From Escherichia coli (lineage in GTDB: Bacteria > Pseudomonadota > Gammaproteobacteria > Enterobacterales > Enterobacteriaceae): a stretch of 64,000 nt of DNA. Positions within the stretch are counted from its first letter, which is position 1; each line of letters opens with the position of its first letter. Made by a program: the position numbers and the translations under genes. The notes below the pieces were generated by a model. That model saw only the letters and a program-made list of their open reading frames with translations. It searched no databases and was not told where the DNA came from. Below are positions 1 through 64,000 of the stretch, one piece after another. The DNA is taken from the NCBI RefSeq assembly GCF_003018255.1, contig NZ_CP027440.1; one strand, 5' to 3'.

Positions 1-187
1 GCGCATCTTCACAATGGTGACAGGTCACGGCACTACGTTGCTGCTGATGTTTGATAACCGTAATTCGGGGATGAAAATGGTGTTGGCTCAGGACATGTTG
101 CTCATCATTGTGAGCCATGACACAGGCGATTTCACAAGCATGACAACCCAGACATTGCTGACTGTTGGCCATAATAAAACGATTCAT
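1..187 (-). CDS. aegA: Ferredoxin-like oxidoreductase AegA, 5' end only (gene continues beyond window start)
   Basis: Reverse-strand translation from the start codon at 185-187 gives MNRFIMANSQQCLGCHACEIAC..., with a CxxCxxCxxxC 4Fe-4S motif; divergent from narQ as in K-12. Missed by the ORF track because there is no in-window stop. Confidence 0.8.
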   Translation of the reverse strand, partial: MNRFIMANSQQCLGCHACEIACVMAHNDEQHVLSQHHFHPRITVIKHQQQRSAVTCHHCEDA

Positions 188-392
188 AACGACCTTCTTT
201 TTTGGTTGTAAAAACCTTATTCTTTATATGAGTGTTGTTATTACCCGACTTACAGGGGAATCGGCAATGTTCATGTGCCCAGAATAAGTAACTATTTCGC
301 TATAAACTGTGGCAGATCAAATAATCCCATCACTGACTAAATTGCGTTTCAGCGAATTGGAACATTAATGATTTTTTGTGGAGAAGACGCGT

Positions 393-2093
393 GTGATTGT
401 TAAACGACCCGTCTCGGCCAGTCTGGCCCGGGCCTTTTTTTACATTGTGCTGCTGTCGATTCTTTCCACGGGTATCGCTCTGCTAACGCTGGCGAGCAGT
501 TTACGCGACGCTGAGGCTATCAATATTGCCGGATCGCTGCGTATGCAGAGTTACCGCCTGGGCTACGACTTGCAAAGTGGCAGTCCACAACTCAATGCAC
601 ATCGCCAGTTATTTCAGCAGGCACTGCATTCACCGGTATTAACCAATCTCAACGTCTGGTATGTGCCAGAGGCAGTAAAAACCCGCTATGCGCATCTGAA
701 TGCCAACTGGCTGGAGATGAATAATCGGCTCAGCAAGGGCGACTTGCCGTGGTATCAGGCCAATATTAATAATTATGTTAATCAGATAGACCTGTTCGTG
801 CTGGCTTTACAGCACTACGCCGAACGCAAAATGCTGCTGGTGGTGGCGATCTCCCTGGCTGGCGGCATCGGTATTTTCACGCTGGTCTTTTTTACTTTGC
901 GCCGCATACGCCATCAGGTGGTTGCCCCGCTGAATCAGCTGGTTACCGCCAGTCAGCGTATTGAACACGGGCAGTTCGACTCGCCGCCGCTGGATACCAG
1001 CCTGCCGAATGAGCTTGGCCTGCTTGCAAAAACCTTTAACCAGATGTCGAGCGAGCTGCATAAATTGTACCGTTCGCTGGAGGCGTCAGTAGAAGAAAAG
1101 ACCCGCGATCTCCACGAGGCCAAGCGTCGTCTGGAGGTGTTGTATCAGTGTTCGCAGGCGCTAAACACCAGCCAGATTGATGTGCATTGTTTCCGCCATA
1201 TTTTGCAGATTGTTCGCGACAATGAAGCGGCTGAATATCTGGAGTTAAATGTCGGTGACAACTGGCGGATTAGCGAAGGGCAGCCAAACCCGGAATTGCC
1301 GATGCAGATTTTACCGGTGACAATGCAAGAGACGGTTTACGGCGAACTGCACTGGCAAAATAGTCACGTTTCATCATCAGAACCGCTGCTTAACAGTGTT
1401 TCGTCGATGCTGGGACGCGGTTTGTACTTTAATCAGGCGCAGAAGCATTTTCAGCAGTTATTGTTGATGGAAGAACGTGCGACCATCGCCCGCGAATTGC
1501 ACGACTCGCTGGCTCAGGTACTTTCTTACTTACGTATCCAGTTGACGTTACTGAAGCGTTCGATACCGGAAGATAACGCCACCGCACAAAGTATCATGGC
1601 CGATTTCTCCCAGGCGCTGAATGATGCTTATCGGCAGTTACGCGAGCTGTTAACTACTTTCCGCCTGACGCTGCAGCAGGCGGATCTCCCCTCCGCGTTG
1701 AGGGAAATGCTGGATACGTTACAAAATCAAACCAGCGCCAAACTGACCCTCGACTGCCGTCTGCCAACCCTGGCGCTGGATGCGCAAATGCAGGTGCATT
1801 TGTTGCAAATTATTCGCGAAGCGGTGCTGAATGCGATGAAGCACGCCAACGCCAGCGAAATCGCCGTTAGCTGCGTCACCGCGCCGGATGGCAATCACAC
1901 AGTCTATATTCGCGACAACGGGATTGGCATCGGTGAACCGAAAGAACCCGAAGGCCATTATGGTCTGAATATCATGCGCGAACGCGCGGAAAGATTGGGT
2001 GGGACGCTGACTTTTTCACAACCTTCCGGCGGCGGCACGTTAGTGAGTATTAGCTTTCGCTCTGCGGAGGGTGAGGAAAGTCAGCTGATGTAA
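393..2093 (+). CDS. narQ: Nitrate/nitrite sensor histidine kinase
   Basis: ORF 378..2093; two N-terminal hydrophobic segments, H-box ELHDSLAQ and C-terminal ATPase region. Likely GTG start at 393 (MIVKRP...) for a 566-aa product. Confidence 0.9.
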   Translation: MIVKRPVSASLARAFFYIVLLSILSTGIALLTLASSLRDAEAINIAGSLRMQSYRLGYDLQSGSPQLNAHRQLFQQALHSPVLTNLNVWYVPEAVKTRYAHLNANWLEMNNRLSKGDLPWYQANINNYVNQIDLFVLALQHYAERKMLLVVAISLAGGIGIFTLVFFTLRRIRHQVVAPLNQLVTASQRIEHGQFDSPPLDTSLPNELGLLAKTFNQMSSELHKLYRSLEASVEEKTRDLHEAKRRLEVLYQCSQALNTSQIDVHCFRHILQIVRDNEAAEYLELNVGDNWRISEGQPNPELPMQILPVTMQETVYGELHWQNSHVSSSEPLLNSVSSMLGRGLYFNQAQKHFQQLLLMEERATIARELHDSLAQVLSYLRIQLTLLKRSIPEDNATAQSIMADFSQALNDAYRQLRELLTTFRLTLQQADLPSALREMLDTLQNQTSAKLTLDCRLPTLALDAQMQVHLLQIIREAVLNAMKHANASEIAVSCVTAPDGNHTVYIRDNGIGIGEPKEPEGHYGLNIMRERAERLGGTLTFSQPSGGGTLVSISFRSAEGEESQLM

Positions 2094-2256
2094 TGCCTCT
2101 TATTGACCAAAGAATAGTGGCACTTAAGGTTCAGTATAAAAGGGCATGATAATTTACATTAACTCCTTTTTTTCTCCACGATTGGCTCGTACCTTGCCGC
2201 TACAGTGAAGCAAGTCAAGCCTACAACGATACGCAGAAACACGAGGTCCTCTTTTA

Positions 2257-5200
2257 ATGGCGAATTTCTTTATTGATCGCCCCATTTTTGCCTGGGTGCT
2301 GGCAATCCTGTTGTGTCTGACAGGTACCCTGGCGATTTTTTCATTGCCCGTTGAACAATACCCCGATCTCGCGCCACCGAATGTGCGAGTGACCGCTAAC
2401 TATCCCGGCGCATCGGCCCAGACGCTGGAAAACACCGTGACCCAGGTTATCGAGCAAAATATGACCGGCCTCGATAATCTCATGTATATGTCGTCTCAGA
2501 GCAGTGGCACCGGCCAGGCATCTGTCACTTTAAGTTTTAAAGCAGGCACCGATCCGGACGAAGCCGTGCAGCAAGTACAAAACCAGCTGCAATCAGCCAT
2601 GCGAAAGTTACCGCAGGCGGTGCAAAATCAGGGCGTGACGGTGCGTAAAACCGGCGATACCAATATTCTGACCATTGCCTTCGTCTCTACCGATGGTTCG
2701 ATGGATAAACAGGATATTGCCGATTACGTTGCCAGTAATATTCAGGACCCGTTAAGCCGCGTGAATGGCGTCGGGGATATCGATGCCTATGGTTCGCAAT
2801 ATTCCATGCGTATCTGGCTGGACCCGGCGAAACTCAACAGTTTCCAGATGACGGCTAAAGATGTCACTGATGCCATTGAGTCACAGAACGCGCAGATTGC
2901 GGTTGGGCAACTTGGTGGTACGCCTTCCGTCGATAAGCAGGCGCTCAACGCCACCATTAACGCCCAGTCACTGCTGCAAACACCAGAACAGTTCCGCGAT
3001 ATCACCTTGCGGGTGAATCAGGACGGTTCAGAGGTAAGGCTGGGCGATGTCGCCACCGTCGAAATGGGGGCGGAAAAATACGATTATCTTAGCCGCTTCA
3101 ATGGTAAGCCAGCCTCCGGGCTGGGGGTAAAACTGGCCTCCGGCGCGAACGAAATGGCGACTGCGCAGCTGGTGCTCAATCGTCTCGACGAGCTGGCGCA
3201 GTATTTTCCACACGGACTGGAATACAAGGTGGCGTATGAAACCACCTCGTTTGTTAAAGCCTCCATTGAAGACGTGGTGAAAACGCTGCTGGAAGCTATC
3301 GCTCTGGTTTTCCTCGTTATGTATCTGTTCCTGCAAAACTTCCGCGCCACGCTGATACCCACTATCGCCGTGCCGGTGGTGTTGATGGGAACCTTCTCCG
3401 TACTTTATGCCTTCGGTTACAGCGTCAACACCTTAACCATGTTCGCGATGGTGCTGGCGATCGGTCTGCTGGTGGATGATGCCATCGTGGTGGTGGAAAA
3501 CGTCGAACGTATTATGAGTGAGGAAGGACTCACTCCTCGCGAAGCCACACGTAAATCGATGGGGCAGATCCAGGGGGCACTGGTCGGGATTGCGATGGTG
3601 CTTTCGGCGGTATTTGTGCCAATGGCCTTCTTCGGCGGCACCACCGGTGCCATCTATCGCCAGTTCTCTATTACCATTGTTGCGGCGATGGTGCTGTCAG
3701 TACTGGTAGCGATGATCCTCACTCCGGCTCTGTGTGCCACGCTACTTAAGCCACTGAAAAAAGGTGAGCATCACGGGCAAAAAGGCTTTTTTGCCTGGTT
3801 TAACCAGATGTTTAACCGCAACGCCGAACGCTACGAAAAAGGGGTGGCGAAAATTCTCCACCGTAGCCTGCGCTGGATTGTGATTTATGTCCTGCTGCTT
3901 GGCGGCATGGTGTTCCTGTTCCTGCGTTTGCCGACGTCGTTCTTGCCACTTGAAGACCGTGGCATGTTTACTACCTCGGTACAGTTGCCCAGCGGTTCAA
4001 CCCAACAACAGACCCTGAAAGTCGTTGAGCAAATCGAGAAATACTACTTCACCCATGAAAAAGACAACATCATGTCGGTGTTTGCCACTGTTGGTTCTGG
4101 CCCTGGGGGTAACGGGCAAAACGTGGCGAGAATGTTTATCCGCCTGAAAGACTGGAGCGAACGCGACAGTAAGACCGGCACCTCGTTTGCCATTATCGAG
4201 CGTGCAACGAAGGCGTTTAACAAGATTAAAGAAGCTCGCGTTATCGCCAGCAGCCCGCCAGCAATTAGCGGTCTTGGTAGTTCTGCAGGTTTTGATATGG
4301 AGTTGCAGGACCACGCTGGAGCGGGTCACGATGCGCTGATGGCAGCACGTAACCAGTTGCTGGCGCTGGCGGCGGAAAACCCGGAGCTAACCCGTGTGCG
4401 CCATAACGGCCTCGACGACAGTCCGCAGTTGCAGATTGATATCGACCAGCGTAAAGCTCAGGCGCTGGGCGTTGCTATCGACGATATTAACGACACACTG
4501 CAAACCGCCTGGGGTTCGAGCTATGTGAATGACTTTATGGATCGCGGTCGCGTGAAGAAAGTCTATGTGCAGGCAGCTGCGCCGTATCGCATGCTGCCAG
4601 ATGACATCAATCTCTGGTATGTCCGAAATAAAGATGGCGGCATGGTGCCCTTCTCTGCTTTCGCGACCTCACGCTGGGAGACAGGCTCGCCGCGTCTGGA
4701 ACGCTATAACGGTTATTCTGCGGTAGAGATTGTAGGGGAAGCCGCACCGGGGGTCAGTACCGGTACGGCGATGGATATTATGGAATCGTTAGTGAAGCAG
4801 TTGCCAAACGGCTTTGGTCTGGAGTGGACGGCGATGTCGTATCAGGAGCGGCTTTCCGGCGCGCAGGCTCCGGCGCTGTACGCCATTTCCTTGCTGGTGG
4901 TATTCCTGTGTCTTGCGGCGTTGTATGAAAGCTGGTCGGTGCCGTTCTCGGTAATGCTGGTCGTGCCGCTGGGGGTTATCGGCGCGCTGCTGGCAACCTG
5001 GATGCGCGGGCTGGAAAACGACGTTTACTTCCAGGTGGGCCTGTTAACGGTCATTGGTTTATCGGCGAAAAACGCCATCCTGATCGTCGAGTTTGCTAAC
5101 GAGATGAACCAAAAAGGCCACGACCTGTTTGAAGCGACGCTCCACGCCTGCCGTCAGCGTTTACGCCCGATTCTGATGACTTCGCTGGCATTTATCTTCG

Positions 5201-5370
5201 GCGTATTGCCAATGGCAACCAGCACGGGTGCCGGTTCCGGTGGTCAGCATGCGGTGGGTACTGGCGTAATGGGCGGGATGATTTCGGCCACTATTCTGGC
5301 TATTTACTTCGTGCCGCTGTTCTTTGTGCTGGTGCGCCGCCGCTTCCCGCTGAAGCCGCGCCCGGAATAA
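2257..5370 (+). CDS. acrD: RND family aminoglycoside/multidrug efflux pump, inner-membrane component
   Basis: 1037-aa ORF with AcrB/AcrD-type architecture (N-terminal [14 protein letters not shown], 12 predicted TM segments); position after narQ. Confidence 0.92.
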
Positions 5371-5375
5371 GCAAT

Positions 5376-5409
5376 AAAAAAGGCGACATGCTAATGTGTC
5401 GCCTTTTTC
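5376..5409 (+). terminator. Rho-independent terminator after acrD
   Basis: GC stem ggcgaca / tgtcgcc with loop, followed by a T-run (tttttc). Confidence 0.75.
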
Positions 5410-5468
5410 AACTTTCCGATTAAGAACCTGCTCAGCGGGTTCTTGCTGTTTGTACTTTGTCTCAGGAA

Positions 5469-5528
5469 TTACTTACGAAGCATAACTTCGATAAAGTCTT
5501 TCCAGTTCCCCAGTTCACGTTCAATCAT
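5469..5528 (-). CDS. ypfM: Small protein YpfM (19 aa)
   Basis: Minus-strand micro-ORF atg att gaa cgt gaa ctg ggg aac tgg aaa gac ttt atc gaa gtt atg ctt cgt aag taa (MIERELGNWKDFIEVMLRK) with GAGAGG Shine-Dalgarno upstream; below the ORF-track length cutoff. Confidence 0.75.
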   Translation of the reverse strand: MIERELGNWKDFIEVMLRK

Positions 5529-5890
5529 AACAACCTCTCTTATAATTATGGGTATTCTACGGAAACAATATACCGTGGTGAAGCTAATTTACTCGATTGC
5601 TGCGATGACTACCTCCGGGGGACAAACCTTATGTAAATACTATGGTCCTGCGGTGATAATTTGTATGTGATACACAGCAACATTTCGAGATATTCATACG
5701 GCATCTAATACTGATTTAATTCTGGTTAAAATACAGACAGATAACAAGATGAATATTCTTAATGTTTACGTTAAAAATGTTTAATGTTATTTAATAGTTG
5801 TTAATTTGAATACTTCGATAATGTTATATTTCCTGATGATCATTTGCAGGCAAAATGTTTTCACCCTTAAATGAGTATTTATTCTCATAA

Positions 5891-6265
<375 letters not shown>

Positions 6266-6268
6266 TCT

Positions 6269-7396
6269 ATGTCGTGCCCGGTTATTGAGCTGACACAACA
6301 GCTTATTCGCCGCCCTTCCCTGAGTCCTGATGACGCAGGATGCCAGGCTTTGTTGATTGAACGTTTGCAGGCGATCGGTTTTACCGTTGAACGCATGGAC
6401 TTTGCCGATACGCAGAATTTTTGGGCATGGCGTGGGCAGGGTGAAACGTTAGCCTTTGCCGGGCATACCGACGTGGTGCCGCCTGGCGACGCCGACCGTT
6501 GGATCAATCCGCCGTTTGAACCCACCATTCGTGACGGCATGTTATTCGGGCGCGGTGCGGCAGATATGAAAGGCTCGCTGGCGGCGATGGTGGTAGCGGC
6601 AGAACGTTTTGTCGCACAACATCCCAACCATACGGGGCGACTGGCATTTCTGATCACCTCTGATGAAGAAGCTAGTGCCCACAACGGTACGGTAAAAGTC
6701 GTCGAAGCGTTAATGGCGCGTAATGAGCGTCTCGATTACTGTCTGGTTGGCGAACCGTCGAGTATCGAAGTGGTTGGTGATGTGGTGAAAAATGGTCGTC
6801 GCGGATCGTTAACCTGCAACCTCACCATTCATGGCGTGCAGGGGCATGTTGCCTACCCACATCTGGCTGACAATCCGGTACATCGCGCAGCACCTTTCCT
6901 TAATGAATTAGTGGCTATTGAGTGGGATCAGGGCAATGAATTCTTCCCGGCGACCAGTATGCAGATTGCCAATATTCAGGCGGGAACGGGCAGTAACAAC
7001 GTTATTCCGGGTGAACTGTTTGTGCAGTTTAACTTCCGCTTCAGCACCGAACTGACTGATGAGATGATCAAAGCGCAGGTACTTGCCCTGCTTGAAAAAC
7101 ATCAACTGCGCTATACGGTGGATTGGTGGCTTTCCGGGCAGCCATTTTTGACCGCGCGCGGTAAACTGGTGGATGCGGTCGTTAACGCGGTTGAGCACTA
7201 TAATGAAATTAAACCGCAGCTACTAACCACAGGCGGAACGTCCGACGGGCGCTTTATTGCCCGCATGGGGGCGCAGGTGGTGGAACTCGGGCCGGTCAAT
7301 GCCACTATTCATAAAATTAATGAATGTGTGAACGCTGCCGACCTGCAGCTACTTGCCCGTATGTATCAACGTATCATGGAACAGCTCGTCGCCTGA
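6269..7396 (+). CDS. dapE: Succinyl-diaminopimelate desuccinylase (M20 peptidase)
   Basis: 375 aa; GHTDVVP and metal-binding motifs of the M20 family; 3 nt after the yffB stop. Confidence 0.92.
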
Positions 7397-7423
7397 TGAG
7401 TGGTTCTGCAAGAGGAAATAAGC

Positions 7424-7624
7424 ATGGACTGGCTGGCTAAATATTGGTGGATTCTGGTGATTGTCTTTTTGGTAGGCGTCCTGCTGAACGTGATTAAAGA
7501 TCTCAAGCGCGTCAACCATAAGAAATTTCTCGCCAACAAGCCGGAGCTTCCCCCGCATCGTGATTTCAACGATAAGTGGGACGATGACGACGACTGGCCG
7601 AAAAAGGATCAACCGAAGAAGTAA
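7424..7624 (+). CDS. ypfN: Small membrane protein YpfN
   Basis: ORF 7400..7624; likely start at [21 protein letters not shown] (one TM helix) with an acidic C-terminus [14 protein letters not shown]; 66 aa. Confidence 0.8.
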
Positions 7625-7632
7625 GCTAAGTG

Positions 7633-7662
7633 GCCGGATAAGGCGTTAACGCCGCATCCGGC
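7633..7662. repeat. REP (repetitive extragenic palindromic) element
   Basis: gccggataaggcgttaacgccgcatccggc between convergent ypfN and ypfH. Confidence 0.8.
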
Positions 7663-7704
7663 CATGATGCCTGATACAGTCTTATCAGACCTACCCGGCT
7701 ATTA

Positions 7705-8403
7705 TTACATCATTTCAATCACATCATCATCGCCAGGCTTACCGCCGCTTAGCGCTTCGTCGAAATAATGTTTCGGAATGGTATAACGCAAGTGATCCAG
7801 AGCAAATTGCATACTGCGATTGTCGATCGCATGGCCTAAATCCTCCACGATATCCAGCGTCACGTCACCACCGGCACTGATTAACGCTTCCTGCGCCGCA
7901 ACCGCATGCGCCAGATCGATAACCGGATCTTCACCGCCATGAATCAGGTGAATTGTCGTGGCTGTAGACGCAGTTTCCGGCAGGCTCGCATAGCGTCCGT
8001 TAAAGGCAATGACGCGTGAGGCAAGGCCCGGTTCGGCTTTAATGCTCTCCAGCGCCATAATCGCGCCTTGAGAGAAACCGATTAACGCCGTGGCGGTAGC
8101 CCCTACTCCGCTCTGTTTCTGCCAGTAGCGCACCGTCTCAATAAACGTCGGCATGATGGCATCCACACGCGCCTGGCGATTATCTTCCGTAATACCCTGC
8201 ACCGAAAACCACTGACGCCCCGCCGGATTACCGCTCGGCTCCGCGCCTCCGACACTCACCACCAGCGCATCAGGAAATAGCGGCGCAAACCAGCTACCTA
8301 TTTCCCCCATTGCCACCGGGTTATCCCCGACACCGTGGAAAAGCAGTAACAACTGTTGCGCAGGTTTATCCGGGCTTTGAACAACAAAATGGTCATGTTT
8401 CAT
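7705..8403 (-). CDS. ypfH: Alpha/beta-hydrolase fold esterase YpfH
   Basis: ORF 7705..8427; GFSQG (GxSxG) nucleophile elbow; probable start at MKHDHFVV for a 232-aa product. Confidence 0.85.
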   Translation of the reverse strand: MKHDHFVVQSPDKPAQQLLLLFHGVGDNPVAMGEIGSWFAPLFPDALVVSVGGAEPSGNPAGRQWFSVQGITEDNRQARVDAIMPTFIETVRYWQKQSGVGATATALIGFSQGAIMALESIKAEPGLASRVIAFNGRYASLPETASTATTIHLIHGGEDPVIDLAHAVAAQEALISAGGDVTLDIVEDLGHAIDNRSMQFALDHLRYTIPKHYFDEALSGGKPGDDDVIEMM

Positions 8404-8476
8404 GGCGAACTCCTTAACTGATGTCATTAATTTTACGCCGCTGACTCACAATGACCATGGGAGAAAATTGAAGGAG

Positions 8477-10492
8477 TCAGTGAAAAAATTGCCATTGCGT
8501 TATGCGATCGCGCAAACGCTCAGTGCGAACATCATCAAGTGCGTATAGCGCCTGCGCGGCCTCTTCCCGCTGACGGACCAGTAACAGCTTACGGCCTGAA
8601 AGTTTAAGTGTGGTACATAACTGCGCGTCGCTGGCGTTTTTCTGTAAACGCCCACGCAGCGCCGGTAATGCCATTTCGCTGGTTTGTAACAGACGCATTA
8701 AGCAACCTAACGACGTTAATAGCGGACGATGAGCGAAAGCAAAACCGGCCAGTTCAAGCCAGTCGTCGGCAGAAAGCACGATATCGTTTAGTGGATCAAC
8801 AGGGAGCGTTTCGCCATTCCACTTTGCGAGAGCTTGCGCATCGCGACGTAAACGGTAATGCTCACGTTCAGCCAGCTGTTTACCCGCATCACTCATCGGT
8901 AACAGCGCCATCGCCGTATAGCAACCGCTGCTGGCTTCACGATGATTACCCATTCGCACCAGCACAAAACCGCAGCGTTGCCAGAAACGCCATAATTCCC
9001 CGGTGTAACCAAAACTCACCGAAAGATAGTCGAGGTCATGCGTATATTGCAAAGCACCAGCAATCAGTTGCTGACCTGTGCCTTCCCGCTGACGAGCCGG
9101 ATGAACTGCTATCCGGCTAACCCGCCTTCCGCGCAATGTCGCCGCCAGTGGATTGCTGCCGTGCGCCGCCAGCGACTGGGCCACCAGATTACCCCGCGGG
9201 CGACGAAAACCTGCCCATACCGCCTGACTGAGTTCTTGAGATAATCCGCCCTCATCCACCAGCCACAGCGCCCCGGCAATCGCGTTTTCGCCAGCCGCCT
9301 GTAAAAAATGTTGCCCTGGTGCATCCATCATGCGGCGTAAATCCAGCGGCGAAGTCCGGTAGTGCGCACCAGACAATAATTGATAAACCTTTAACGGCGT
9401 TTGTGGCTCGCTTCGCCATAACGTCTGTTCAAATGCGGAAATGACGATATTGCCTTGTGGTGTGTGGGTGAAGTTTTCATCGTCAAAAACCAGTGCCTCA
9501 CTAACCATTTTTTCCAGCGGGCATCCCTGTGCCCAGCGGATCGGCTGTTGCAGTTCAAAACGGTGTAAATGCGGAAAGCGAGCGCAAAATTTCAGCAAAA
9601 AACCACGTCCCGTGCCTTCGTAGCCCTGCACCGTAGTGGTTAACAACGTTCGAGGAAAACGCGATACCAGTTGATGCAACAACGGCGCAGGTATGGCTGC
9701 GGCTTCATCGACCACCAGCCAGTCGGCTTGCTCATCGCTGGCTAACAAGGCATCCGGCGCAATAAAGCGAAACTTCTCGCCCGCAAATTGTGCCAGTACA
9801 TACGTTGCCGCTTTTGCGGGCGCGGTGACAATCGCACTACCCGCAATACGAGAAATGAGTTGCCCTGCCAGCGCCGATTTACCGCGCCCACGCGCAGCCG
9901 TTACCACCGCCACGCCCAATGGCATGGTCAGTAGCTGCTGTAAGAGTTGCTGTTGTTCTGGCTGTGGTGCGCCGGTCGCGGGGTGCCAGTCAGTACGGGG
10001 AGTAAAATGCGCCAACGTGAACGGCTGGTTCTGCCGCCAGAGGATAGCGTCGTTATTCGCCGTAAGTACGCGTTTGAGATGCTGGACAAAATGCGGCGTC
10101 GCAATAGGGTCAGGGCAATCACTCCATCGCAGCGAGTCGGCATCAGGTTGGTTTTCCCACTCTTCCCATACAGGGAGTAACAAAACCAGCCAGCTTCCCG
10201 CTTTCAACGTTCCGCTAAGTGCCGCAAAGGCAGCGGCATCAAAGCCGTGGCGGGCGTCGAATACCGCATGCCGGAACTCGCGCCCAAGTAAAGTTTGTAG
10301 CGCCGAGGGAGAACAGTGGTTTTCAGCATCTGGCTGCGGCGAAATCCACAGCCAGTCGCCAGGTAAGGCATCACGCAACTTAAGCGCATGATCAAAACAC
10401 CAACCCTCTTCCCCGCTCAACACCAGCAAGCGGCGGATCCCTTCACGTTTCATTTGCGCTGTTAATGTGTGAAGCGCAGTCAGTTCAGCCAT
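8477..10492 (-). CDS. tmcA: tRNA(Met) cytidine acetyltransferase
   Basis: 671 aa; Walker A GRGKSAL helicase-like domain plus C-terminal GNAT region. Confidence 0.88.
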   Translation of the reverse strand: MAELTALHTLTAQMKREGIRRLLVLSGEEGWCFDHALKLRDALPGDWLWISPQPDAENHCSPSALQTLLGREFRHAVFDARHGFDAAAFAALSGTLKAGSWLVLLLPVWEEWENQPDADSLRWSDCPDPIATPHFVQHLKRVLTANNDAILWRQNQPFTLAHFTPRTDWHPATGAPQPEQQQLLQQLLTMPLGVAVVTAARGRGKSALAGQLISRIAGSAIVTAPAKAATYVLAQFAGEKFRFIAPDALLASDEQADWLVVDEAAAIPAPLLHQLVSRFPRTLLTTTVQGYEGTGRGFLLKFCARFPHLHRFELQQPIRWAQGCPLEKMVSEALVFDDENFTHTPQGNIVISAFEQTLWRSEPQTPLKVYQLLSGAHYRTSPLDLRRMMDAPGQHFLQAAGENAIAGALWLVDEGGLSQELSQAVWAGFRRPRGNLVAQSLAAHGSNPLAATLRGRRVSRIAVHPARQREGTGQQLIAGALQYTHDLDYLSVSFGYTGELWRFWQRCGFVLVRMGNHREASSGCYTAMALLPMSDAGKQLAEREHYRLRRDAQALAKWNGETLPVDPLNDIVLSADDWLELAGFAFAHRPLLTSLGCLMRLLQTSEMALPALRGRLQKNASDAQLCTTLKLSGRKLLLVRQREEAAQALYALDDVRTERLRDRITQWQFFH

Positions 10493-10506
10493 CCCTGCCC
10501 CGGAAG

Positions 10507-11370
10507 TTAAATGCTTTTACCAAAAGTATTGCATTGTGCCGGATCGCCGCTGTCGAAACCACGTTTAAACCAGCTGTAGCGTTGCTGAGAAGTGCCATGA
10601 GTGAAACTGTCTGGTACTACTCGCCCCTGACTTTGCTGTTGTAAACGGTCATCGCCGATGGCCTGCGCCGCGTTCAGCGCCTCTTCCAGATCGCCGGTTT
10701 CCAGAACACCTTGCTGCTGCATACTATGCCCCCAGACACCGGCAAAACAGTCGGCCTGGAGTTCCATACGCACAGATAAGCGGTTCACTTCCGCCTGCGT
10801 CGCGTTTTGTTGCAGTTGACGAACTTTCGGCTCGATGCCTAACAGTTTCTGCACATGATGACCGACTTCATGGGCGATAACGTACCCCTGGGCAAAATCG
10901 CCATCCGCGCCAAGTTTGTCTTTCATGTCATCATAGAAGGAGAGATCGATATAAACCGTGCCATCCGCCGGGCAATAGAACGGTCCCATTATGGACTGGC
11001 CCGCCCCGCAGCCGGTGCGCGTCATTCCACGGTACATGACCAGCTTCGGTTGCTGATAGGTTTTACCCATCTTCTCGAATTGCTGTCCCCAGGTGTCTTC
11101 CGTGGTTGCCAGAATCACCGAAGTGAATTTTGCGGCTTCGTCTTCATTAGGACTAATTGACCGTGTTGATTGCTGTTGGGAAACCGGCTGTCCGGTCATC
11201 AACCCGGTTAAATCAACGCCATAGTAGCCTGCAACCAGCACGACTATCAGTAAAATCAGCCCGCCTTTACCGCTTGGCAGGCGAAAACCTGGACCGCCCA
11301 TTGACGGACCACCAGAGCTGTTGCGCCTGTCTTCAACATTGTCACTTTCACGTCGCCCTTGCCAACGCAT
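10507..11370 (-). CDS. ypfJ: Predicted zinc metalloprotease YpfJ
   Basis: 287 aa; N-terminal TM segment and HEVGHH zinc-binding motif. Confidence 0.85.
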
Positions 11371-11537
11371 AGATACCTCAACAATATATTCATTATAGAA
11401 ATGATCGTAGGTGGTTCAGAGGAAGATTACCACAGGAAAGCGGGATGAAATGGCGGAGGAATGAGCGTTCAATACTCATCTTATGAGAGCGGTTGTCTTG
11501 CCGTGCCAGCTGCACGGCAAGATGATGAACAGAAAAA

Positions 11538-12251
11538 TCAGTCCAGCTGTACACCCAGGCGGCGGGCGACGGCTTCATAGGCCTCGATCAGGCCACCGAG
11601 GCTCTGGCGGAAACGGTCTTTGTCCATTTTCTCCAGCGTTTCTTTGTCCCACAAGCGGCTGCCGTCCGGGGAGAACTCATCGCCCAGTACCACTTCACCT
11701 TTGTACAGACCAAACTCCAGCTTGAAGTCGACCAGAATGAGACCAGCATCATCGAACAGTTTTTTCAGCACGTCGTTCGCTTTGTAGGTCAGCTCTTTCA
11801 TGCGTGCCAGGTTCTCTTTGCTTACCCAGCCAAAGGTTTCGCAGTAAGATTCGTTGACCATCGGATCGTGCATGGCGTCGTTTTTCAGGAACAGATCGAA
11901 CAGTGGCGGGTTCAGCTCAATACCTTCTTCGATTCCAAGACGTTTCACCAGAGAGCCAGCAGCACGGTTACGCACGACACACTCAACCGGCACCATATCC
12001 AGCTTTTTCACCAGACATTCGGTATCGGAGAGCAGACGCTCCATTTGAGTCGGGATACCCGCTTCAGCCAGTTTGCTCATAATGAAGTAGTTGAACTTGT
12101 TGTTCACCATACCTTTGCGATCAAACTGCTCAATGCGCGCGCCATCCCCTGCTGACGTATCATTGCGGAATTCGAGCACCAACAGGTCCGGGTTTTCCGT
12201 GCTGTATACGGTTTTCGCTTTACCACGATACAACTCAGCTTGCTTTTGCAT
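11538..12251 (-). CDS. purC: Phosphoribosylaminoimidazole-succinocarboxamide (SAICAR) synthase
   Basis: ORF 11538..12260; probable start at [16 protein letters not shown] for a 237-aa product. Confidence 0.92.
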
Positions 12252-12303
12252 CTTTATCACTCCTGGGTGTGAATTAACGTTTTAAAATCTATTGCTGTCT
12301 GGT

Positions 12304-12360
<57 letters not shown>

Positions 12361-12463
12361 ACAAATTTCGTGCGAATTACCGCTAAAATCGCGTTTTTCT
12401 GCCGACGCACACGTTTGCGTATCATATCAGAAAAAAGGGCCGGATGACTCCAGCCCTGTATTT

Positions 12464-13498
12464 TTACTTGCTAAACGCAGCCTGGAAGACAGCTACCAGC
12501 GCGTCGTTCTGACTCTGAGTCAGAGTATGACCTTTCGGATCGATGAACTGTAGGCTGCTGCGGTTATCTAAATCGCCAACCTGCAGTTTATAGTCACCGG
12601 ATGCCAGACCTGGATCGCTCGCGCCCAGTTCGTGCCATTCGCTGTCAGACAGCGGCTTGTAAGTTACGGCCATGTTGCCCTGCGAACGGGTGCTGTCGGT
12701 CACTTTCATGCCCACTTTTTCCAGCGCAGCTGGCAGACGTTGCCAAACCACATTAAACGGCCCGCGTACGACCAGCATTGGTAAACCGGTGTCATCAGCT
12801 GCACTTTGTACGTCCATAGTGGTGGAGGCACGATTTTGCGCAGCGTTCGCGGCGTCAGTGGCAGATTTATCCAGACCGGCGGAAATAACGTTCATCATCT
12901 CCGTGCTGTAACGCTGCATGGAAGCCGCGTCTGCAACCGGTTTGCCCGCCTGTTCCAGGTTCAGCAGTTTAACCGTAACCGCCTGCTGATAACCCTGCGG
13001 CTTAACAGAGATTTGATAACGACCACGATACTGCTCGTCTTCGTCCAGACGGTTCCATTGTACCCAATCGGTGGTCAGTGTCTGACCAGCATCATCACGT
13101 TGGGTGATGGTGTAGTTTTTCGCCTGCAGCACGCTAACCACCTGCGGCCACAGAGTATTGCCACGACCATTTTCCACCAGCAATGAAGCGGTATCGCCCG
13201 TGAACTGGGTACGCGCGCCAGAAACCAGTGCCAACGGCTGGGCTGGTGGACGAATGTCCAGCGCCTTACCGACAGCACCACTACCGTTGGTCACCGGGAT
13301 TGCATAATCGCCGGAGGTCACCGGCAAAATCATTCCAGCCGGGGCATGAAGCTCCGCAAGCGGTGCCGCTTCCAGGTAGGCTTCATCACCACTGACCTGA
13401 CGCTTATAGCGTGAGTCAGAACTACAGGCAGCGAGTAATAAAACAAGCGAAACACCCGCAACCTTTGCCAGGCGCGACTTTTGAACAGAGTAAGCCAT
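12464..13498 (-). CDS. bamC: Outer membrane protein assembly lipoprotein BamC (NlpB)
   Basis: Signal peptide with lipobox LLAACSS; 344 aa; downstream of dapA in the same orientation. Confidence 0.9.
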
Positions 13499-13514
13499 CA
13501 AATCTCCCTAAACT

Positions 13515-14393
13515 TTACAGCAAACCGGCATGCTTAAGCGCCGCTCTGACCGTCTCACGACCACTGTCGGTGATTGGTGTCATTGGCAGGCGCAGCGTAT
13601 CGGTCGCCACAAGACCCAGTTCCTTACATGCCCATTTCACCGGGATTGGATTGGGTTCGACAAATAGTTTGTTGTGTAATGGCATCAGACGCTGATTAAT
13701 AACGCGTGCCTCGGCAAAATGCCCTTCTGCTGCCAGTTTGCACATCTGGGCCATATCACGCGCTGCGACGTTAGCCGTAACGGAAATAACCCCATGACCG
13801 CCTAATTGCATGAAGTCCAGCGCGCTCGCATCATCGCCGCTCAGCAGAACAAAATCATCTGAAACCAGCTCTTTGATCTGGTTTACACGCGTTAAGTTCC
13901 CTGTTGCCTCTTTGATTCCGATAATATTTTTTACTTTCGCCAGACGGCCCACCGTTTCCGGGAGCAGATCGCAGCCAGTACGGGACGGCACATTATACAG
14001 AATTTGCGGCAGGTCAGTATGTTCAGCGATGGCTTTGAAATGCTGATACAAACCTTCTTGCGACGGACGATTGTAGTAAGGGGTTACCGTCAGGCAGCCG
14101 ACGATACCGCTGTCATTGAAGCGCTGCGTCAGGCTAATGGCTTCCGCAGTAGCGTTAGCACCGGTCCCGGCAATCACCGGAATGCGCCCGTCAGCCAGCT
14201 CCAGCGTCATCATCACCACATCAGCATGTTCGTCATGATTTAAGGTAGCGGACTCGCCAGTGGTGCCAACAGAAACGATCGCCGAAGTACCGCTGGCGAC
14301 ATGATAATCAATCAGTTTTTTCATGCTAGCCCGACAGACATTACCTTTTTCATCCATCGGAGTAACAATCGCGACAATACTTCCCGTGAACAT
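13515..14393 (-). CDS. dapA: 4-hydroxy-tetrahydrodipicolinate synthase
   Basis: ORF 13515..14411; probable start at [17 protein letters not shown] for a 292-aa product. Confidence 0.92.
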
Positions 14394-14538
14394 GGGCCAT
14401 CCTCTGTGCAAACAAGTGTCTCAATGGTACGTTTGGTATGGCATTAAAAGCAAGCAGACAGAACCGTTCTGATTGTTGTATGCATGTTTTTTTTATGCTT
14501 TCCTTAAGAACAACTCACCCCTTGAAGGAATAACCAGT

Positions 14539-15111
14539 TTGACACTGTCATCGCAACATTATCTGGTGATCACTGCGTTGGGTGCCGATCGCCCTGGAAT
14601 TGTGAACACCATCACCCGTCATGTCAGTAGTTGCGGCTGTAATATTGAAGACAGTCGCCTGGCGATGCTGGGAGAAGAGTTCACGTTTATCATGCTGCTT
14701 TCCGGTTCATGGAATGCCATTACTCTGATTGAATCAACGTTACCGTTGAAAGGTGCCGAGCTGGATCTTTTAATCGTGATGAAGCGCACGACGGCGCGTC
14801 CGCGTCCGCCAATGCCAGCATCTGTCTGGGTTCAGGTCGATGTGGCAGACTCCCCGCATTTAATTGAACGCTTCACAGCACTTTTCGACGCGCATCATAT
14901 GAACATTGCGGAGCTGGTGTCGCGCACGCAACCTGCTGAAAATGAACGGGCTGCGCAGTTGCATATTCAGATAACCGCCCACAGCCCCGCATCTGCGGAC
15001 GCAGCAAATATTGAGCAAGCATTCAAAGCCCTATGTACAGAACTCAATGCACAAGGCAGTATTAACGTCGTCAATTATTCCCAACATGATGAACAGGATG
15101 GAGTTAAGTAA
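14539..15111 (+). CDS. gcvR: Glycine cleavage system transcriptional repressor (ACT domains)
   Basis: ORF track begins at 14473, but the conserved protein begins at LTLSSQHYLVITALGADRPGIV; probable TTG start at 14539 giving 190 aa. Stop overlaps the bcp start (TAATG). Confidence 0.8.
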   Translation: MTLSSQHYLVITALGADRPGIVNTITRHVSSCGCNIEDSRLAMLGEEFTFIMLLSGSWNAITLIESTLPLKGAELDLLIVMKRTTARPRPPMPASVWVQVDVADSPHLIERFTALFDAHHMNIAELVSRTQPAENERAAQLHIQITAHSPASADAANIEQAFKALCTELNAQGSINVVNYSQHDEQDGVK

Positions 15112-15581
15112 TGAATCCACTGAAAGCCGGTGATATCGCACCGAAATTTAGCTTGCCGGATCAAGACGGAGAACAAGTTAATTTGACCGACTTCCAGGGA
15201 CAGCGTGTTCTGGTTTATTTCTACCCGAAAGCCATGACCCCCGGCTGTACCGTACAGGCCTGCGGCTTACGCGATAACATGGATGAGTTGAAAAAAGCGG
15301 GCGTTGATGTGCTGGGTATCAGCACCGATAAACCCGAAAAACTCTCCCGTTTTGCGGAAAAAGAGCTGCTTAACTTTACGCTCCTGTCTGATGAGGACCA
15401 CCAGGTGTGCGAACAATTCGGCGTCTGGGGTGAAAAGTCCTTCATGGGCAAAACCTACGATGGTATTCATCGCATCAGCTTCCTGATTGACGCTGATGGC
15501 AAAATCGAACATGTCTTTGACGATTTCAAAACCAGCAATCACCACGACGTTGTGCTGAACTGGCTGAAAGAACACGCCTGA
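15111..15581 (+). CDS. bcp: Thiol peroxidase / peroxiredoxin Bcp
   Basis: 156 aa; peroxidatic cysteine motif FYPKAMTPGCT. Confidence 0.92.
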   Translation: MNPLKAGDIAPKFSLPDQDGEQVNLTDFQGQRVLVYFYPKAMTPGCTVQACGLRDNMDELKKAGVDVLGISTDKPEKLSRFAEKELLNFTLLSDEDHQVCEQFGVWGEKSFMGKTYDGIHRISFLIDADGKIEHVFDDFKTSNHHDVVLNWLKEHA

Positions 15582-15679
15582 TTACTTTGCTCCATTCCGT
15601 GCTGGCTGCGCTTGCGGCCAGCACATCTCACATCTTCTCACTGCCCTGCAACACTCGTTTCAAATTTTTTCGCTGAAGG

Positions 15680-16741
15680 TCAGTCTTGCGCGATTTGCCC
15701 ATCGGGCCAGGCGTGAATCACGGCTTTGATCAGCGTCGCCAATGGAATGGCGAAGAATACGCCCCAGAATCCCCACAAACCACCGAAGATCACTACTGAT
15801 AAAATAATGACCAGCGGATGCAGGTTAACCGCTTCGGAGAACAACACAGGTACTAACAGGTTGCCGTCCAGCGCCTGAATGATCAGATACACCGCGAAGC
15901 AGCTCCAGAATTCCGTGCCAGCACCAAACTGGAATAGCGCCACGCCAACCACCGGAATGGTCACCACAAATGCACCAATGTACGGAATAAGTACCGAGAA
16001 GCCGACCAGCACCGCCAGCAGCAGCGAATAGTTCAGCCCGAAGAGTAAGAATCCCAGCCAGGTGGCAATCCCCACCACGATCATCTCCAGCACTTTGCCG
16101 CGGATATAGTTGGTGATTTGTTGATTCATCTCCTTCCACACCTGTCCTGCCAGTCCACGGTTACGCGGCAGCACCCGGCGAACGGCGTTCAGCATCTGCT
16201 CTTTGTCTTTCAGCAGGAAGAAGACCATCAATGGTACCAGCACCAGATAGACGGCAATGGTCAGCAAACCGACCAGCGAGGCGAGGGAAATTTTCACCAC
16301 CGAATCGCCCATGGTCAGCATCCGACTGCGCATATTTTCGGCCATTGCATCAATAATGCCCGCATCCATTAACGCCGGATAGCGGCGCGGCAACGTGGCG
16401 GCAAAGTCAGAAAGCTTATTGAGCATCCCCGGCATATCGCGGATTAAGTAGATGCCCTGCTGCCAGGCGATAGGCAGTACCACGAACGCCATCAGTAGCA
16501 ATATACCGACGAAAACCACCAATACAATCGACGTCGCCCAGCGGCGGGAGCAGCCAATAGATTGCAGGCGCACGGTTGGCCATTCCAGCAAATAGGCCAG
16601 CACAATAGCCACCAACAGCGGAGCAAGCAGGCCACTAAAGAAAAAGATAATGCCAAATCCGGCAACTAAAATAACCAGCAAGGCAATCGCTTCCGGGTCG
16701 CTAAAACGGCGGCGATACCATTGCATCAACATTTCGAGCAT
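15680..16741 (-). CDS. perM: AI-2E family inner membrane permease PerM (YfgO)
   Basis: 353 aa, polytopic membrane protein; follows bcp directly in this strain. Confidence 0.85.
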   Translation of the reverse strand: MLEMLMQWYRRRFSDPEAIALLVILVAGFGIIFFFSGLLAPLLVAIVLAYLLEWPTVRLQSIGCSRRWATSIVLVVFVGILLLMAFVVLPIAWQQGIYLIRDMPGMLNKLSDFAATLPRRYPALMDAGIIDAMAENMRSRMLTMGDSVVKISLASLVGLLTIAVYLVLVPLMVFFLLKDKEQMLNAVRRVLPRNRGLAGQVWKEMNQQITNYIRGKVLEMIVVGIATWLGFLLFGLNYSLLLAVLVGFSVLIPYIGAFVVTIPVVGVALFQFGAGTEFWSCFAVYLIIQALDGNLLVPVLFSEAVNLHPLVIILSVVIFGGLWGFWGVFFAIPLATLIKAVIHAWPDGQIAQD

Positions 16742-16953
16742 ACAGACCTTCCCTGAACCTCAAGAGCGGGATTGCGATCCGCAATTGTATCGAAATGCCA
16801 CAAAAAAGACTTCGCTTTTTATGACGGATTCAGGAAACTGAAAAGTCATTTGAGTGGGCTAATCTTCGCCGTTACACTCAAAGGCGGCGCGGTGGGAACG
16901 ATATTTCACAGTATCGGTCAAATGACTATCTCCAGAAATACAGGATAGAGGTT

Positions 16954-18417
16954 ATGTTCAGGCAGTTGAAAAAAAACCTGGTTGCAACCCTCATTGCTGC
17001 TATGACCATTGGTCAGGTAGCCCCGGCGTTTGCCGACAGCGCAGACACCTTGCCGGATATGGGAACCTCCGCAGGAAGCACACTTTCCATTGGTCAGGAA
17101 ATGCAGATGGGCGACTATTATGTCCGCCAGCTACGCGGCAGCGCGCCGTTAATTAATGATCCGCTGTTAACGCAATACATTAATTCGCTAGGAATGCGTC
17201 TGGTTTCGCATGCCAATTCGGTTAAGACACCGTTTCATTTCTTTCTGATCAACAACGATGAAATTAACGCCTTTGCTTTCTTTGGCGGCAACGTGGTGCT
17301 GCACTCTGCCCTGTTCCGTTATTCCGATAACGAAAGTCAACTGGCTTCAGTTATGGCGCACGAAATCTCCCACGTCACCCAACGTCACCTGGCGCGAGCG
17401 ATGGAAGATCAGCAGCGCAGCGCGCCGCTGACCTGGGTCGGCGCGTTAGGTTCTATTTTACTGGCGATGGCCAGTCCGCAGGCGGGGATGGCTGCGCTGA
17501 CCGGTACACTGGCGGGAACGCGCCAGGGGATGATCAGCTTCACCCAGCAAAATGAACAGGAAGCGGACCGCATTGGTATTCAGGTGCTGCAACGCTCAGG
17601 ATTCGATCCGCAGGCGATGCCGACCTTCCTCGAAAAATTACTCGATCAGGCGCGTTACTCCTCGCGTCCGCCGGAAATTTTATTGACTCACCCGTTGCCG
17701 GAAAGTCGTCTGGCAGATGCCCGCAACCGTGCTAATCAGATGCGCCCGATGGTGGTGCAGTCGTCGGAAGATTTCTATCTGGCGAAAGCGCGCACACTGG
17801 GGATGTATAATTCCGGACGTAACCAGCTCACCAGTGATTTGCTGGATGAATGGGCGAAAGGAAACGTTCGTCAGCAACGAGCGGCGCAATATGGTCGTGC
17901 TTTACAGGCGATGGAAGCCAATAAATACGACGAGGCGCGTAAAACGCTGCAACCGTTACTGGCGGCAGAACCTGGCAACGCATGGTATCTCGATCTGGCT
18001 ACTGATATCGATCTTGGGCAAAACAAAGCCAATGAGGCGATCAATCGTCTGAAAAATGCCCGCGATTTACGCACCAATCCGGTGTTGCAGCTCAACCTGG
18101 CGAACGCTTATCTGCAAGGCGGTCAACCACAAGAAGCGGCCAATATTCTGAATCGCTACACCTTTAATAATAAAGATGACAGCAACGGCTGGGATTTGCT
18201 GGCACAGGCGGAAGCCGCGCTAAATAACCGCGATCAGGAGCTGGCTGCGCGAGCAGAAGGTTATGCGCTCGCCGGACGACTCGATCAGGCCATTTCGCTG
18301 TTGAGTAGCGCCAGTTCGCAGGTGAAATTAGGCAGCCTGCAACAAGCGCGTTACGATGCGCGCATCGACCAGTTGCGCCAGCTGCAGGAACGCTTTAAGC
18401 CTTATACCAAGATGTAA
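16954..18417 (+). CDS. bepA: Periplasmic M48 metalloprotease/chaperone BepA (YfgC)
   Basis: 487 aa; signal peptide, HEISH zinc motif, C-terminal TPR-like region. Confidence 0.9.
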
Positions 18418-18437
18418 TTCGCATTAAAGGAAGAACA

Positions 18438-18797
18438 ATGACCAAACAGGTAAAAATCTACCATAACCCACGCTGTTCAAAGAGCCGGGAAACGCTGAAC
18501 CTGCTGAAAGAAAACGGCGTGGAGCCAGAAGTGGTGCTCTACCTTGAGACACCCGCCGATGCGGCAACGCTGCGTGATTTGCTGAAAATGCTGGGGATGA
18601 ATAGCGCTCGTGAATTGATGCGCCAGAAAGAGGATCTTTATAAAGAACTGAACCTGGCTGACAGTTCGCTTAGCGAAGAGGCGCTGATTCAGGCAATGGT
18701 GGATAATCCGAAGCTAATGGAGCGCCCGATTGTGGTCGCGAATGGCAAAGCGCGGATTGGTCGTCCACCGGAGCAGGTACTGGAAATCGTGGGTTAA
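18438..18797 (+). CDS. yfgD: ArsC-family reductase-like protein YfgD
   Basis: 119 aa; N-terminal KIYHNPRCSKSRETL motif of the ArsC family. Confidence 0.85.
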   Translation: MTKQVKIYHNPRCSKSRETLNLLKENGVEPEVVLYLETPADAATLRDLLKMLGMNSARELMRQKEDLYKELNLADSSLSEEALIQAMVDNPKLMERPIVVANGKARIGRPPEQVLEIVG

Positions 18798-18827
18798 GAA
18801 GTGCTCCATCGCTAGTTGAAGCACATT

Positions 18828-18860
18828 GCCGGATGCGACGCTTGCCGCGTCTTATCCGGC
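18828..18860. repeat. REP element
   Basis: gccggatgcgacgcttgccgcgtcttatccggc between convergent yfgD and hda. Confidence 0.8.
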
Positions 18861-18902
18861 CGACGAATACTATGGGTGCATATCCGACAATAAACGTCTT
18901 GT

Positions 18903-19649
18903 CTACAGTTTCAGAATTTCTTTCACAAACGGAATGGTCAGCTTACGTTGCGCGGTAATCGACGCACGATCCAACTGATCCAACGTCATAAATAACGTGC
19001 GCATCTCTCTGTCGAGCCGCTTCAGCAAGAAACGCCCCACATCTTCCGGCAGTTCAAAACCACGCAAACGCGCGCGTAACTGTAGCGCCTGCAACTTATC
19101 TTCATCAGAAAGTGGCTGCAATTTGTAGATCTGCCCCCAGTCGAGACGCGACGCGAGATCCGGTAATCCAAGATTCAACTGCCGCGGTGGACGATCGCCG
19201 GTGATTAACAACCGTGTTTTGCCCGATTCCAGAATTCGATTGTAGAGATCGAAAATCGCCATCTCCCACAACTCATCGCCTGCAATACACTCAATGTTGT
19301 CGATACAGACCAGCGACAAATGCTCCATACCGTCGAGCACTTCCGGAACAAACCAGGTGCGTTTATCCAGCGGGACATAGCCCACCGCATCGCCACGCTG
19401 CGACAATTCCGCGCAAGCCGCGTGCAGCAGATGGCTGCGCCCCGCGCCTTCGCGTGCCCAGAGATAGATGTAACCGCTATGTTCCTGACGCAGCACGTTT
19501 TGCAGCGCGGCCAGTAAAGAGGAGTTATCCCCCGGCCAGAAACTTGCAAAGGTTTCGTCGTCAGGAAGATAAAGTGGCAAAGAGAGCTGTGCCGGTGTGT
19601 TCAGAGATACCTCAACCAGGATTTCACAAAATCGCGAGAAGTTTACCAC
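18903..19649 (-). CDS. hda: DnaA-inactivating AAA+ protein Hda
   Basis: DnaA-like AAA+ fold. ORF-track start gives 248 aa; the functional start is probably the internal non-AUG codon near 19604 ([14 protein letters not shown]..., 233 aa) as I recall for K-12. Confidence 0.85.
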
Positions 19650-19698
19650 AGAATCCCATGATGTTTGAACCGGGCAGCAACACTGCCCGGTCGGTACA

Positions 19699-20988
19699 TT
19701 ATTTGTCTGTTATATCCGCGTCTTCTGCGTCCAGCACCACTTCTTCAGGGCGCAGCATACTAATCAGTTTGAAGATCAAACTTAAGCCGATACCGACGAT
19801 GGTCGCCAGCGCCATACCTTTCAGCTCCGCCGCGCCAATGTTTACCTTCGCGCCACTGACGCCGATGATCAAAATAACGGAAGTCAGGATCAGGTTCTGT
19901 GCTTTGTTGTAATCCACTTTCGATTCGATCAACACACGAATACCGGAAGCACCGATGACACCGTAAAGCAGCAGCGAAACGCCGCCCATCACCGGCAATG
20001 GAATCATCTGGATAGCTGCAGCCAGTTTACCGACGCAGGAAAGCAGGATAGCGAAAATCGCCGCACCGCCGATAACCCAGGTACTGTAAACACGGGTGAT
20101 CGCCATCACGCCAATGTTTTCTCCGTAAGTGGTGTTTGGCGTGGAGCCAAAGAAGCCGGAGATCACGGTCGACAAGCCGTTAGCAAACATCGAACGGTGC
20201 AGACCTGGATCGCGCAGCAGATCTTTTTTGACGATATTAGCCGTTACGACCAGGTGCCCTACGTGTTCGGCAATAACCACTAACGCCGCTGGTAGAATAG
20301 TCAGAATGGCAAACCACTCGAAGCGCGGCGTATAGAGGGTCGGCAGCGCAAACCAGTGAGCATTAATAATCGGCGTGGTATCGACAATTCCCATTGCGAA
20401 AGAGAGCGCGTACCCCACCAGCACGCCAATTAAAATCGGGATAATTGCCAGGAAACCACGAAACAGCACGGAACCTAAAACCGTGACCGCCAGGGTGGTA
20501 ATAGAGATGATGATGGTTTTGGAGTCTGGCGTTTGCCCTTCAGCCGGGAGTAAACCCGCCATACCGGCAGCTACGCCCGCCAGCTCCAGACCGATGACGG
20601 CAACGATTGCGCCCATTGCCGCAGGTGGAAACAGCACGTCCAGCCAGCCGGTCCCCGCTTTCTTCACGATAAAAGAAACCAGGCAGAACAGCACGCCGCA
20701 CATAATAAAGCCGCCCAGCGCAACTTCATACCCCAACGGCAACAGTAACAATACCGGTGAAATAAAGGCAAAGCTGGAACCAAGATAAGCCGGAATTTTC
20801 CCTTTACAGATGAAGAGATACAGCAGTGTTCCTATACCGTTAAATAACAGTACAGTCGCCGGGTTAATATGAAATAAGACGGGCACCAGGACGGTTGCAC
20901 CAAACATGGCGAACAAATGTTGCAAACTAAGCGGGATTGTCTGTAAAAGTGGCGGTCTTTCACTCACCCCGATAGCACGGCGCGTCAT
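19699..20988 (-). CDS. uraA: Uracil:proton symporter (NCS2 family)
   Basis: ORF 19699..21030; probable start at [16 protein letters not shown] for a 429-aa product. Confidence 0.9.
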
Positions 20989-21029
20989 AGTATTATCCTC
21001 TGTATTATGTGTTATAGGCGCTTTACTCA

Positions 21030-21066
21030 AAAAAAAGCCGACTCTTAAAGTCGGCTTTAATTATTT
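21030..21066 (-). terminator. Intrinsic terminator/attenuator between upp and uraA
   Basis: Stem agccgact / agtcggct with loop cttaa; T7 run follows on the minus strand. Confidence 0.7.
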
Positions 21067-21073
21067 TTATTCT

Positions 21074-21700
21074 TTATTTCGTACCAAAGATTTTGTCACC
21101 GGCATCGCCGAGGCCCGGAATAATGTATCCGTGCTCGTTCAGTCCCTGGTCAATCGATGCAGTATACAGTTCGACGTCCGGGTGCGCTTTTTCCAGCGCA
21201 GCGATACCTTCTGGCGCAGCGACCAGCACCAGAACTTTGATGCTGCTGCAGCCCGCTTTTTTCAGCAGGTCGATGGTCGCGATAACGGAACCACCGGTTG
21301 CCAGCATTGGGTCAACGATCAGCGCCATACGCTCATCGATGTTAGAAACCAGTTTCTGGAAGTACGGTACCGGCTCCAGCGTTTCTTCATTACGGTACAT
21401 ACCGACGACACTGATGCGCGCACTCGGAACGTTTTCCAGCACACCGTCCATCATCCCAAGACCCGCACGCAGAATTGGCACAACGGTAATTTTCTTACCT
21501 TTGATCTGGTCGATTTCTACCGGGCCGTTCCAGCCTTCGATAGTGACTTTTTCCGTTTCGAGGTCGGCGGTCGCTTCGTAAGTCAGCAGGCTACCCACTT
21601 CGGAAGCGAGTTCGCGAAAGCGCTTGGTGCTGATATCTTGCTCACGCATCAGTCCCAGCTTGTGTTTGACGAGTGGGTGTTTGACTTCCACGATCTTCAT
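21074..21700 (-). CDS. upp: Uracil phosphoribosyltransferase
   Basis: ORF 21074..21727; probable start at [14 protein letters not shown] for a 208-aa product; upstream of uraA. Confidence 0.92.
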
Positions 21701-21726
21701 ACTCTTTCTCCTTTGAGGGGCAGCCA

Positions 21727-21771
21727 CAAAAAAAATCGACGGATTATACCTCCTTTCTTCAAGGCGGCAAT
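21727..21771 (-). promoter_or_regulatory. upp promoter with U-tract initially transcribed region (UTP-sensitive reiterative transcription)
   Basis: On the minus strand: TTGCCG (-35), 16-nt spacer, TATAAT (-10), then cgaTTTTTTTTg (plus-strand A8 at 21728-21735). Confidence 0.6.
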
Positions 21772-21945
21772 ATTATTTTCGTTGACTTTAGTCAAAATGA
21801 TAACGGTTTGAGATAAAGTTATTTTATATTCAAATGGTTATGGAAGAAGATTATTCCATCCGAAAACGATCCTTTGCCCTAGTACAAGTATTCTTTCGCC
21901 GCGCGCCTGGGGAAAAGACGTGCAAAAAGGTTGTGTAAAGCAGTC

Positions 21946-21961
21946 TCGCAAACGTTTGCTT
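21946..21961 (+). promoter_or_regulatory. PurR operator (pur box) in the purM control region
   Basis: tcgcaaacgtttgctt with palindromic core gcaaacgtttgc, ~65 bp upstream of the purM start. Confidence 0.8.
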
Positions 21962-22006
21962 TCCCTGTTAGAATTGCGCCGAATTTTATTTTTCTACCGC
22001 AAGTAA

Positions 22007-23061
<1,055 letters not shown>

Positions 23062-23062
<1 letters not shown>

Positions 23063-23700
23063 TGAATATTGTGGTGCTTATTTCCGGCAACGGAAGTAAT
23101 TTGCAGGCAATTATTGACGCCTGCAAAACCAACAAAATTAAAGGCACCGTACGGGCAGTTTTCAGCAATAAGGCCGACGCGTTCGGCCTTGAACGCGCCC
23201 GCCAGGCGGGTATTGCAACGCATACGCTCATCACCAGCGCGTTTGACAGTCGTGAAGCCTATGACCGGGAGTTGATTCATGAAATCGACATGTACGCACC
23301 CGATGTGGTCGTGCTGGCTGGTTTTATGCGCATTCTCAGCCCGGCGTTTGTCTCCCACTATGCCGGGCGTTTGCTGAACATTCACCCTTCTCTGCTGCCG
23401 AAATATCCCGGATTACACACCCATCGTCAGGCGCTGGAAAATGGCGATGAGGAGCACGGTACATCGGTGCATTTCGTCACCGATGAACTGGACGGTGGCC
23501 CGGTTATTTTACAGGCGAAAGTCCCGGTATTTGCTGGTGATACGGAAGATGACATCACCGCCCGCGTGCAAACCCAGGAACACGCTATTTATCCACTGGT
23601 GATTAGCTGGTTTGCCGATGGTCGTCTGAAAATGCACGAAAACGCCGCGTGGCTGGATGGTCAACGTCTGCCGCCGCAGGGCTACGCTGCCGACGAGTAA
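23062..23700 (+). CDS. purN: Phosphoribosylglycinamide formyltransferase
   Basis: 212 aa; start overlaps the purM stop (TAATG), consistent with the purMN operon. Confidence 0.92.
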
Positions 23701-23870
23701 TGCCCCGTAGTTAAAGCGCCAGCTCTGCCGCTGGCGTTTTTCAATTCACCTGTAAATCGCAAGCTCCAGCAGTTTTTTTCCCCCTTTTCTGGCATAGTTG
23801 GACATCTGCCAATATTGCTCGCCATAATATCCAGGCAGTGTCCCGTGAATAAAACGGAGTAAAAGTGGTA

Positions 23871-27483
<3,613 letters not shown>

Positions 27484-27489
27484 TGCTTT

Positions 27490-27516
27490 GCGGGCCGACG
27501 AGAAATGTCGGCCCGC
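27490..27516. terminator. Bidirectional hairpin between convergent ppx and pdeF
   Basis: gcgggccgac gagaaat gtcggcccgc, a perfect 10-bp stem. Confidence 0.7.
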
Positions 27517-27521
27517 ATTAT

Positions 27522-29765
27522 TCAGGCACTTTCGCGAATGGGTTCGATTTCATTCAGCGTATCAATTAACGGTTGCGGCTTACCAATAAGATAACCCTGC
27601 ATATAATCGATCCCCAAAGAGAGCACCGCCTCGCGGATCTCTTCGTTTTCAACGTACTCTGCCACTACCCGCATTTTCTTCATTCGCGCCAGGTGGCAAA
27701 TCGACGCCACTATCTGATAATCCAGACTATTTGACACAATATTGCGGATAAAACTGCCGTCAATTTTAAGCAGATCGGCATTCACATTTTTAAGCCGCGC
27801 ATAGCTGGCGTAGCCGGTGCCGAAATCATCAATCGCAATCTGGCAGCCTAATTCCTGAAGATGCTGCAAGGTGATTTGCGCCTGCTTAACATTGGTCAGA
27901 GCATTACTTTCGGTGACTTCAAAAATAAGTTGCCACGCTTCAATCTGATATTTAGCCAGCAGCTGACTGACTTCAACAGGAAAACGAGCCTGACATACCG
28001 AGGTTGGCGACAGATTAATCGCAAAACGGTGAGCGGGCATCTTCGCTCTGTTTTCAGCCATAAATTGCAGCGTATGCTCAATGACCCACATGTCGATACT
28101 CGACGATAAACCAAATTCGTGCGCGACCGGTAAGAAGCTATCGGGGCTGATCAGTTCATCATTCTCACCTTTCATGCGCAGAAGAATTTCATGGTAGACA
28201 TCACCACGCATACCGGTAATCGGCTGGGCCATCAGGAAAAAATGGTTGTGTTCCAGCGCCCGCTGTAGCCGATTCATCATCGCGACTTTATCTTTCAATT
28301 CGCGTTGCAAATACATTGCTCCGCGACGCTGCATATTTTCCGGGGCGTTGGTCACGATAGAAAGTTCGGCCACTGTATTTAGCTCTCCCAGCAGCAGGTA
28401 GATATGATTCACTGGCGAGCGCACATAGCAGTAACTGACGCCAATCTGCGGTTGCATCGGCATTCCATCCCAAAAGAAACGAAATTGCTTGAGATGGCTA
28501 TCCAGTGCGGTAATGCGCTCCTGGTGCGATTCTGTATTCAGCCGCAGCGCGAGATCGTTACCCGAAAGCTGATAAACATCTTCACCCGGTTCCAGCAATG
28601 GTGACAGCCAGTGAGAAAGTTTTTGCTTGTATTGAATCCGCAGCATGATGCCATAATTCTTAACCAGCATTTCCATGCCAGGGATGCGTAAATAACAAAG
28701 CGCAGACCAGGGGGCATCACGTAACGCGCGATTCAGGGCGCGAACATTTGGCAGATGAACCACCGGGTCCACATACGCAAGCCGCTGAATGCGTCTGACT
28801 ACCGCTCGCTGACGGGTTGCCAGTACAGCCATATAATTGACAATAAAAGAGAATACCAGATAACTGGAGGAGGTTATGGTCAGCTGCGTGGTATAGCCAG
28901 GATAAATGGGAATGTAATTTTGATAGCTGTGGATGCTGATCATCAACACGACCGCCCAGAGCAATGAAATCAGCTTATAACCATAGCGCATCGCTCCCCA
29001 CATCATCAGGGGCAGCAATAATGACAAGGTGTAATTGGTGCTAAAAATCGTGCTTTTTTCATTTAACGGCATGCATAACAGCAATAGTAAAGCACCTAAT
29101 GCCAGTAGCCAGATTGCGAACTCTTTTTTGGTAACTTTGGCATCAACCTGCTGTTTTAATTGCGAATAATAGCTACGTAAATAAAACGGATTTCGCACCA
29201 CCCGAATGATGAAGTAGCACAGCGGGACACCAATCAGATTACCCACCAGCAAGGCCTGATAATTGATTAAGGTCCCGAGGTTAAAGGGCATGACGCCGAC
29301 CAGATTTTCTCTGCTCGCCAGTAATCCAACAAACGCAGCAAACTGGAAAAGTATCAGAAACAGCGTTGCAGGAAACACAATCTGCCAGAATAGTCGCTGG
29401 GAAATTAAACGGCTATCACCATGTGAAACGTTGTTACGCCGGGGAGTAAAAACCCTGTAACCGCCCCAACAGAGAATGATAATGATAATAAAATTAGCCG
29501 TTAATGAGAGCGTTTCGTAAAAACCCAGCTCTGCATATTTGCGGACAAAAATCCCTAAGGCGATCCCTGGCAATGCCGCCCAGCTGAAAAACATCATCAT
29601 GCTGATCATCAGTGCCAGTGGCAGATAAAAGAGAAAAACTTCACCGGAAGAAATATGCGCGAAAGTATTAATGTGGGCGAAAATGGGCAAGATTAAAGAA
29701 GGCAGGAACAGCGGAAGCCCCCACCATTTATCACGTATTTTTATATAAGTTGCATTCAGTTTCAT
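27522..29765 (-). CDS. pdeF: Membrane-anchored c-di-GMP phosphodiesterase PdeF (YfgF)
   Basis: 747 aa; N-terminal polytopic membrane region, degenerate GGDEF-like middle, C-terminal EAL domain. Confidence 0.85.
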   Translation of the reverse strand: MKLNATYIKIRDKWWGLPLFLPSLILPIFAHINTFAHISSGEVFLFYLPLALMISMMMFFSWAALPGIALGIFVRKYAELGFYETLSLTANFIIIIILCWGGYRVFTPRRNNVSHGDSRLISQRLFWQIVFPATLFLILFQFAAFVGLLASRENLVGVMPFNLGTLINYQALLVGNLIGVPLCYFIIRVVRNPFYLRSYYSQLKQQVDAKVTKKEFAIWLLALGALLLLLCMPLNEKSTIFSTNYTLSLLLPLMMWGAMRYGYKLISLLWAVVLMISIHSYQNYIPIYPGYTTQLTITSSSYLVFSFIVNYMAVLATRQRAVVRRIQRLAYVDPVVHLPNVRALNRALRDAPWSALCYLRIPGMEMLVKNYGIMLRIQYKQKLSHWLSPLLEPGEDVYQLSGNDLALRLNTESHQERITALDSHLKQFRFFWDGMPMQPQIGVSYCYVRSPVNHIYLLLGELNTVAELSIVTNAPENMQRRGAMYLQRELKDKVAMMNRLQRALEHNHFFLMAQPITGMRGDVYHEILLRMKGENDELISPDSFLPVAHEFGLSSSIDMWVIEHTLQFMAENRAKMPAHRFAINLSPTSVCQARFPVEVSQLLAKYQIEAWQLIFEVTESNALTNVKQAQITLQHLQELGCQIAIDDFGTGYASYARLKNVNADLLKIDGSFIRNIVSNSLDYQIVASICHLARMKKMRVVAEYVENEEIREAVLSLGIDYMQGYLIGKPQPLIDTLNEIEPIRESA

Positions 29766-30116
29766 AGATGCTCAGCAGAATCCCCCACATCCTGAAGGAG
29801 GTGTATTCAGACAGGCATCCCACCTGACTTCGAATGATGATTATTCATCACTATAGAGAGCAATGATTCTAAGTGTCATATGAAAGTTCCAATTGATATA
29901 TATCAAACAAAATAACCCTGATTAATGAATTATTACGTTTATCATGTTAACTCATCATTATTACATAATCATTGTAAATAATTAAATTAACTTCCATAAC
30001 ATTAAAATATGTATCCACTGACGCTTTTTTACATAACGAAGAATTGACCATTTTGTCCTGTTGTGCCTTAATGTAAGTACCGTCCACGGCGTGGGACATA
30101 CTTCAAGGAACCTTTT

Positions 30117-30308
30117 GTGAGTCAGGCAACCAGTATGCGAAAACGACACCGATTTAACAGTCGCATGACCCGTATCGTACTGCTCATCAGCTTTATCTTC
30201 TTCTTTGGCCGTTTTATCTACTCGTCCGTCGGTGCCTGGCAGCACCATCAGAGCAAAAAAGAAGCTCAGCAATCCACACTCTCCGTCGAATCACCGGTAC
30301 AACGTTAG
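30117..30308 (+). CDS. yfgG: Small protein YfgG (one TM helix)
   Basis: 63 aa; hydrophobic segment IVLLISFIFFFGRFIY; conserved position between pdeF and yfgH. Confidence 0.75.
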   Translation: MSQATSMRKRHRFNSRMTRIVLLISFIFFFGRFIYSSVGAWQHHQSKKEAQQSTLSVESPVQR

Positions 30309-30456
30309 CGGTTACCTTCTCCACTCTCACAGAACATAACGGCACCTCGCTGTCGGATGCTTTTGCTCTTTGGGATTATCAAAGCGGCAGATATTTTTTC
30401 ATCTTAAATTTTACGTTTTTGTCCTGACTGATGTTTATCCTGTTCGACTGCGAAAT

Positions 30457-30494
30457 AAATACATCATTAATACATATGTTGTGATGATGTATTT
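30457..30494. promoter_or_regulatory. Perfect 11-bp inverted repeat (aaatacatcat N16 atgatgtattt) upstream of yfgH
   Basis: Seen directly at 30457-30467 and 30484-30494, ~125 bp upstream of the yfgH start, in an AT-rich spacer. Confidence 0.5.
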
Positions 30495-30618
30495 TTATAA
30501 ATTATTTCCCGCATGAATTTTAATAAATTTAATCTATTCCTTTATACGCAATACATTTACTTTCCTCTTTTGATGATCTTAAATGTCTTATTTTTCGTAA
30601 TGTGTATAACAAGGAATA

Positions 30619-31137
30619 GTGATGAAATTTAAAAAATGTCTTCTGCCTGTGGCAATGTTAGCGTCATTCACTCTGGCAGGATGCCAGTCAAATGCTGATG
30701 ATCATGCCGCCGATGTTTATCAAACCGATCAACTGAATACCAAACAAGAAACTAAAACCGTTAATATTATTTCCATTCTTCCCGCAAAAGTTGCCGTAGA
30801 CAACGCCCAAAATAAACGGAACGCACAAGCCTTCGGCGCGCTTATTGGCGCTGTCGCTGGCGGTGTTATCGGCCACAACGTCGGGTCTGGCAGCAATTCC
30901 GGAACGACGGCAGGTGCAGTTGGCGGCGGAGCTGTAGGCGCGGCAGCGGGTTCTATGGTGAATGATAAAACCTTAGTGGAAGGTGTTTCTTTAACATATA
31001 AGGAAGGCACCAAAGTGTATACCTCCACCCAGGTGGGTAAAGAGTGCCAGTTTACGACAGGTTTAGCCGTTGTTATTACCACGACGTATAACGAAACACG
31101 TATTCAGCCAAATACCAAATGTCCTGAAAAGAGCTAA
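30619..31137 (+). CDS. yfgH: Outer membrane lipoprotein YfgH (glycine-zipper)
   Basis: 172 aa; lipobox TLAGCQS; Gly-rich segment GALIGAVAGGVIGHNVGSG. Confidence 0.85.
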   Translation: MMKFKKCLLPVAMLASFTLAGCQSNADDHAADVYQTDQLNTKQETKTVNIISILPAKVAVDNAQNKRNAQAFGALIGAVAGGVIGHNVGSGSNSGTTAGAVGGGAVGAAAGSMVNDKTLVEGVSLTYKEGTKVYTSTQVGKECQFTTGLAVVITTTYNETRIQPNTKCPEKS

Positions 31138-31152
31138 TAATCAGGAGGAGTC

Positions 31153-31692
31153 ATGAAGAAAGTTTTTCTTTGCGCCATCTTAGCCTCCTTAAGCTATCCG
31201 GCTATCGCCTCATCATTGCAGGATCAACTCTCGGCTGTCGCAGAAGCGGAACAGCAAGGTAAAAATGAAGAGCAAAGGCAGCATGACGAATGGGTCGCGG
31301 AGCGCAACAGGGAAATCCAGCAAGAGAAGCAACGTCGCGCAAACGCCCAGGCCGCGGCTAATAAAAGAGCGGCAACGGCAGCGGCGAATAAGAAAGCTCG
31401 TCAGGATAAACTGGACGCCGAAGCCACTGCGGACAAAAAACGCGATCAAAGTTATGAAGATGAGCTACGCAGCTTAGAGATTCAGAAACAAAAACTGGCG
31501 CTGGCGAAAGAAGAAGCCCGCGTTAAGCGAGAAAACGAATTTATCGATCAGGAACTGAAGCACAAAGCTGCGCAAACCGATGTGGTGCAATCTGAAGCTG
31601 ACGCAAACAGGAATATGACTGAAGGCGGTCGCGATCTGATGAAAAGCGTGGGCAAAGCAGAAGAGAATAAATCAGATAGCTGGTTTAACTAA
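31153..31692 (+). CDS. yfgI: Periplasmic/secreted protein YfgI
   Basis: 179 aa; signal peptide followed by a charged coiled-coil-like region. Confidence 0.8.
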   Translation: MKKVFLCAILASLSYPAIASSLQDQLSAVAEAEQQGKNEEQRQHDEWVAERNREIQQEKQRRANAQAAANKRAATAAANKKARQDKLDAEATADKKRDQSYEDELRSLEIQKQKLALAKEEARVKRENEFIDQELKHKAAQTDVVQSEADANRNMTEGGRDLMKSVGKAEENKSDSWFN

Positions 31693-31730
31693 ACGATGTT
31701 AGTAACTTCAAACCTATAATTCTTTAGGAT

Positions 31731-31762
31731 AAAAAACCCTCTGTAGTAACAGAGGGTTTTGT
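31731..31762. terminator. Bidirectional terminator between convergent yfgI and guaA
   Basis: aaaaaaccctctg tagtaa cagagggttttgtt; stem flanked by A-run and T-run. Confidence 0.8.
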
Positions 31763-31784
31763 TCATTCATAGTGCAGGGTCAAA

Positions 31785-33362
31785 TCATTCCCACTCAATA
31801 GTTGCTGGTGGCTTGCCGCTGATGTCATACACCACGCGGGAAATACCATTCACTTCATTGATAATGCGGTTGGAAACGCGACCGAGGAAATCGTACGGCA
31901 GATGTGCCCAGTGTGCGGTCATAAAGTCGATGGTTTCGACAGCACGCAGAGAGACAACCCAGTCATACTTACGACCATCGCCCATTACGCCAACGGAACG
32001 TACTGGCAGGAAGACGGTGAATGCCTGGCTGACTTTGTCGTACAGGTCCGCTTTACGCAGTTCTTCAATGAAGATGGCGTCAGCACGGCGCAGCAGGTCA
32101 CAATACTCTTTCTTCACTTCTCCCAGAACACGAACGCCAAGGCCTGGTCCCGGGAACGGGTGACGGTACAACATGTCATACGGTAGGCCCAGCTCCAGAC
32201 CAATCTTACGCACTTCGTCTTTGAACAGCTCTTTCAGCGGTTCAACCAAGCCCATCTTCATCTCTTTCGGCAGGCCACCCACGTTGTGGTGAGATTTGAT
32301 GACGTGTGCTTTACCGGTTGCAGAAGCAGCAGATTCGATAACGTCAGGGTAGATAGTGCCCTGCGCCAGCCACTTCACGTCTTCCAGTTTCAGCGCTTCT
32401 TCATCGAATACTTCAACGAAAACGCGCCCGATGATTTTACGTTTTGCTTCCGGATCATTTTCGCCAGCCAGCGCTGACAAGAAGCGATCTTCTGCCGGTA
32501 CGTGAACAATATTCAGACCAAAGTGATCGCCAAACATATCCAGAACCTGCTCTGCTTCGTTGAGACGCAGCAGGCCGTTGTCGACGAATACGCAAGTCAG
32601 GTTTTTACCGATAGCGCGGTGCAGCAGCATTGCAGTCACGGAGGAATCCACGCCACCAGAGAGGCCGAGGATCACTTTATCGTCGCCTACCTGCTCGCGG
32701 ATACGGGCTACAGCATCGTCGATAATTTTCGCTGGCGTCCACAGGGCTTCACACTGGCAGATATCACGCACAAAACGCTCCAGCATGCGCATACCCTGGC
32801 GGGTGTGAGTCACTTCCGGGTGGAACTGTACGCCATAGAAGCGTTTTTCTTCGTTAGCCATAATGGCAAACGGGCAGCTTTCGGTGCTGGCTACGGTGAC
32901 GAAGTCGGACGGGATAGCGGTAACTTTATCGCCGTGGCTCATCCAGACATCGAGCAGAGGTTTACCGTCTGCGGTCAGCGCATCTTCGATACCGCGAACC
33001 AGTGCGCTGTCGTTTACGACTTCAACCTGCGCGTAGCCAAATTCACGTTCGTTAGAGGCTTCAACGTGACCGCCCAACTGCATCGCCATGGTCTGCATGC
33101 CATAGCAAACGCCGAATACCGGTACGCCTGCTTCAAAAACATACTGCGGCGCACGCGGGCTGTTTTCTTCAGTGGTACTTTCCGGGCCGCCGGAAAGAAT
33201 AATGCCGCTTGGGTTGAAGTCACGAATTTGTGCTTCTGTCACATCCCACGCCCACAGTTCGCAGTAAACACCCAGTTCACGCACGCGGCGCGCAACCAGT
33301 TGAGTGTACTGAGAACCGAAGTCCAGAATGAGGATGCGATGCTTATGAATGTTTTCCGTCAT
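31785..33362 (-). CDS. guaA: GMP synthase (glutamine-hydrolysing)
   Basis: 525 aa; class I glutamine amidotransferase motif GVCYGMQ and ATP pyrophosphatase SGGVDSSV. Confidence 0.95.
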
Positions 33363-33430
33363 TGACGCTTATTCCGAGGCAAGTGAAACAGATAATATAA
33401 ATCGCCCGACATGAAGTCGGGCGAAGAGAA

Positions 33431-34897
33431 TCAGGAGCCCAGACGGTAGTTCGGGGACTCTTTAGTAATGGTCACGTCGTGAACGTGGCTTTCCTGAATG
33501 CCCGCACCGCTGATACGTACAAACTCCGCTTTAGTACGCAGTTCGTCGATAGTACCACAGCCGGTCAGGCCCATACAGGAGCGCAGGCCGCCCATCTGCT
33601 GGTGAATGATCTCTTTCAGGCGACCTTTATAGGCCACGCGACCTTCGATACCTTCCGGCACCAGTTTGTCGGCAGCGTTGTCACTCTGGAAGTAACGGTC
33701 AGAAGAACCTTTGGACATCGCGCCCAGGGAACCCATACCACGGTAAGATTTGTAAGAACGGCCCTGGTAGAGTTCAATTTCACCCGGAGATTCTTCAGTA
33801 CCTGCCAGCATGGAACCCACCATTACCGCGCTTGCGCCAGCGGCGATAGCTTTGGCGATGTCGCCAGAGAAACGGATACCGCCGTCAGCAATAACAGGAA
33901 TACCGGTGCCTTCCAGGGCTTCTACTGCATCAGCAACGGCAGTGATCTGCGGAACACCGACGCCAGTCACGATACGAGTCGTACAGATAGAGCCTGGGCC
34001 GATACCCACTTTAACCGCGCTGCAACCTGCTTCTGCCAGAGCGCGGGCGCCCGCAGCTGTTGCCACATTACCGCCGATGATTTGCAGATCCGGATATTTA
34101 GCACGAGTTTCACGGATACGCTGCAGAACGCCTTCAGAGTGACCGTGAGAGGAGTCGATCAGCAGAACGTCAACGCCTGCGGCAACCAGCGCGTCGACAC
34201 GCTCTTCGTTACCAGCGCCAGCGCCAACCGCTGCACCAACACGCAGACGGCCTTGCTCGTCTTTACAGGCGTTCGGTTTACGTTCCGCTTTCTGGAAGTC
34301 TTTCACAGTGATCATGCCGATCAGGTGGAATTCGTCATCAACCACCAGCGCCTTTTCAACGCGTTTTTCGTGCATTTTTGCCAGCACCACTTCACGGGCT
34401 TCGCCTTCACGCACGGTTACCAGACGCTCTTTCGGCGTCATGTAAACGCTAACCGGTTGATTCAGATCGGTCACAAAACGCACGTCACGACCGGTGATGA
34501 TGCCGACCAGTTCGTTTTCTTCGGTAACCACCGGGTAACCCGCAAAGCCGTTACGTTCGGTCAGTTCTTTCACTTCACGCAGGGTGGTTGTCGGCAGCAC
34601 GGTCTGCGGATCAGTTACCACGCCAGATTCGTGTTTTTTCACACGGCGAACTTCTTCTGCCTGGCGTTCAATGGACATGTTTTTGTGGATAAAGCCGATA
34701 CCGCCTTCCTGAGCCAGAGCAATAGCCAGGCGCGCTTCCGTTACGGTATCCATTGCTGCGGAAAGCATAGGGATATTCAGACGAATAGTTTTCGTCAGCT
34801 GGGTGCTGAGGTCAGCAGTATTCGGCAGAACGGTAGAATGAGCAGGAACGAGGAGAACGTCGTCAAACGTCAGAGCTTCTTTAGCGATACGTAGCAT
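33431..34897 (-). CDS. guaB: IMP dehydrogenase
   Basis: ORF 33431..34966; probable start at [21 protein letters not shown] for a 488-aa product; CBS pair and catalytic IGPGSICTT loop. Confidence 0.95.
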
Positions 34898-35028
34898 GGG
34901 CAATATCTCGACCAGAGTGGTTAATAAATATTGCCGCGGCATTATACAGAGCGTAACCGATTGCATCTACCCCTTTTTGCAAAAAATGCTTGCTATCCCC
35001 GGAGGGCGGGTTACTATCGACTGAATAA

Positions 35029-36435
<1,407 letters not shown>

Positions 36436-36467
36436 ACCGGATAAGAGGCGCCAGCATCGCATCCGGC
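36436..36467. repeat. REP-like element at the xseA-proximal island boundary
   Basis: gaccggataagaggcgccagcatcgcatccggc immediately after the xseA stop codon. Confidence 0.7.
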
Positions 36468-36503
36468 AATAGCTCCCAGGCTACACCAGATCCGCCATGC
36501 TGG

Positions 36504-39500
36504 TTACTGGAAGCAGGTCACCAGACCCGGTTTATTTTTTATTAGCGTGATACTACAATCCTGCGCTCCAGTACCTTCGTCCATCCCACACTGTTGAGAG
36601 GACAAATAAGGAAAACTGGGTGAAGACGGCCATCCCAGTGAATTAAAAACAGTATGCAACAACTCTAATTCATTGTATGTCGGTGCATTTTCTATGCTGC
36701 CACACTGCCTTGCGATATCCCATTTACTGGCATCAATGATATGTGCAGAAGCCCAGTTTTCGTAGTTAATAATCGGTGAGGATACGGGATTAGCCCCGGA
36801 CGGCAATTCCGTCGTTAACAACGGTCGATGTAGCGATTTACTAGTCACCACTACCGTGTCTGCCATATGTCCCCAAAAGTGCGCCGATGAAACATTTGGG
36901 CTGGTTGGCACCGTAAAAATAGCATCCAGCGTGTCTGTCGCGGAAGCGTAATTAGCCAGAGTAACCGTCAGTGGCATTTTATAACCAGGGGTATTATCCT
37001 GGCGGAGCGTAAAACTTGCCGTCCCATCCGCGCCTGTCATGCCACTAATGGTATTACCGCTTTCACTCAGCGTAACAGCCGAACCTGATAACGGCTGAAC
37101 GACGAGATCGTCCATCGCCACTACATTGCCATACAACGTTGCCCCAGCGTTACGCGGCGATGCCTCACCACGTTTCAAAGTAAATTCAACATTCGGCACC
37201 GTATTCCCGGCGCTGTCTTTCACCGTCACGGTTACGGACATGGCTTCGCCTTTTTTCACTTTCGCCGCCTGAGTGGCTGCATCAAACGCTGTTGAGGTAA
37301 GTGTGACGCTGGAAACGGTTGAACGCGCGTTAGCCAGGCAAGGCTGAAATGATTTTGTTGAACCCGTATACAGCGTGCCATTTCTCAAATCAACCGACTG
37401 GTCTTTACCATCGGCGGATTTATCCTCTGCCCACCAGGTGTAATACGCAGGCCAGCCAGTTTCAGTGACAAACGTGTTATTCGGATAACGCGCAGACAAC
37501 GAACTTAAATCATTGAATAGTGGCTGCCTTGCTACTTCACAAGGGCTCACACTCGCATCTGATTTCTGTGTTGGGGTAAAGTACGGCCAGTCTTCATTAT
37601 TGTTATTGATCTTGCCGACGCCAGAAGTCGATGTCAGTTCACTCCACAATTTCGGGCGTTCAAATACCGCACCATTCACTGCCGTCAAGGTTGCTGGCAT
37701 ATGCCCCCAGTAGTTAGCCTTCGCAGAATCCGGGCTGGTCACTACCGTGAATATCAGGTCCTGATTAGCCGTAACCTGCGGATTTCGCGCCAATGAAGCT
37801 GTAAACGGCGTTACCAGACCGACGGTGTTATTTTGGGTAACGTTGAACGTTATCGTGCCATCACTGCCGGTGAAGCCGCTCCATGCCGACGTATTCTGGT
37901 TGAAGGAGATACGCGCCGATGTTGGGGTGACTTCATCTAAAATGAGATCATCTACGGTATTGGAGGATACAGAGATCCCTGAACGGCTTTTCGCCTGCAC
38001 GCGCTTGAGCGTAACACCTTCGCCGCCAACAGGATTACCATTGGCATCTTTGATCGTCACCACGATGGGAAGCATCTCACCTTTTTTCACAGATGACGTG
38101 GGGGTACCACCATTGCTGGCAGTTCGGCCCTCATCATAGGCAGTCGATGACAGCGTAAGGCTTGCTGGTGCCGAATGTGGCTGCGTCAGACAGAGCATTA
38201 AAGCGTATCCATTAATAGTCGTCGTCGATTGTCCCGTTTTCAAATTAATGACGCCGTAATACCACGTCAACGCGTCAGTGGTGCTCATTTCATAAGTCCA
38301 CCAATTTCCACTTCCGGCAGTTATAGGCAACCCCAAATCTGTCAGTATTGTCCCGCCTGGATGATCATTATATAGCCCCTGTAACTCATTGAGACGCGGC
38401 TGATACTCAACCGGGCAATCCGGCGTAACTTTATTGGTATAAAAAAGGTATGACCACGACTCATTATTATTACTTACCGAGGACCCCAAGGTCGCTTCTG
38501 CTGCCAGTAGCGGTCGTTTAAAGGTCACCCCCGCCCTACTGGTAAACGTGTCGGGCATATGACCCCAGTATTTTGCTTTCGGTGAGTTCGGACTGGTTAT
38601 CACAGTGAAAATAACATCCATCGTGGCACTTTTTGTGGTGTCGCGCATCAATGTTGCAGTGAGCGGAGTTGCCAGCCCATAAGTCTCGTTTTGCGTCACA
38701 TCAAAAGTCGCTTTACCATCACTTCCTGTCGTCAGAAGTGCCTGTGCCCCATTATTATAGAGTGACATGTTTACTCCGGCAGGGGTGACCGGCACGATAG
38801 TAAGATCATCATACGTAGAATCTAGCCTGTTTTTTGCACGATCCAACGCAGTCCCGCGTATGAGATTAAAGTTTGCGCCTGGCAACAGATTTCCTCCGCT
38901 ATCCCGCACAATCACCGTCATCCGGATCGCCGTACCTTTCGCCGCCGTTGCACTAGGGCGACCATCGTTGCTGGCCGTTTTCTCCGCATCCAGTGCCGTG
39001 GAGGTCATCTCTATAGAAGCTGCCACTGCATGAGGGTTTACCAGACAGGACACAAATGCCACGGTGTTTGATAATGCCCTGGAGCTTGATCCATTCGATA
39101 AATTAATAGACTGATCGTACCAGACGTTCGCGTAGGCAATTTTATCGTAAGCCCACCAGGTGTTAGTCAGCGGAAGGCCTAAATCGGTCCCTATCGCACC
39201 ATTAGGATGTTCACTGTATAACTCTTGAAATTCGCTTAATAACGGTTGATAAGGTTCGCCGCAGTCTGATTTGCTGACATCATTTTTTGCTGCCGTATTC
39301 AAAGAAAGCCATGATTCATTATTAGCCATGGTTGACTGCCCCGCTGGATGCTCGGCAGTAAGCAATGGCCGCTTAAAGGCAATTCCCGACCGGGTAGTAA
39401 ACGTTTCAGGCATATGCCCCCAGTAACTTGCCAGTGGCGTATCCGGGCTGGTTATGACGGTAAACATGACCGGTAATTTGTTGGATTCTATCGTCAGCTG

Positions 39501-42500
39501 ATACAACTGGGCGTACATATTGGTTACCAGGCCCATAGAATCATCTTGTTTTACCGTAAAGGAGGTAGTCCCGTCCGCGCCAGTCACCCCATAAAGCAGG
39601 CTTGAAGAACTATTCATCCTCGCAGAAGCGCCTGCCGCGTTAATTACCGTAATCGACTTATTTATCATCTCGGCATTTTGACGGTTCTTCGAGCCTTCAC
39701 GTCTGAGAATAAAGGGGACATTGGGCACGCTATTTCCCTGCGTATTTTTAGTCACCACGCGAATCACCGCGTCTTCGCCTTTTTTCACTTTCAACGCACT
39801 CAAGGTGTCGTCAACTTTGACAAATTGCGCCGTATCATTCGCCTCAACAATGATCTGACTGGCAACGGCGACAGGCGTGGTCCGGCAGCTCAGTAATGCA
39901 CCACCAGATGAGGGCATCTGCGTTTCATCTCCTGTCTTCAGCGAAACGACATCATACGTAAAGGTTTGAGTGAACGTATCTGCAACGGTATTCGAGATAT
40001 AGAACCTCGACACTGGCCAGCCAATAGCATCATGTAATGCGCTACTCCCCTGGTGCGCATAAATGGCCCTAAGTTCATTGTCAGTTGGAACATACTCCGC
40101 GCCACAACCATTTATCGAGGTATCGTTAGCCTGGCCCGACGGGAACGTAGACCAGGCCTCCCCCTCTTCCACCAGGGTACCGATACTGGTGGTAGCACTA
40201 TTCTCGTCCCTCAGCAAAGGCCTTCGATAAATAAGACCGTCATCGCCTGTCGCCGTTTCAGCCATATGCCCCCAGAATTTGGCTTTTGGCGAATCCGGGC
40301 TGGTAAGCACCGTAAAGACAACGGGAAGCGTCGATTTAGTGCTGCTGGAGGAATCCAACGCTGCCGTGAGTTCTGTTTTTAGCCCGGTAGTCTGGTCTTG
40401 CTTCAATGTGAAAGTGGTGATGCCATCAGCCCCCGTCACGCCATAAATAACCAGGGTCGTTGAAAGAAAATCATCTTGAGTATTTCCCCAGGCATCCGTT
40501 ACCGCCAGCGAAGCAATCGACGTCGTAGTTGACACATTGGCCCTGTTCACGCTGGTGTTTCGTTTGAGGGTAAATGCGGTATTTCCCACAGGGTTACCCT
40601 GCGCATCTTTAGTGGTCACTCGTAATACGGCTTCTTCGCCTTTTTTCGCTTTGACAACATTATTCGTACTGTCAAATTTTGTGGGGTCTGCAGCTTCAAG
40701 AACAATTTGGCTTGCCTTAACAATCGGCGTCGTCTGGCAGGTAAGCAGTTCTTTTGTGGCAGATGGAATTATCGAACTGGTGCCTGAACTGAGATTGACG
40801 GCCTTGAAGTCACGCTGTTCCAGGCTACTACTACCTGTTGTGCTGGAAAGGTAACTTGAGGCGACGGGCCAGCCCTGAACCGTTTTCATCGCATTGCCGC
40901 GGTTGGCTTCATACAATGACTCCAGCCCGGCCTGGGAGGGAACATATTCACTACCACAACCATTAGAGGCTGTGCTTATAGCCTGGGTTTGGGTAAATTG
41001 CGCCCAGTCTTCATTCTCTTCTGCAATCGCTGTTCGACCCGACGTACTGGATAACTCTTTCAACAATAATGGGCGTTTAAAGACCGTTCCATCTGCAGCC
41101 GTCACTGTTTCAGGCATATGCCCCCACATTTTCGCCTTATCGCTGTCCGGGCTGGTGACAACGGTAAAAATGGTATCGAGGGTCGCTTTTTTCGTTGTGT
41201 CTGAATAGAGCGCGACGGTCAGCGACGTTTTTGTGCCATGGGTATCCGGGCGGGTAATAGTGAGAATTTTAGTGCCATCGCTGCCGGTCATCGCGCTGTA
41301 TGCTGCGGCGGTATCATTGAGCGAAGTTTCATCCGCCAGGCCACTATTGATCACAACCGGCGCAACCAGCGCATCACCGCCACCGGCAATGTGTTTTTCG
41401 TTTGATCGGGTATAACCATCGCCACGCTTCAGCGTAAAAGGCATATCACCCAATGGATTGCCCTGAGCATCTTTTACCGTCACCTTCACCTGTAGCGTTT
41501 CGCCTTTTTTCAGCTTCGCCGCATTTGCTGCCGCGTTCCACTGCGCCGGGTCCACCACTTCCAGCGTAATGCTGCTGGCAGGATTGTTAGCCGTCGTCAG
41601 GCAACTGACATAAACCGCCGTGCTACCGCCAACGGTCCGCGCGCCATCGTTGAGGGCTATGGTGTAGTAATGCGGCACCTGATCCGCGGGCGAACTGCTC
41701 CAGTAGGGCTGACGCTGCGTTGGCCAACCGTGTACCGTTTGAACGGCGTTACCGCTGTTAGCATCATAGAGCGCGTTAAGCTGGGAACGGCGTGGGAGCA
41801 TATTGGCACCACAGCCACCTTTACTGGTGCTGGAAGTGTTGGCCTGGCTAACGCGCGACCACACTTCGTTATTTTCCGTTAATGTGCCGTCCGGGCTGGA
41901 CACTTCCGCAGCCAGCCGGGGTCGGGCAAAGGTTAATGCATCGACGGTAATCGTCTCATCCATATGACCCCACATCTGCGCGCCAACCGCATCCGGACTG
42001 GTGAGCGTAGTGAAAATCACATTGTAATTAACAGTATTGGGAATATAGGAGTTTACAGGCGCAATATTCAGCGGCGTCGCTAAGCCCACACCTTGCGGTT
42101 GCTTAATTTCCACAGTAGCAAAACCCTGCGCATCCGTAGTACCGGCATAGACTAAAGACGGTTGCGATGTTCCGTAGAGTGTGCCATTCATCTCGATTGC
42201 GCCGCGGGTTGGATCATCAAAACCTGTAGTCTGCCCCTGACGATTTTTCCCCATATCTTTAGTGATGGTGAACGCGGTATACGGCACGGGCGCATTATTC
42301 AAGGCATTAAAGGTGCGTACCGTCATGGTAATCGTTTCACCCTCTTTAGCCTGCGCTCTGCTGCTTGTGGAAACATCATGATCGGTGGTCGCAGCAATCT
42401 GGGCGACCATCTCATTGCCCGAACAAGAAAGGTAGTTTTGCTTAAAGCCGGAATAGGTGTCGATGTTGCCCGTGGCCAGGTTCACCGACGCGTGCGACGT

Positions 42501-44558
42501 CTCTTCCACCGCACTAAGATACGCTTTTTGCAACGTTGGCCAGCCATATTCGGTGCCGATGACATTGGCTGGATGTGCGGCAAACAAACTGTGCAATGAG
42601 CTTTGGCTCGGAATATGACCTAAACCACACTCAGCCTGCATACTGCTATTCTGATCAAACAGCGCCCAGTCTTCGTTATTTTCCCGCACTGCTCCCAGTT
42701 CGTTGTCGGTTTCATCCGCCAGCCGTGGGCGTTTAAAGATATTATTCGCTTCAATAATGCCTAACATATGTCCCCACATCCGCGCTTTGTCGGAATCAGG
42801 GCTGGTGATCACCGTAAAAATAACGTCTTTCTCATCCGAGGCGGTAAAATCACTGCGCATTTTCGCGGTGATGTGTGTTTTCACCCCCACGCCGCCTGGC
42901 TGGGTCAGCGTCAGAGAGGCCTCTCCGTTAGCATCAGTGATCCCTTCATAGGTATGCGCGTCAACTTTGCGAACGTTACTGCCACCATCAATTTGTACCG
43001 GATGCGTCTCCCACGCAGCGTCAGTTTGATTCTTACGGTTAACACCGTCATCCAGATGCAGCGAAAAGTAGTAGTAAGCCAGCGGCTGATCGTTGTTCTT
43101 GCTATCGGTAATCGTCAGGCGTAAAGAAGCCTCTTCCCCCACCTTTACTTTCATCGCTTTTATCGTCGAATCATAACTGCCCGGCGTCAGTACCAGCTTC
43201 GGTTCAACATCGGGCGCTTCTTTATCGACACAGCTCACAATAAACGTCGTATCGTCCGGTTTTTGCGCTTCGCTGCGGTTCGAAACATCCGCCGCATGGT
43301 GCTGCCCGCTCATCCCCGCCAGTGATGACCAGTAGTAGTTACCCTGCATCGGCCAACCAGCCACATCCTGCACTGACGTTGGCACCACCGTCGCCAGCGC
43401 ACCGAACTGACGCATTCCGGGCAAAATGTCGCAATGTTTATCCGCACCACTCCAGGTAAAGGTGGACCAGGTTTCATTGTGATCGTTAACCGTACCGTCT
43501 TCATTATCGACTTCCGCCGCCAGTTTTGGTCGACTAAAAGTGTAATCACGGGCCTTCAGCGTATCGGGCATATGACCCCACATTGTGGCCTGCGGGACAT
43601 CCGGGCTGGTGAGGACGGTAAAGATCACTGCCGTTTCACTGGTCTGAGCAATACCCGCGAGGCTCGCGACCAACGGCGTTTTTACACCAGGGGCGTTGGC
43701 CTGGGTGACCGTAACCGTGGCAACACCATTCGCATCGGTAGTACCACGATATTCCGTCGCGGTGGTGGTTAATTCGGTCGTGCCCAGTTTTACCGGCGCA
43801 GTATTGTTCACTACACCCTGGCGGTTTTCAGCATCTTTGCGTTTGATAACAAAAGGAATATTCCCCACAACATTACCGACGCAATCTTTGGTGGTGACCG
43901 TTAACGTGATACTGCCGCCAACCGTCGTTTTCGCCGCACCGGAGGATTCGTCATAGCCCGCGGCGCTGACGGAAATAAGGTCACCCTGCGCGGGCGCAAT
44001 CTTCAGCGTCACTTTCTGATCGGCGAGGGTCAGAACACTTTCATAGGGATAGCCCGTCGAGGTAAGTAGATATAACAGCGGCATGGTCTGCTGGGGGTCT
44101 GGCTGCGCCCAGGCGATCAGCGAACGCCCGGCAAGGCCCTGTGCGCAAAATGAGCGATCTGCGACTGGCTGTGGGTCCAGTAAGGTGTCCGGCGTCGCGG
44201 CATCCGCCCAAACTAAAGATACTGTCGGTGGCGTTTGGTTTTCCCAACGTGGTGTGGCAATGATATCGCCTTCTCTGTCTTGCGGGTTGGTGACGAGCAA
44301 TTTAGAGACGCTAACATCCGCGCTGAATTCACTCGGTTTAGCGGTAAACGCTACCTCATGCGTCTTTGCAGGATCCAGAAAGACACTGCCCTGGTAGACG
44401 GGTATGCTGGCACTGTCGGCGGTGGGCACGGTACCGTTAAATTCGCCGACCGTATCTGAAGAGTCTTGCCATGCAGATTCTGCCCATGCCCCCCCAGGCA
44501 GCATTGCGCTTATCAGCAATGCGCAAAACACAAGGATTTTATTCAGGGTCAGGGACAT
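36504..44558 (-). CDS. ratA: Giant repetitive surface protein, RatA-like (signal peptide plus nine ~270-aa Ig-like/lectin-like repeat units)
   Basis: 2684-aa ORF with ATG at 44556-44558 and GGAG Shine-Dalgarno; signal peptide [26 protein letters not shown]; nine units each carrying ...FTV(I/L/V)TSPD...WGHMP... and a downstream Cys pair; T/S/N/G-rich. Last gene of the sinH-sinI-ratA arrangement. Confidence 0.8.
36750..43650 (-). repeat. Nine tandem, diverged ~0.80-0.86 kb intragenic repeat units within the ratA-like gene
   Basis: The DNA motif CATATG(A/C/T)CCCCA (encoding WGHM on the minus strand) recurs at about 36865, 37698, 38557, 39411, 40263, 41115, 41962, 42766 and 43569. Confidence 0.85.
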
Positions 44559-44678
44559 GACAGAAACTCCACCGGTTGTTAAACGGACGCTTGTCGCATC
44601 AACATATTTTGCTTAATCCGGGATTAAGCAAAATATGCGGAAACAGCATTCCCTTGCGGGAATGCTGCTGAGTACGCG

Positions 44679-45656
44679 TTATTTGTGTTTGTAAATAATG
44701 TGAAGTTTGTACCCCTGTACCCCGTCGCCGTTGGTCGGGATGGTAAGAGCTTCTTTACCATCGCGCGCAGGGCCGTTAAGGTTGGTTCTGGCGTCTTCGT
44801 TGGTCGCAGGGATGACCAGATTGTTATTATCGAAGCTTGAGTTGACGATACCACCCGAGGTGCCGAGCTGTTGGCTGCTGCCAGAAAGTACCCAACGGAA
44901 GTCATAATTGGCGGTAACGTCAGCATCGGTATCCGCATCAAACTTGCCATTTTTGTTCTCATCCGAGTACAGTTTGGCCACGTAGGTTTTGCCAAGTTCG
45001 ATTGGCGTACTGCCGTTGATAAGGTTGATACTGGTACCATCAACAAAGATGGCGACTTTCAGGTTCTGGTTAACTACCGGCCCTGGCGCAACGTTGTCGC
45101 TGTCGCTTCCGCCGCCGCTGGCAGTGGAAATGTCATAAAGATGCAGCGCAGTCCCGACGTTTGGCGTACCGGTCTGCGTGGTCGGCGTAATTTCAATACC
45201 GATATAACGACCACGGTCGTCATCGGTAAGAGTGTAACTGGTCACCTTCGTTGCCAGCTCTTTCGGATCGCCCCCCTGAGCGTCCTTGTAGCTCATCCAG
45301 CGGATAGTATCGATAGTCTTTGCGTTATCGCCCAATCCCCCAAGATCCACGTCGCCTTCGGTATCACCAATTTCCCAACTTACGGTTAATTTATCACCCG
45401 AGTAAAGACGCTTGTCCGTTTCACTGCCTGTCGGGCGAGCGCCTTTTAGATCAGAAGTCAACGTTACATGGTCGGCATCTGTCGTAGCGCTTCCCCCTTC
45501 CGAATAGAGCCACGGAATGGTTCCCTGGAAAATATTGGTTTCGCCGCTGTCGACCCAGGCGCTTTCTTCCGCCAGCGCCACAGGTGCCACACAATAACCT
45601 GCCAGTGCCAGCGCCAATGCGATCCGGGTCAGACCGCGTCTTTTATCCTGCTTCAT
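44679..45656 (-). CDS. sinI: SinI-like secreted protein (signal peptide; C-terminal domain paralogous to the SinH C-terminus)
   Basis: 325 aa; ATG at 45654-45656 with AGGAGA Shine-Dalgarno; signal peptide ...ALALAGYCVAPVALA; C-terminal ~110 aa aligns with the SinH C-terminus (LVIPATN, GDGxQGY motifs). Confidence 0.7.
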   Translation of the reverse strand: MKQDKRRGLTRIALALALAGYCVAPVALAEESAWVDSGETNIFQGTIPWLYSEGGSATTDADHVTLTSDLKGARPTGSETDKRLYSGDKLTVSWEIGDTEGDVDLGGLGDNAKTIDTIRWMSYKDAQGGDPKELATKVTSYTLTDDDRGRYIGIEITPTTQTGTPNVGTALHLYDISTASGGGSDSDNVAPGPVVNQNLKVAIFVDGTSINLINGSTPIELGKTYVAKLYSDENKNGKFDADTDADVTANYDFRWVLSGSSQQLGTSGGIVNSSFDNNNLVIPATNEDARTNLNGPARDGKEALTIPTNGDGVQGYKLHIIYKHK

Positions 45657-45710
45657 TGATGCTCTCCTTAATGAACCTTCAGCGACTGGCCGACTGGCCT
45701 TACGCCAATC

Positions 45711-47888
45711 TTATTTTTTGGTATACAGCACGCGTAAACCGTATCCCTGCAAGCCATCTCCCGCTTGTGCGCCATAGGTTTGCGCTGCTTCGCGGTTAGT
45801 GGCCGGAATCACAATGTCCTCATTGGAAGAGTTCGCCTGTGCACCCACTTCACCATTGATGCTCTTGCCGGTAAATTCCCACTTGTAGTCGTACTGCGCC
45901 ATCTCTTCGTCAGTCAGTTTTTCGACCTGCTGGAAGACACCGTCTTTATTGCTGTCACGCCACAAAACAAATCGATAAGTGTTGTTGAGCGGCAGCGGTT
46001 CTTTATCTTTACCTATCAGGTTGCTGGGTTTAGCTGCCCCCACACGATAGATAAATGCATTTAGCCCACCAATTTCTGCCCCGAGGAAAGTGACATCCAC
46101 ATAGTTACTGTCGTCGTAGGGCGCAGCTTTTGCTTTCCAGCGATAGGTGCCGGGTAAGGTACTGGAGAGGGTGACAGTGCCCTTTTCTTTATCTTGTTTA
46201 GCGATAAAAACGCAGGGGTTGTCGGTCGAGCAAGGCTTGTTGGTTAACGTCACTCGTTTGTCCTGCGCGTCGTAAAGCCGCGGCGTGAGGTTATCTTCCG
46301 GCAGCGCATCGCCATTGCGGTCGGTGTTATCGCCAAAGCTGTCGGTTACATCGAGATCCATCACCACACCATCAACGCCATCTGCCTGGGCGCTGGCTTC
46401 GTGGCTGTGGTTGTTCTCTTCCGGCACGTTCGCGATGTTATTAACAATCAACTCAATTTTACGGTCCTGCTGAACGGTGATTTCCACCACACCAGAGTTC
46501 TGTCGGTTGCCCTTTTCATCTTCCAGTGCCAGACGTACTCGCCAGGTATTGAGTTTTTCTTGTTCGGCTTTGTCAGAGCTGTACTGCCAGGCGGGCAGCA
46601 CCAGGTTCCAGTGGTTATTGTTACCCTCTGTCAGGGTATTCTCTTTGATAACCGGCATAACCAGCGTGCGGGCAGCATTGTTTTTCGCCTGCCATGACGC
46701 AGCGACAATTTTGTAGTGGTGGTTGATAAGCGCGTTAATGGTCCACTTACATTTTTCCAGCCCGACCGCCGCTTCAGGCGTATCTTTAATGACACACTCG
46801 GGGTGTTCGTTGGTGGCATCCGCTTTTAACCACAGGGTGACATCAAGCGGATCTTTTTCTTTGTATTCCAGAACAATAAAGTTATTACGCTCAACAAAAT
46901 CATGACGACTGCCCATCAACGAGTGAGCCGCTTTCACTTTATCGCTATCCAATTGATCTTTTAGCGGAACGCCGAACTGATAATTAAGAGTGGCATTAAT
47001 GCTGACATCGCTGTTATCTCCGGTCCCCGCTTTATAGTCCGCCCCAACGGTTAGTAATGGCACCGGTTGATAATTCAGTCCAAGTGTTACCGCGTAGGGA
47101 TCTTTCTCCAAATTATCCGTACCAAAAAGGGCAACTTCATCGCCGTAATATTGCTCGAAGACAACTTTGCCCCCCAGTTGCGGATAAGAAGGTAACCAGG
47201 CTTCGGCGCGAATATCCCAGCCGCGCGCAGGACGCTCCTCATAAAAATCGAAATCTTCGGAGTCTTTCCAGTCAGAAAGCGGATGATAATAGTTGCCAGA
47301 GAATTTTAAATAATCAGTCCACGCTTCGCCGCCTAAACCTAAACGGCGATGTCCTCGGGTAAAATCATAATCATAAAATATATTCCCGCCCAATAACCAT
47401 TCATTAAAATTATGTCTTACCCCAAGACCAATATTCCCGATTGTACGATCTTCTTTTCGCTGCGCAGAAAATTGACTGAAATAAACAGTGGTTTGATTAT
47501 CGTACCAGGGAACAAAATAATCGATGGAACTGCCATCCAGATCGCCGCCCTGGCCAATGGAGAGGTTCGAACGGACCTTACCGTAGGGAGAGAGAGTGTC
47601 TTCAATATAAGATTGTGCGGTTGAGGTGATTTGACTTTGCAGATAGCTTCTGGCCTGAGATTCCAGCGCCTCAGGGGTCAAGTTTTCAAACCCTTGCGTG
47701 GCGGAGTTGATGATGTAATCGGCTCCGCGCTCTTTCAGCGATTTACCCTTGTTGGTTTGTTCATCCTGCTGTGCTGCCTGGCTACCTAAATCAGGTAACG
47801 ATTCGTTTTGCTTAACATTTATCTCTGGTGCCGCGAAAGCAGCACCAGAGATAAATGTTAGAATAATACAGCGTTTCCATCGCAGCAT
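45711..47888 (-). CDS. sinH: Intimin/invasin-family inverse autotransporter (SinH-like)
   Basis: ORF track starts at a TTG (47918); probable ATG start at 47886-47888 (MLRWKRCIILTFISGAAFA, signal peptide) with AGGGA Shine-Dalgarno. N-terminal region with alternating aromatic beta-strand pattern typical of the intimin/invasin beta-barrel, followed by Ig-like passenger domains. Confidence 0.8.
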   Translation of the reverse strand: MLRWKRCIILTFISGAAFAAPEINVKQNESLPDLGSQAAQQDEQTNKGKSLKERGADYIINSATQGFENLTPEALESQARSYLQSQITSTAQSYIEDTLSPYGKVRSNLSIGQGGDLDGSSIDYFVPWYDNQTTVYFSQFSAQRKEDRTIGNIGLGVRHNFNEWLLGGNIFYDYDFTRGHRRLGLGGEAWTDYLKFSGNYYHPLSDWKDSEDFDFYEERPARGWDIRAEAWLPSYPQLGGKVVFEQYYGDEVALFGTDNLEKDPYAVTLGLNYQPVPLLTVGADYKAGTGDNSDVSINATLNYQFGVPLKDQLDSDKVKAAHSLMGSRHDFVERNNFIVLEYKEKDPLDVTLWLKADATNEHPECVIKDTPEAAVGLEKCKWTINALINHHYKIVAASWQAKNNAARTLVMPVIKENTLTEGNNNHWNLVLPAWQYSSDKAEQEKLNTWRVRLALEDEKGNRQNSGVVEITVQQDRKIELIVNNIANVPEENNHSHEASAQADGVDGVVMDLDVTDSFGDNTDRNGDALPEDNLTPRLYDAQDKRVTLTNKPCSTDNPCVFIAKQDKEKGTVTLSSTLPGTYRWKAKAAPYDDSNYVDVTFLGAEIGGLNAFIYRVGAAKPSNLIGKDKEPLPLNNTYRFVLWRDSNKDGVFQQVEKLTDEEMAQYDYKWEFTGKSINGEVGAQANSSNEDIVIPATNREAAQTYGAQAGDGLQGYGLRVLYTKK

Positions 47889-48097
47889 GCACTTTCCCTG
47901 TGACAATGATACAGTCAAAAATAAGCTTTAATATTGTATCCCTGATTATTCAGAAAGGCATGTCATAAAGAATAAATATACTCTTAATTATTTAAATTAG
48001 TGATTTCACTCAATTACATTAGTTATTCCACTAATAACAGATTGTTTTACCATTCACATATTAAATATAAATGATAAAACAATATATTCACATGATA
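47889..48097 (-). promoter_or_regulatory. AT-rich upstream/promoter region of the sinH-sinI-ratA cluster
   Basis: ~210-bp spacer between the yfgJ stop and sinH start, visibly much more AT-rich than flanking coding DNA; no other promoter-sized gap before sinH. Confidence 0.5.
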
Positions 48098-48313
48098 TTA
48101 AGCAATAACAAATTCAACGCGTTTTTTAGATATTAAACCGTGCCCATGTTGGCAGAAATAATCCACAACACCACAAGCTTTTAACACTTGTAACGGCTGA
48201 TGACACTCAGGGCAAAGTGCCTGGACGGTAAAGTCTTTGTCGCAAGTTGCACAGTGGGCAGTCTCGCCATTGCGTTCGAGAGGGATTTTGCAGGTTGGAC
48301 AGTTGAGTGCCAT
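48098..48313 (-). CDS. yfgJ: Zinc-ribbon protein YfgJ
   Basis: 71 aa with paired CxxC motifs (CPTCK...CATCD...CPEC...CQHGH). Confidence 0.85.
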   Translation of the reverse strand: MALNCPTCKIPLERNGETAHCATCDKDFTVQALCPECHQPLQVLKACGVVDYFCQHGHGLISKKRVEFVIA

Positions 48314-48336
48314 AAATACTCCTCACGTGTTATTCG

Positions 48337-48366
48337 GTTTCCCTCTCCGTGTGGAAAGGGAAACCA
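48337..48366 (-). terminator. Hairpin between der and yfgJ (attenuator/terminator-like)
   Basis: ggtttccct ctccgtgtgg aaagggaaacc, a 9-bp stem. Confidence 0.5.
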
Positions 48367-48375
48367 GATAAGTGA

Positions 48376-49848
48376 TTACTTACTTTTCTTGATATGCTTC
48401 ATCAGGCGCTTACGTTTACGCATCTGGGTTGGCGTCAGGGTGTTACGCTTGTTCGCATACGGGTTTTCCCCTTCTTTGAACTGAATACGAATCGGCGATC
48501 CCATTACGTCCAGCGATTTGCGGAAGTAGTTCATCAAGTAACGCTTGTAGGAATCAGGCAGGTCTTTCACCTGGTTACCGTGAATCACCACAATCGGCGG
48601 GTTATAACCACCAGCGTGGGCATATTTCAGCTTCACACGACGACCGCGTACCAACGGCGGTTGGTGATCTTCAACAGCCATCGTCATGATGCGCGTCAGC
48701 ATAGAGGTCCCCACACGACGGGTGGAGCTGTCATACGCTTCACGTACTGATTCAAACAGATTACCAACACCACTGCCGTGCAAGGCTGAGATAAAATGCA
48801 CACGAGCAAAATCGATAAAGCCCAGACGGAAGTCCAGCGTTTCTTTCACCTGCTCTTTCACTTCCTGGCTCAGGCCATCCCACTTATTCACTACAATGAC
48901 AAGTGAGCGCCCACTATTGAGAATAAAGCCCAGCAACGAGAGATCCTGATCGGAAATACCTTCGCGGGCGTCAATCACCAACATCACCACGTTGGCATCT
49001 TCAATGGCCTGCAACGTTTTGATTACCGAGAATTTCTCTACAGCATCGGTGATTTTGCCGCGTTTACGTACGCCAGCGGTGTCAATGAGCACATACTCAC
49101 GTCCGTCGCGTTCCATTGGAATGTAGATGCTGTCACGCGTCGTGCCAGGCATGTCGTAAACAACAACGCGCTCTTCACCAAGAATACGGTTCGTGAGTGT
49201 AGACTTACCTACGTTCGGACGACCCACAATCGCCAGTTTGATCGGCAGACTTTGCGGGTCGAAGTCATCTTCCTCTTCTTCTTCGCCGTTTTCTTCTGCT
49301 TCAAATTGCGCCCAGTATTCAGCGTCTTCATCCACTTCTTCTTGTGGTGCGAGATCTTCCATCCACGGCAGCAGCACGTGCTCCAGCAGACTTAATACGC
49401 CACGACCGTGAGACGCGGCGATCGGGTAGATTTCCCCTAAACCAAGCGAGTAAAAATCAACTACCGCCTGATCAGGATCCAGCCCGTCAGTTTTGTTTGC
49501 CACCAGGAAGGTTGGCTTTTCGCGGGAGCGCAGATGTTTAGCAATAGCTTCATCCGCAGGCATCAGACCCGCGCGCGCATCGACCATAAACAGCACAACG
49601 TCCGCTTCTTCAATCGCCAGCAGCGACTGTTCCGCCATACGTGTCTCTACACCGTCTTCGGTGCCATCAATCCCGCCAGTATCAATACAAATAAACTCGC
49701 GGCCTTCAATTTCTGCACGACCGTATTTACGGTCACGAGTCAGACCTGGGAAATCCGCAACCAGCGCATCTCGTGTGCGAGTTAGACGGTTAAATAACGT
49801 GGATTTTCCTACGTTAGGGCGCCCGACAAGCGCGACCACAGGTACCAT
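48376..49848 (-). CDS. der: Ribosome-associated GTPase Der (EngA)
   Basis: ORF 48376..49887; probable start at [20 protein letters not shown]; two tandem GTPase domains (GRPNVGKS twice) plus C-terminal KH-like domain; 490 aa. Confidence 0.92.
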
Positions 49849-49965
49849 GTTTAAAGCCTCATTTTTATAAATCATCAGACAACGCACGCTATATTCGTGT
49901 CGTTGTTAAAAACAGGAAAACGGCCCCTGTCCAGGAGCCGTTTTCAAAGTGAACGACAGAGACGA

Positions 49966-51144
49966 TTAACGTGTAATAGAGTACACGGTTCCGTCTTTTG
50001 CCTGGATCAGCAGTTTGCCGTCAGCAGCAACCGGTTCAGTCTGGAAACCGGAACTATCAACTTTTTGCTGGGCAACGAAACGACCATCTTCGACGTTAAT
50101 CCAGTGCAGATAACCTTCGCTGTCACCTACCACCAGGTTGTCATTATACAGCACCGGAGAAGTCAGCAGGCGATGCAGCAGATCGCTTTGTGTCCACAGC
50201 GTAACGCCGCCATCAATGGTCAACGCCATCACCCGGTCATTTTGATCGACCAGATAGATGCGGTTGCCGTCGACGATGAAATCATTCACCGAACCCAGTT
50301 CGCGTTTCCACATAATCTGACCGCTGCGCAGATCAAGCGCCGTCAGGTTACCATTATAGGCCAGCGCGAAAACAACGCCGTTAACAACGACGGGAGTCGT
50401 GTCAACATCGCTCAGACGGTCAATTTCGGTAGAACCGGTCGCCTGGGAAATACGCTGCTGCCAAATCATCTGGCCCTGTTCCATCAGCACTGCGCTGACG
50501 CGACCATTATCGCCACCCACGACGGCCGCACCAAAAGCCGTTGCCGGCGCAGACTCGCCACGCAAAGAGAGCGAAGGCATATCGAGGTTAACTGTCCATT
50601 TGACAGCGCCGTCAGCTTCGTTCAGCGCTTGTAACTGACCGTTACTGGTGTGGATTAACACCAGACCGTCGCTGACCACCGGGCGCGAAAGTGCTTCACC
50701 CGCGACTTTAGTTTGCCATGCCACAGTACCATCGCTGGTATTCAGCGCGTAAACCTGCGCCTTTTCGGTGCCAATGTAGACATGCCCACCAGACACGGTC
50801 ACGCCGCCAGAAAGTAATGCAGGATCTTTAGAGAACCAGCCATCTTTCTCGGCCAGGTTGACAGACCAGATTTCTTTGCCGTCATCCGCATTCAGCGCTT
50901 TTACTAAACCAGCGCGGTCCGCTGCATAGACAACGTTGTCCGCCAGTGCCGGATGAAGATTGGAATAGAAGTTGCCAATGCCGCTACCAACGGAAGTGCT
51001 CCACACAGTAGTCGGCGTAAACTGGTTTTCAACGGTTGGCAATGGGGACATCTTTACCACATCTTCTTCGCTGTTAAACAGCGAACAGCCGCTTAAAAGG
51101 GTAACGGAAAGCAGTCCTGGCAGCAGTAATTTACGCAATTGCAT
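49966..51144 (-). CDS. bamB: Outer membrane protein assembly lipoprotein BamB
   Basis: 392 aa; lipobox LLSGCSL; PQQ-type beta-propeller repeats. Confidence 0.92.
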   Translation of the reverse strand: MQLRKLLLPGLLSVTLLSGCSLFNSEEDVVKMSPLPTVENQFTPTTVWSTSVGSGIGNFYSNLHPALADNVVYAADRAGLVKALNADDGKEIWSVNLAEKDGWFSKDPALLSGGVTVSGGHVYIGTEKAQVYALNTSDGTVAWQTKVAGEALSRPVVSDGLVLIHTSNGQLQALNEADGAVKWTVNLDMPSLSLRGESAPATAFGAAVVGGDNGRVSAVLMEQGQMIWQQRISQATGSTEIDRLSDVDTTPVVVNGVVFALAYNGNLTALDLRSGQIMWKRELGSVNDFIVDGNRIYLVDQNDRVMALTIDGGVTLWTQSDLLHRLLTSPVLYNDNLVVGDSEGYLHWINVEDGRFVAQQKVDSSGFQTEPVAADGKLLIQAKDGTVYSITR

Positions 51145-51154
51145 CGGGTCCCTC

Positions 51155-51775
51155 TCAGATGGACAAATTATTAATTTTCATCTGCATCATTTCGCTCAGT
51201 GCCGGGGTAACATCGCTTTTCACGCCTGCTTCCCATGCACTACGCGCACCTTGCTTATCACCTTTGCTCAGCAATGCTTCACCACGCAGGTCGGCAACAA
51301 TGGCAGCCCACCCTTCACCTTTGATGGTATCAAGGGTTTTCAGCGCGGCATCAGCCTGCTTGAGCTGAACCTGAACGCGAGCAAGACGCAGATTTATCAC
51401 GGCTTTGAGATTTTCATCGCTCGTGTCTGCCAGCCCCTGTTGTAACTGGGCGGCAGCTTTCTCTAGTTCATTTTTGTCAACAAATTGCTGCGCAAGTTCC
51501 AAAGAAGCCAGCGCACCATAAGTATTTTTATTTTCAGCAGCAAATTTTTCCGCCGCCGGAATGCTATCCGGTTTGCCTTCGCTCACTGCGGTAACCGCAT
51601 TTTGATAGGCAAGAGAAGCGGAGCGTGCAGAATCAACCTGATGGCTGTTCCAGTAGCGCCAGCCAATTAGTGCGCCAACGCCCAAAATCACCCCAACAGC
51701 CAGTGCTTTGCCATTTTCAGCAAAAAAGCGTTTAACCGCTTCTACCTGGTCGTTTTCGTTCTCGTAAATTTCCAC
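51155..51775 (-). CDS. yfgM: Membrane-anchored TPR-like protein YfgM
   Basis: 206 aa; single N-terminal TM segment then helical repeat region. Confidence 0.85.
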   Translation of the reverse strand: MEIYENENDQVEAVKRFFAENGKALAVGVILGVGALIGWRYWNSHQVDSARSASLAYQNAVTAVSEGKPDSIPAAEKFAAENKNTYGALASLELAQQFVDKNELEKAAAQLQQGLADTSDENLKAVINLRLARVQVQLKQADAALKTLDTIKGEGWAAIVADLRGEALLSKGDKQGARSAWEAGVKSDVTPALSEMMQMKINNLSI

Positions 51776-51792
51776 GCTGTCCTTCTCCTTCC

Positions 51793-53067
51793 TTAACCCA
51801 GTAACGTGCGCAAATGCGCGGCTACGCTATCCTGCGCAACTGCCGTTTGCTCACCAGAGCGCAAATCCTTCACTACTGCTGTGCCGTTAGCCACTTCAGA
51901 CTCACCCAGCACCACAGCAACGCGGGCACCCCATTTATCAGCACGGGCAAACTGTTTCTTAAAGTTGCCGCCGCCGTGGTTGGTCATCAGTTTCACGCCC
52001 GGTAATTCATCACGCAGACGCTCTGCTAATGCCATAGCCGCAGATTGTGTATCAGCACCTGAAGCCACCAGGTATATATCGACAACAGGATCGGCCTTAA
52101 ATTCCGGATTAACGGCCTGAACTAACAATACAAGACGTTCGAGGCCCATCGCAAAACCGACAGCCGGTGTTGCACGACCACCCAGTTGTTCCACCAGACC
52201 GTCATAACGACCGCCTGCACACACGGTGCCCTGGGAGCCGAGACTGTTAGTCACCCACTCGAAAACGGTACGGTTATAGTAATCCAGACCACGCACCAGA
52301 CGCTGGTTGACGGTGTAAGCGATCCCCGCGCTCTCAAGCAGTTTGCACAGACCGGCAAAATGCTCACGAGATTCCTCGTCCAGATAATCGCCTAATGCCG
52401 GAGCGTCGTTGAGAAGCACCTGCACTTCCGGATTTTTTGAATCGAGTACGCGCAACGGGTTAGTGTACATGCGGCGTTTGCAGTCTTCGTCCAGCTTTTC
52501 TTTATGCTGCTCAAGGAATGCCACCAGCGCATCGCGGTAATTCGCACGAGCTTCCAGCGAACCGATAGAGTTCAGCTCAAGAGTTACGTGCTCGGAAATA
52601 CCCAGCGCGCGCCACCAGCGGGCAGTGAGCATAATCAGTTCGGCGTCGATATCCGGACCTTGCAGACCGAAAACTTCGCAGCCCAACTGATGGAACTGAC
52701 GATAACGCCCTTTCTGCGGACGCTCGTGACGGAACATCGGCCCGATATACCACAGACGCTGTTCCTGATTGTACAGAAGACCATGCTCGATGCCGGCGCG
52801 TACACAGCCCGCCGTCCCTTCAGGGCGCAGAGTCAGGCTGTCGCCATTGCGATCCTCAAAGGTGTACATCTCTTTTTCAACCACGTCGGTGACTTCACCA
52901 ATCGCACGTTTGAATAGCGGGGTCTGCTCTACAATCGGCAAGCGGATTTCACTGTAACCGTAGCTGCCGAGCACGTTTTTCAGTGTGCCTTCAATGCGCT
53001 GCCAGATGGCCGTTTCGCCAGGCAGGTAATCGTTCATGCCGCGAATGGCTTGAATGTTTTTTGCCAC
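51793..53067 (-). CDS. hisS: Histidine--tRNA ligase
   Basis: 424 aa; class II aminoacyl-tRNA synthetase motifs. Confidence 0.95.
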
Positions 53068-53177
53068 GTTTATTCTCTTTCTGAATATAAAAATGAACCC
53101 TCAACGCTTCCCTCAATGTTTCGGGAGCCATGCGGGTTCAATCATACACGGGAAGCGAGGCGCTTCCCATCACGTTA
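53068..53177 (-). ncRNA. sroE: Candidate SroE small RNA in the ispG-hisS spacer
   Basis: 110-bp spacer between co-oriented ispG and hisS; assignment from recalled K-12 annotation of SroE at this position, not from a structure computed here. Confidence 0.4.
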
Positions 53178-54296
53178 TTATTTTTCAACCTGCTGAACGT
53201 CAATTCGACGCGCTTCGTCCAGCTGACTGGCTTTCGCACGAATGCGCGCTTCCAGCTGATCGATCATATCGTTGTTGTCCAGACGGTCTTTGCGCACGCC
53301 ATCTTCATAGAGGCCGCTTTTCTTGTTGCCGCCGGTGACGCCGAGTGTAGAAACCAGCGCCTCACCAGGGCCATTCACCACGCAGCCGATAATCGAAACG
53401 TCCATCGGAGTGATGATATCTTCCAGGCGTTGCTCCAGCGCGTTAACCGTACCGATAACATCAAATTCCTGACGCGAACAGGTCGGGCAGGCGATGAAGT
53501 TGATCCCGCGCGAACGGATACGCAGCGATTTCAAAATATCGAAACCGACTTTGATCTCTTCGACCGGATCGGCCGCCAGCGATACGCGCAGCGTGTCGCC
53601 GATGCCTTCAGACAGCAGCAGACCTAAACCAATAGCGGATTTTACTGCCCCGCTACGCGCACCACCGGCTTCGGTGATCCCCAGATGCAGCGGCTGATCG
53701 ATTTGTTTTGCCAGCAAACGATAAGACTCAACAGCGAGGAAGACGTCAGACGCTTTCACGCTGACTTTGAACTGATCGAAGTTCAGGCGATCGAGATGAT
53801 CAACATGACGCATGGCAGATTCCAGCAACGCCTGCGGCGTCGGTTCGCCATACTTTTCTTGCAGATCTTTTTCCAACGATCCGGCATTAACGCCAATACG
53901 GATCGGAATGTTTTTATCGCGCGCACAGTCAACCACCATGCGAATACGCTCTTCATTACCGATATTGCCAGGGTTAATACGCAGACAATCGACGCCGTAT
54001 TCCGCTACTTTCAGCGCAATGCGATAGTCGAAGTGGATGTCAGCCACCAGCGGCACGTTAACCTGCTGTTTGATGAGTTTGAACGCTTCTGCCGCGTCCA
54101 TCGTCGGTACGGAGACACGGACGATATCAGCGCCAACACGTTCCAGCGCCTTGATTTGATTGACCGTTGCTTCGACGTCTGTCGTACGCGTATTGGTCAT
54201 GGACTGTACGGCGATGGGAGCACCATCGCCAATCGGCACATTCCCAACGTAAATACGTGTTGATTTTCTACGTTGAATTGGAGCCTGGTTATGCAT
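53178..54296 (-). CDS. ispG: 4-hydroxy-3-methylbut-2-enyl diphosphate synthase (IspG/GcpE)
   Basis: 372 aa; C-terminal Cys cluster (CPTCSR...GCVVNGPGE) of the 4Fe-4S domain. Confidence 0.95.
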
Positions 54297-54322
54297 GAAA
54301 AATCTCCCGCGTTACCCGTCTG

Positions 54323-55330
54323 TTACTGCGCCGGTGGTTGTTCGGCATTGAGGGTCAGACGCGCAACCTGGTTAGTTCTGATAAAACGACTCAGATCGAC
54401 AGGTTTCCCTTGATACTGGATCTGTACTGCGGCTGGCGCACCAATTTTCAGTTTGTACGGTGCCTGGCCGGTTAAGTTCAAATTACCGTCTTTACGCTGC
54501 ATACCGCTAAACAGTTTTTTACCGGTAGCATCGGTGACTTCCAGCCAGCAATCGGCAGTAAAGTTCATCACCAGCGCATTCGGGTCAACCGCCGGCGTGG
54601 TCACGCCAGCCTGATCGGTTGGCAACGGCGCAGCGCCATCTGGTGTTGTTGTTGCCGCTGGTGCCGGAGTCGCAGCGGTATCAACATTTGCCTGCGAAGG
54701 TGGAACAACCGCATTCTGTTGCGGATCAACAGCTGGTGCTGGCGCAGTTACGGCAGGTGTTTGCGTGTTGGTTGCGGTGGTATCCACAGGTGATGTCGGC
54801 GTGGTCGCCATAGCCTGATCTGTGGTTGTCGACGTATCTAACGGTACACTCTGGCTTTGATTATTATTCAGTTCCGCAGAAGATTGATCGGCCATAGTGG
54901 TGATCTCTTCCTGCTGAGCTTTGTGGTCTTGCCACCACCAGGCACCGCTCAGGCCAATAACCACAAACAATACCAGCCAGGTGAAGGTCATCAGCCAGCC
55001 GTCACGTTTTTTGCGGCGTTTACCGAGGGAAAAACTCTGCATCGGCGCAACTTTTGCAGCCCGTAGTGGAGCCTGCTTTTCCAGCCCTGGCAGCAGTTCT
55101 TCTTCTGGAATATGTACCAGACGCGCATAAGAGCGGATATATCCGCGCAGGAATGTTGAAGCAAGATCGGCGGGTGCCTTATCTTCTTCAATGTCGCGTA
55201 CCGTGGAAACCTTCAGGCAAAGTCGCTCGGCAACGGCCTGTTGACTAAGTCCTAGTTGTTCGCGAGCATTACGCAGGCGAGCGCCGGTAGTAAGTGCTTC
55301 ATTTTGGTCGTGCGTGGCTTCAGTATTCAT
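54323..55330 (-). CDS. rodZ: Cytoskeleton protein RodZ
   Basis: 335 aa; N-terminal HTH, single TM segment, Pro/Thr/Ala-rich periplasmic linker. Confidence 0.9.
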
Positions 55331-55573
55331 TCGCTGCAGGTACGTTTAAATGAGAATTGAGATGCCGGTGAACCATCATGCCCACCCACACCGCGAAACA
55401 TCCGTTAAGTTAACCGTTATCATACAGTATAAGACCGTCTGTGTGCTCGTGACAAAGCCCACATTCACTAAGGCTAACTTACTGTTGCATCGTTACATAC
55501 TGCCTTAAAGTCAGCAAAAACGCACCGTTAATATTGACCAGACAATTGCAACTTAATACTTCATTCATAAAAG

Positions 55574-55609
55574 ATTACGCCACGGTACATAAAGTAACCG
55601 TGGCGTAAT
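55574..55609 (-). terminator. Terminator downstream of rlmN
   Basis: attacgccacggt...accgtggcgtaat, a 13-bp stem immediately 3' of the rlmN stop. Confidence 0.7.
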
Positions 55610-55614
55610 GGCTA

Positions 55615-56769
55615 TCAGACCGCTTTAATGTCGATGGCTTCACCCTGCATCCGTTTACGCAGGGTACGTTTCGTACGGTCGATAACATCGCCCGCCAACT
55701 GACCACAGGCAGCATCAATGTCATCACCACGCGTTTTACGCACAATAGTGGTGAAACCGTAGCTCATCAGCACTTTTGAGAAACGGTCGATACGGCTGTT
55801 CGAACTGCGTCCATACGGCGCGCCCGGGAACGGGTTCCACGGGATCAGGTTGATCTTACACGGTGTATCTTTCAGTAGTTCCGCCAGTTGGTGCGCGTGT
55901 TCAGTGCCGTCGTTAACGTGATCAAGCATCACGTATTCAATAGTAACTCGGCCCTGATTGGCGTTGGATTTCTCCAGATAACGGCGCACCGCCGCAAGGA
56001 ACGTTTCGATATTGTACTTTTTGTTGATCGGCACAATCTCGTCACGAATTTCGTCGTTCGGCGCGTGCAGGGAAATTGCCAGCGCTACGTCGATCATATC
56101 GCCCAGTTTATCCAGCGCCGGAACCACACCGGAAGTGGAAAGCGTGACGCGACGTTTTGACAGGCCAAAACCGAAATCATCAAGCATGATTTCCATCGCC
56201 GGAACGACGTTGTTCAGGTTGAGCAGCGGCTCGCCCATACCCATCATCACTACGTTAGTGATTGGGCGCTGACCGGTGACTTTTGCTGCGCCGACAATTT
56301 TCGCCGCACGCCACACCTGGCCGATAATTTCCGATACCCGCAGGTTGCGGTTAAAGCCCTGCTGGGCGGTGGAACAGAATTTACACTCCAGCGCACACCC
56401 CACCTGCGAAGAGACGCAGAGCGTGGCACGGTCGTCTTCCGGGATATATACCGTTTCAACGCGCTGATCGCCAACGGCGATCGCCCATTTAATGGTGCCG
56501 TCAGATGAACGCTGTTCTTCAACCACTTCCGGTGCACGGATTTCCGCCACCTCTTTCAGTTTGCCGCGCAACACTTTATTGATGTCGGTCATCTCATCAA
56601 AGTTGTCGCAGCAATAGTGATACATCCACTTCATCACCTGATCGGCGCGGAAGGGTTTTTCACCTAAATCTTTAAAAAACTCCCGCATCTGCTGACGGTT
56701 GAGATCCAGCAGGTTGATTTTTCCATCTTTCGTGGTGACGTTTTCAGGTGTGACTAATTGTTCAGACAT
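55615..56769 (-). CDS. rlmN: Dual-specificity 23S rRNA/tRNA m2A methyltransferase (radical SAM)
   Basis: 384 aa; radical-SAM cysteine motif CALECKFC. Confidence 0.92.
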
Positions 56770-56918
56770 ATGCTATTCCGGCCTCGTTATTACACGTTAT
56801 GGCCCCTGGAGGGTTGAAAAAAGAAACGCCCCGGTGAGCGGCTGCTCGTCCGGGGGCGCTGCATTGTACAAATTCTGGCGCACGGATGCCACGTTTGCAC
56901 GCGGCATTTACGAAATTA

Positions 56919-57350
56919 TTAACGGGTGCGCGGGCACACTTCGCCTTCGCCGAAGAAATAAGCGATTTCGCGAGCGGCAGATTCGACGGAATCAGAACCG
57001 TGGGTACCATTTTCGGTCAGGCTGTCAGCGTAATCAGCACGCAGAGTACCGGCCAGTGCGTTTGCCGGATTGGTCGCGCCCAGCAGATCGCGGTGACGCT
57101 GAACAGCATTTTCACCTTCCAGCACGGAAACAACGATCGGGCCAGAAGTCATGAATTCAACCAGACCATCAAAGAACGGTTTTCCATCGTGTTCAGCATA
57201 AAAGCCACGAGCCTGTTCAACGGTCAGGTGCAGCATTTTGGTGCCGACAATTTTGAACCCTGCAGCTTCAAAGCGCGCAAAGATACTACCAATCACGTTT
57301 TTTGCTACCGCGTTCGGTTTGATGATGGAAAAAGTACGTTCAATAGCCAT
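56919..57350 (-). CDS. ndk: Nucleoside diphosphate kinase
   Basis: 143 aa; active-site NGTHGSDS motif. Confidence 0.95.
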
Positions 57351-57498
57351 TTTTACCTCTGTAAATTGTTCTGTTGTTGTCTGTACCAGCGTACGAGATG
57401 GCGCGGATTATAATGAGCAACAGGGCCGTTGACTATTGATGAAGGTAACATTTTTTTAAAATAAACCCAGTTTAAGCAACAATCAGGGACAAAACAGA

Positions 57499-59811
57499 CT
57501 ATTGCATGACAAATTTCACTGTCGCTATTTGCCCCACGTCATCCATCACCAGCAATTGATAATCGCCTTTATCCGTCAAATGCAGGGTCACGTTGCGCCC
57601 ACGTTCAGTTAACGGTTCGCCATTCAGAAACCACCAGCGTTCACCTGCCCCTCCACTTGATTGCAACGGCAAAGTCGCTTCCGCTGCGCCCGGTAAACGT
57701 TTAATAATCGCGCCATCGCGCACACCTGTTAGCTGCAGCGGGAGTTGTGCATCGTGACCGTATGGCGGGCAAATTGTCGAGGCCGGTGGCAAGCGCACAG
57801 CGCGACGTTCTGATGCGGGCAGCCAGGGTTCCAGCGGTAGCGGCCAGACATTTATCATTTCTTGTCGCGCCTGAGGGCAATCAGCGGCAACACGTTTGCC
57901 GTTTTCATCCAGCCAGATGGGGAAACGAATGCCATTAATGCCTTCCTGCTCCGGCAGTAATAGAGTTGGCGGCTGGCTCCCGTCCAGCAGCCAGGTTGCC
58001 AGGCGGCGGCGACAGTTACCGTCACCTTCCGGCAAAGACTGTCCGCCCGGCCAGCAGATAACGCCACGACTTACAGAGTCAGGACGTGGGTCTTCCGGCA
58101 AATTCACACTGCGCGACAGTAAGATATTATTAACCTGATTCAACAGCGGTACGGCACTGGCAAAGCCAAACTGACCAACAACGGGCGTGCCGTCCGGTCT
58201 GCCAGTCCAGATCCCAATGACATAGCGAGCGTTAACCCCAATCGCCCAGGCATCACGATAGCCATAGCTGGTGCCCGTTTTCCATGCCAGTGGGGCGACG
58301 CGCGGCAAGGCACCATCCGGCAAGGGTTGCGCTTCATCAGCCATAATCCGGCGAATGATCCACGCAGCCCCCGACGACATTAAAGGCCGTTCAAGCAGCG
58401 GATCGTCAGGCTGTAAGCGCAATTTGCCTGCCTTGCCGTGGCGAGCAAACGCGGTATACGCTGCCGCCATATCTTCCAGTTTTGCGCCAGCGCCGCCGAG
58501 AATGAGCGAAAGATTCGGTGCAGCACCGTTGGGCAAATACAACGGCAATCCAACATTGCGTAACTTTGCCGCAAACCGTTTCGGTCCATAGGATTCCAGC
58601 ACCTGCACAGCAGGTAAGTTCAGCGATCGCACCAGCGCCTCACTCATGCTGATCGGGCCATGAAAACCGCTGTCAAAGTTGCCAGGTCGGTAATCACCGG
58701 TGCGTCGGGGGACGTCTTGCAACAGCGATGCCGGGTGGATCAAGCCTTCATCCAGCGCCAGACCATAAACAAACGGTTTGAGCACCGATCCTGGCGATCG
58801 GATCGCATTGACCATATCAACATGACCAAAGCGTGAATCATCGTTGAGATCAACTGATCCCACCCAGCCGCGAACACGCATATCGGTATGATCAACCACG
58901 ATCATCGCCAGTGAGCTGCGCGGTGGCAATCGTCCTTTCCAGTTTTGCGCCAGTTCTTCCAGACGTCGTTGAAGACCGGCATCCAGCGTAGTAACGATTT
59001 TGTCGCTTTTGCTTTTACCGAGCATCATGCGCGAAAACAGCGGTGCCAGTTGCGGCATTTGTCGGGGTGCCAGCCAGATGGGTTCTTCCCTTGACTCTTT
59101 TACCCGCTCACGGGACCACACACCTTGCACGGCCATCCGTTCGAGCACTTTATTACGCGCGGCTTCGGCACGCTCCGGCCAACGATCCGGGCGAAGACGG
59201 CTGGGCGCTTGCGGCAACACCGCCAGCATTGCCGCCTCGGAATAGCTTAAATTCGCGGGCGATTTCCCGAGGTAAGCCCAACTTGCCGCACCAATCCCCT
59301 GCAACGTACCGCCAAACGGGGCACGGTTAAGATACAAGGTCAGAATTTCACGCTTAGACAGATGCCATTCCAGTTGCAACGCGCGCCAGAGCTGGCGAAT
59401 TTTGCCGCCAAACGTTTTGGGATGAGGATCAAGCAGGCGCGCCACCTGCATGGTGAGCGTGCTGCCGCCGGAAATGACCCGACCCGACGTGAGATCTTGC
59501 CAGGCTGCACGCGCCACCGAGAACGGATTCACCCCCGGATGCATCCAGAACCAGCGATCTTCATAATTGATCAGCGCTTCAAGGTAACGTGGAGAAACAT
59601 CTTCGATTGTTACCGGATAACGCCAGATACCGTCAGCATCGGCGAAACGCCAGAGTGGCGTACCATCCTGCGCCACCACCACGCGTGCAGGATTCACTTC
59701 TTGCAATGGCAGAGGCCAGAGTTTATCTGCTGCCCATGCTGCCAGAATGATGATAAAAGGCGCGGCTGCCAGCATTATCCAGCAGCCGCGTTTGGTTAAC
59801 AGGCGAGGCAT
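57499..59811 (-). CDS. pbpC: Penicillin-binding protein 1C (glycosyltransferase/transpeptidase)
   Basis: 770 aa; N-terminal TM anchor and transglycosylase motifs; start codon abuts the yfhM stop. Confidence 0.9.
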   Translation of the reverse strand: MPRLLTKRGCWIMLAAAPFIIILAAWAADKLWPLPLQEVNPARVVVAQDGTPLWRFADADGIWRYPVTIEDVSPRYLEALINYEDRWFWMHPGVNPFSVARAAWQDLTSGRVISGGSTLTMQVARLLDPHPKTFGGKIRQLWRALQLEWHLSKREILTLYLNRAPFGGTLQGIGAASWAYLGKSPANLSYSEAAMLAVLPQAPSRLRPDRWPERAEAARNKVLERMAVQGVWSRERVKESREEPIWLAPRQMPQLAPLFSRMMLGKSKSDKIVTTLDAGLQRRLEELAQNWKGRLPPRSSLAMIVVDHTDMRVRGWVGSVDLNDDSRFGHVDMVNAIRSPGSVLKPFVYGLALDEGLIHPASLLQDVPRRTGDYRPGNFDSGFHGPISMSEALVRSLNLPAVQVLESYGPKRFAAKLRNVGLPLYLPNGAAPNLSLILGGAGAKLEDMAAAYTAFARHGKAGKLRLQPDDPLLERPLMSSGAAWIIRRIMADEAQPLPDGALPRVAPLAWKTGTSYGYRDAWAIGVNARYVIGIWTGRPDGTPVVGQFGFASAVPLLNQVNNILLSRSVNLPEDPRPDSVSRGVICWPGGQSLPEGDGNCRRRLATWLLDGSQPPTLLLPEQEGINGIRFPIWLDENGKRVAADCPQARQEMINVWPLPLEPWLPASERRAVRLPPASTICPPYGHDAQLPLQLTGVRDGAIIKRLPGAAEATLPLQSSGGAGERWWFLNGEPLTERGRNVTLHLTDKGDYQLLVMDDVGQIATVKFVMQ

Positions 59812-62800
59812 TTACGGTCTGACTATCAACAGATCGTCAGCCGCACCAGTCGCCCGCCATTGAGGAACATACATTGATTCCACCATAGGCTGCGGCACCT
59901 GATACGTTCCCGGCGTCACCGCCCGCGCCAGATACACCAGCGTTACCGGTTGATATTCATCAACGGCAACCGCCGCCACAAAGCGATCGTCACGGAACTC
60001 TATGTGCTTAATGCTCGCCTGCTGCATCTGGTTCAGCAAGTTCTGCACTTCACCACCACTTTGCTCCAGGCTGGCGCTGCCGTTCGCCAGATTCTGGTTT
60101 TCCAGTTCCAGCCCCGCAGGCAACAGATCCACGACTAACGCATCCGGTACACTGTTACTGGCTTTAACCTGCAACCACACCAGCACCAGATCGCCGCTAC
60201 GTAACGAGTCCAGCGATTTGCTCTTACCGTCAGTACCCAGAATATGACGCTCAATTTGCAGCACATTGCTCGCCGGTAAAGGTGCGGATTGCGGATAACC
60301 GCTGGCATCCACACGCAGCCATAACGGCTGATCGCCACTGTTGGTCACCTGCAAGGTGGCAAGTTGATCGCTATTCAGATTGCTGGTTTGCGCTTTCTCG
60401 CCTGTCAACGGCTCAGCAGAGAAAGTGGTTTGCGCCTGCCATTTGCCCGGTAAATCCTGAAGAGTACGGGCAGCCAGGAACAACGCGTTACTTTCCTGCG
60501 TCGATAGCCAGCGTTCACCGAACGCCTGCTGCGAAAGTGTGTTTAACAGGGAGTACTGCTCATCGGGTAGCAGTTTGTTCTCTTCCAGCAATGAGAGCAT
60601 CAACGCGCTGTCTCGCAGTGGACTACCGTAATCACCCAGCCATATCCGCTCATCACTATTACGCGGCGTTTTCAGCGCCAGCGCAATCGCTTCTTCACCA
60701 CGCGTCGCATCACCCATGATTTTCAGCGCAACGCCAAGTTGCAGCAGCGGTAAACCAGAAGCGGCATCTGCACGATGCTCCCAGATTTCACGCAGCGCAC
60801 CCAGTGGTGCTTTTTGCTGACGGGCCAACACCAGCGCAGCGTAAGACTGTACGGCGAATTTACTGGCTTTGAGATTATCAGCGTACGGGATCGACATCAT
60901 GCCCGGATCTTGTAAATAGCGCAGCAGACGCTCATTACCCCGGTTAATGGCGTCTGTCGGTACGCTGTAACCCTGTTCGCCTGCGCGGACCAGGAAATCC
61001 ATCACGTAAGCCGTCAGCCAGTACTCTTCGTCACCGTTTTTATCCCACAGCGTAAAGCCGCCGTTATCACGTTGCATTTGCAGCAAACGGGAAATGCCGA
61101 TATCGACCGATGCACGGCGTTTCTCATCACTGTCGCCTTTGATGCCCAACGCCTGCAGTTGGGCTGCATTGGTATAAAGTGACGGGAACAGGCCGCTGGT
61201 GGTTTGCTCGAGACAGCCGTACGGATACGCTTTTAACTCTTTGATATAACGTGCGATGTTCAGCGGTGGTTTGCCGCTCAACAACAATTGCCCTTCCAGC
61301 GTAACAGGCGAGAAGTTTTGCAATCCATCAGCCGGGAGCGCCCAGGTTTCACCAGGCTGTAACGCCGTACCGTAATTGACCGTTTGTGCCGGGAATGCCG
61401 GACGGACGCCGATTTTCCACTGCTTATGCTGATCGGCAACGGTTTCCCCGGGTAACGCTAACCCGCTAATGGTGGCCTGAATGTCTCCATCGCCATAACC
61501 CGGCAATGCACGCACCGGGATAAACAGCGTAGTACGCACCCCTGGCGCTAATTCAACAGGTGCGGGGGAATTACTCACCAGTTCAAGCAAGCCACTGGCG
61601 GTCAGAGCAACATTAAGTTTTTGCGGTTTATCGGTAAGATTAGTGATATCCAGCGTCAGGCGCGAGGTATCGCCACTCGCCATAAAGCGTGGCATGTTCA
61701 GTTCAGCAATCACCGGTGCAGCAACAATCACTTTGCTTTCGTTGCTTCCGAAGTCATCTGCCGTCCAGGCTTGCGCCATGACGCGCAATTCACCGTTAAA
61801 ATCGCCAATTGGCAGTGTAACCGAGCCTTCGCCCTGTTCGTTGAGCGTTACCGGCAGCGCCTGCTGCGCGACAATATTGACGTGATTGACCGGCGGTTTA
61901 CCACCACGTTTCAGCTCATCACCATCACCACCAAAACGCAGAGCTGCCAGACGCCCCTGACCTTCAATGACCTGACCGTAAATATCGTAAATGTCTGCGC
62001 CATAGCGTTTCTGACCAAAGAACGCCTGCCACGGATCTGGCGTGACGTAATCAGTAATATTCAGCACACCGCTATCAACGGCAGACACCAGCACATTCAC
62101 CTGTTTTGGCATCTCACCATTTTTATTGCTGGCTTTAATTTTCACGGTTAATGGCTGATTGGGGCGCATTTTGGTAGGGGTTTCCAGCGCCAGATCGAGG
62201 CGACGGTTTTCATCACCAAGCGGCAGATGCAACACCCCAACCGCGCGTTTTGGCGTCGCGGAGCGAGATTTATCGCCAGGACGTACCACCAGCGTACTTA
62301 AATACAGATCATGACGATTCCAGGTTTTATCGACCGGAATCGTCAGATCCAGCCCTTGAGCCGGAACATCAATCTCTTGCCACCACAGCGGCCCTTCACT
62401 GGACTCGACCATCGCATAACCTTTACCCGCCGTTGGCGCGGCAATATGCAACTTAATGGTATCGCCAGGGCGATAGCTGGCTTTATCCAGTTTCAGCGTG
62501 ACACGGTCGGGTCGCACTGCACCACCCCCGTCGCTGTTATCCTGCCAGCTATAACCAGCCCAGAAACGCACACTACTGACCGCTTCATTCGGCGCTTTAA
62601 CTTCCAGACGATAAGCGCCCCACTCTACCGGGAAACTGACCTTACCGGTTTCGTCCGCTTTCAGATCCAGAGTTTGTTCATTTTCGATCAGATCTTTTTG
62701 ATCAAACTGTGACTGCCAGCCTTCATATTCCGACCAGTTCCAGTAGTAATCGCGGCGTTCGCGAATCAGGCGCACCTGCAAGCCCGACACGGCTTTTTTC

Positions 62801-64000
62801 ACGCCTTGCGCATCGCTATAAACGATGTCAAAAGCGGCGTTACTGCCTTCATCAACAATGGGCTGTTTCACCGTGCTGTCGGTGCGATAATCGTAAACCG
62901 ATTTCGAGGCGAACTGCGGACGGATCCCCGGCAATGCATCGGCAGGCCAGATAGCCTGCTCAGCACGGCGCGTCACCGGGCGACCGCCCGATTCCAGCAA
63001 ACTACCCTGGAAAATAACCTGTAATGGGGAATGCGTTTCCTTCCACTGGCTTTCTGTAGAAACTTCGCCGCGCCCTTTATCATCCAGCGTCAACTGAACT
63101 TCATCCAGCGTGCGGGAAAGATTTTCGGCAGCTATATCGCCGAATTCAAAACCAGGTAAGGCTGATACAGCTTCACGCAGTGGGCGCAGGAAAAGTTGCC
63201 CTTGCAAAGTATTACCATTAGCAGGTGCGCCATACAGGTAGTACCCCACCACGGAGAATTTCACTTCATCTTTCGGCGTTAGCGGGGTTTTCTCACCGGT
63301 CAGATTCAGCGCCATACGCTCTGGCATAAAATCTTCGACGTGGAAATCCCACATCCGATACTGGTTATCGCCCGTGTTAGCGCGAATATGCCACATACCG
63401 GTTGCCGCATTGCTATCGAGTGGCCAGGTAAAGTGGTAGAGGCCATTCTCCGGCTGACTAACGACGCTCCTGAGTACCTGCCCGTCGGGTTTAATCACGT
63501 CCAGCTTGACAGGTTGATCGGGCAACGCTTTACCGTCTGCATCACGCAGCAAACCATTGAGGATGACCGTTTCACCCGGGCGATAAAGATCGCGCGGGCC
63601 AAACATGAAAAACTGTTTGCTATAGCCCGGCGCGCCAGCAATGTTAAATTCCGCTAAGTCCAGCGCCGGGAGTTTTAAATCGAGCAGCGTTGTCTGACCG
63701 TTTTTACGCGCCAGCAGTAATGCCGCGTTTTTATCATTTTCCAGCTGCACATGCCCTTGAGCGTCACTGCTTGCCTGAGTCAGAGTCTGCCCTTTCTCAT
63801 TTAATAAAGAGACTTCAATTCCTTGCTGGGCCGCGCCGTTTTCCAGACTTTGGGTAAAGATATCCAGACGATTGTGATAACGGTGAGCTGAAACGCCAAT
63901 ATCACTTAACGTAAACAGCGTCGCGGGATTACTGTAATCGTAACGTCCAGCCTGATTCATCACAGCCAGATACACGCCCGCCTGCTGAAGCGGTTTGATA
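59812..64000 (-). CDS. yfhM: Alpha-2-macroglobulin family lipoprotein YfhM, C-terminal ~1395 codons (N-terminus beyond window end)
   Basis: Open frame runs to the window edge; thioester-type motif GCLEQTTS present; operon partner of pbpC. Confidence 0.88.
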   Translation of the reverse strand, partial: IKPLQQAGVYLAVMNQAGRYDYSNPATLFTLSDIGVSAHRYHNRLDIFTQSLENGAAQQGIEVSLLNEKGQTLTQASSDAQGHVQLENDKNAALLLARKNGQTTLLDLKLPALDLAEFNIAGAPGYSKQFFMFGPRDLYRPGETVILNGLLRDADGKALPDQPVKLDVIKPDGQVLRSVVSQPENGLYHFTWPLDSNAATGMWHIRANTGDNQYRMWDFHVEDFMPERMALNLTGEKTPLTPKDEVKFSVVGYYLYGAPANGNTLQGQLFLRPLREAVSALPGFEFGDIAAENLSRTLDEVQLTLDDKGRGEVSTESQWKETHSPLQVIFQGSLLESGGRPVTRRAEQAIWPADALPGIRPQFASKSVYDYRTDSTVKQPIVDEGSNAAFDIVYSDAQGVKKAVSGLQVRLIRERRDYYWNWSEYEGWQSQFDQKDLIENEQTLDLKADETGKVSFPVEWGAYRLEVKAPNEAVSSVRFWAGYSWQDNSDGGGAVRPDRVTLKLDKASYRPGDTIKLHIAAPTAGKGYAMVESSEGPLWWQEIDVPAQGLDLTIPVDKTWNRHDLYLSTLVVRPGDKSRSATPKRAVGVLHLPLGDENRRLDLALETPTKMRPNQPLTVKIKASNKNGEMPKQVNVLVSAVDSGVLNITDYVTPDPWQAFFGQKRYGADIYDIYGQVIEGQGRLAALRFGGDGDELKRGGKPPVNHVNIVAQQALPVTLNEQGEGSVTLPIGDFNGELRVMAQAWTADDFGSNESKVIVAAPVIAELNMPRFMASGDTSRLTLDITNLTDKPQKLNVALTASGLLELVSNSPAPVELAPGVRTTLFIPVRALPGYGDGDIQATISGLALPGETVADQHKQWKIGVRPAFPAQTVNYGTALQPGETWALPADGLQNFSPVTLEGQLLLSGKPPLNIARYIKELKAYPYGCLEQTTSGLFPSLYTNAAQLQALGIKGDSDEKRRASVDIGISRLLQMQRDNGGFTLWDKNGDEEYWLTAYVMDFLVRAGEQGYSVPTDAINRGNERLLRYLQDPGMMSIPYADNLKASKFAVQSYAALVLARQQKAPLGALREIWEHRADAASGLPLLQLGVALKIMGDATRGEEAIALALKTPRNSDERIWLGDYGSPLRDSALMLSLLEENKLLPDEQYSLLNTLSQQAFGERWLSTQESNALFLAARTLQDLPGKWQAQTTFSAEPLTGEKAQTSNLNSDQLATLQVTNSGDQPLWLRVDASGYPQSAPLPASNVLQIERHILGTDGKSKSLDSLRSGDLVLVWLQVKASNSVPDALVVDLLPAGLELENQNLANGSASLEQSGGEVQNLLNQMQQASIKHIEFRDDRFVAAVAVDEYQPVTLVYLARAVTPGTYQVPQPMVESMYVPQWRATGAADDLLIVRP

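Follow-up and report, generated by a model that had tools for sequence, protein, structure and literature searches.

The stretch of DNA analysed here (the window, 64,000 nucleotides in all) begins, on its minus strand at positions 1-187, with the 5' end of aegA, a chromosomal gene of E. coli that is cut short where the window stops, whilst the open reading frame (ORF) that lies across it on the plus strand at 14..211 is no gene; we hold this joint reading to be almost certain. The feature at 1-187 is already known: it is AegA itself, it shows every defining feature that could be tested, and there is nothing new in it. The finding is of little scientific weight, in that it fills a bookkeeping gap by placing a real, annotated gene at the window edge and drops a spurious ORF. 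The features concerned are as follows.

1..187, minus strand: aegA, first 62 codons plus 1 base, with its ATG at 187-185 and another 1,793 bases lying past the left edge of the window
14..211, plus strand: shadow ORF of 65 aa with an ATG start, codon-aligned antisense to aegA, with its end 24 bases beyond the start codon of aegA
188..392, no strand: divergent intergenic region between aegA and narQ, 205 bp, delimited by the annotated ends of the two genes (187 for aegA, 393 for narQ)
192..198, minus strand: putative Shine-Dalgarno-like AGAAGGT, read from the sequence, 4-5 nt upstream of the aegA ATG
393..2093, plus strand: narQ, nitrate/nitrite sensor kinase, from the ORF list and RefSeq, the divergent neighbouring gene that anchors the synteny

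The reverse complement of window 187..2 opens with MNRFIMANSQQCLGCHACEIAC and reaches ...CHHCEDA, and its translation runs for 62 codons without a stop (MNRFIMANSQQCLGCHACEIACVMAHNDEQHVLSQHHFHPRITVIKHQQQRSAVTCHHCEDA). The clear ferredoxin-type cysteine cluster that the first-pass annotation had remarked upon in this translation proves to be a complete CX2CX2CX3C [4Fe-4S] motif, C12-L-G-C15-H-A-C18-E-I-A-C22; a second motif begins inside the window, which includes its first two cysteines, C56 and C59. In searches against NCBIfam, the 62-aa fragment matched the AegA model over profile positions 1-62 with 112.8 bits (E 1.2e-32), compared with 69.8 bits (E 1.5e-19) for the YgfT model and 64 bits (E 1.2e-17) for HydN. 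The homology to AegA and to ferredoxin-type proteins on which the original assignment had been staked is thus present. With Pfam, the Fer4 families stayed below their gathering scores on the fragment (E 0.004-0.7) because the fragment is short, and became significant on the full-length protein; it was NCBIfam that decided the family where Pfam on the fragment remained sub-threshold.

The genomic context leads to the same gene. Over window 1-2300 the sequence agrees at 100% identity with the E. coli JNE23-011 chromosome (NZ_AP045067.1), and the colinearity of the window with this record holds for 50 kb at 99.3% identity. The RefSeq aegA CDS of that region runs from 4187 to 2208 on the minus strand, which places its start codon exactly at window 187. 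The extension upstream that had been suggested as a check is provided by the same record, in which the aegA reading frame continues to the left of the window edge. It is because the gene runs off this edge that aegA had gone unlisted in the ORF track, an omission that was correctly spotted at the outset; the ORF lister leaves out ORFs that run off the end of their source. Tests on the full-length protein used the AegA encoded in this JNE23-011 record, 62 of its 659 codons lying inside the window. All 659 of the 659 positions of model NF009408 were covered by this protein, which scored 1397.4 bits where the curated cut-off is 1003. Together, the RefSeq start at 187, the NCBIfam match and the full-length score bear out the name aegA that had been given to the window-edge gene.

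Within the chromosome, aegA is placed between nudK and narQ-acrD and is divergent from narQ; after narQ, acrD starts at window 2257 (RefSeq). The order aegA / narQ / acrD was found in 5,424 of 5,426 complete E. coli genomes (at least 80% coverage of window 1-2300) and was always so annotated. When compared with E. coli AegA as catalogued (b2468; WP_001561830.1; NF009408, 'formate-dependent uric acid utilization protein AegA'), the sequence, the start coordinate and the synteny (nudK-aegA / narQ-acrD) are identical, and we found no difference.

The plus-strand ORF exists as it had been described, with its ATG and its 65 aa. Its triplets fall exactly on those that aegA uses in the other direction (14 mod 3 = 2; aegA codons at 16-15-14 and so on). 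A stop in this exact antisense register needs a TTA, CTA or TCA codon in the sense gene, and in the 27 window genes examined these three codons together make up only 2.4% of codons. Since they are rare sense codons, antisense open stretches are routine in enterobacterial genes: the 27 genes contain 72 antisense-register open stretches of at least 65 codons, which cover 53% of the gene codons. Furthermore, base 1 of the window already lies within the open plus frame, and the genomic stretch free of stops amounts to 158 codons (window -262..211). In NZ_AP045067.1 this corresponds to 3176600-3177072 on the plus strand, where an in-frame ATG upstream of that at window 14 would give a 126-aa form. 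The length of 65 aa is therefore a product of the window edge, because the frame remains stop-free further upstream. Like other antisense shadow ORFs of bacterial genes, that at 14..211 carries the triplets of its sense gene on the opposite strand, and nothing in it is unusual for its kind except an atypically gene-like amino-acid composition score.

That score is one reason to weigh the opposite reading, namely that the ORF, at 14..211 or at any length up to the 158 codons, is a genuine, young overlapping antisense gene restricted to Escherichia/Shigella and encoding a small protein, its composition score being no mere mirror effect. We consider this very improbable, and the evolutionary comparisons speak most directly to it. 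Polymorphism within E. coli is too sparse to be informative, window 1-392 being 98.5-100% identical across 5,426 genomes and EC9952 showing only 3 differences in the overlap, and cross-genus DNA was therefore used. A degenerate-pattern scan with one genome per species returned 47 loci, of which 14 were usable AegA-like orthologues (E. albertii, four from Buttiauxella and nine from Pectobacterium), the other 33 being ygfT copies or unrelated ferredoxins of Deltaproteobacteria and Archaea. No aegA of Salmonella, Klebsiella or Citrobacter was recovered by the exact-pattern scan, presumably because the motif in these genera differs from the exact pattern.

In E. albertii, 11 of the 12 differences lie at aegA codon position 3, so that the aegA frame shows 11 synonymous changes and 1 non-synonymous change. 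The same changes read in the plus frame are non-synonymous in 9 of 12 cases, with a dN/dS of 0.84. Over the wider set, the dN/dS of the aegA frame was 0.02-0.23 in the 12 computable comparisons (two Pectobacterium pairs were left out, their pS being saturated), as against 0.84-2.35 for the plus frame in all 14 comparisons, and 1.3-2.4 with the more distant orthologues. In E. coli, E. albertii and Buttiauxella the plus frame is uninterrupted, as an overlapping gene would have it, but all nine Pectobacterium copies, and hence 9 of the 14 orthologues, have an in-frame stop. That it is open in the four Buttiauxella orthologues is expected from the antisense register, and there the start codon and the C-terminus differ and the stop at the E. 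coli position is missing, so that neither end of the ORF is conserved. The substitution patterns thus indicate that the aegA frame is under purifying selection and that the plus frame is not.

Signals for expression of the ORF were equally scarce. No Shine-Dalgarno sequence precedes the ATG at 14 within bases 1-13 (GCGCATCTTCACA), and a consensus scan of the plus strand for promoters gave one weak site, at 51-78 inside the ORF, which equals the expectation from shuffled sequence (1 vs 1.0 +/- 1.0); on these consensus scans, the ORF has neither a ribosome binding site nor a promoter of its own. The ORF matched no family in Pfam or NCBIfam. Some annotation pipelines have called it, which might be taken in favour of a gene, and a number of E. 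coli and Shigella records carry it as 'hypothetical protein', at inconsistent lengths of 37-302 aa; PGAP, however, had not annotated it in the three RefSeq records inspected, and the protein clusters it falls into are small, with 16 and 104 members, the AegA cluster having 9,691. The sporadic database entries, which are predictions only, form the pattern that occasional over-calling leaves. Two partial entries, near-identical, stand under the names Pseudomonas aeruginosa (on a 261-bp contig) and Brevibacterium sp. (on a 238-bp contig), and these look like E. coli contamination of the assemblies in question.

There remains the codon usage, which at first sight points to the wrong strand. With codon log-odds trained on 26 long ORFs of the window itself, the plus-strand ORF scored 0.31 bit/codon over the 58 codons shared by the two frames, whereas the aegA frame scored 0.04. 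For reference, the genes of the window have a mean of 0.33 (sd 0.15) and their antisense frames a mean of 0.07 (sd 0.16), so that the ORF, at 0.28-0.31, falls within the range of real genes. On decomposition, however, the term for synonymous codon choice gave both frames equal values (0.113 and 0.116), and the amino-acid-composition term made up the whole gap (-0.07 for the aegA frame vs +0.20 for the plus frame). What tips the score towards the plus-strand ORF is the high content of Cys, His and Gln in the ferredoxin domain; these residues account for 8.6%, 15.5% and 12.1% of its N-terminus, compared with 0.9%, 1.9% and 4.7% in the genes of the window. Over its full length, aegA scored 0.271 and its antisense 0.098. 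We therefore rejected the codon log-odds as evidence for the ORF, the favourable value being an artefact of amino-acid composition. On short Cys/His-rich, metal-binding stretches, coding-potential scores can prefer the antisense shadow, a pitfall at contig edges for gene callers that rely on composition, and for assigning the frame at the edges of a window, homology and substitution patterns are to be preferred to composition scores.

Thus, the ORF at 14..211 lacks every testable hallmark of an overlapping gene. The earlier judgement that it is almost certainly not coding, and is an antisense shadow, agrees with the cross-genus dN/dS, the stops in 9 of 14 orthologues, the lack of family matches and the base rate of such stretches.

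As for the minus strand, the chance that the 62 codons begin a paralogue (ygfT or a hydN-like gene) and not aegA is negligible: the N-terminal ferredoxin motif is indeed common to YgfT and HydN, and ygfT copies read MNKFIAA..CIGCHACEIAC, but the AegA model outscores that of YgfT by 43 bits on the fragment (112.8 vs 69.8), the full-length protein reaches 873 with the YgfT model, whose cut-off is 1154, and passes the AegA cut-off only, and the place beside narQ/acrD is the annotated aegA locus.

With the fragment taken as the start of AegA, the known relatives can be set beside it. YgfT (NF009451), from the ygeV-ygfT urate-utilisation cluster, shares with AegA the layout of a ferredoxin followed by a GltD-like part and the first motif CxGCHACEIAC; it differs in its N-terminus, which is about 50% identical (31-32 of 62), and in being encoded at another locus. 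The four-cluster ferredoxins of the HydN/HycB type (NF007658; 7z0s chain B, formate hydrogenlyase subunit 2) have in common with AegA the MNRFI start and the four Cys motifs, and the N-terminal ~160 residues correspond end to end, AegA residues 1-163 aligning with positions 1-173 of the 181 in the HydN model. Whereas these proteins are stand-alone electron-transfer subunits of ~180-200 aa, in AegA the ferredoxin domain is fused to a GltD-like flavoprotein. The latter part, AegA ~190-655, matches the module found in GltD, in NfnB and at the N-terminus of dihydropyrimidine dehydrogenase (6s6s_G, 2.5e-120; 5jca_L, 1.9e-93; 1h7x_A, 4.5e-47), and it lies wholly outside the window.

AegA is thus an iron-sulfur flavoprotein of 659 aa in which a ferredoxin domain is fused to a GltD-like module. 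On the full-length protein, the Fer4 motifs occupy residues 54-145, Fer4_20 residues 205-315 and Pyr_redox_2 residues 329-640, which gives the N-terminal 4x[4Fe-4S] ferredoxin domain, the GltD-like Fer4_20 domain and the FAD/NAD(P)-binding domain that characterise AegA. The N-terminal domain (~residues 1-160) is HydN/HycB-like with four Cys motifs, the first of which, together with half of the second, is held by the window. Amongst solved structures, the best relative of the ferredoxin domain is HycB (7z0s_B, residues 1-104, E 2e-34) and that of the GltD-like module is the glutamate synthase small chain (6s6s_G, residues 192-651, E 2.5e-120).

The same two-part architecture is described in section 6.4 of a review of Fe-S flavoenzymes (PMC8097209). 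For its chemistry, that section proposes two options, a reduction that depends on NAD(P)H or a transfer of electrons from the formate dehydrogenase (FDH) side; its title includes the words 'of unknown function', and it leaves the mechanism unresolved. A role for AegA in anaerobic degradation of uric acid that depends on formate and FDH-H is given in this section and in a later preprint on urate catabolism in the gut (bioRxiv 10.1101/2022.07.24.501321), both citing Iwadate & Kato 2019 (J Bacteriol 201:e00573-18). In the preprint, AegA and YgfT are both implicated in formate-dependent urate degradation, and under the conditions used there urate induced aegA only modestly, unlike ygfT and ygfK. 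Electrons would presumably be relayed from the formate dehydrogenase side to the ferredoxin domain of AegA and from there to the flavin domain; homology and the two papers suggest that the ferredoxin motif inside the window may take part in this relay.

Between the aegA ATG at 187 and an in-frame stop 13 codons upstream there is no other start codon (ATG, GTG or TTG), and the N-terminus MNRF/MNKF is conserved across aegA orthologues and YgfT. The putative Shine-Dalgarno-like sequence lies within the reverse complement of 188-210, TACAACCAAAAAAGAAGGTCGTT, which leads directly into the aegA ATG. Both the aegA and the narQ promoters presumably lie in 188..392. A scan of this region with the sigma-70 consensus found no match, and no FNR-like box (TTGAT-N4-ATCAA) with up to 2 mismatches was found in it, although the name aegA refers to anaerobic expression. 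On the far side of the region, the mechanical ORF list starts narQ at the GTG at 378, as opposed to the GTG at 393 in RefSeq (MIVKRPV...). A terminator-like hairpin followed by a run of T lies at 421-433, inside the 5' coding region of narQ, and is probably a chance occurrence.

At least 80% of window 1-392 was covered in 5,404 of the 5,425 matching genomes, the remaining 21 falling below this value. In strain DLI.5a, from marine sediment (NZ_CP103972.1), 1,317 bp (439 codons) are deleted within aegA, which is annotated as a pseudogene; the deletion starts just after codon 3 (window ~178) and extends to about codon 443, with 4 bp of microhomology at the junction. The 21 genomes with lower coverage and this deletion imply that natural lesions of the aegA 5' end occur. 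As for copies, the segment corresponding to window 1-2300 was present at one place on a plasmid record and at two places in some genomes, and 1 of 5,426 genomes was without a match.

Several observations concern the remainder of the 64-kb window. Perfect FNR-consensus palindromes are found at 29893-29906 and 59950-59963 (TTGATATATATCAA and TTGATATTCATCAA, respectively), the former sitting between pdeF, which ends at 29765, and a small hypothetical gene at 29947-30099. Over the whole window, FNR-like matches with up to 2 mismatches numbered 48, compared with 31.8 +/- 6 expected. Elsewhere, bcp is followed by yfgO after about 100 bp (window 15581-15680). In K-12, these two genes are separated by the hyf (hydrogenase-4) operon of ~13 kb together with focB; the present strain seems to lack both, like strains of the phylogroup B2 type. 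Finally, an island on the minus strand at 36504-47885, between xseA and der, is an accessory locus of virulence type whose genes are annotated in RefSeq; it carries an 'adhesion domain-containing protein' gene of 8,052 bp and also encodes SinH, an intimin-like inverse autotransporter, and a protein of the SinI family.

Follow-up and report, generated by a model that had tools for sequence, protein, structure and literature searches.

The ypfM locus between acrD and yffB

The DNA analysed here, referred to as the window, is a stretch of 64,000 nucleotides from Escherichia coli (contig NZ_CP027440.1). An initial annotation made from its letters had placed a 19-codon ORF on the minus strand at 5469-5528, in the spacer between acrD and yffB, and had named its product as the small protein YpfM. 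The frame was confirmed by translation: 19 codons followed by TAA (ATG ATT GAA CGT GAA CTG GGG AAC TGG AAA GAC TTT ATC GAA GTT ATG CTT CGT AAG TAA) encode MIERELGNWKDFIEVMLRK*. Both neighbours were found as described in the RefSeq annotation, in which the site is labelled "ypfM: protein YpfM" and lies between acrD and yffB. The features of the locus are as follows.

5469..5528, minus strand: ypfM coding sequence (translation, identity with K-12, RefSeq annotation, NCBIfam model NF033843, conservation of the locus)
5534..5539, minus strand: Shine-Dalgarno sequence GAGAGG, 5 nt (TTGTT) before the ATG
5554..5582, minus strand: sigma-70 promoter TTCACC-17-TAGAAT, with the -35 hexamer at 5582..5577 and the -10 hexamer at 5559..5554 (consensus scan)
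5365..5410, minus strand: ypfM terminator of the intrinsic type, in which a T tract follows a 14-pair stem-loop (5410..5375; scan and fold)
5421..5445, minus strand: extra hairpin of 11 pairs in the 3' UTR, in Escherichia only (E. coli and E. albertii; scan and fold)
5370..5489, minus strand: match to the Rfam family RF01409 (STnc250), reaching from the 3' part of the ypfM coding sequence across the 3' UTR and through the terminator (37.1 bits, E = 1.7e-05)
5443..5670, plus strand: 75-aa ORF starting with TTG, antisense to ypfM and most likely spurious (ORF list)

An 801-base query around ypfM had a match in 5,425 of the 5,426 complete E. coli genomes, many of them at 100% identity, and among the best matches listed the acrD, ypfM and yffB features lay under the query. 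In E. coli SMS-3-5 and K-12 MG1655 the RefSeq annotation assigns the equivalent 60 bases to a CDS named ypfM, which runs opposite to acrD and yffB. The gene of MG1655 is b4606 (YP_001165325.1, 2590807-2590866, minus strand). A difference between the reference YpfM and the window peptide would have spoken against the proposed identity; the translation of b4606 turned out to be the same in 19 of 19 residues. The K-12 gene occupies the same position between acrD and yffB, on the same strand and with the same flanking signals, and the 3 differences among the 321 bases aligned around ypfM are all non-coding. For a search of family models the peptide was extended by one C-terminal Ala to 20 aa. In this form it scored 59.2 bits against the NCBIfam equivalog NF033843 (small_YpfM), well over the cut-off of 33 and across profile positions 1-19 of 19, and the homologue of Yersinia nurmii, which is naturally 20 aa long, scored 32.1 bits, just below that cut-off. 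Searches of Pfam, PDB and PHROGs with the 20-aa form returned nothing meaningful, the best being a PHROG match with E = 0.31.

The window ypfM belongs to the YpfM family by its score against the model, its match with the type protein, its synteny and its length, and we are practically certain that 5469..5528 on the minus strand is the gene already known as ypfM. It offers nothing new, since a b-number, an NCBIfam model, a RefSeq annotation in the E. coli records examined and published evidence from Northern blotting and mass spectrometry already exist. The description of ypfM as hidden and missed by annotation holds for the length-filtered ORF track, but not for RefSeq, which already has the gene. 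The first 9 kb of the window contain 138 ORFs of at least 20 aa, a filter under which the 19-aa ypfM falls. At this density a 19-codon ORF is not significant by its length, so that the case for ypfM rests on identity and conservation. The initial annotation had nonetheless picked a genuine 19-codon gene from the raw sequence, with its product correctly named.

Conservation across the Enterobacterales

Loci from 80 distinct species of Enterobacterales were retrieved via the neighbour YffB, which avoids a bias towards the micro-ORF itself, and were scanned in six frames. Conservation in relatives, which had been proposed as a check, was borne out: a YpfM-like ORF with start and stop in place was present in 72 of the 80 loci, upstream of yffB and on the opposite strand, i.e. 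divergent from it. It was found in Escherichia, Citrobacter, Enterobacter, Klebsiella, Raoultella, Kosakonia, Leclercia and Lelliottia, and also in Cedecea, Buttiauxella, Kluyvera, Pluralibacter, Shimwellia and Mangrovibacter. Distant forms are those of [Erwinia] mediterraneensis (MIDTEMGNWKEFIEAMLRK), Dickeya undicola (MIEVELNNWKSFIDAMLRK) and Yersinia nurmii (MVDVELNTWKEFIESMLRKA). The 8 loci in which the six-frame scan did not find ypfM belong to three Erwinia, two Lonsdalea and three Enterobacteriaceae. The last three have different upstream ORFs, with no AcrD-like ORF seen; some of the others have no long ORF listed upstream, and Erwinia endophytica does have an AcrD-like gene, but no ypfM in the spacer beside it.

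The length is 19 codons throughout, except in Yersinia nurmii (20 aa) and in one Lelliottia that has lost the stop. Ten of the 19 residues (M1, E5, W9, K10, F12, I13, M16, L17, R18 and K19) are invariant out to Yersinia and Dickeya, and three further ones are at least 90% conserved. The variable positions are 4 (R/H/T/V) and 15 (V/G/D/A/N/Q/L/S). Pairwise comparison of 55 distinct coding sequences gave a mean difference of 0.27 at third codon positions versus 0.07 at first and second positions. The peptide is under purifying selection across the Enterobacterales, and YpfM is among the shortest and best-conserved proteins of this order. This conservation, together with that of the neighbouring expression signals, sets ypfM apart from a chance ORF.

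Promoter, leader and terminator

A promoter scan of the acrD-yffB spacer gave one sigma-70-like site, which lies on the minus strand and would place the start of the ypfM transcript about 19 nt before the ATG. A genomic-SELEX catalogue of constitutive RpoD promoters assigns this very pair of hexamers to ypfM (PMC3946193). In an alignment of 74 sequences both hexamers, the leader ATAATTATAAGAGAGGTTGTT and the Shine-Dalgarno sequence were among the best-conserved non-coding columns. The latter is nearly invariant across genera; the GAGAGG had been recognized at the outset (5539..5534), but its spacing to the ATG, which had been given as 6 nt, is 5 nt.

At the other end the terminator adjoins the convergent acrD at its stop codon (5368-5370). 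The layout of A tract, two stem arms enclosing a loop and T tract suggests that the terminator is bidirectional and common to ypfM and acrD. A hairpin with a T tract was present 30-120 nt after the ypfM stop in 73 of 75 sequences, and its stems change on both arms (GCGACA/TGTCGC, GCGGCC/GGCCGC, GCGTCC/GGACGC). Apart from this terminator, neither the sequence nor the length of the 3' UTR is conserved in the alignment, in which the hairpin at 5421..5445 was absent from the other genera. In the predicted mRNA of about 180 nt the Shine-Dalgarno sequence is unpaired and both 3' hairpins are formed (z = -3.5). The hairpin at 5421..5445 also looks like a terminator on the plus strand, downstream of acrD, and with the one at 5375..5410 it makes two tandem hairpins between the convergent acrD and ypfM.

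With these signals ypfM is a gene that stands by itself, transcribed as a monocistronic unit from the minus strand of the acrD-yffB spacer. A sigma-70 promoter of its own is followed by a predicted leader of some 19 nt with a GAGG-type ribosome-binding site, the 19 codons, about 60 nt of 3' UTR and the terminator that it has in common with acrD. A unit from promoter to terminator is established, as is translation of its mRNA, the evidence for translation and accumulation being that of the literature. Intact YpfM was detected by top-down mass spectrometry with 100% sequence coverage and a retained N-formyl-methionine (PMC12529367, 2025 MCP). In the same study it was also found by DIA and by PRM against synthetic peptides, was quantified by PRM and was found reproducibly in minimal medium with low Mn2+; an earlier detection by Schmidt et al. 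is noted there (PMC12529367). None of the papers found to mention ypfM reports a function, partner or phenotype, and 'of unknown function' is still the description in a 2025 review.

Further upstream in the spacer, at 5637..5644 (minus strand CATAGTAT), 109-116 nt before the ypfM ATG, lies an element of which the core CATA[G/T]T is conserved in most genera and the flanks are not. In several species CAT(A/G) follows about 11 nt later, in the manner of a direct repeat. The element could act as a -10 hexamer in either direction. In that of ypfM it would yield a longer transcript, closer to the Salmonella STnc250 RNA of about 220 nt than the one from the TAGAAT promoter; on the plus strand it could be part of yffB-dapE.

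Just upstream of the -35 hexamer a block at 5588..5606 (minus strand ATCGCAGCAATCGAGTAAA) is moderately conserved. It is a near-palindrome in Enterobacter, Kosakonia and Trabulsiella (e.g. CAATCAGAGTGATTG and AATCACAGTGATT), not in E. coli, and may be a regulator-binding site. A MarA motif from ChIP, ACCCAATTTGATAAA, has been reported in the Salmonella ypfM<>yffB spacer (PMC10268841). In the Salmonella record CP150497.1 (locus L083) this motif is at 540..554, midway along the divergent spacer: it lies 180-194 nt upstream of the ypfM ATG, and the start of yffB is about 220 nt away. The block at 5588..5606 was thus rejected as the MarA box of Salmonella.

Relation to the STnc250 RNA

The window matched RF01409 over the full model (1-94), but did not reach its gathering threshold of 42 bits. 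The low score is caused by an Escherichia-specific insertion, a stretch of 37 nt where the model has 13 nt; compared with STnc250 of Salmonella, the 3' UTR of E. coli contains an extra hairpin of about 24 nt (5421-5445). Despite the missed gathering score, the E. coli ypfM transcript is the orthologue of Salmonella STnc250. Its Rfam name presents STnc250 as an sRNA, but the RNA belongs to an mRNA. According to Sittka et al. (2008), who cite Wassarman (2001), STnc250 includes the small ORF that carries the name ypfM in E. coli (PMC2515195). On Northern blots it appeared as a stable, growth-phase-dependent transcript of about 220 nt, which was called a small mRNA, and it was enriched 4-fold in Hfq co-immunoprecipitation, an association reported for Salmonella only (PMC2515195). 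From the conserved TAGAAT promoter a transcript of only about 145 nt is predicted for Salmonella ypfM in L083. This difference makes an upstream start possible.

It could be argued from the match to STnc250, an 'Hfq binding RNA', that the locus is mainly or also a regulatory RNA, namely an Hfq-dependent base-pairing sRNA of which the small ORF is incidental or a second function. The stable short transcript and its Hfq enrichment in Salmonella (PMC2515195) fit such a role, as does the 3' end of ypfM, where an A/U-rich stretch, a terminator hairpin and a U tail are typical of Hfq binders. However, conservation concerns the peptide and not merely the RNA: third-position changes are about 4-fold commoner than changes at the first two codon positions, and both the start and the stop codon are retained. 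The peptide has been seen by mass spectrometry (PMC12529367), a 4-fold enrichment is modest and the transcript was named a small mRNA by those who described it (PMC2515195). A regulatory RNA at this locus is accordingly considered improbable. No conserved seed is visible in the 3' UTR, and because this region is unconserved apart from the terminator a double role of the mRNA as an Hfq-dependent regulator is disfavoured. We judge it quite unlikely that the transcript is a dual-function RNA, producing the peptide as well as an Hfq-dependent regulator, or that the peptide is a modulator of the AcrD efflux pump or of the yffB-dapE operon.

The antisense reading frame

The plus-strand ORF of 75 aa at 5443..5670, which had been noted as spurious, is present in the ORF list and is the only ORF that the length filter shows here. 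Were it the real gene, the minus-strand micro-ORF would be a chance antisense frame. Its frame stays open across the overlap with ypfM in every species compared. As the third codon positions of both frames coincide, it shares the substitution periodicity of ypfM within the overlap, and this periodicity cannot discriminate between the strands. For each observed variant it was determined whether it is synonymous or non-synonymous in the one frame and in the other. Of the 7 possible changes that are silent in ypfM alone, 5 were seen, versus 4 of the 16 that are silent in the antisense frame alone (one-sided Fisher p = 0.05, suggestive only), so the discordant substitutions favour the ypfM frame. 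Beyond the overlap the conservation in the alignment follows the minus-strand promoter and Shine-Dalgarno sequence and not a reading frame.

The antisense ORF starts with TTG and had no plus-strand promoter consensus match in the scan. It has no Pfam match, is without RefSeq annotation in SMS-3-5 and MG1655, and from stop to stop extends over 30-112 codons (median 65) in the different species. Because of this variable extent, the lack of a family or annotation and the minus-strand pattern of conservation, the 75-aa ORF is best read as spurious, which is well supported but not proven and agrees with the initial annotation. Given also the detection of YpfM by mass spectrometry (PMC12529367), it is hardly conceivable that the plus-strand ORF is the gene and ypfM the chance frame.

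Very short ORFs with a strong Shine-Dalgarno sequence are often leader peptides, and MgtL and TnaC stand in the same small-protein lists as YpfM (PMC12529367), but the reading of ypfM as a leader peptide or regulatory upstream ORF controlling a downstream gene is effectively refuted by gene order and has a negligible chance of being right: no minus-strand gene follows the conserved intrinsic terminator, the next gene, acrD, is convergent, and the whole peptide is conserved and accumulates to levels detectable by mass spectrometry (PMC12529367).

Properties of YpfM and its possible mode of action

The hydrophobic moment of YpfM at 100 degrees is 0.55, a value that 3% of shuffled sequences attain. 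When the peptide is drawn as a helical wheel with 100 degrees per residue, an arc of about 160 degrees takes in M1, F12, M16, W9, I2, I13, L6 and L17 as well as E5. The charged residues occupy the other arc, and the polar face has the variable positions 4 and 15 side by side. The ten invariant residues and these two variable positions are useful for the design of mutants. YpfM fell outside the single-transmembrane-helix class, having no hydrophobic stretch long enough to span the membrane. With a mean hydrophobicity (Eisenberg) of -0.12 and 8 of 19 residues charged it does not form a membrane span, and it is not a member of the class of small membrane proteins.

On the basis of the hydrophobic-moment calculation YpfM is predicted to be one amphipathic alpha-helix, with I2, L6, W9, F12/I13, M16 and L17 as its conserved hydrophobic face. 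Several small proteins of E. coli bind and modulate larger proteins, such as AcrZ with AcrB, MgtS with MgtA, and MntS. YpfM is like these in having fewer than 50 aa and its own promoter and terminator, in having been missed by classical annotation and in probably being a single helix. AcrZ and MgtS are transmembrane helices, whereas YpfM is not a membrane span; although it lies beside acrD, its link to AcrD is positional only. By analogy, YpfM might act in the cytoplasm or at a surface and dock via its conserved hydrophobic face on a larger protein, which it would modulate. Since the peptide is too polar for the membrane, this would be its most likely way of acting. Of the models for YpfM, a soluble or surface-bound amphipathic helix that docks onto a larger protein has the best support, but it is offered tentatively and may well prove wrong.

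Plasmid records and neighbouring genes

A search of PLSDB gave no evidence of mobile copies of ypfM, because the plasmid matches are chromosome fragments or mislabelled chromosomes with acrD-ypfM. Several of the 'plasmid' records with acrD-ypfM-yffB, among which is CP150497.1, are 1.4-5.4 Mb in size or are chromosome-like fragments. They include a 218-kb 'plasmid' of Salmonella Infantis, typed as IncFIB, with a chromosomal acrD-ypfM-yffB segment. Mislabelling or chimeric assembly is the probable explanation for these records.

Another gene for a small protein is ypfN (66 aa, YpfN family) at 7424..7624 on the plus strand, which comes after dapE in the RefSeq annotation of matching E. coli records. 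The ORF list contains it only as a longer ORF of 74 aa that starts with GTG, at 7400..7624.

Follow-up and report, generated by a model that had tools for sequence, protein, structure and literature searches.

Spacing and ribosome-binding sites at five compact gene junctions of an Escherichia coli chromosome segment

Introduction

At positions 15,109–15,113 of the DNA analysed here, the stop codon of gcvR and the start codon of bcp share one base, and four other gene pairs of the same stretch overlap, abut or lie within a few nucleotides of each other. Does such spacing mean that the second gene of a pair is translated by ribosomes that have just finished the first, or is it only the compact layout of an operon? 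The window (the whole stretch of 64,000 nucleotides that was analysed) is E. coli chromosome running from narQ to yfhM, and the PGAP annotation of a near-identical E. coli genome spans all of it; the 3.3 kb around the gcvR/bcp junction are 100% identical to E. coli chromosomes.

Classical coupled pairs include trpE-trpD, trpB-trpA and galT-galK (cited in PMC5318159). According to reporter tests, reinitiation in E. coli requires that two genes overlap or lie only a few nucleotides apart, and it almost disappears at a gap of about 20 nt (PMC10666635). Five overlapping E. coli pairs, which do not include the five of the window, have been tested elsewhere: three were strongly coupled, one was coupled at about 60%, and bioBF, with an overlap and a weak Shine-Dalgarno sequence (SD), was yet uncoupled (PMC6728339). 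For the window, our results make it highly probable that the five junctions are ordinary compact boundaries in known transcription units, at which purN, ppx and pbpC would lean on upstream ribosomes and dapE and bcp would be initiated largely de novo.

Gene calls and positions of the junctions

All 45 complete CDSs transferred from the PGAP reference have intact frames in the window. The genes and junction elements of the five pairs are as follows (coordinates are positions in the window; free energies are those of the SD score described below).

yffB: 5909..6265, plus strand, 118 aa, ArsC-family; upstream gene, TAG at 6263-6265; PGAP transfer
dapE Shine-Dalgarno GAGGTG: 6257..6262, plus strand, in the last two yffB codons; -6.9 kcal/mol
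yffB/dapE spacer TCT: 6266..6268, plus strand, 3 nt between the yffB TAG and the dapE ATG
dapE: 6269..7396, plus strand, 375 aa; downstream gene, ATG at 6269-6271, with ypfN 27 nt further on
gcvR: 14539..15111, plus strand, 190 aa, TTG start; upstream gene; PGAP transfer with CDS intact
bcp Shine-Dalgarno GGAG: 15100..15103, plus strand, within the last gcvR codons, 7 nt before the ATG; anti-SD duplex of -6.5 kcal/mol
gcvR/bcp junction TAATG: 15109..15113, plus strand, gcvR TAA at 15109-15111 and bcp ATG at 15111-15113, sharing one A
bcp: 15111..15581, plus strand, 156 aa, thiol peroxidase; downstream gene; PGAP transfer
purM: 22025..23062, plus strand, 345 aa, GTG start; upstream gene; PGAP transfer
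purM/purN junction TAATG: 23060..23064, plus strand, purM TAA at 23060-23062 and purN ATG at 23062-23064, a 1-nt overlap without an upstream SD (-2.2 kcal/mol)
purN: 23062..23700, plus strand, 212 aa; downstream gene; PGAP transfer
ppk: 23871..25937, plus strand, 688 aa; upstream gene; PGAP transfer
ppk/ppx spacer CCCT: 25938..25941, plus strand, 4 nt from the ppk TAA to the ppx ATG, without an SD (+0.1 kcal/mol)
ppx: 25942..27483, plus strand, 513 aa; downstream gene; PGAP transfer
pbpC: 57499..59811, minus strand, 770 aa, PBP1c; downstream gene; PGAP
pbpC codons 1-12: 59776-59811, minus strand; this longer, 770-aa form is backed by the Citrobacter sequence
yfhM/pbpC junction TAAATG: 59809..59814, minus strand, yfhM TAA at 59814-59812 and pbpC ATG at 59811-59809, gap 0, without an SD (+0.4 kcal/mol)
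yfhM, 3' part: 59812..64000, minus strand, alpha2-macroglobulin; upstream gene, continuing past the window end

The spacings are -1 nt for gcvR/bcp and purM/purN, 0 for yfhM/pbpC, +3 for yffB/dapE and +4 for ppk/ppx. They are the tightest among the 32 same-strand neighbour pairs of the window (the next are 10-17 nt), and in all five the downstream gene, on the same strand, begins between about -8 and +6 nt from the stop of the upstream gene. The first-pass annotation had named these genes and placed these junctions; the names are right, with the PGAP CDSs of the near-identical genome mapping intact, and all five junctions proved exact to the base. We note that the truncated yfhM frame (a 1,387-aa ORF in the ORF list) is an effect of the window edge, the frame being open to base 64000. 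In the transferred annotation hda (19604) starts with CTG and gcvR (14539) with TTG.

The start and stop assignments were upheld by the intact PGAP CDSs and by N-termini conserved across genera, those of dapE, purN, ppx and bcp aligning from residue 1-3. It is very improbable that one or more junctions are start-codon artefacts, for example with pbpC starting at Met13, 36 nt downstream. In a large public collection of proteins, the 90% cluster of E. coli PbpC does have as its representative a 758-aa protein, matching a Met13 start; however, Met13 is not conserved, Citrobacter having Trp at this position and yet conserving the upstream KRGCW and the TAAATG, and the PGAP call is the 770-aa form. 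Against artefacts at the other junctions stand the N-terminal alignments of the four remaining downstream proteins.

Frequency of tight spacing

The pentamer TAATG occurs 156 times in the window (87 + 69 over the two strands) and is therefore uninformative by itself; the non-random elements are its location at the meeting point of two conserved reading frames and the retention of the tight spacing across species. Spacings of -8 to +6 nt are found in 707 of the 2,987 unidirectional pairs of E. coli K-12 (24%), with -4 and -1 nt the commonest; the -1 nt class (TAATG/TGATG) ranks second (PMC10666635). Five of the 32 same-strand pairs of the window (16%) fall in this range as compared to 7.6 expected (binomial p = 0.40), an ordinary number for E. 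coli.

Ribosome-binding sites and accessibility of the downstream starts

The SD score is the pairing of the 20 nt before a start codon with the 3' end of 16S rRNA, and its median over the 45 genes is -6.1 kcal/mol. The group with the weakest SDs includes purN (-2.2 kcal/mol), ppx (+0.1 kcal/mol) and pbpC (+0.4 kcal/mol), while bcp (-6.5 kcal/mol) and dapE (-6.9 kcal/mol) are normal. Weak SDs are found in 3 of the 5 tight pairs vs 6 of the 40 other genes (Fisher p = 0.047). Predicted accessibility of the start region did not separate the tight pairs from the other genes: the ppx start region is the most unstructured in the window (predicted accessibility 0.67, top of 45 genes), and those of pbpC and purN are rather closed.

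Conservation of the junctions in related species

For purM/purN, ppk/ppx and gcvR/bcp we compared 80 PurN-centred loci with up to 10 kb of flank from a collection of species-representative genomes (Escherichia, Citrobacter, Salmonella, Enterobacter, Klebsiella, Kosakonia, Pantoea, Erwinia and others), in which the genes were located by tblastn. These loci stop short of dapE and pbpC, and those two pairs were compared separately.

The purM and purN genes overlap in all 80 Enterobacterales species, 29 with TAATG/TGATG and 51 with ATGA, and a gap is found in none. An SD of -5 kcal/mol or stronger precedes purN in 0/80 species and purM in 78/78. Of the 75 species with both ppk and ppx, 68 have a gap of 2-6 nt between them (66 computed, plus loci L007 and L052 read by eye as 4 and 3 nt) and five, in the Cedecea/Buttiauxella group, a gap of 22-23 nt; the gap is 62 nt in two Citrobacter, namely L014 (Citrobacter sp. 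MGH106) and L015 (Citrobacter sp. Res13-Sevr-PEB04-36). Here, too, the distal gene is without an SD at that threshold (ppx, 0/74 species) and the proximal gene has one (ppk, 77/77).

In these two Citrobacter loci an imperfect palindrome of about 125 nt (...AAGTAAGTGACTGGGGTG...CAACTTGAAGTATGACGG) lies exactly at the ppk stop (12910-13040 in L014 and 12890-13020 in L015). The insert lengthens Ppk by 22 residues and puts the new stop 62 nt before the ppx start, and its predicted fold energies are -43 and -37 kcal/mol. The palindrome seems to resemble the ERIC consensus.

Among the 15 species with both gcvR and bcp in the locus, the spacing is -1 nt in 11, -4 nt in one, +2 nt in two and +15 nt in one. 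An SD for bcp (-5 kcal/mol or stronger) is present in 15 of the 15 other species with both genes in the locus.

The yffB/dapE pair was compared on the contigs of five YffB homologues, one from each other genus. The order yffB-dapE-ypfN is kept in all five, with yffB/dapE gaps of 3 nt in Salmonella, Kosakonia and Citrobacter, 1 nt in Franconibacter and 4 nt in Atlantibacter, and GAGGT is retained before dapE in each of these genera. Within the species, 5,424 of 5,426 complete E. coli genomes carry the yffB/dapE junction.

A search with PbpC gave almost only Citrobacter homologues (86% identity), and Citrobacter has an identical TAAATG yfhM/pbpC junction; more distant homologues came from the representative search. 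Six distant pbpC loci were obtained, two of which ended too near the gene and one of which had a 24-aa upstream fragment; in the three informative loci, with PbpC identities of 60%, 53% and 41%, an alpha2-macroglobulin gene lies directly upstream at gaps of 287, 53 and 19 nt, respectively. By these sequence comparisons, the adjacency of the alpha2-macroglobulin gene and pbpC is widely conserved, and only close relatives (among the loci examined, Escherichia and Citrobacter) have the abutment. The 287-nt spacer (L085, 1714-2000; 60%-identical PbpC homologue) contains a G+C-rich hairpin (GGGGCGAGGAGCATCGCCCC), and in this locus the two genes may be separately transcribed.

Taking the comparisons together with the SD scores, we found conserved tight spacing combined with a weak or missing distal ribosome-binding site for purN and ppx and partly for pbpC, which is tight only in close relatives; bcp and dapE do not show this combination.

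Transcription units and expression in K-12

The purM and purN genes form an operon, purMN, in a K-12 operon table (PMC3946193), and the window carries the same genes in the same order with the 1-nt overlap, i.e. the same operon in another strain. Their mRNA levels in K-12 are 83 vs 64 and their ribosome densities 98 vs 40 (PMC5318159 supplement). The same table lists yffB-dapE-ypfN as an operon (yffB--ypfN; PMC3946193), a unit whose three genes are found without difference in the window; here the mRNA levels are 130 for yffB, 186 for dapE and 160 for ypfN, and the ribosome densities are 278 for yffB vs 136 for dapE (PMC5318159 supplement). The similar mRNA levels within yffB/dapE and purM/purN are consistent with co-transcription, and in both pairs the distal ribosome density in these K-12 data (PMC5318159) is about half of the proximal one, which is compatible with reinitiation.

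An alpha2-macroglobulin gene has been described in an operon with PBP1c (PMC5764988). The window pair resembles the type I bacterial alpha2-macroglobulin/PBP1c pair (PMC5764988, PMC3735191) in having yfhM directly upstream of pbpC, but pairs elsewhere have gaps of 19-287 nt, and the stop abutting the start is a feature of Escherichia and Citrobacter.

The polyphosphate operon ppk-ppx of E. coli is present in the window with the same genes and the same 4-nt spacer; its natural variants in related loci are the 22-23-nt spacers and the ERIC-like insertion. Akiyama, Crooke and Kornberg reportedly described these two genes as an operon in 1993. A search of the SMRT-Cappable-seq and OperonSEQer supplements found no mention of the ten genes.

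The first-pass annotation had also read the junctions as conserved operons that support the gene calls. Both points stand: all five pairs are adjacent in other genera, and operon tables and similar mRNA levels back some of them. Its title, which called the pairs translationally coupled, was inferred and does not apply uniformly; for three pairs the label is plausible, and for one it is doubtful.

Relative expression of gcvR and bcp

The pair with which we started departs most clearly from simple coupling. Reported protein mass fractions are about 6.0e-4 for Bcp and about 8.7e-5 for GcvR (PMC8144880 Dataset EV9), which with masses of 17.6 and 20.8 kDa gives a Bcp:GcvR molar ratio of about 8. 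If reinitiation were the sole route, downstream synthesis could not exceed upstream synthesis; for this pair the downstream protein is in about 8-fold molar excess. Since Bcp is about 8-fold over GcvR and the TTG start of gcvR is weak, bcp is not fed mainly by ribosomes finishing gcvR. It must be initiated mostly independently of gcvR, and exclusive reinitiation is excluded unless the stabilities differ greatly or most bcp mRNA comes from a promoter inside gcvR. We also note that the weak TTG start of gcvR fits the low abundance of GcvR relative to Bcp.

In the K-12 data set that covers purM/purN and yffB/dapE, bcp has an mRNA level of 285 and a ribosome density of 637, and gcvR did not pass the filters (PMC5318159 supplement); gcvR is a single-gene unit in the K-12 operon table (PMC3946193). 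In our literature search, no transcript data turned up that directly show a gcvR-bcp mRNA. A scan of 14300-15750 for sigma-70 promoters and intrinsic terminators found nothing on the plus strand within gcvR, a result that is uninformative, the documented gcvR promoter having been missed as well.

Other features of the window

Several further features were identified in the window. The looser spacers of 10-27 nt, all with good SD sites, belong to the '+10 nt' class of E. coli, whose pairs are thought to be co-transcribed and independently initiated (PMC10666635).

dapE-ypfN spacer: 7397-7423
ypfJ-tmcA spacer: 10493-10506
dapA-bamC spacer: 13499-13514
yfgH-yfgI spacer: 31138-31152
yfgM-bamB spacer: 51145-51154
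hisS-yfgM spacer: 51776-51792
accessory adhesin island: 36504-47888, minus strand, between xseA and yfgJ/der, with a 2,684-aa adhesion-domain protein, a SinI-family protein and SinH (intimin-like inverse autotransporter)
sroE small RNA: 53087-53178, minus strand, between ispG and hisS, the sole Rfam match in the window (116.6 bits)

The core genes flanking the adhesin island diverge from the near-identical reference (xseA 92.8%, guaB 96.5% and der 96.2% identity vs at least 99% elsewhere), a pattern in the sequence that suggests recombination around the island. No tRNA genes were found in the window. The bcp stop and the yfgO stop are separated by 98 nt (15582-15679), and bcp and yfgO are contiguous in only 1,125 of 5,426 complete E. 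coli genomes, the query matching most genomes at two sites. The gene after bcp in K-12 is hyfA (PMC5493296). With hyfA after bcp in K-12 and only 98 nt between bcp and yfgO here, the strain appears to lack the hyf-focB block.

Discussion

Junctions of this kind are known and standard in bacterial operons, and true translational coupling is likely for only some of the five pairs. The distances between the genes are too short to hold a terminator or a promoter, so each pair would be readable from one mRNA. A ribosome finishing the upstream gene would be released on the next start or at most 4 nt from it, an arrangement that allows termination-reinitiation; upstream translation could also open up any structure that covers the start of the next gene. 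For purN, ppx and pbpC a large share of initiations is probably made by ribosomes coming from purM, ppk and yfhM, respectively; purN and ppx plausibly rely on reinitiation because they are without an SD in every species examined. For dapE and bcp, initiation is probably de novo for the most part, at conserved strong SDs that lie within the final codons of the upstream genes. For ppx, the 22-23-nt gaps in five species and the Citrobacter insertion speak against such reliance on upstream ribosomes. The pairs share with the overlapping or abutting reinitiation pairs of Huber et al. 2019 (PMC6728339) and Huber et al. 2023 (PMC10666635) the common strand, the spacings of -1, 0, +3 and +4 nt and, in some cases, an SD-less distal gene. 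Unlike overlapping pairs in general, which are reportedly enriched for heteromeric complexes, most of the window pairs encode proteins not known to belong to a common complex, and in contrast to the classical coupled pairs, the gcvR/bcp proteins are not stoichiometric (about 1:8).

Coupling could also be lacking altogether, with the genes co-transcribed, brought close by a bias towards deletions and by drifting start codons, and initiated independently, so that the spacing has no translational role. The bioBF precedent (PMC6728339) lends this some weight, as do the 8-fold excess of Bcp, the conserved strong SDs of bcp and dapE, the highly unstructured ppx start region, the tolerance of an ERIC-like insertion between ppk and ppx, and the variable alpha2-macroglobulin-pbpC spacing in distant taxa. 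We nevertheless think it rather unlikely for the set as a whole: the purM/purN gap never opens in 80 species although the form of the junction changes, three of the five tested overlapping E. coli pairs are strongly coupled and a fourth partly (PMC6728339), and an SD is absent from purN and ppx in all species but always present on the first genes of their operons, as one would expect of distal genes that do not depend on recruiting ribosomes de novo. At the other extreme, ppx and likewise purN might have no ribosome-binding site of their own across Enterobacterales and be translated essentially only via ribosomes from ppk and purM. That strict dependence seems doubtful to us; SD-independent de novo initiation of ppx is possible, given that its start region is predicted to be the most accessible one.

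For gcvR/bcp in particular, the two genes may not form one operon at all, most bcp expression coming from a promoter of its own within gcvR and the TAATG overlap being incidental. We regard this as possible, if short of probable. The unrelated functions of GcvR and Bcp point to it, as do the solitary entry of gcvR in the operon table (PMC3946193), the protein ratio, and the passage of bcp (mRNA 285), with gcvR absent from the filtered list, through the expression filters of the DMS/ribosome-profiling data (PMC5318159). Yet adjacency and a tight junction are retained in 15/15 species, and a weak gcvR TTG together with a strong bcp SD could give 8:1 from a single mRNA; the simple sigma-70 scan found no promoter-like site on the plus strand of gcvR, which is uninformative, the known gcvR promoter having escaped it too. 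For bcp, as for dapE, we favour a compact boundary in a probable shared transcription unit with initiation largely de novo.

The value of these junctions is mostly that of quality control, in that they confirm the standard E. coli gene calls and operon structure in the window. If the strict dependence of ppx and purN on upstream ribosomes were true, the PPK:PPX (and PurM:PurN) ratio would be hard-wired by the efficiency of reinitiation, and the two Citrobacter with the ~125-nt ERIC-like element at the ppk stop would represent naturally uncoupled mutants in which polyphosphate turnover is altered. Across about 80 species, whether or not the distal gene has an SD separates purN, ppx and pbpC, which probably depend on reinitiation, from bcp and dapE, and gcvR/bcp, with its 8:1 protein ratio, is a clear counter-example to the notion that a stop/start overlap proves translational coupling.

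Follow-up and report, generated by a model that had tools for sequence, protein, structure and literature searches.

The presence or absence of the hyf operon in Escherichia coli is an already published polymorphism. Gonzalez-Alba et al. (2019) reported that “the FGB2 lineage lost ... the hyf operon” (PMC6896753), and the Hyf system was found to be negatively associated with B2 strains (Touchon et al., 2020; PMC7314097). That ExPEC-rich lineages are without hydrogenase-4 and FocB is an established marker of metabolic difference between E. coli phylogroups. Homologous hyf genes are found in the FHL-2 loci of Pectobacterium atrosepticum and Trabulsiella guamensis, with HyfR homologues that are 50-74% identical, and the Pectobacterium hyf genes lie within a large hydrogen-metabolism cluster together with hyp, fdhF and hyfK (PMC7384014; PMC7654741; bioRxiv 10.1101/563510). 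The hyf type of E. coli, Citrobacter amalonaticus, Kluyvera and Enterobacter sp. Bisph1 differs from that of Pectobacterium in that it lies between bcp and perM and ends with focB. In K-12, FHL-2 is poorly expressed and is without the dedicated partners found in Pectobacterium (PMC7384014; PMC7654741), and for these reasons the loss of hyf is plausibly near-neutral.

We examined this site in a 64-kb stretch of E. coli DNA, hereafter the window, which shares both the locus and the hyf-absent state with the published polymorphism, so that little changes for the window as far as the marker itself is concerned. The earlier studies were confined to gene content and placed a loss in the FGB2 lineage (PMC6896753; PMC7314097), whereas here the junction was read, and its footprint is common to Escherichia albertii. 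We consider it likely, with a probability of about 0.7, that the spacer between bcp and perM marks where one old deletion took out ~13.75 kb, corresponding to the 13.7-kb hyf-focB block of K-12, between short imperfect direct repeats. What is new is a modest evolutionary refinement at the level of the junction, and it is of modest interest for E. coli pangenome history and for formate hydrogenlyase-2 research.

In K-12 MG1655 the gene order is bcp-hyfABCDEFGHIJR-focB-yfgO, as the preliminary description of the window had stated, and bcp and perM are not adjacent. The window has a 98-bp gap in this place, and the open reading frames agree with the distance given earlier between the bcp and perM stops. 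The features of the locus are the following:

15111 to 15581, + strand: bcp (thioredoxin-dependent thiol peroxidase), intact; Bcp has 100% amino acid identity with K-12
15582 to 15679, no strand: convergent bcp-perM spacer, hyf-negative allele, 98 bp; collinear over its full length with that of E. albertii
15599 to 15624, + strand: bcp 3′ hairpin, with stem arms at 15599-15609 and 15614-15624 and a GCUU loop
15625 to 15671, + strand: putative relic of the hyf regulatory region (upstream part), by homology to the K-12 bcp-hyfA intergenic region
15672 to 15678, + strand: GCTGAAG, the lone surviving direct-repeat copy and predicted deletion junction, by comparison with the K-12 flanking repeats
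15680 to 16741, - strand: perM/yfgO (AI-2E family transporter), intact

The perM product ends ...AQD-TGA in the window and in E. albertii, and ...AQE-TAA in hyf-positive strains. E. coli JNE23-011 is 100% identical to the window over the region, and its annotation reads gcvR-bcp-yfgO-bepA. A tblastn search with all K-12 Hyf and FocB proteins found no Hyf or FocB coding sequence in the 64-kb window, in line with the absence of hyf-focB noted earlier, and the strain is without hydrogenase-4/FHL-2 and without FocB. The sole match of this protein set was a ferredoxin domain at window 2-187 (- strand), at the left window edge, with weak similarity to HyfA (40% over 62 aa); it was rejected as a hyf remnant, and its position corresponds to aegA in JNE23-011. 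JNE23-011 also has, downstream of xseA, a gene of ~8 kb for an “adhesion domain-containing protein” (NZ_AP045067.1 3213365-3221416; L002:41405-41651), which is the sinH-like island of the preliminary description and corresponds to window ~36500 onward.

The contiguous bcp-perM junction is present in 1,126 of 5,426 complete E. coli genomes, and the junction match in the remaining genomes breaks at window ~15672. The hyfG gene was found in 4,295 of the same genomes, always in one copy and always on the chromosome. The two sets sum to 5,421 and are essentially complementary, with a hyf-negative share of ~21% and some 4-5 genomes in neither set. Since hyfG is always a single chromosomal copy and the sets are complementary, hyf has not been relocated elsewhere, and the transposition that the preliminary description had allowed for left no sign in the hyfG search of these 5,426 genomes. 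ST131, a B2 lineage, is also hyf-negative and is 98.4% identical to the window across the junction. The closest relatives at the locus are APEC/ExPEC-type strains at 99.5%, for example an O78:H4 APEC. The strain belongs to a non-K-12 lineage, as suggested earlier.

The inverted repeat described earlier at 15599-15624 (GTGCTGGC...GCCAGCAC) is present there and can be lengthened to a stem of 11 bp closed by a GCUU loop; the hairpin lies 17 nt past the bcp stop. On the bcp-sense strand the fold has a dG of -22.9 kcal/mol (z -5.5), and it is weaker on the perM-sense strand, where a U.G pair becomes an A.C mismatch. The hairpin is kept 17 nt after bcp in the hyf-positive strains K-12, O157 and Ec-U18, either unchanged or with G-C to G.U changes, and E. 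albertii keeps it via one compensatory pair (U-A to C-G). Across the hairpin alignment 98.7% of cells are paired, a figure from n=7 sequences, for which covariation statistics are weak. Because the repeat is present with or without hyf, it is assigned to bcp as a hairpin; its interpretation as a scar of the hyf event was rejected, as it lies wholly on the bcp side and is found in the occupied sites of K-12 and O157.

As a strong GC-rich hairpin kept by pair-preserving changes, this element resembles the intrinsic terminators and 3′ stabilising hairpins that lie between convergent genes. Other genera have a terminator hairpin at the same place, and most of those sampled show a bidirectional form of A-run, hairpin and T-run, whereas the window hairpin is without a U-tract on either strand, the tails 3′ of the stem being AUCUCACAUC on the + strand and GGAAUGGAGC on the - strand. 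The element has the GC-rich stem-loop of a canonical intrinsic terminator and lacks its U-tract. A scan for intrinsic terminators returned 0 sites in 15400-15900, no Rfam family matched the spacer, and a promoter scan of the spacer gave nothing meaningful. Only 1 copy of the hairpin occurs in the 64-kb window with up to 3 mismatches allowed, the window alone being searched, and the multiple dispersed copies typical of REP/BIME elements do not appear within it. The hairpin is probably an mRNA 3′-end or stabiliser element, on which the bcp and perM transcripts would now converge.

Beyond the hairpin, the spacer ends in 55 bp that represent the upstream part of the hyf regulatory region in degraded form, with half of a CRP-like palindrome, a broken second palindrome and TTTTTTCGCTGAA. 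Aligned with the upstream portion of the K-12 sequence between bcp and hyfA, positions 15625-15679 give a local score of 37, against 15 ± 2.4 for shuffled sequences (0 of 2000 reaching 37). Because of this significant homology, we read 15625-15679 as a non-coding remnant of the hyf locus, consisting of regulatory DNA rather than a gene. The preliminary description had seen no gene remnants in the spacer, which holds for coding sequence and fails for this stretch of presumed regulatory DNA. No similarity of this kind was found in control empty spacers of other genera.

Common to the hyf-positive intergenic regions of four genera are the bcp terminator hairpin, the CRP-like palindrome, a CGACAC-N3-TGYCGA palindrome and a sigma54-like TGGCA...TTATGC. 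The CRP-like palindrome matches the consensus TGTGA-N6-TCACA at 10 of 10 positions in C. amalonaticus and Kluyvera and at 9 of 10 in K-12. The putative CRP and enhancer sites were assigned by consensus matching and by reference to sites that Self et al. (2004) and Skibinski et al. (2002) reportedly described. The relic retains the right half of the CRP-like palindrome, TCACA, at 15628-15632. Its second palindrome, CAACACTCGTTTCAA at 15649-15663, is a degenerate copy of CGACAC-N3-TGYCGAA, and its counterpart in the E. albertii spacer, also degenerate, reads CGACACTCGTTTCAA; in the window a T6 run follows at 15665-15670. There is no sigma54 promoter in the relic, only the distal part of the hyf upstream region remaining, in degraded form, and the relic is predicted to be non-functional as a hyf regulatory region.

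The comparison with the K-12 junctions that had been proposed for the spacer also locates the breakpoints. The whole spacer can be aligned with ~120 bp at the start of the K-12 region between bcp and hyfA, as far as TTTTTTGCTGAA; the homology with K-12 then picks up again at GCTGAAG, 7 nt ahead of the perM stop. In K-12 the hyf-focB block is flanked by imperfect 13-bp direct repeats, GCTGAACGTTAAT (L001:2562) within the hyf upstream regulatory region and GCTGAAGATTATT (L001:16313) overlapping the perM stop codon. They lie 13,751 bp apart and are identical at 10 of 13 positions, the first 6 exactly, a level reached by 56 of 200,000 random 13-mer pairs (2.8e-4 per pair). These repeats stand at both ends of the block in K-12, and one copy is found in the window, at 15672-15678. 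The breakpoint lies inside a block conserved between the hyf loci of E. coli and C. amalonaticus, and CTGAACGTTAATGACCATCAYTTTTGT, common to the K-12 and C. amalonaticus hyf intergenic regions, spans it.

Spontaneous deletions in lacI, in the work of Albertini et al. from 1982, reportedly occur between short direct repeats. The likeness to deletions of this type is that one copy is left at the junction while two flank the deleted block; the differences are that here the event is ancient, the repeats are imperfect and the mechanism is read from anatomy alone. The K-12 block contains no integrase or transposase genes, only hyf and focB being annotated, and there is no tRNA within 10 kb. The GC content of hyf-focB is 0.538, compared with 0.500 and 0.533 in the flanks, so its composition is not atypical. 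By these features, the block does not resemble a mobile genomic island, nor the junction an excision scar.

In the deletion that we favour, illegitimate or slipped recombination between the 13-bp repeats, a mechanism we infer from the anatomy, would have removed twelve genes (hyfA-R and focB), the core hyf promoter and the focB/perM terminator. It would have left perM with an in-frame stop, TGA here and TAA in hyf-positive strains, and a residue made up of the bcp hairpin followed by ~55 bp of far-upstream hyf regulatory DNA. The remnant would have decayed afterwards, the CRP-like palindrome being halved and the second palindrome broken. The relic resembles the E. coli hyf-positive region far more than the latter resembles that of C. 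amalonaticus, and both of these hyf-positive regions have the complete motifs, which points strongly to descent from a hyf-positive ancestor by deletion. On this evidence, the loss of an operon can leave regulatory DNA behind as a datable fossil.

The age of the event may be judged from how divergence is distributed along the spacer. In the first 43 nt, the window has 1 difference from K-12 and 8 from E. albertii. The next 55 nt show 10 mismatches and 23 gap columns (four indels) against K-12, compared with 8 mismatches and 1 gap against E. albertii, and the relic stands at about equal distance from the E. coli hyf-positive sequence and from E. albertii. The empty sites of E. albertii and of four diverse E. 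coli have the same boundaries and the same derived states (ACTCGTTTCAA and loss of the left CRP half-site). Since the deletion allele is common to E. albertii and all sampled hyf-negative E. coli, it would predate E. coli diversification. It seems to stem from one old event that goes back roughly to the split between E. coli and E. albertii, a dating that is very imprecise with ~10 substitutions in a 55-bp relic. As far as the hairpin, the E. coli flanks seem to have been made uniform by recombination since then. Given one footprint that is common to E. albertii and deeply diverged from the hyf-positive allele, the loss of hyf appears older than the FGB2 lineage, and gene-content reconstructions that place it inside E. 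coli may mis-date it.

A wider proposal, which we hold at even odds, is that E. coli carries two anciently diverged bcp/perM alleles, a hyf-positive one from an enterobacterial ancestor that already had hyf in this place and a deletion allele with a 55-bp fossil common to E. albertii, at a site that repeatedly gains and loses cargo. The coexistence of both alleles in E. coli would reflect either a long-lived, trans-species polymorphism or old introgression. If so, the hydrogenase-4 “loss” of B2/F/G would not be a loss within E. coli.

Introgression would mean that E. coli received one of the two alleles, deletion or hyf-positive, from another Escherichia lineage through homologous recombination, the crossovers falling near the bcp hairpin and at the perM 3′ end. 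The polymorphism would in that case not have been kept since before speciation. This concerns the origin of the E. coli polymorphism and is compatible with a deletion origin of the footprint, and we regard it as a tentative possibility, at somewhat less than even odds. It is consistent with the sharp identity cliff that falls exactly at the hairpin. The 3′-terminal ~300 bp of perM (window 15680-15980) are 94.5-95.5% identical to K-12 and O157, 96.5% to ST131 and 97-99% to the hyf-positive Ec-U18, while the remaining flanks are 98-100% identical among E. coli haplotypes; this mosaic divergence at the perM 3′ end, 94.5-99% among E. coli haplotypes, has no link to hyf state and also fits an exchange. 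However, no donor lineage was identified, the divergence of the relic from E. albertii (~16%) fits vertical descent equally well, and the sequences are too short for formal recombination tests.

A third arrangement of the site is seen in “E. coli” SCPM-O-B-8794 (L004:11063-11124), a separate GTDB species representative whose flanks are only 93-95% identical to E. coli at the nucleotide level, which marks it as a cryptic-clade Escherichia. It has no hyf, and its 62-bp spacer consists of the hairpin and ATTTCACTTCCGCTGAAGA, followed by the hyf-positive-type perM end GATTA with a TAA stop. The pairing of a shorter, empty spacer with a hyf-positive-type perM end is a further point in favour of introgression, and the spacer is derivable equally well from the relic or from the hyf-positive allele. 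Outside E. coli, where the scan of the locus covered E. albertii and one cryptic-clade genome, hyf was seen in no Escherichia; two HyfR homologues, at 93% and 79% identity, were considered as non-coli Escherichia and rejected, the sources being poor-quality E. coli assemblies with 97-99% nucleotide identity.

Another explanation is that the site was never occupied. The window would then keep the pre-insertion spacer, and hyf-focB would have inserted later in the ancestor of the E. coli lineages outside B2/F/G, duplicating a 7-13 bp target (GCTGAA...), which would account for the direct repeats around the K-12 block. A scan with PerM, limited to a single genome for each species, gave 80 loci, and in ~55 of them perM-bcp-gcvR-dapA stand directly next to each other, ranging from E. 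albertii, with its collinear spacer, to Yersinia, Serratia and Proteus, and also to Vibrio and Photobacterium. Such a spread favours an empty site, and bcp-perM adjacency is the deep ancestral gene order of Enterobacterales and Vibrionaceae, so that an insertion must also have its place somewhere in the history of the locus. The order dapA-gcvR-bcp-hyfA..R-focB-perM-bepA is found in Enterobacter sp. Bisph1, C. amalonaticus and Kluyvera, a soil MAG also has hyf-focB between bcp and perM in the same orientation, and hyf occupies the exact bcp/perM site in at least four genera. The hyf genes of Bisph1, C. amalonaticus and Kluyvera are 64-80% identical to K-12 at the nucleotide level and the core flanks 77-89%, which argues against a recent transfer and for old occupancy of the site; HyfR identity drops stepwise with taxonomic distance.

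The spacer itself speaks against a site that was never occupied, as it contains degraded hyf-specific regulatory motifs that are conserved in four hyf-positive genera, and its breakpoint falls inside the block common to K-12 and C. amalonaticus. Most other sampled Enterobacteriaceae have, unlike Escherichia, empty sites made of canonical bidirectional terminators of 36-100 bp, commonly AAAAAGCCGAC-loop-GTCGGCTTTTT, and the hyf block is without the mobility genes, tRNA neighbour or GC deviation (0.538 against 0.50-0.53) of an inserted element. We therefore consider a never-occupied site improbable, and our initial reading of the window as an ancestral empty site was rejected once three other genera were seen to carry hyf in this position and homology between the spacer and hyf regulatory DNA had become evident. 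A possible homology between the K-12 focB-perM hairpin and the ancestral AAAAAGCCGAC terminator was dropped as not significant, the comparison giving only one 8-mer match with p ~0.02 before correction for six tests.

A recent clean deletion within E. coli, from a K-12-like haplotype in the F/G/B2 ancestor or in the lineage of this strain, is very unlikely: it would agree with the loss scored in the FGB2 lineage (PMC6896753), the 13-bp repeats would permit such an event, and bcp and the spacer's first 43 nt hardly differ from K-12, but past the hairpin the spacer is ~18% and four indels away from each of the three hyf-positive E. coli sampled, well beyond the divergence usual within E. coli, E. 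albertii, with its identically placed footprint, is no more distant from the spacer than they are, and the derived states (ACTCGTTTCAA, lost left CRP half) are common to E. albertii and the E. coli empty sites. Of the two options offered in the preliminary description, an ancestral empty site or a clean deletion, it is thus deletion that is favoured, but as an old event with a footprint common to E. albertii and not as a recent clean excision.

Other cargo is found at the same site. About 2.6 kb lies between bcp and perM in Citrobacter werkmanii, C. youngae and Citrobacter sp. FP75, which in C. werkmanii (L005:11060-13650) comprises two membrane proteins and an amidohydrolase-like ORF. The perM/bcp site holds 7.7 kb in Pluralibacter gergoviae, 8 kb including a sigma54-type activator in Klebsiella sp. 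BIGb0407, and 1-1.6 kb in Providencia and Moellerella. Besides L005, these cargo-bearing perM/bcp loci are L006, L007, L019, L020, L029, L048 and L049. No hyf remnants were found in the cargo of Citrobacter, Pluralibacter, Klebsiella sp., Providencia or Moellerella. The perM/bcp spacer appears from this distribution to be a recurrent insertion spot.

Among hyf-positive strains, the hyf genes themselves vary. K-12 HyfG (L001:9988-11655) is 555 aa long and is without a 16-residue segment, ARDYSPVGPLIRGSGF, its gene having an in-frame 48-bp deletion between ARD..ARD repeats. The segment is highly conserved across genera, and is kept in O157 (571 aa; L087:9501-11216) and in C. amalonaticus and Bisph1 (575 aa; L095:10642-12369 and L088:12242-13969). 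The short form of HyfG is also present in other hyf-positive strains, for example 97-3250 and OkiPb01691, as a single 1668-bp BLAST piece. The absence of this segment might bear on the “silent” hydrogenase-4 of K-12. In E. coli O157:H7 TB21-1 (L087:12962-14960), hyfR is annotated as frameshifted (pseudogene), and the other hyf genes are intact.

Follow-up and report, generated by a model that had tools for sequence, protein, structure and literature searches.

The hda gene in the window, a stretch of 64,000 nt of Escherichia coli DNA, is almost certainly transcribed mainly from its own promoter with a start at position 19633 and translated from a CUG codon preceded by the Shine-Dalgarno sequence GAGGT, which yields a product of 233 residues. 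The open reading frames considered here are real genes, and the sole question is where each of them starts. In the program-made ORF list, hda occupies 18903..19649 on the minus strand, with a GTG start and a length of 248 aa. Codon 16 of this ORF is a CTG at 19604-19602, and from there the frame runs for 233 codons and reads LNTPAQLSL. The earlier note had proposed from the sequence that the ORF is over-extended and that functional Hda of 233 aa begins at an internal non-AUG codon near 19604. On both points it was right: the ORF is 15 codons too long, the curated K-12 entry and the PGAP call both comprise 233 aa, and the coordinate is exact.

The following features of the hda region are referred to below.

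18903..19604, minus strand: corrected hda coding sequence, 233 codons plus TAG stop; the same span is given in K-12 (NP_416991.2) and by PGAP (WP_001307333.1)
19572..19589, minus strand: clamp-binding motif QLSLPL, which occupies residues 6-11 when the CTG is residue 1 (numbering of PMC5397184, and sequence)
19602..19604, minus strand: hda initiation codon CTG, decoded as Met; invariant in 80/80 Enterobacteriaceae species
19609..19613, minus strand: Shine-Dalgarno sequence GAGGT, with the GAGG core 5 nt from the CTG; based on conservation and duplex energy
19605..19633, minus strand: 29-nt 5' leader of the monocistronic hda mRNA; based on the published start site, the 120 nt upstream being identical to K-12
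19605..19649, minus strand: spurious 15-codon N-terminal extension, with the GTG at 19649-19647; no codon periodicity, frame-shifting lengths
19640..19648, minus strand: extended -10 element TGgTAAACT; based on conservation and the measured start site
19668..19692, minus strand: hairpin of the uraA terminator, immediately preceding the hda promoter; 11-bp stem, -22.2 kcal/mol, z = -6.4

In the curated annotation of K-12 MG1655 (NC_000913.3), hda (b2496, NP_416991.2) comprises 702 nt and 233 aa, and its first codon is CTG. RefSeq/PGAP reports the identical 233-aa span (WP_001307333.1) for a strain whose sequence agrees with the window at 100% identity along a 1201-nt hda query. Matches to this query were obtained in 5425 of 5426 complete E. 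coli genomes and reached 100% identity in several, consistent with the assignment of the window to E. coli; the median number of matching places per E. coli genome was three. Since PGAP probably took this call over from the curated K-12 protein, the two are not independent, and we therefore sought evidence that does not depend on annotation.

Because the curated annotation records CTG, the start codon of hda is already known, and the over-long ORF is, as the earlier note held, an annotation pitfall and not a biological novelty. Non-canonical start codons are rare in E. coli, and hda is one of the very few genes that have one. Its CUG start was reportedly established by Su'etsugu et al. in 2008 (J Biol Chem). 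A full-text search of the available literature returned no explicit statement of the Hda CUG start, and a 2017 review of the DnaA cycle does not mention the hda start codon. What we consider mildly new is the invariance of the CTG across the order, the position of the false GTG next to a -10 element and a likely two-codon mis-start in many annotations outside Escherichia.

Constraint on the hda start codon

For the comparative set, we scanned a single genome of each species and kept the best 80 loci, all of which belong to Enterobacteriaceae and show 92-100% protein identity. The codon aligned with the E. coli hda start is CTG in each of the 80 species, as it is in all four other Enterobacterales analyzed (Yersinia, Erwinia, Proteus and Dickeya), and the 233-codon frame that begins with it is uninterrupted in 80/80 species. 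Codon 1 is the only invariant codon among the 31 positions that are leucine in all 80 species; the other 30 vary synonymously, often to TTG. Over the whole of hda, the codon is invariant at 2 of the 162 positions at which the residue is invariant. Since the start CTG is fixed while the other leucine codons vary, it is constrained at the nucleotide level in the manner of a start codon and unlike an internal leucine codon. The second of the two invariant codons may, judged from the alignment, be CCG at codon 4, which could reflect a constraint on the initiation region. Together with the beginning of codon 5, this codon (19593..19595) forms the sequence CCGGC, which is 100% conserved across the 80 species.

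The sequence preceding the CTG behaves very differently from the sequence following it. In 46 of the 80 species, the frame upstream of the CTG contains no ATG, GTG or TTG before a stop is reached; the upstream in-frame stop lies within 15 codons in 60 species and within 6 codons in 28, and an in-frame start 15 codons upstream, as in E. coli, is found in only seven. The counterpart of the E. coli stretch from the GTG to the CTG ranges from 43 to 49 nt among the species, and in 86% of them its length shifts the frame, whereas the first 56 nt after the CTG show zero length variation. Nucleotide diversity at the three codon positions is 0.255/0.259/0.254 upstream of the CTG versus 0.075/0.021/0.292 downstream of it, a change from a flat to a coding pattern that places the onset of codon periodicity exactly at the CTG. 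The first canonical codon downstream of the CTG changes its place between species, from codon 9 to codon 38. As expected of a near-cognate start, no canonical codon accounts for the conserved Hda N-terminus, and the CTG combines constraint at the nucleotide level with a Shine-Dalgarno sequence at functional spacing.

This Shine-Dalgarno sequence, GAGGT followed by a 5-nt spacer, precedes the CTG in 79/80 species. Its calculated duplex with the 3' end of 16S rRNA has an energy of -6.9 kcal/mol, compared with -4.0 kcal/mol for the GTG at 19649, and is the strongest among the starts compared here (about 7% of random 20-mers reach -6). In the mechanism that we propose, the 30S ribosomal subunit would bind GAGGT (19613-19609) and begin translation at the CUG located 5 nt further on (19604-19602), with initiator tRNA; the product would be the 233-residue Hda that carries the beta-clamp-binding motif QLSLPL at residues 6-11.

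The protein itself agrees with a start at the CTG. The window encodes a protein that shows no difference from K-12 Hda or from the 233 native residues in PDB entry 5X06, in which a tag is followed by MNTPAQ and the native part aligns to ORF residues 16-248; the methionine is there by construct design. The published residue numbers of Hda (G55, R56, S57, N103, R153 and the motif 6-QLSLPL-11; PMC5397184) fit only if the CTG encodes residue 1. Among 137 diverse full-length Hda representatives, the QLxL-type motif has a median position of 5 and a mode of 4, compared with position 21 in the 248-aa form. The NCBIfam profiles of Hda begin at ORF residue 14 (a model of 235 positions) or 21, so that the first 13 residues of the ORF lie outside every profile; the scores were 476.6 bits for NF005982 (Hda; cut-off 268) and 281.4 bits for TIGR03420 (cut-off 194.8). 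The sequence hallmarks of Hda are present: the beta-clamp-binding motif of the type QL[SP]LPL near the N-terminus, the AAA+ domain, the Box VII arginine finger R153, and the ADP-contacting residues G55, R56 and S57. Stimulation of DnaA-ATP hydrolysis together with the DNA-loaded clamp is assumed from the identity to K-12 Hda.

In seven distant Hda homologues with 40-64% identity (loci L088-L094), the called starts are GTG, GTG, TTG, ATG, ATG, TTG and ATG, respectively, which confines the CTG start to Enterobacterales in the sample examined. That four of these seven starts are non-ATG may indicate that the family as a whole favours weak starts, but the sample is small and dependent on the gene callers.

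Transcription of hda and the competing start sites

The GTG at 19649-19647 adjoins and partly overlaps the extended -10 element TGgTAAACT. The corresponding pattern TGnTA[A/G/C]ACT is present in 80/80 species, 33-39 nt upstream of the CTG, and several of its columns are 100% conserved. From the position of the hexamer, we predicted a transcription start near K-12 position 2618805; the site published from SMRT-Cappable-seq, a single high-throughput data set, is exactly NC_000913.3 2618805 on the reverse strand, for an hda (b2496) transcript listed as monocistronic (PMC6131387 Supplementary Data 2). This nucleotide corresponds to window position 19633, which follows the hexamer by 7 nt and the GTG by 16 nt and precedes the CTG by 29 nt. 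A simple consensus scan of 19500-19800 called no promoter or terminator at its thresholds, and we accordingly infer the function of the -10 element from its conservation and the measured start site. The 29-nt leader gave nothing significant in an RNA structure test (z = +0.95), and an Rfam search returned no match near hda; the only Rfam match in the window at the gathering threshold was the small RNA sroE (53087..53178, minus strand; 116.6 bits). hda would then be transcribed mainly from its own promoter with the extended -10 element TGgTAAACT, starting at 19633 and having an unstructured leader, and the 15 extra codons of the ORF track would be promoter and leader DNA that is open in frame by chance in E. 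coli.

A second source of hda mRNA lies upstream. The published end of the upp-uraA transcript at K-12 2618838 (PMC6131387) corresponds to window position 19666, 2 nt past the uraA hairpin at 19692-19668. In M9 medium, 95 reads pass this terminator into hda and 37 stop (PMC6131387); with read-through of this extent, hda is expressed from two kinds of transcript. As transcription from the hda promoter starts downstream of the GTG at 19649, the main hda mRNA lacks this codon, and only the read-through transcripts contain it. The hairpin region (19664..19692, minus strand) has almost no U-tract and abuts the hda promoter. At the other end of the gene, the intergenic region between the convergent arsC/yfgD and hda genes (18798..18902) contains a palindromic REP-like repeat (GCCGGATAAGACGCGGCAAGCGTCGCATCCGGC).

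These transcripts bear on the first competing start. That the GTG at 19649 gives rise to a genuine 248-aa protein, be it the main product or a second isoform made from upp-uraA-hda read-through transcripts, is in our view very improbable. Its frame is open in the window and in K-12, and because the reported read-through transcripts include the GTG, a minor 248-aa product in E. coli is conceivable; the monocistronic mRNA, however, lacks the codon, and its Shine-Dalgarno duplex is weak (-4.0 kcal/mol). The 248-aa form is frequent in automatic predictions (cluster P0002 with 3510 member sequences from Logan and ENA predicted-protein sets), but curated annotation has rejected this start. Conservation also speaks against it: an in-frame start at this position occurs in only 7/80 species, the lengths shift the frame in 86% of them, and the 15-codon extension is devoid of coding periodicity. 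Finally, the 248-aa form would place the clamp-binding motif at residue 21, far from the family median of 5.

Initiation at the TTG of codon 9 (19580-19578), which would give the 225-aa protein of some automatic annotations, has a negligible probability: TTG is a canonical start codon and a form beginning MPLYLPDDE is found in public annotation (P0064), but codon 9 is TTG in only 42/80 species (CTG or TTA in the others), it lacks an upstream Shine-Dalgarno sequence, coding periodicity and purifying selection set in at codon 2 and not at codon 10, and the protein would be deprived of Q6, L7 and S8 of the clamp-binding motif, which is bound to the clamp in the crystal structure (PMC5397184). Truncated forms of Hda of 225, 221 and 197 aa also occur among predicted proteins; together with the 3510 sequences of the 248-aa cluster, they show that mis-starts of hda are widely propagated. 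A short upstream ORF in a different frame (ATG at 19659, 11 codons) was considered as a coupling device and rejected; its ATG is missing in most species and lies upstream of the transcription start.

Initiation of hda at the CTG has practical consequences for the laboratory: the 248-aa form puts 15 extra residues before the clamp-binding motif, which matters when Hda is expressed or its residues are numbered.

The longest-ORF rule and the starts of gcvR, purM and narQ

Corrections had also been proposed in the earlier note for gcvR (TTG at 14539), purM (GTG at 22025) and narQ (GTG at 393), and these match the curated K-12 lengths, the family profiles and the structures. In the alignment with curated K-12 N-termini, hda and these three genes all begin at the proposed downstream codons; a curated reference that uses the upstream start was found for none of the four. 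The corrected coding sequences are the following.

14539..15111, plus strand: gcvR, TTG start, 190 aa (K-12 NP_416974.4, PGAP); the extension 14473..14538 is spurious
22025..23062, plus strand: purM, GTG start, 345 aa (K-12 NP_416994.1); the extension 22010..22024 is spurious
393..2093, plus strand: narQ, GTG start, 566 aa (K-12 NP_416964.1, PGAP); the extension 378..392 is spurious

For gcvR, the ORF track has a TTG at 14473 and 212 aa. Position 1 of the NCBIfam profile NF008612 aligns to ORF residue 23, that is, to the TTG at 14539, and in the structure of the Vibrio cholerae GcvR homologue (1U8S) residue 4 aligns to ORF residue 28, with no counterpart of the 22-residue extension. The Shine-Dalgarno duplex energies are -5.7 kcal/mol for the TTG at 14539 and 0.0 kcal/mol for that at 14473. 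A gcvR-bcp transcription start with read counts has been published at K-12 2599878, and a second start is listed at 2599806 (PMC6131387); they correspond to window positions 14511, between the two TTG codons, and 14439, upstream of both. A statement of the gcvR UUG start was not found by full-text search of the available literature.

For purM, which is 350 aa long from the GTG at 22010 in the ORF track, the 345-residue chain of PDB 1CLI begins VTDKTSL and aligns to ORF residue 6, and the duplex energies are -5.5 kcal/mol (GTG at 22025) versus -0.2 kcal/mol (GTG at 22010). The purM transcription start lies upstream of both candidates and therefore does not discriminate between them. For narQ, 571 aa from the GTG at 378 in the ORF track, residue 2 of PDB 5IJI and position 2 of the NCBIfam profile NF008184 both align to ORF residue 7, which puts residue 1 at ORF residue 6; the duplex energies are -6.4 kcal/mol (GTG at 393) versus -3.3 kcal/mol (GTG at 378). 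The upstream GTG of both purM and narQ belongs to the very Shine-Dalgarno region that serves the true start. Translation of gcvR, purM and narQ would accordingly begin at the downstream TTG, GTG and GTG that carry a Shine-Dalgarno sequence, and the upstream TTG and GTG codons would be chance codons brought in by the longest-ORF rule.

How general this artefact is was assessed by comparing the longest-ORF rule with the PGAP calls over 33 genes of a closely related strain (locus L001; window 378..35000). Thirteen of the 33 genes were over-extended, by the following numbers of codons.

Non-ATG true starts: narQ 5, gcvR 22, hda 15, purM 5
ATG true starts, longer extensions: guaB 23, uraA 14, upp 9, ypfH 8, ypfN 8, dapA 6
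ATG true starts, shorter extensions: purC 3, ppk 2, bamC 1

As nine of the 13 have ATG as their true start, the cause is the choice of the first ATG, GTG or TTG after a stop and not non-AUG initiation as such. Thus, the part of the earlier note that called the ORFs over-extended stands, whereas its attribution of the over-extension to non-AUG starts calls for refinement; the longest-ORF rule has the same effect on genes with ATG starts. hda differs from gcvR, purM and narQ in that CTG is outside the start set of the ORF caller, so that the track could never have called it correctly. In practical terms, these data matter for annotation: about 40% of the genes in the compared stretch come out too long in a longest-ORF track.

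Related systems and the dosage of Hda

The closest known system is K-12 hda (b2496), the DnaA inactivator of the RIDA pathway. It shares with the window the 233-aa protein and the 120 nt upstream, with CTG, Shine-Dalgarno sequence and -10 element all the same, and it has the same neighbours (uraA upstream, yfgD/arsC convergent downstream); it differs by seven nucleotides within the coding sequence, which leave the protein unchanged. Elsewhere, the window is distinguished from K-12 by the absence of the hyf operon and by an extra adhesin gene. The 13-kb hyfABCDEFGHIJR-focB cluster of K-12 is missing between bcp and yfgO (15581..15680) both in the window and in strain 104. Between xseA and der, where the K-12 annotation has only the small gene yfgJ, the window contains an ORF of 2684 aa (36504..44558, minus strand), annotated as 'adhesion domain-containing protein' in strain 104. 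In strain 104, in turn, ypfJ and purC are separated by a vapBC toxin-antitoxin pair, which is missing in the window (11370..11538 versus 11410..12339 of locus L001, a difference of ~760 bp).

With regard to the start codon, hda resembles infC and pcnB, which likewise start outside AUG, GUG and UUG, with a few percent of AUG efficiency, and whose products are needed in small amounts. They differ from hda in that their start is AUU instead of CUG, and for infC autoregulation by IF3 is known. Hecht et al. name infC and pcnB as the only confirmed non-canonical E. coli starts and omit hda (bioRxiv 10.1101/063800).

Beyond Enterobacteriaceae, Hda of Yersinia, Erwinia, Hafnia, Dickeya and Proteus is annotated with 235 aa (MLLNTPAQ). 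Yersinia, Erwinia, Dickeya and Proteus have the GAGGT, the 5-nt spacer and the CTG in common with E. coli, and three of these four also have a comparable TGnTA -10-like element upstream (ATGCTAAACT in Dickeya). They differ from E. coli in the codon two positions upstream of the CTG, which is GTA in E. coli and GTG in these genera; this GTG is embedded in the Shine-Dalgarno sequence GAGGTG, and the gene callers pick it (loci L083-L086, positions 395-410; GAGGTGCTTCTG). Two codons further on, the conserved CTG is correctly spaced at 5 nt, and the 235-aa annotations may therefore be two codons too long.

In reporter assays, CUG initiates at ~1-2% of AUG (bioRxiv 10.1101/063800), and for this reason Hda is plausibly scarce; the weak CUG in combination with a good Shine-Dalgarno sequence plausibly keeps its level low. 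Among the 84 sampled species, the start codon is never the synonymous and stronger TTG, although TTG is common at the other leucine positions. A further reading, which we advance tentatively and hold to be rather unlikely as a whole, is that the CUG start is an actively maintained limiter of Hda dosage across Enterobacterales and not a historical accident, with a possible sensitivity to IF3 and start-codon fidelity, and with the 235- and 248-aa annotations being mis-starts. If this were true, Hda synthesis could respond to IF3 and start-codon fidelity, as is the case for the AUU of infC, the annotations of 235 aa, with their GTG inside the Shine-Dalgarno sequence, and of 248 aa, both widespread, would be mis-starts, and the translational status of the cell would be coupled to the control of replication initiation.

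Follow-up and report, generated by a model that had tools for sequence, protein, structure and literature searches.

The segment at 21727-21770 on the minus strand of the window, a stretch of 64,000 nt from an Escherichia coli contig, is very probably the sigma-70 promoter of the upp-uraA pyrimidine-salvage operon, which is self-regulated by UTP without a repressor. The sequence of this segment, its identity to E. coli K-12, its position before upp and its conservation at fixed spacing in other species were observed directly. For the strain of the window, the start sites and the response to UTP are suggested by identity of sequence, and the UTP dependence and the stuttering are taken from the literature. 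The mechanism of the upp promoter is already known and the copy in the window represents its ordinary wild-type form with a run of eight T's (T8). The promoter elements and the neighbouring features are compiled in Table 1.

Table 1. Positions of the upp promoter elements and of the neighbouring features in the window.
Feature	Position	Strand	Remarks
-35 hexamer TTGCCG	21770-21765	(-)	4/6 matches to TTGACA; 16-nt spacer before the -10 hexamer
Spacer CCTTGAAGAAAGGAGG		(-)	16 nt, between -35 and -10; read from the sequence
-10 hexamer TATAAT	21748-21743	(-)	perfect consensus
Discriminator CCGTC	21742-21738	(-)	pyrimidine/GC-rich, 5 nt between -10 and the first start site
G6, upstream start site	21737	(-)	6 nt after -10; position from the sequence
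A7, downstream start site	21736	(-)	7 nt after -10 (modal distance); position from the sequence
T8 tract TTTTTTTT	21735-21728	(-)	template strand A8; slippage-prone homopolymer
G closing the T8 tract	21727	(-)	
Initially transcribed region (ITR) GATTTTTTTTG	21737-21727	(-)	identical to the upp-uraA ITR given in PMC7039003
Leader, remainder	21701-21726	(-)	37 nt in total from G6 to the upp ATG
Shine-Dalgarno AAGGAG	21713-21708	(-)	
upp CDS	21074..21700	(-)	uracil phosphoribosyltransferase, 208 aa; ATG at 21700; RefSeq annotation
uraA CDS	19699..20988	(-)	uracil:H+ symporter, 429 aa; second gene served by the upp promoter
Hairpin between upp and uraA	21029..21058	(-)	11-pair stem and T8 tail; terminator-like
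purM and purN	GTG of purM at 22025		upstream of and divergent from upp

An earlier note on this DNA had placed the upp promoter, with an 8-nt U-tract at the transcription start, at 21727-21771 and had described a TTGCCG/TATAAT pair with a spacer of 16 nt followed by GATTTTTTTTG. Reading of the minus strand confirmed this succession of elements. The range was correct to within one base, the surplus 5′ base being harmless, and the T8 tract is present, but it begins at +3 when counted from the G start or at +2 when counted from the A start and not at +1. When the region 21000-22300 was scanned with the sigma-70 consensus, the upp promoter was the top site with 10 of 12 matches. Runs of eight T's alone are unremarkable in the window (4 found vs 5.9 expected); the pattern TATAAT-N4-8-ATTTTTT was found once against an expectation of 0.02, the full composite promoter pattern once against 0.00, and the 11-mer GATTTTTTTTG has a single exact copy. 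The promoter elements are thus present at their exact spacing, and the composite motif lies far beyond chance. The assignment of TTGCCG as -35 hexamer with a 16-nt spacer is plausible, but the hexamer is weak (4/6) and weakly conserved across species and genera.

The ITR of the upp-uraA operon has been given as 5′-GATTTTTTTTG (PMC7039003), and upp was among the first cases in which UTP-dependent reiterative transcription was described (PMC6245113). Together with pyrBI and codBA it has been assigned to a group of promoters at which long reiterative RNAs are made with no switch back to canonical transcription and elongation (PMC7039003), and for upp and codBA the stuttering is described as non-productive and as triggered indirectly by start-site switching at excess UTP (PMC12709180). 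Regarding the choice of start sites, the modal position is 7 bp after the -10 hexamer and purines are preferred (PMC5730371). From these rules, G6 and A7 are predicted to be usable starts in the window, where two adjacent purine candidates lie at 6 and 7 nt after a sigma-70 -10 hexamer, and they are the only good candidates because all later positions are T. A literature search for genome-wide transcription start coordinates near upp, which was made with coordinates that were 2 nt off, yielded nothing relevant.

In 1997, Tu and Turnbough reportedly identified the G and the A of GATTTTTTTTG as the two upp starts and named them G6 and A7 by counting from the -10 hexamer; high UTP is said to favour A7, with release of AUUUUn products, and low UTP to favour G6, with elongation of the transcripts. 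The spacing in the window, TATAAT followed by 5 nt, G and A, corresponds exactly to this numbering. The established mechanism comprises two steps, namely UTP-sensitive selection between G6 and A7 and subsequently stuttering of the A7 transcripts only. In the strain of the window, RNA polymerase would open the promoter at TATAAT and would start at either the G (21737) or the A (21736). With abundant UTP, initiation at A7 would be favoured because U is the second nucleotide of the A7 transcript. This short A-U(n) RNA would form only a weak hybrid with the A-tract of the template and would slip backwards, the polymerase would keep adding U residues (AUUUUn), and the RNA would be released before upp is ever reached. 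With scarce UTP, initiation would move to G6 and give productive GAUUUUUUUUG... transcripts. A transcript beginning with GAUUUU... would be anchored by an extra, stronger G:C pair and would not slip, so that it could be elongated normally via the 37-nt leader into upp and uraA. Due to this use of G6 at low UTP, the uracil salvage enzymes would be made when pyrimidines are limiting.

K-12 is the strain in which this mechanism was worked out, and the segment from the -35 hexamer to the ATG is 100% identical, letter for letter, to that of K-12 MG1655. The 325-bp intergenic region between upp and purM carries 10 substitutions relative to K-12 MG1655, none of which lies between the -35 hexamer and the ATG; the nearest is located 5 nt upstream of the -35 hexamer, where the window has T and K-12 has G. 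In the K-12 genome, G6 and A7 correspond to positions 2620909 and 2620908. The Upp protein is identical to that of K-12, with 8 synonymous nucleotide differences in upp, and UraA and PurM each differ from their K-12 counterparts by one residue, which is V411M in UraA. Two marks of an upp-type promoter, the ITR and identity to K-12, were therefore both found, and the segment is also located as such a promoter should be, directly upstream of upp and with uraA as the next gene; upp and uraA have been named as the upp-uraA operon (PMC7039003). The claims of the earlier note on function can be judged from these data. Its attribution of the promoter to upp is supported by the K-12 identity of the downstream protein and by the RefSeq annotation of the gene as upp, and the comparison with the K-12 promoter that it had proposed revealed no difference. 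Identity to K-12, the published ITR and the described non-productive initiation together sustain both its statement that the regulatory region is intact and its statement that the region matches the established upp mechanism, although the latter had left out the start-site switch.

A start of upp at GTG 21727, nine codons further upstream, had been proposed in the list of open reading frames (21074-21727) and was rejected as an artefact of the ORF-calling procedure; as in K-12, upp truly begins at ATG 21700. The GTG at 21727 in this list begins with the G that closes the T-tract motif. The hairpin at 21029-21058 on the minus strand is terminator-like, although upp and uraA are described as an operon. 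The only Rfam matches of this hairpin, at 21025-21111, are sub-threshold and of generic leader or terminator type (Trp_leader with E = 0.0065, STnc240 and others). On the other side of the promoter, a PurR-box-like palindrome, TCGCAAACGTTTGCTT, is present at 21946-21961 on the plus strand and is identical in K-12. It is followed just downstream by a -10-like hexamer TAGAAT (21969-21974), beyond which the GTG of purM is found, and it is presumably the known purMN operator.

A 501-bp query spanning the region was compared with 5,426 complete E. coli genomes, of which 5,424 were matched, many of them at 100% identity. Every matching genome is annotated with upp and purM in RefSeq, so that upp was recorded at this place in 5,424 of 5,426. 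Subsequently, the exact 85-mer from the -35 hexamer to ATG+11 and its versions with seven (T7) or nine (T9) T's were queried against these 5,424 genomes. The T8 form was shared by 4,736 genomes (87.3%), T7 was found in 439 (8.1%) and T9 in 19 (0.35%); the remainder of about 230 genomes (about 4.2%) carry flanking SNPs, for example TTGCCG>TTGCCT or C>G at the first base of the spacer. T7 occurs on at least 4 flanking haplotypes; the type strain ATCC 11775 carries it, and it was met again in related clinical isolates that different groups had sequenced. T9 is concentrated in O157:H7.

The explanation that T7 is a homopolymer assembly error was largely rejected, because two control homopolymers of 8 bases in the window vary far less. 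For the T8 run of the upp terminator any difference was recorded in 88 of 5,426 records (1.6%), and for an A8 run within the bepA coding sequence an indel was seen in just one of 40 evenly spaced rows, the last (at most about 2.5%). In the T7 genome ECO11 the control tract was perfect, and the recurrence of T7 across laboratories and its presence in the type strain also oppose an assembly error. Given the low variation at the control homopolymers, the polymorphism of the T-tract is probably real and recurrent, and T7 is probably a genuine allele. Since T7 is the sole form in many other genera, regulation is probably not abolished by it, and tract length may plausibly have a graded effect. T7, T8 and T9 coexist in E. 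coli on several haplotypes, even within O157:H7, and one or another of them is fixed in different Enterobacterales genera. It could be imagined that tract length is a naturally tunable setting of pyrimidine-salvage regulation, a rheostat working slowly in evolution, or a contingency-like switch, through slippage mutation at the very tract on which RNA polymerase slips; this idea is considered speculative and rather unlikely. If it were true, the rheostat would act on the expression of upp-uraA and hence on the uptake and activation of uracil and 5-fluorouracil.

For the comparison between species, one representative genome per species was scanned with a degenerate pattern of the Upp N-terminus, which yielded 120 upp loci of Gammaproteobacteria, and the upstream 200 nt of each locus were extracted. 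The module consisting of a -10 hexamer, 5 nt, GA and a T-run was found in 68 of the 120 loci, with T7 in 33, T8 in 21 and T9 in 6. The -10 hexamer is TATAAT in 58 of these 68 loci, and GA precedes the T-tract, with the G6/A7 spacing kept, in 60. The counterparts of the discriminator (CCCGC, CCGGC, CTCGC, TCCGC) always comprise 5 nt. In its stricter form TAnnnT-N5-GA with at least seven T's, the module lies upstream of upp in 55 of the 120 loci; among 18,916 tiles of 110 nt from the same loci, upp sites included, it was detected in only 50. It is present in nearly all Enterobacterales sampled and in essentially every genus, including Citrobacter, Klebsiella, Enterobacter, Pantoea, Erwinia, Serratia, Yersinia, Hafnia, Edwardsiella, Providencia, Photorhabdus, Xenorhabdus and Dickeya. 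Outside this order it is carried by Aeromonas (TATGAT-TCCGC-GA-T7) and Photobacterium (T6-7), and among the 120 loci it was not found in Vibrio, Shewanella, Orbaceae and most Pasteurellaceae. Little variation is seen in the 5-nt gap and the GA, whereas the flanks and the -35 region diverge; the T-tract lies 20 to 58 nt from the ATG but keeps its distance to the -10 hexamer. A fixed distance to the -10 hexamer combined with a variable distance to the ATG is what is predicted for a device coupled to initiation and not for a leader-RNA element.

Several loci deviate from this module. The type strain of Escherichia albertii carries TATAAT-CCGTC-T-A-T8 and has a T at the G6 position, so that the productive start used at low UTP, as it is defined for E. 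coli, would be missing. GG-T7 is present in Photorhabdus and GCG-T8 without the A in Ca. Pantoea persica; these forms and that of E. albertii are possible natural variants of the switch. In two Pectobacterium loci a repeat-like insertion rich in GC (…GGGCCGCCGCAAGCGGTG…GCG-TTTTTT) takes the place of the -10 hexamer and discriminator, so that the tract persists without the conserved promoter ahead of it, and a T7-8 tract lies further upstream (about 109 nt). The upp promoters of Vibrio, as seen for example in three of the loci, have TATAAT-CTGAAGGTTTG(T/A)TT in common, which replaces the long T-tract. The GGTTTG start region of these promoters resembles the three-T type of pyrBI and carAB P1 and may represent a different reiterative design. 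The upp leaders of Orbaceae (five loci from Gilliamella, Zophobihabitans and Schmidhempelia) share a conserved inverted repeat, CTCAGTGG … CACTGAGG, the 3′ arm of which covers the ribosome-binding site; through its structure, this repeat could control upp translation and so stand in for the T-tract device in this family.

The T-tract of the window could also be explained without a UTP-sensitive switch. In an ordinary constitutive promoter it would be an incidental AT-rich stretch of the 5′-UTR with no regulatory role, and T8 runs, which by themselves are not rare in the window, are compatible with such an origin. However, the tract is found at a fixed 7 nt from the -10 hexamer and after GA in about 55-60 species, in surroundings that diverge. 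Moreover, the published mechanism rests on exactly the sequence GATTTTTTTTG (PMC12709180, PMC7039003), Cheng et al. (2001) declare in their title that regulation needs the long T-A tract, and according to the literature pyrimidine regulation is lost when the tract is shortened. An incidental tract is for these reasons regarded as highly improbable. A tract that acts after initiation is very unlikely as well. It could be part of a leader RNA element, working through structure, protein or sRNA binding or translational control, or it could promote productive slippage that gives heterogeneous full-length mRNAs. Productive reiterative initiation is widespread in bacteria (PMC12709180) and the G6 transcripts include the tract, but upp is explicitly classed as non-productive (PMC12709180) and the conserved spacing is that to the -10 hexamer and not that to the Shine-Dalgarno sequence or the ATG. 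In addition, the upp leader showed no significant RNA structure, the 58-nt 5′ end folding no better than shuffled sequences (MFE -7.5 kcal/mol, z = +0.96), and no Rfam family was matched at 21700-21770 even at E<=1. With neither a structure nor a curated family of the kind expected for a riboswitch, an attenuator or a PyrR-type site, no alternative cis-regulator is evident at this leader.

The tract might finally have its role on the opposite strand or for the adjacent gene, as the tail of a terminator, as a bent-DNA or UP element, or as a site for a nucleoid protein at the divergent purMN promoter. It does lie within the intergenic region shared by upp and purM, with the PurR-box-like palindrome about 210 bp away. 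Yet no terminator-like hairpin adjoins the tract on either strand, the start codon of purM (22025) is about 290 bp distant, and no upstream gene reads into the tract on the minus strand, which leaves this explanation a negligible likelihood. The preferred reading, which none of the data contradict, remains that of a promoter at which UTP-sensitive start selection is followed by non-productive stuttering.

As the control region of upp-uraA is intact and of wild-type form, the strain of the window should resemble K-12 in the regulation of uracil salvage and of 5-fluorouracil sensitivity. For the window itself the value of this result is one of annotation only. The map of the -10/N5/GA/T7-9 module provides independent evolutionary support for a mechanism that was established in one strain, and it shows where the design of repression without a repressor is used and that it is replaced in Vibrio, Shewanella and Orbaceae. 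What is added here is confined to this cross-species map of conservation and to the T7/T8/T9 polymorphism, both of them modest extensions of the known mechanism.

The closest known system is the upp-uraA promoter of K-12 (Tu & Turnbough 1997, J Bacteriol 179:6665; Cheng, Dylla & Turnbough 2001, J Bacteriol 183:221); the window carries this very element in a different E. coli strain, with no difference within the promoter, the same ITR GATTTTTTTTG and the same downstream gene. The promoter of codBA (Qi & Turnbough 1995) likewise combines UTP-sensitive start switching with non-productive reiterative transcription on a T-tract (PMC12709180), but its ITR is 5′-ATTTTTTG (PMC7039003), with T6 instead of the T8 of upp, and it serves a cytosine permease/deaminase gene that is not present in the window. 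At pyrBI (Liu, Heath & Turnbough 1994) and carAB P1 (Han & Turnbough 1998), UTP-dependent, non-productive stuttering also takes place at the transcription start. In contrast to upp, these promoters have only three T's (AATTTG and GTTTGC, respectively), high UTP triggers the stuttering directly and without start-site switching (PMC12709180), and at pyrBI an attenuator is additionally present. Nucleotide sensing by reiterative transcription at initiation is shared by pyrG of Bacillus subtilis (Meng, Turnbough & Switzer 2004; PMC7039003), whereas there a G-tract (GGGC) is used, low CTP is sensed, and the stuttering is productive in that the extra G's form an antiterminator, so that the logic is opposite to that of upp (PMC7039003).

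Follow-up and report, generated by a model that had tools for sequence, protein, structure and literature searches.

The sinH-sinI-ratA adhesin locus between xseA and yfgJ of Escherichia coli: protein architecture, conserved RNA hairpins and probable long residence

Introduction

The junction between xseA and yfgJ is empty in Escherichia coli K-12 and holds three further genes in the strain analyzed here. What do these genes encode, do their products act together at the cell surface, and did they enter the junction or were they lost from it in K-12? An initial annotation had described them as an accessory island of the Salmonella CS54 type inserted at this site, with counterparts in extraintestinal E. 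coli. The locus is the already known E. coli sinH-sinI-ratA adhesin locus, which the literature on extraintestinal pathogenic E. coli (ExPEC) indeed describes under the names iatB and ila cluster (PMC6714894, PMC9937491, PMC12928451, PMC12525524); the versions in CFT073, UTI89, SMS-3-5 and Nissle 1917 have the same genes, gene order and xseA-yfgJ position, with no essential difference. Taken as a whole, we consider it quite probable that the segment is an intact, Nissle-type copy of this adhesin locus ('ila', iatB), with trans-export via SinH, and an old resident that was lost in K-12.

Layout and boundaries of the locus

The window, i.e., the whole 64,000-nucleotide stretch of E. coli DNA that was analyzed, contains three intact, co-oriented minus-strand genes for proteins of 725, 325 and 2684 amino acids, which fill positions 36436-48097, the 11,662 bp that separate the xseA stop codon from that of yfgJ. 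Position 36436 is the first base past the xseA stop and 48097 the last base ahead of the yfgJ stop, and the list of open reading frames (ORFs) thus confirmed both the genes and the exact limits initially proposed. The left flank, xseA (35059-36435, plus strand), was assigned from the ORF list and from the annotation in the best-matching E. coli record; it encodes the large subunit of exodeoxyribonuclease VII and is convergent with ratA, with a stop-to-stop gap of 68 nt. The right flank, yfgJ (48098-48313, minus strand), was assigned from sequence and annotation and encodes a 71-amino-acid double zinc-ribbon protein; it is co-oriented with sinH and lies directly upstream of it, with der and bamB beyond. 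The adjacency of xseA and yfgJ in K-12 was borne out by the record of the K-12-derived strain C600, where the two genes (locus positions 3060-4430 and 4427-4642) overlap by 4 nt with zero intervening sequence, so that K-12 does not carry the same three genes. A compact xseA/yfgJ junction of ~2,332-2,336 bp was likewise present in all 19 island-free genomes sampled.

Other ORFs within the segment are only antisense shadows, and none encodes an integrase or transposase. The search of positions 30000-55000 for tRNA genes returned zero, and no direct repeats were found at the boundaries, the sole direct-repeat families being the nine internal ratA modules; all three absences had been noted in the initial annotation. 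The GC content of the segment is 0.507, compared with 0.517 in the remaining window. The segment therefore shows none of the marks of a mobile or pathogenicity island that we looked for (integrase or transposase, tRNA or attachment site, flanking repeats, atypical composition). Beyond it, the window is collinear with K-12 except for a missing hyf-focB operon, and the segment is thus the sole extra content of the window, as had been claimed.

The expected REP element at one edge corresponds to a REP-like palindrome (CCGGATAAGAGGCGCCAGCATCGCATCCGGC; 36437-36467) immediately 3' of the xseA stop, within the 68-nt gap. Its arms (CCGGATAAG...GCATCCGGC, ~36437-36467) presumably represent a REP sequence, judged by likeness to the REP consensus, and its fold is unexceptional (z = -1.2). 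This same palindrome also lies 3' of xseA in JNE120442, Nissle, E69, Escherichia sp. E1V33 and a Pseudocitrobacter MAG. A defense role for the locus was considered and dropped, as PADLOC defense-system models gave zero matches.

Architecture of the three proteins

The gene sinH (also iatB; 45711-47888, minus strand) encodes a 725-amino-acid inverse autotransporter (type Ve). Its ORF (45711-47918) opens at a TTG codon, and the ATG at 47888 yields the 725-residue protein, which matches the curated NCBIfam equivalog NF033423 over its full length (residues 1-725 on model positions 1-730 of 730; 1486 bits, cut-off 999). SinH is composed of a signal peptide, a beta-barrel (residues ~63-343) and a C-terminal passenger (~345-725). 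The barrel contains the Pfam domain IAT_beta (63-336, E = 2e-108) and is homologous to the solved barrels of invasin (PDB 4E1T, E = 2e-73) and intimin (4E1S, E = 7e-65), to which residues 101-343 align. The Pfam search of SinH found no LysM domain, and the short, divergent passenger went unrecognized. Judged by these matches, SinH is an inverse autotransporter with an N-terminal barrel and a C-terminal passenger and a member of the curated family. It would be exported by the Sec pathway, insert its barrel into the outer membrane and show its C-terminal Ig-like passenger at the cell surface. Surface display and adhesin activity have been published for SinH orthologues (PMC6714894, PMC9937491), with the passenger reported to promote adhesion, aggregation and biofilm formation and to contribute to bladder colonization.

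The start of sinI (44679-45656, minus strand) lies 54 nt past sinH. Its product is a 325-amino-acid secreted partner protein that scores 333 bits (cut-off 165) against NF040711, the SinI family of autotransporter-associated proteins, and lacks the Pfam domain IAT_beta. In SinI, the signal peptide is followed by an N-terminal module like that of RatA, by a beta-sandwich domain in the middle and by a C-terminal domain like that of SinH; in a BLASTP comparison, SinI residues 211-325 are 37% identical to the last SinH domain (623-725; E = 2e-13). An AF2 model of SinI (pLDDT 78) contains two beta-sandwich domains. A PDB sequence search with SinI found no relative, and the structures that Foldseek retrieved from PDB with the model were no more than weakly similar Ig/FnIII folds of a generic kind (best E = 3.7e-3). 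The signal peptide contains an invariant A-G-Y-C motif, and we considered SinI as a lipoprotein; this was rejected, since a tyrosine at position -1 is at odds with a lipobox.

The ratA-like gene (36504-44558, minus strand) encodes a 2684-amino-acid protein that matches the equivalog NF011844 from end to end (residues 1-2684 on model positions 1-2683; 5883 bits, cut-off 3870), and all three proteins therefore exceed curated NCBIfam cut-offs, in agreement with the proposed SinH/SinI/RatA-like homology. A Sec signal peptide is followed by a ~190-residue N-terminal module common with SinI and by nine tandem modules, each a BIg21 and an InvE_AD (adhesion) domain, seen in Pfam as an alternation of PF05688 and PF05689. 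The module motif occurs in nine copies in the ratA DNA, 804-858 nt apart. Pairwise amino acid identity among sampled modules is roughly 26-41%, some of the bins compared covering two or three modules; this divergence is too high for the modules to be visible as DNA tandem repeats, and TRF reported only two short repeats. The modules match the Ig-like and adhesion domain pair of Yersinia invasin E (PDB 5N40, 'putative invasin'; E = 6e-29). The window differs from intimin and invasin in that these adhesion modules are carried by a separate RatA protein and not by the autotransporter.

The likeness to Salmonella CS54 held in part. Genome data, from which the CS54 layout was taken, show that the S. 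enterica island (shdA-ratB-ratA-sinI-sinH) occupies the same slot by yfgJ and has the same sinH-sinI-rat core, and it shares with the window the N-terminal module (in SinI, RatA and RatB) and a double hairpin between sinI and ratA. In contrast to the five-gene CS54 island, ratB and shdA are absent from the window, which has a three-gene version as found in S. bongori. The large protein has 2684 residues and nine modules, compared with 1865 residues in Salmonella RatA, and remains below the equivalog cut-offs of both Salmonella RatA (NF011843; 2012 bits, cut-off 3700) and RatB (NF011842; 2204 bits, cut-off 4079). By these scores, it is related to both proteins but is the equivalog of neither.

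RNA hairpins within the locus

Folding and covariation identified a double RNA hairpin between sinI and ratA (44602-44669, minus strand). Hairpin 1 (~44644-44667) resembles a terminator in that its GC-rich stem runs into a U-tract, and hairpin 2 (44603-44637) pairs perfectly over 17 bp, with UUUGCUUA/UAAGCAAA as its conserved core. The double hairpin folds with an energy of -52.1 kcal/mol (z = -7.1), is unique within the window and is present in all 14 aligned loci and in both Salmonella species, with 94.8% of pair cells paired. Its thirteen compensatory pairs were reached by none of 500 shuffles, and slid controls gave at most three. An Rfam scan of positions 34000-50000 at E values up to 0.1 returned no matches, for the double hairpin or otherwise. 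Hairpin 2 was also considered as a DNA operator palindrome ahead of ratA; G-U wobbles in several loci make RNA pairing the more probable reading.

A second structure, formed by an inverted repeat (I1) that is 95% complementary, lies inside the sinH ORF, in the signal-peptide codons (47813-47860, minus strand; +29 to +76). All Escherichia alleles are predicted to form this 22-bp hairpin, and the changes between them include compensatory and G-U ones; in other genera, the inner ~14 bp of the hairpin are retained. Paired cells make up 84.8% of its pair cells, compared with 36-49% in slid controls; its 17 double-change cells were reached by 0 of 500 shuffles and its 8 compensatory pairs by 29 of 500. 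The hairpin in the signal-peptide codons of sinH and the terminator and long hairpin ahead of ratA are RNA structures that had previously been undescribed.

Do SinI and the RatA-like protein leave the cell through SinH?

Both SinI and the RatA-like protein have Sec signal peptides, but they lack a barrel, an anchor or any other secretion signal. A comparable arrangement exists in the ZirTSU system of Salmonella (translocator ZirT, secreted partners ZirS and ZirU), where a barrel gene is likewise followed by barrel-less, signal peptide-bearing Ig-like proteins that resemble the passenger of the transporter. Heinz et al (2016) drew this analogy, noted the gene layout and proposed a ZirT-like role in trans-export for SinH (PMC4943183). 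Following this published hypothesis, SinI and the RatA-like protein, which are built of domains of the invasin-passenger type, would most probably depend on SinH for export or for docking at the surface, as modeled for ZirT, ZirS and ZirU. The likeness to ZirTSU is incomplete: SinI is only weakly similar to the ZirU family (residues 69-210, E = 1e-7; 32 bits, cut-off 100), SinH-dependent export is hypothetical, and RatA is about ten times the size of ZirS or ZirU.

The shared modules point to elements that such a pathway might use. HHalign matched SinI residues 31-110 to the N-terminus of RatA (24-102) with a probability of 93% (E = 2.9e-7). Searching 1.84 billion proteins with a profile of this module yielded just 73 matches; the stronger ones have the module immediately behind the signal peptide, and nine of nine checked hits belong to the SinI or Rat families, which suggests that the module occurs almost only in these two families. 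Its motif variants in SinI and RatA co-vary per locus. The module (SinI 30-110, RatA 27-105) has classes with the patterns 'AW..EF.GT.P' and 'LK.G.WQ..TG.I.GT.P'. We infer that the N-terminal module common to SinI and RatA and the C-terminal domain common to SinI and SinH are candidate recognition or docking elements. In a bolder version, SinH, SinI and RatA would form one surface machine in which SinI serves as adaptor, the ~80-residue N-terminal module acts as the export or docking signal for the barrel, and the two RNA structures set protein amounts post-transcriptionally. This version is tentative and rather doubtful; if true, it would represent a genuine two-partner branch of type Ve secretion.

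The main alternative is that SinH is a self-contained classical adhesin and that SinI and RatA function independently of it, either as periplasmic Ig-like proteins or through another export route, e.g., a type II system. We give this alternative a considerable chance, though one short of even. In K-12, IatB alone was sufficient for surface exposure and biofilm formation, and the downstream gene was dispensable (PMC6714894). In addition, SinH was found to be surface-localized with its passenger accessible to antibodies, which were protective, and a mutant was less fit in urinary tract infection (UTI) (PMC9937491). Biofilm formation by IatB alone and the surface-exposed passenger fit a self-exporting adhesin and argue against trans-export, since a self-displayed passenger sits awkwardly with a barrel that also passes a 2684-residue substrate. 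The terminator-like hairpin, which splits ratA from sinH-sinI, suggests partly separate expression, and the common N-terminal module could reflect mere shared domain descent rather than a signal. Independence is harder to reconcile with the strict linkage of the three genes over at least six genera despite extreme divergence, with the way SinI joins a RatA-type N-terminal module to a SinH-type C-terminal domain, and with the invasin-type extracellular adhesion modules of RatA, which has no export device of its own.

Beyond what is published on the locus, the SinI/Rat N-terminal module, the covarying sinI-ratA double hairpin and the conserved 22-bp sinH hairpin are small additions. They offer handles on the export of barrel-less partners of inverse autotransporters and on the occurrence of IatB transcript without protein.

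Ancestry and allele classes

The locus looks like an old resident of the yfgJ/xseA slot and not like a recent mobile insertion. The order yfgJ-sinH-sinI-rat-xseA was found in E. coli, E. whittamii, E. albertii and two further Escherichia species, and also in Pseudocitrobacter (three species), Superficieibacter (two species) and S. bongori. In Citrobacter, both flanks were confirmed in one of two genomes and the other showed the three-gene module only; in S. enterica, the yfgJ side of the locus was confirmed. Occupancy of the slot in at least five genera, native GC content and saturation of synonymous sites together make the K-12 state better read as a loss, and the term 'inserted', used in the initial annotation, probably has the wrong polarity for E. 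coli. The locus would have been inherited within Escherichia and its relatives, kept as deeply diverged allele classes and lost in a lineage that includes K-12. The case for long residence is weakened by outgroups: in Klebsiella aerogenes, Enterobacter mori and Cronobacter condimenti, the slot is filled by a protealysin-emfourin pair instead, which marks it as a replacement hotspot; no remnants of this pair were found in the sinH-bearing loci or in the window.

Reviews term the locus 'horizontally acquired', probably from CS54 (PMC12525524, PMC12928451), and the segment could accordingly be a recent pathogenicity island that ExPEC lineages received from Salmonella CS54 at an xseA/yfgJ junction that had been empty before. 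Such an origin would account for the patchy distribution in E. coli, where a presence/absence survey found sinH in 1,740 of 5,426 complete genomes, and for the association with phylogroups B2, D, F and G (PMC9937491). Allele classes that deviate from the species phylogeny also speak for it. We nevertheless regard a recent acquisition as improbable. In addition to lacking an integrase, tRNA, direct repeats and a deviating GC content, the locus has the same chromosomal position in further Escherichia species, E. albertii and E. whittamii among them, and in no fewer than four other genera. Its proteins are also too distant from those of Salmonella: SinH is only about 74% identical to its Salmonella counterpart (PMC6714894), SinI is 43-46% identical to Salmonella SinI, and RatA falls short of both Salmonella equivalogs. 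Finally, dS between E. coli allele classes is 0.75-2.2, compared with 0.014 in bamB, and synonymous sites in the segment are saturated. The discordance between allele classes and species tree likely reflects some inter-genus exchange by homologous recombination. If the locus is an old, polymorphic surface-antigen locus, its distribution would result from loss in phylogroups such as A and B1 rather than from gain of a mobile island, absence in K-12-type strains would be the derived state, and the allele diversity would represent ancient lineages.

The best match to the window is strain JNE120442, with 98.9% DNA identity over 14 kb; the top E. coli matches carry the RefSeq annotations sinH, SinI family and adhesion domain protein. 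The window proteins share 97-98% identity with their Nissle 1917 counterparts, which places them in the Nissle 1917-type allele class and not in the other large E. coli class (strains S3 and WP2). The latter probably corresponds to the ST131/phylogroup-F type described in PMC9937491. Between the two classes, SinI (68% amino acid identity) and RatA (66%) diverge far more than SinH (90%), and the S3-type E. coli allele shows 85% identity with the Pseudocitrobacter vendiensis one, a case of the discordance with the species tree. Since SinH is a leading ExPEC vaccine antigen, the allele class of a strain is useful to know.

Divergence is raised in the flanking xseA, yfgJ and der as well. Near the segment, xseA is mosaic and highly polymorphic, its C-terminus exists in two ancient types, and identity with K-12 drops to 59% over the final 150 nt. 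The N-terminal half of yfgJ is hypervariable, and the window YfgJ is 65% identical to K-12 YfgJ, while the adjacent Der is 99.8% identical. We also looked for a source of the K-12-type yfgJ allele; beyond E. coli, the most similar sequences reached 70-75% identity, and none was a close relative.

Expression of the locus

Published data indicate that sinH and sinI are co-transcribed and that deletion of ila genes attenuates UTI (PMC12525524, PMC12928451), and that LeuO activates the iatB promoter (PMC6714894). The locus would normally be silent, with an AT-rich, LeuO-responsive promoter region, and the conserved terminator-like hairpin past sinI probably holds ratA transcription below the level of sinH-sinI.

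That the locus is a silenced, decaying relic without present function in this strain is very improbable. In its favor, IatB protein was undetectable in wild-type cultures in every laboratory condition tried, despite LeuO-raised transcript (PMC6714894), features of low expression are present (a GC content of 25% upstream of sinH, and strong hairpins both early in the coding region and ahead of ratA), and sinH is interrupted in one E. coli genome (E69). Against it, no ORF of the three is broken and each aligns with its family profile over the whole length, dN/dS values of 0.05-0.19 (0.14-0.19 in ratA) indicate purifying selection on all three genes, and induction in human UTI as well as phenotypes of mutants in mice have been published (PMC9937491, PMC12928451).

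Scans of positions 36300-48500 for promoter and terminator consensus sequences gave sites no commoner than in shuffled sequence and missed the real hairpins, and the promoter scan found nothing above chance upstream of sinH. This AT-rich putative regulatory region (47889-48097, minus strand), delineated by composition and a 14-locus alignment, includes the sequence TACAAT (47933-47938), which resembles a -10 element, a stretch that the alignment shows to be conserved between genera (47970-47989) and a 22-bp tandem repeat at 47992-48039.

Gene content and limits of the sinH-sinI-ratA locus

In the window, the stop codons of xseA (35059–36435, plus strand; left flank) and yfgJ (48098–48313, minus strand, followed by der at 48376–49848 and bamB) enclose a segment of 11,662 bp, and the limits drawn for the island in the initial annotation are exact, lying directly past the one stop codon and directly before the other. 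The ORF map contains the three co-oriented genes described there, all on the minus strand: a ratA-like gene (36504–44558; 2684 aa), sinI (44679–45656; 325 aa) and sinH (45711–47888; 725 aa counted from the ATG). As had also been stated, the island lacks an integrase, with no ORFs in the map besides these three, a tRNA (negative tRNA search) and a direct-repeat boundary (no repeats at its edges in the repeat analysis), and a REP-like palindrome lies directly 3′ of the xseA stop. Rfam families gave no match. The record of C600, a K-12 derivative, shows a 4-nt overlap of xseA and yfgJ with nothing in between, in line with the adjacency described for K-12, and the junction is equally compact in 19/19 island-free genomes sampled. 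The feature is real, and the original observation is borne out in every detail.

The island had been called the only clearly accessory content, and the remaining window is indeed collinear with K-12, except that hyfABCDEFGHIJR-focB (~13.8 kb, bcp to yfgO in K-12) is missing at 15636–15671. In the alignment to the K-12 locus, window positions 15635 and 15672 correspond to positions 3540 and 17349, respectively; the absence of hyf-focB is a second presence/absence difference from K-12 in the window.

All three proteins belong to the proposed SinH, SinI and RatA families by NCBI curated full-length equivalog or subfamily cut-offs (SinH, 1486 bits versus 999; SinI, 333 versus 165; RatA-like protein, 5883 versus 3870). 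For the large protein, the scores against the Salmonella RatA and RatB models lie below the cut-offs of both, and it is thus classed as a “RatA-like” equivalog and not as either of these. The locus is already known and was identified correctly; the present analysis adds a probable polarity of loss, the three-gene layout with a “RatA-like” equivalog and an allele class, together with three small unreported features, namely a shared N-terminal module and two conserved RNA structures.

SinH carries the inverse-autotransporter barrel (Pfam IAT_beta, residues 63–336), a homologue of the invasin and intimin barrels of known structure. In RatA, a signal peptide and an N-terminal region of ~190 aa precede nine modules of BIg21 and InvE adhesion domains, which match the invasin structure 5N40. 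SinI has no relative among solved structures; its AlphaFold model (pLDDT 78) comprises two beta-sandwich domains, with only generic Ig/FnIII fold matches. At their C-termini, SinI and SinH end in homologous domains, as reported earlier for Salmonella. The SinI signal peptide contains a segment A-G-Y-C-x-x-P (residues 19–25; window ~45582–45602). Across 95 SinI sequences from several genera (alignments A1/A3), its A, G, C and P never vary, and its Y is kept in at least 90%. Such conservation is unusual in the core of a signal peptide; the segment does not fit a canonical lipobox.

Probable inheritance and loss

The island had been described as inserted between xseA and yfgJ. We surveyed its taxonomic range by scanning one genome per species for SinH and then locating the flanks by tblastn. 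The order bamB-der-yfgJ-sinH-sinI-rat-xseA-guaB was found in E. coli, E. whittamii, E. albertii, Escherichia sp. E1V33 and Escherichia sp. MOD1-EC7003, and also in three Pseudocitrobacter species, two Superficieibacter species and Citrobacter, where one of the two genomes (R56) showed the three-gene module only, with no flank matches. Since this order is kept across genera and the GC content is native (0.507 in the island versus 0.517 in its surroundings), we read the polarity as loss in K-12-type strains rather than insertion. On this parsimonious reading, the locus was probably inherited in E. coli and then lost in a lineage that includes K-12.

Two observations qualify the inheritance-then-loss reading. 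First, the locus alleles are at odds with the species tree, and the island of E. coli S3 type is 85% identical to that of P. vendiensis across 13 kb, with flanks at 80–82%; alleles have therefore probably been exchanged through homologous recombination. Second, the yfgJ-xseA slot holds different cargo in outgroups. In Klebsiella aerogenes (L033), Enterobacter mori (L034) and Cronobacter condimenti (L035), it contains an M4 protealysin-type protease and its emfourin inhibitor (about 6200–7600 in each locus), with the emfourin gene overlapping the yfgJ stop by 4 nt, like xseA in K-12. Remnants of this pair were searched for in the sinH-bearing loci and none were found. The slot appears to be a hotspot of cargo replacement.

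The likeness in position and gene set to Salmonella holds for S. bongori, whose SinI-encoding contigs have the sinH-sinI-rat layout in the same slot; S. enterica has an added ratB, whereas the window has the three-gene layout. Between the rat gene and xseA, the S. bongori locus L030 contains a 92-aa ORF (17876–18154) that looks like part of a REP-associated (IS200-like) transposase.

Distribution and allele classes

With at least 80% of the query covered, sinH is present in 1,740 of 5,426 complete E. coli genomes (32%), close to the published iatB prevalence of 35% (PMC6714894). Amino acid identities to Nissle 1917 (SinH 97.7%, SinI 97.2%, RatA 97.9%) place the window allele in the Nissle 1917-type class, and the closest overall match is strain JNE120442 (98.9% DNA identity across 14 kb). 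Strains S3 and WP2 (sinH DNA identity 86.7% and 82.7%) stand for the other large E. coli class, with amino acid identities to the window of 90% for SinH, 68% for SinI and only 66% for RatA; Der is 99.8–100% identical in the same comparison.

All three genes are under purifying selection, as indicated by dN/dS values of 0.05–0.19. Between the allele classes, dS reaches 0.75–2.2 (saturated) versus 0.014 in bamB, and the flanking genes xseA and der likewise show elevated values (about 0.2–0.3, with der at about 0.2). xseA is mosaic, with two ancient types of XseA C-terminus, and YfgJ is hypervariable in its N-terminal half, the window YfgJ being 65% identical to that of K-12 at the amino acid level. 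These features are typical of an old surface-antigen locus that recombines while its flanks hitch-hike, and the divergence and mosaicism of the flanks look like hitch-hiking around an old polymorphism. Compared with JNE120442, identity is 87–96% in xseA, yet 99% in the island and 100% in guaB.

In E. coli E69 (L014), sinH is split by a ~770-bp insertion (~10666–11435). Three short contigs from assemblies of unrelated organisms, two in a MAG labelled Collinsella sp. (L008 and L023) and one in Rhizobium wenxiniae HU50 (L019), encode proteins 96–99% identical to those of the window: L008 and L019 have SinH, and L023 has the SinH C-terminus, SinI and RatA. They are almost certainly E. coli contamination of public assemblies.

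Function and a module shared by SinI and RatA

IatB/SinH is displayed on the surface and promotes biofilm formation; the iatB promoter is LeuO-responsive and silent under culture conditions, with the protein still undetectable (PMC6714894). Surface localization of SinH, protection of mice by anti-SinH antibodies, sinH induction in human UTI and attenuation of the mutant have been reported (PMC9937491), as have co-transcription of sinH and sinI and lowered invasion and urinary-tract ascent upon ila deletion (PMC12525524, PMC12928451).

SinI and RatA each carry a Sec signal peptide and adhesion domains of extracellular type but lack an export device. In a proposal by Heinz et al., both proteins leave the cell through SinH, as ZirS/ZirU do through ZirT (PMC4943183); by this analogy, SinH would be a ZirT-like exporter and SinI and RatA its putative partners. 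We found a module common to SinI and RatA at the N-terminus of the mature proteins (profile–profile probability 93%, E = 2.9e-7), in which W, G, P and D..GD are invariant and which Salmonella RatA and RatB also carry. Its profile matched only 73 proteins among 1.84 billion representatives, at residues ~25–112 in the stronger matches, and 9/9 matches checked were SinI or Rat family members. Two sequence variants of the module co-vary between SinI and RatA within a locus. The shared module may lend added support to the hypothesis of SinH-dependent export, and the combination of a RatA-type N-terminal module with a SinH-type C-terminal domain would suit SinI as a hypothetical adaptor. Common descent of the domains explains the same shared-module data.

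Conserved RNA structures

The gap between sinI and ratA contains a double hairpin (44602–44669, minus strand; fold z = −7.1) without an Rfam match. It is kept in 14/14 aligned loci and both Salmonella species, and ranges over Escherichia, Salmonella, Citrobacter, Pseudocitrobacter and Superficieibacter. Across the alignment, 94.8% of pair cells are paired and 13 pairs are compensatory, a number reached in 0/500 shuffles (slid controls, at most 3). Hairpin 1 combines a GC-rich stem with a U-tract and is therefore terminator-like, consistent with the published co-transcription of sinH and sinI. Hairpin 2 has a perfect 17-bp stem with the conserved core UUUGCUUA/UAAGCAAA.

A near-perfect 22-bp hairpin lies inside sinH, in the signal-peptide codons (47813–47860, minus strand; +29 to +76). 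All Escherichia alleles retain it, with wobble as well as compensatory changes, and other genera share its inner stem. In total, 84.8% of pair cells are paired versus 36–49% in slid controls, a fraction inflated because the structure was taken from the window sequence; 17 double-change cells (0/500 shuffles) and 8 compensatory pairs (29/500 shuffles) give it moderate statistical support. The hairpin could limit translation and may have a part in the finding by Goh et al. of transcript without protein. Upstream of sinH, the AT-rich region holds 2.2 tandem copies of the 22-bp unit TTACATTAGTGATTCCACTAA (47992–48039), which is kept only partly across alleles and may be a regulator binding site.
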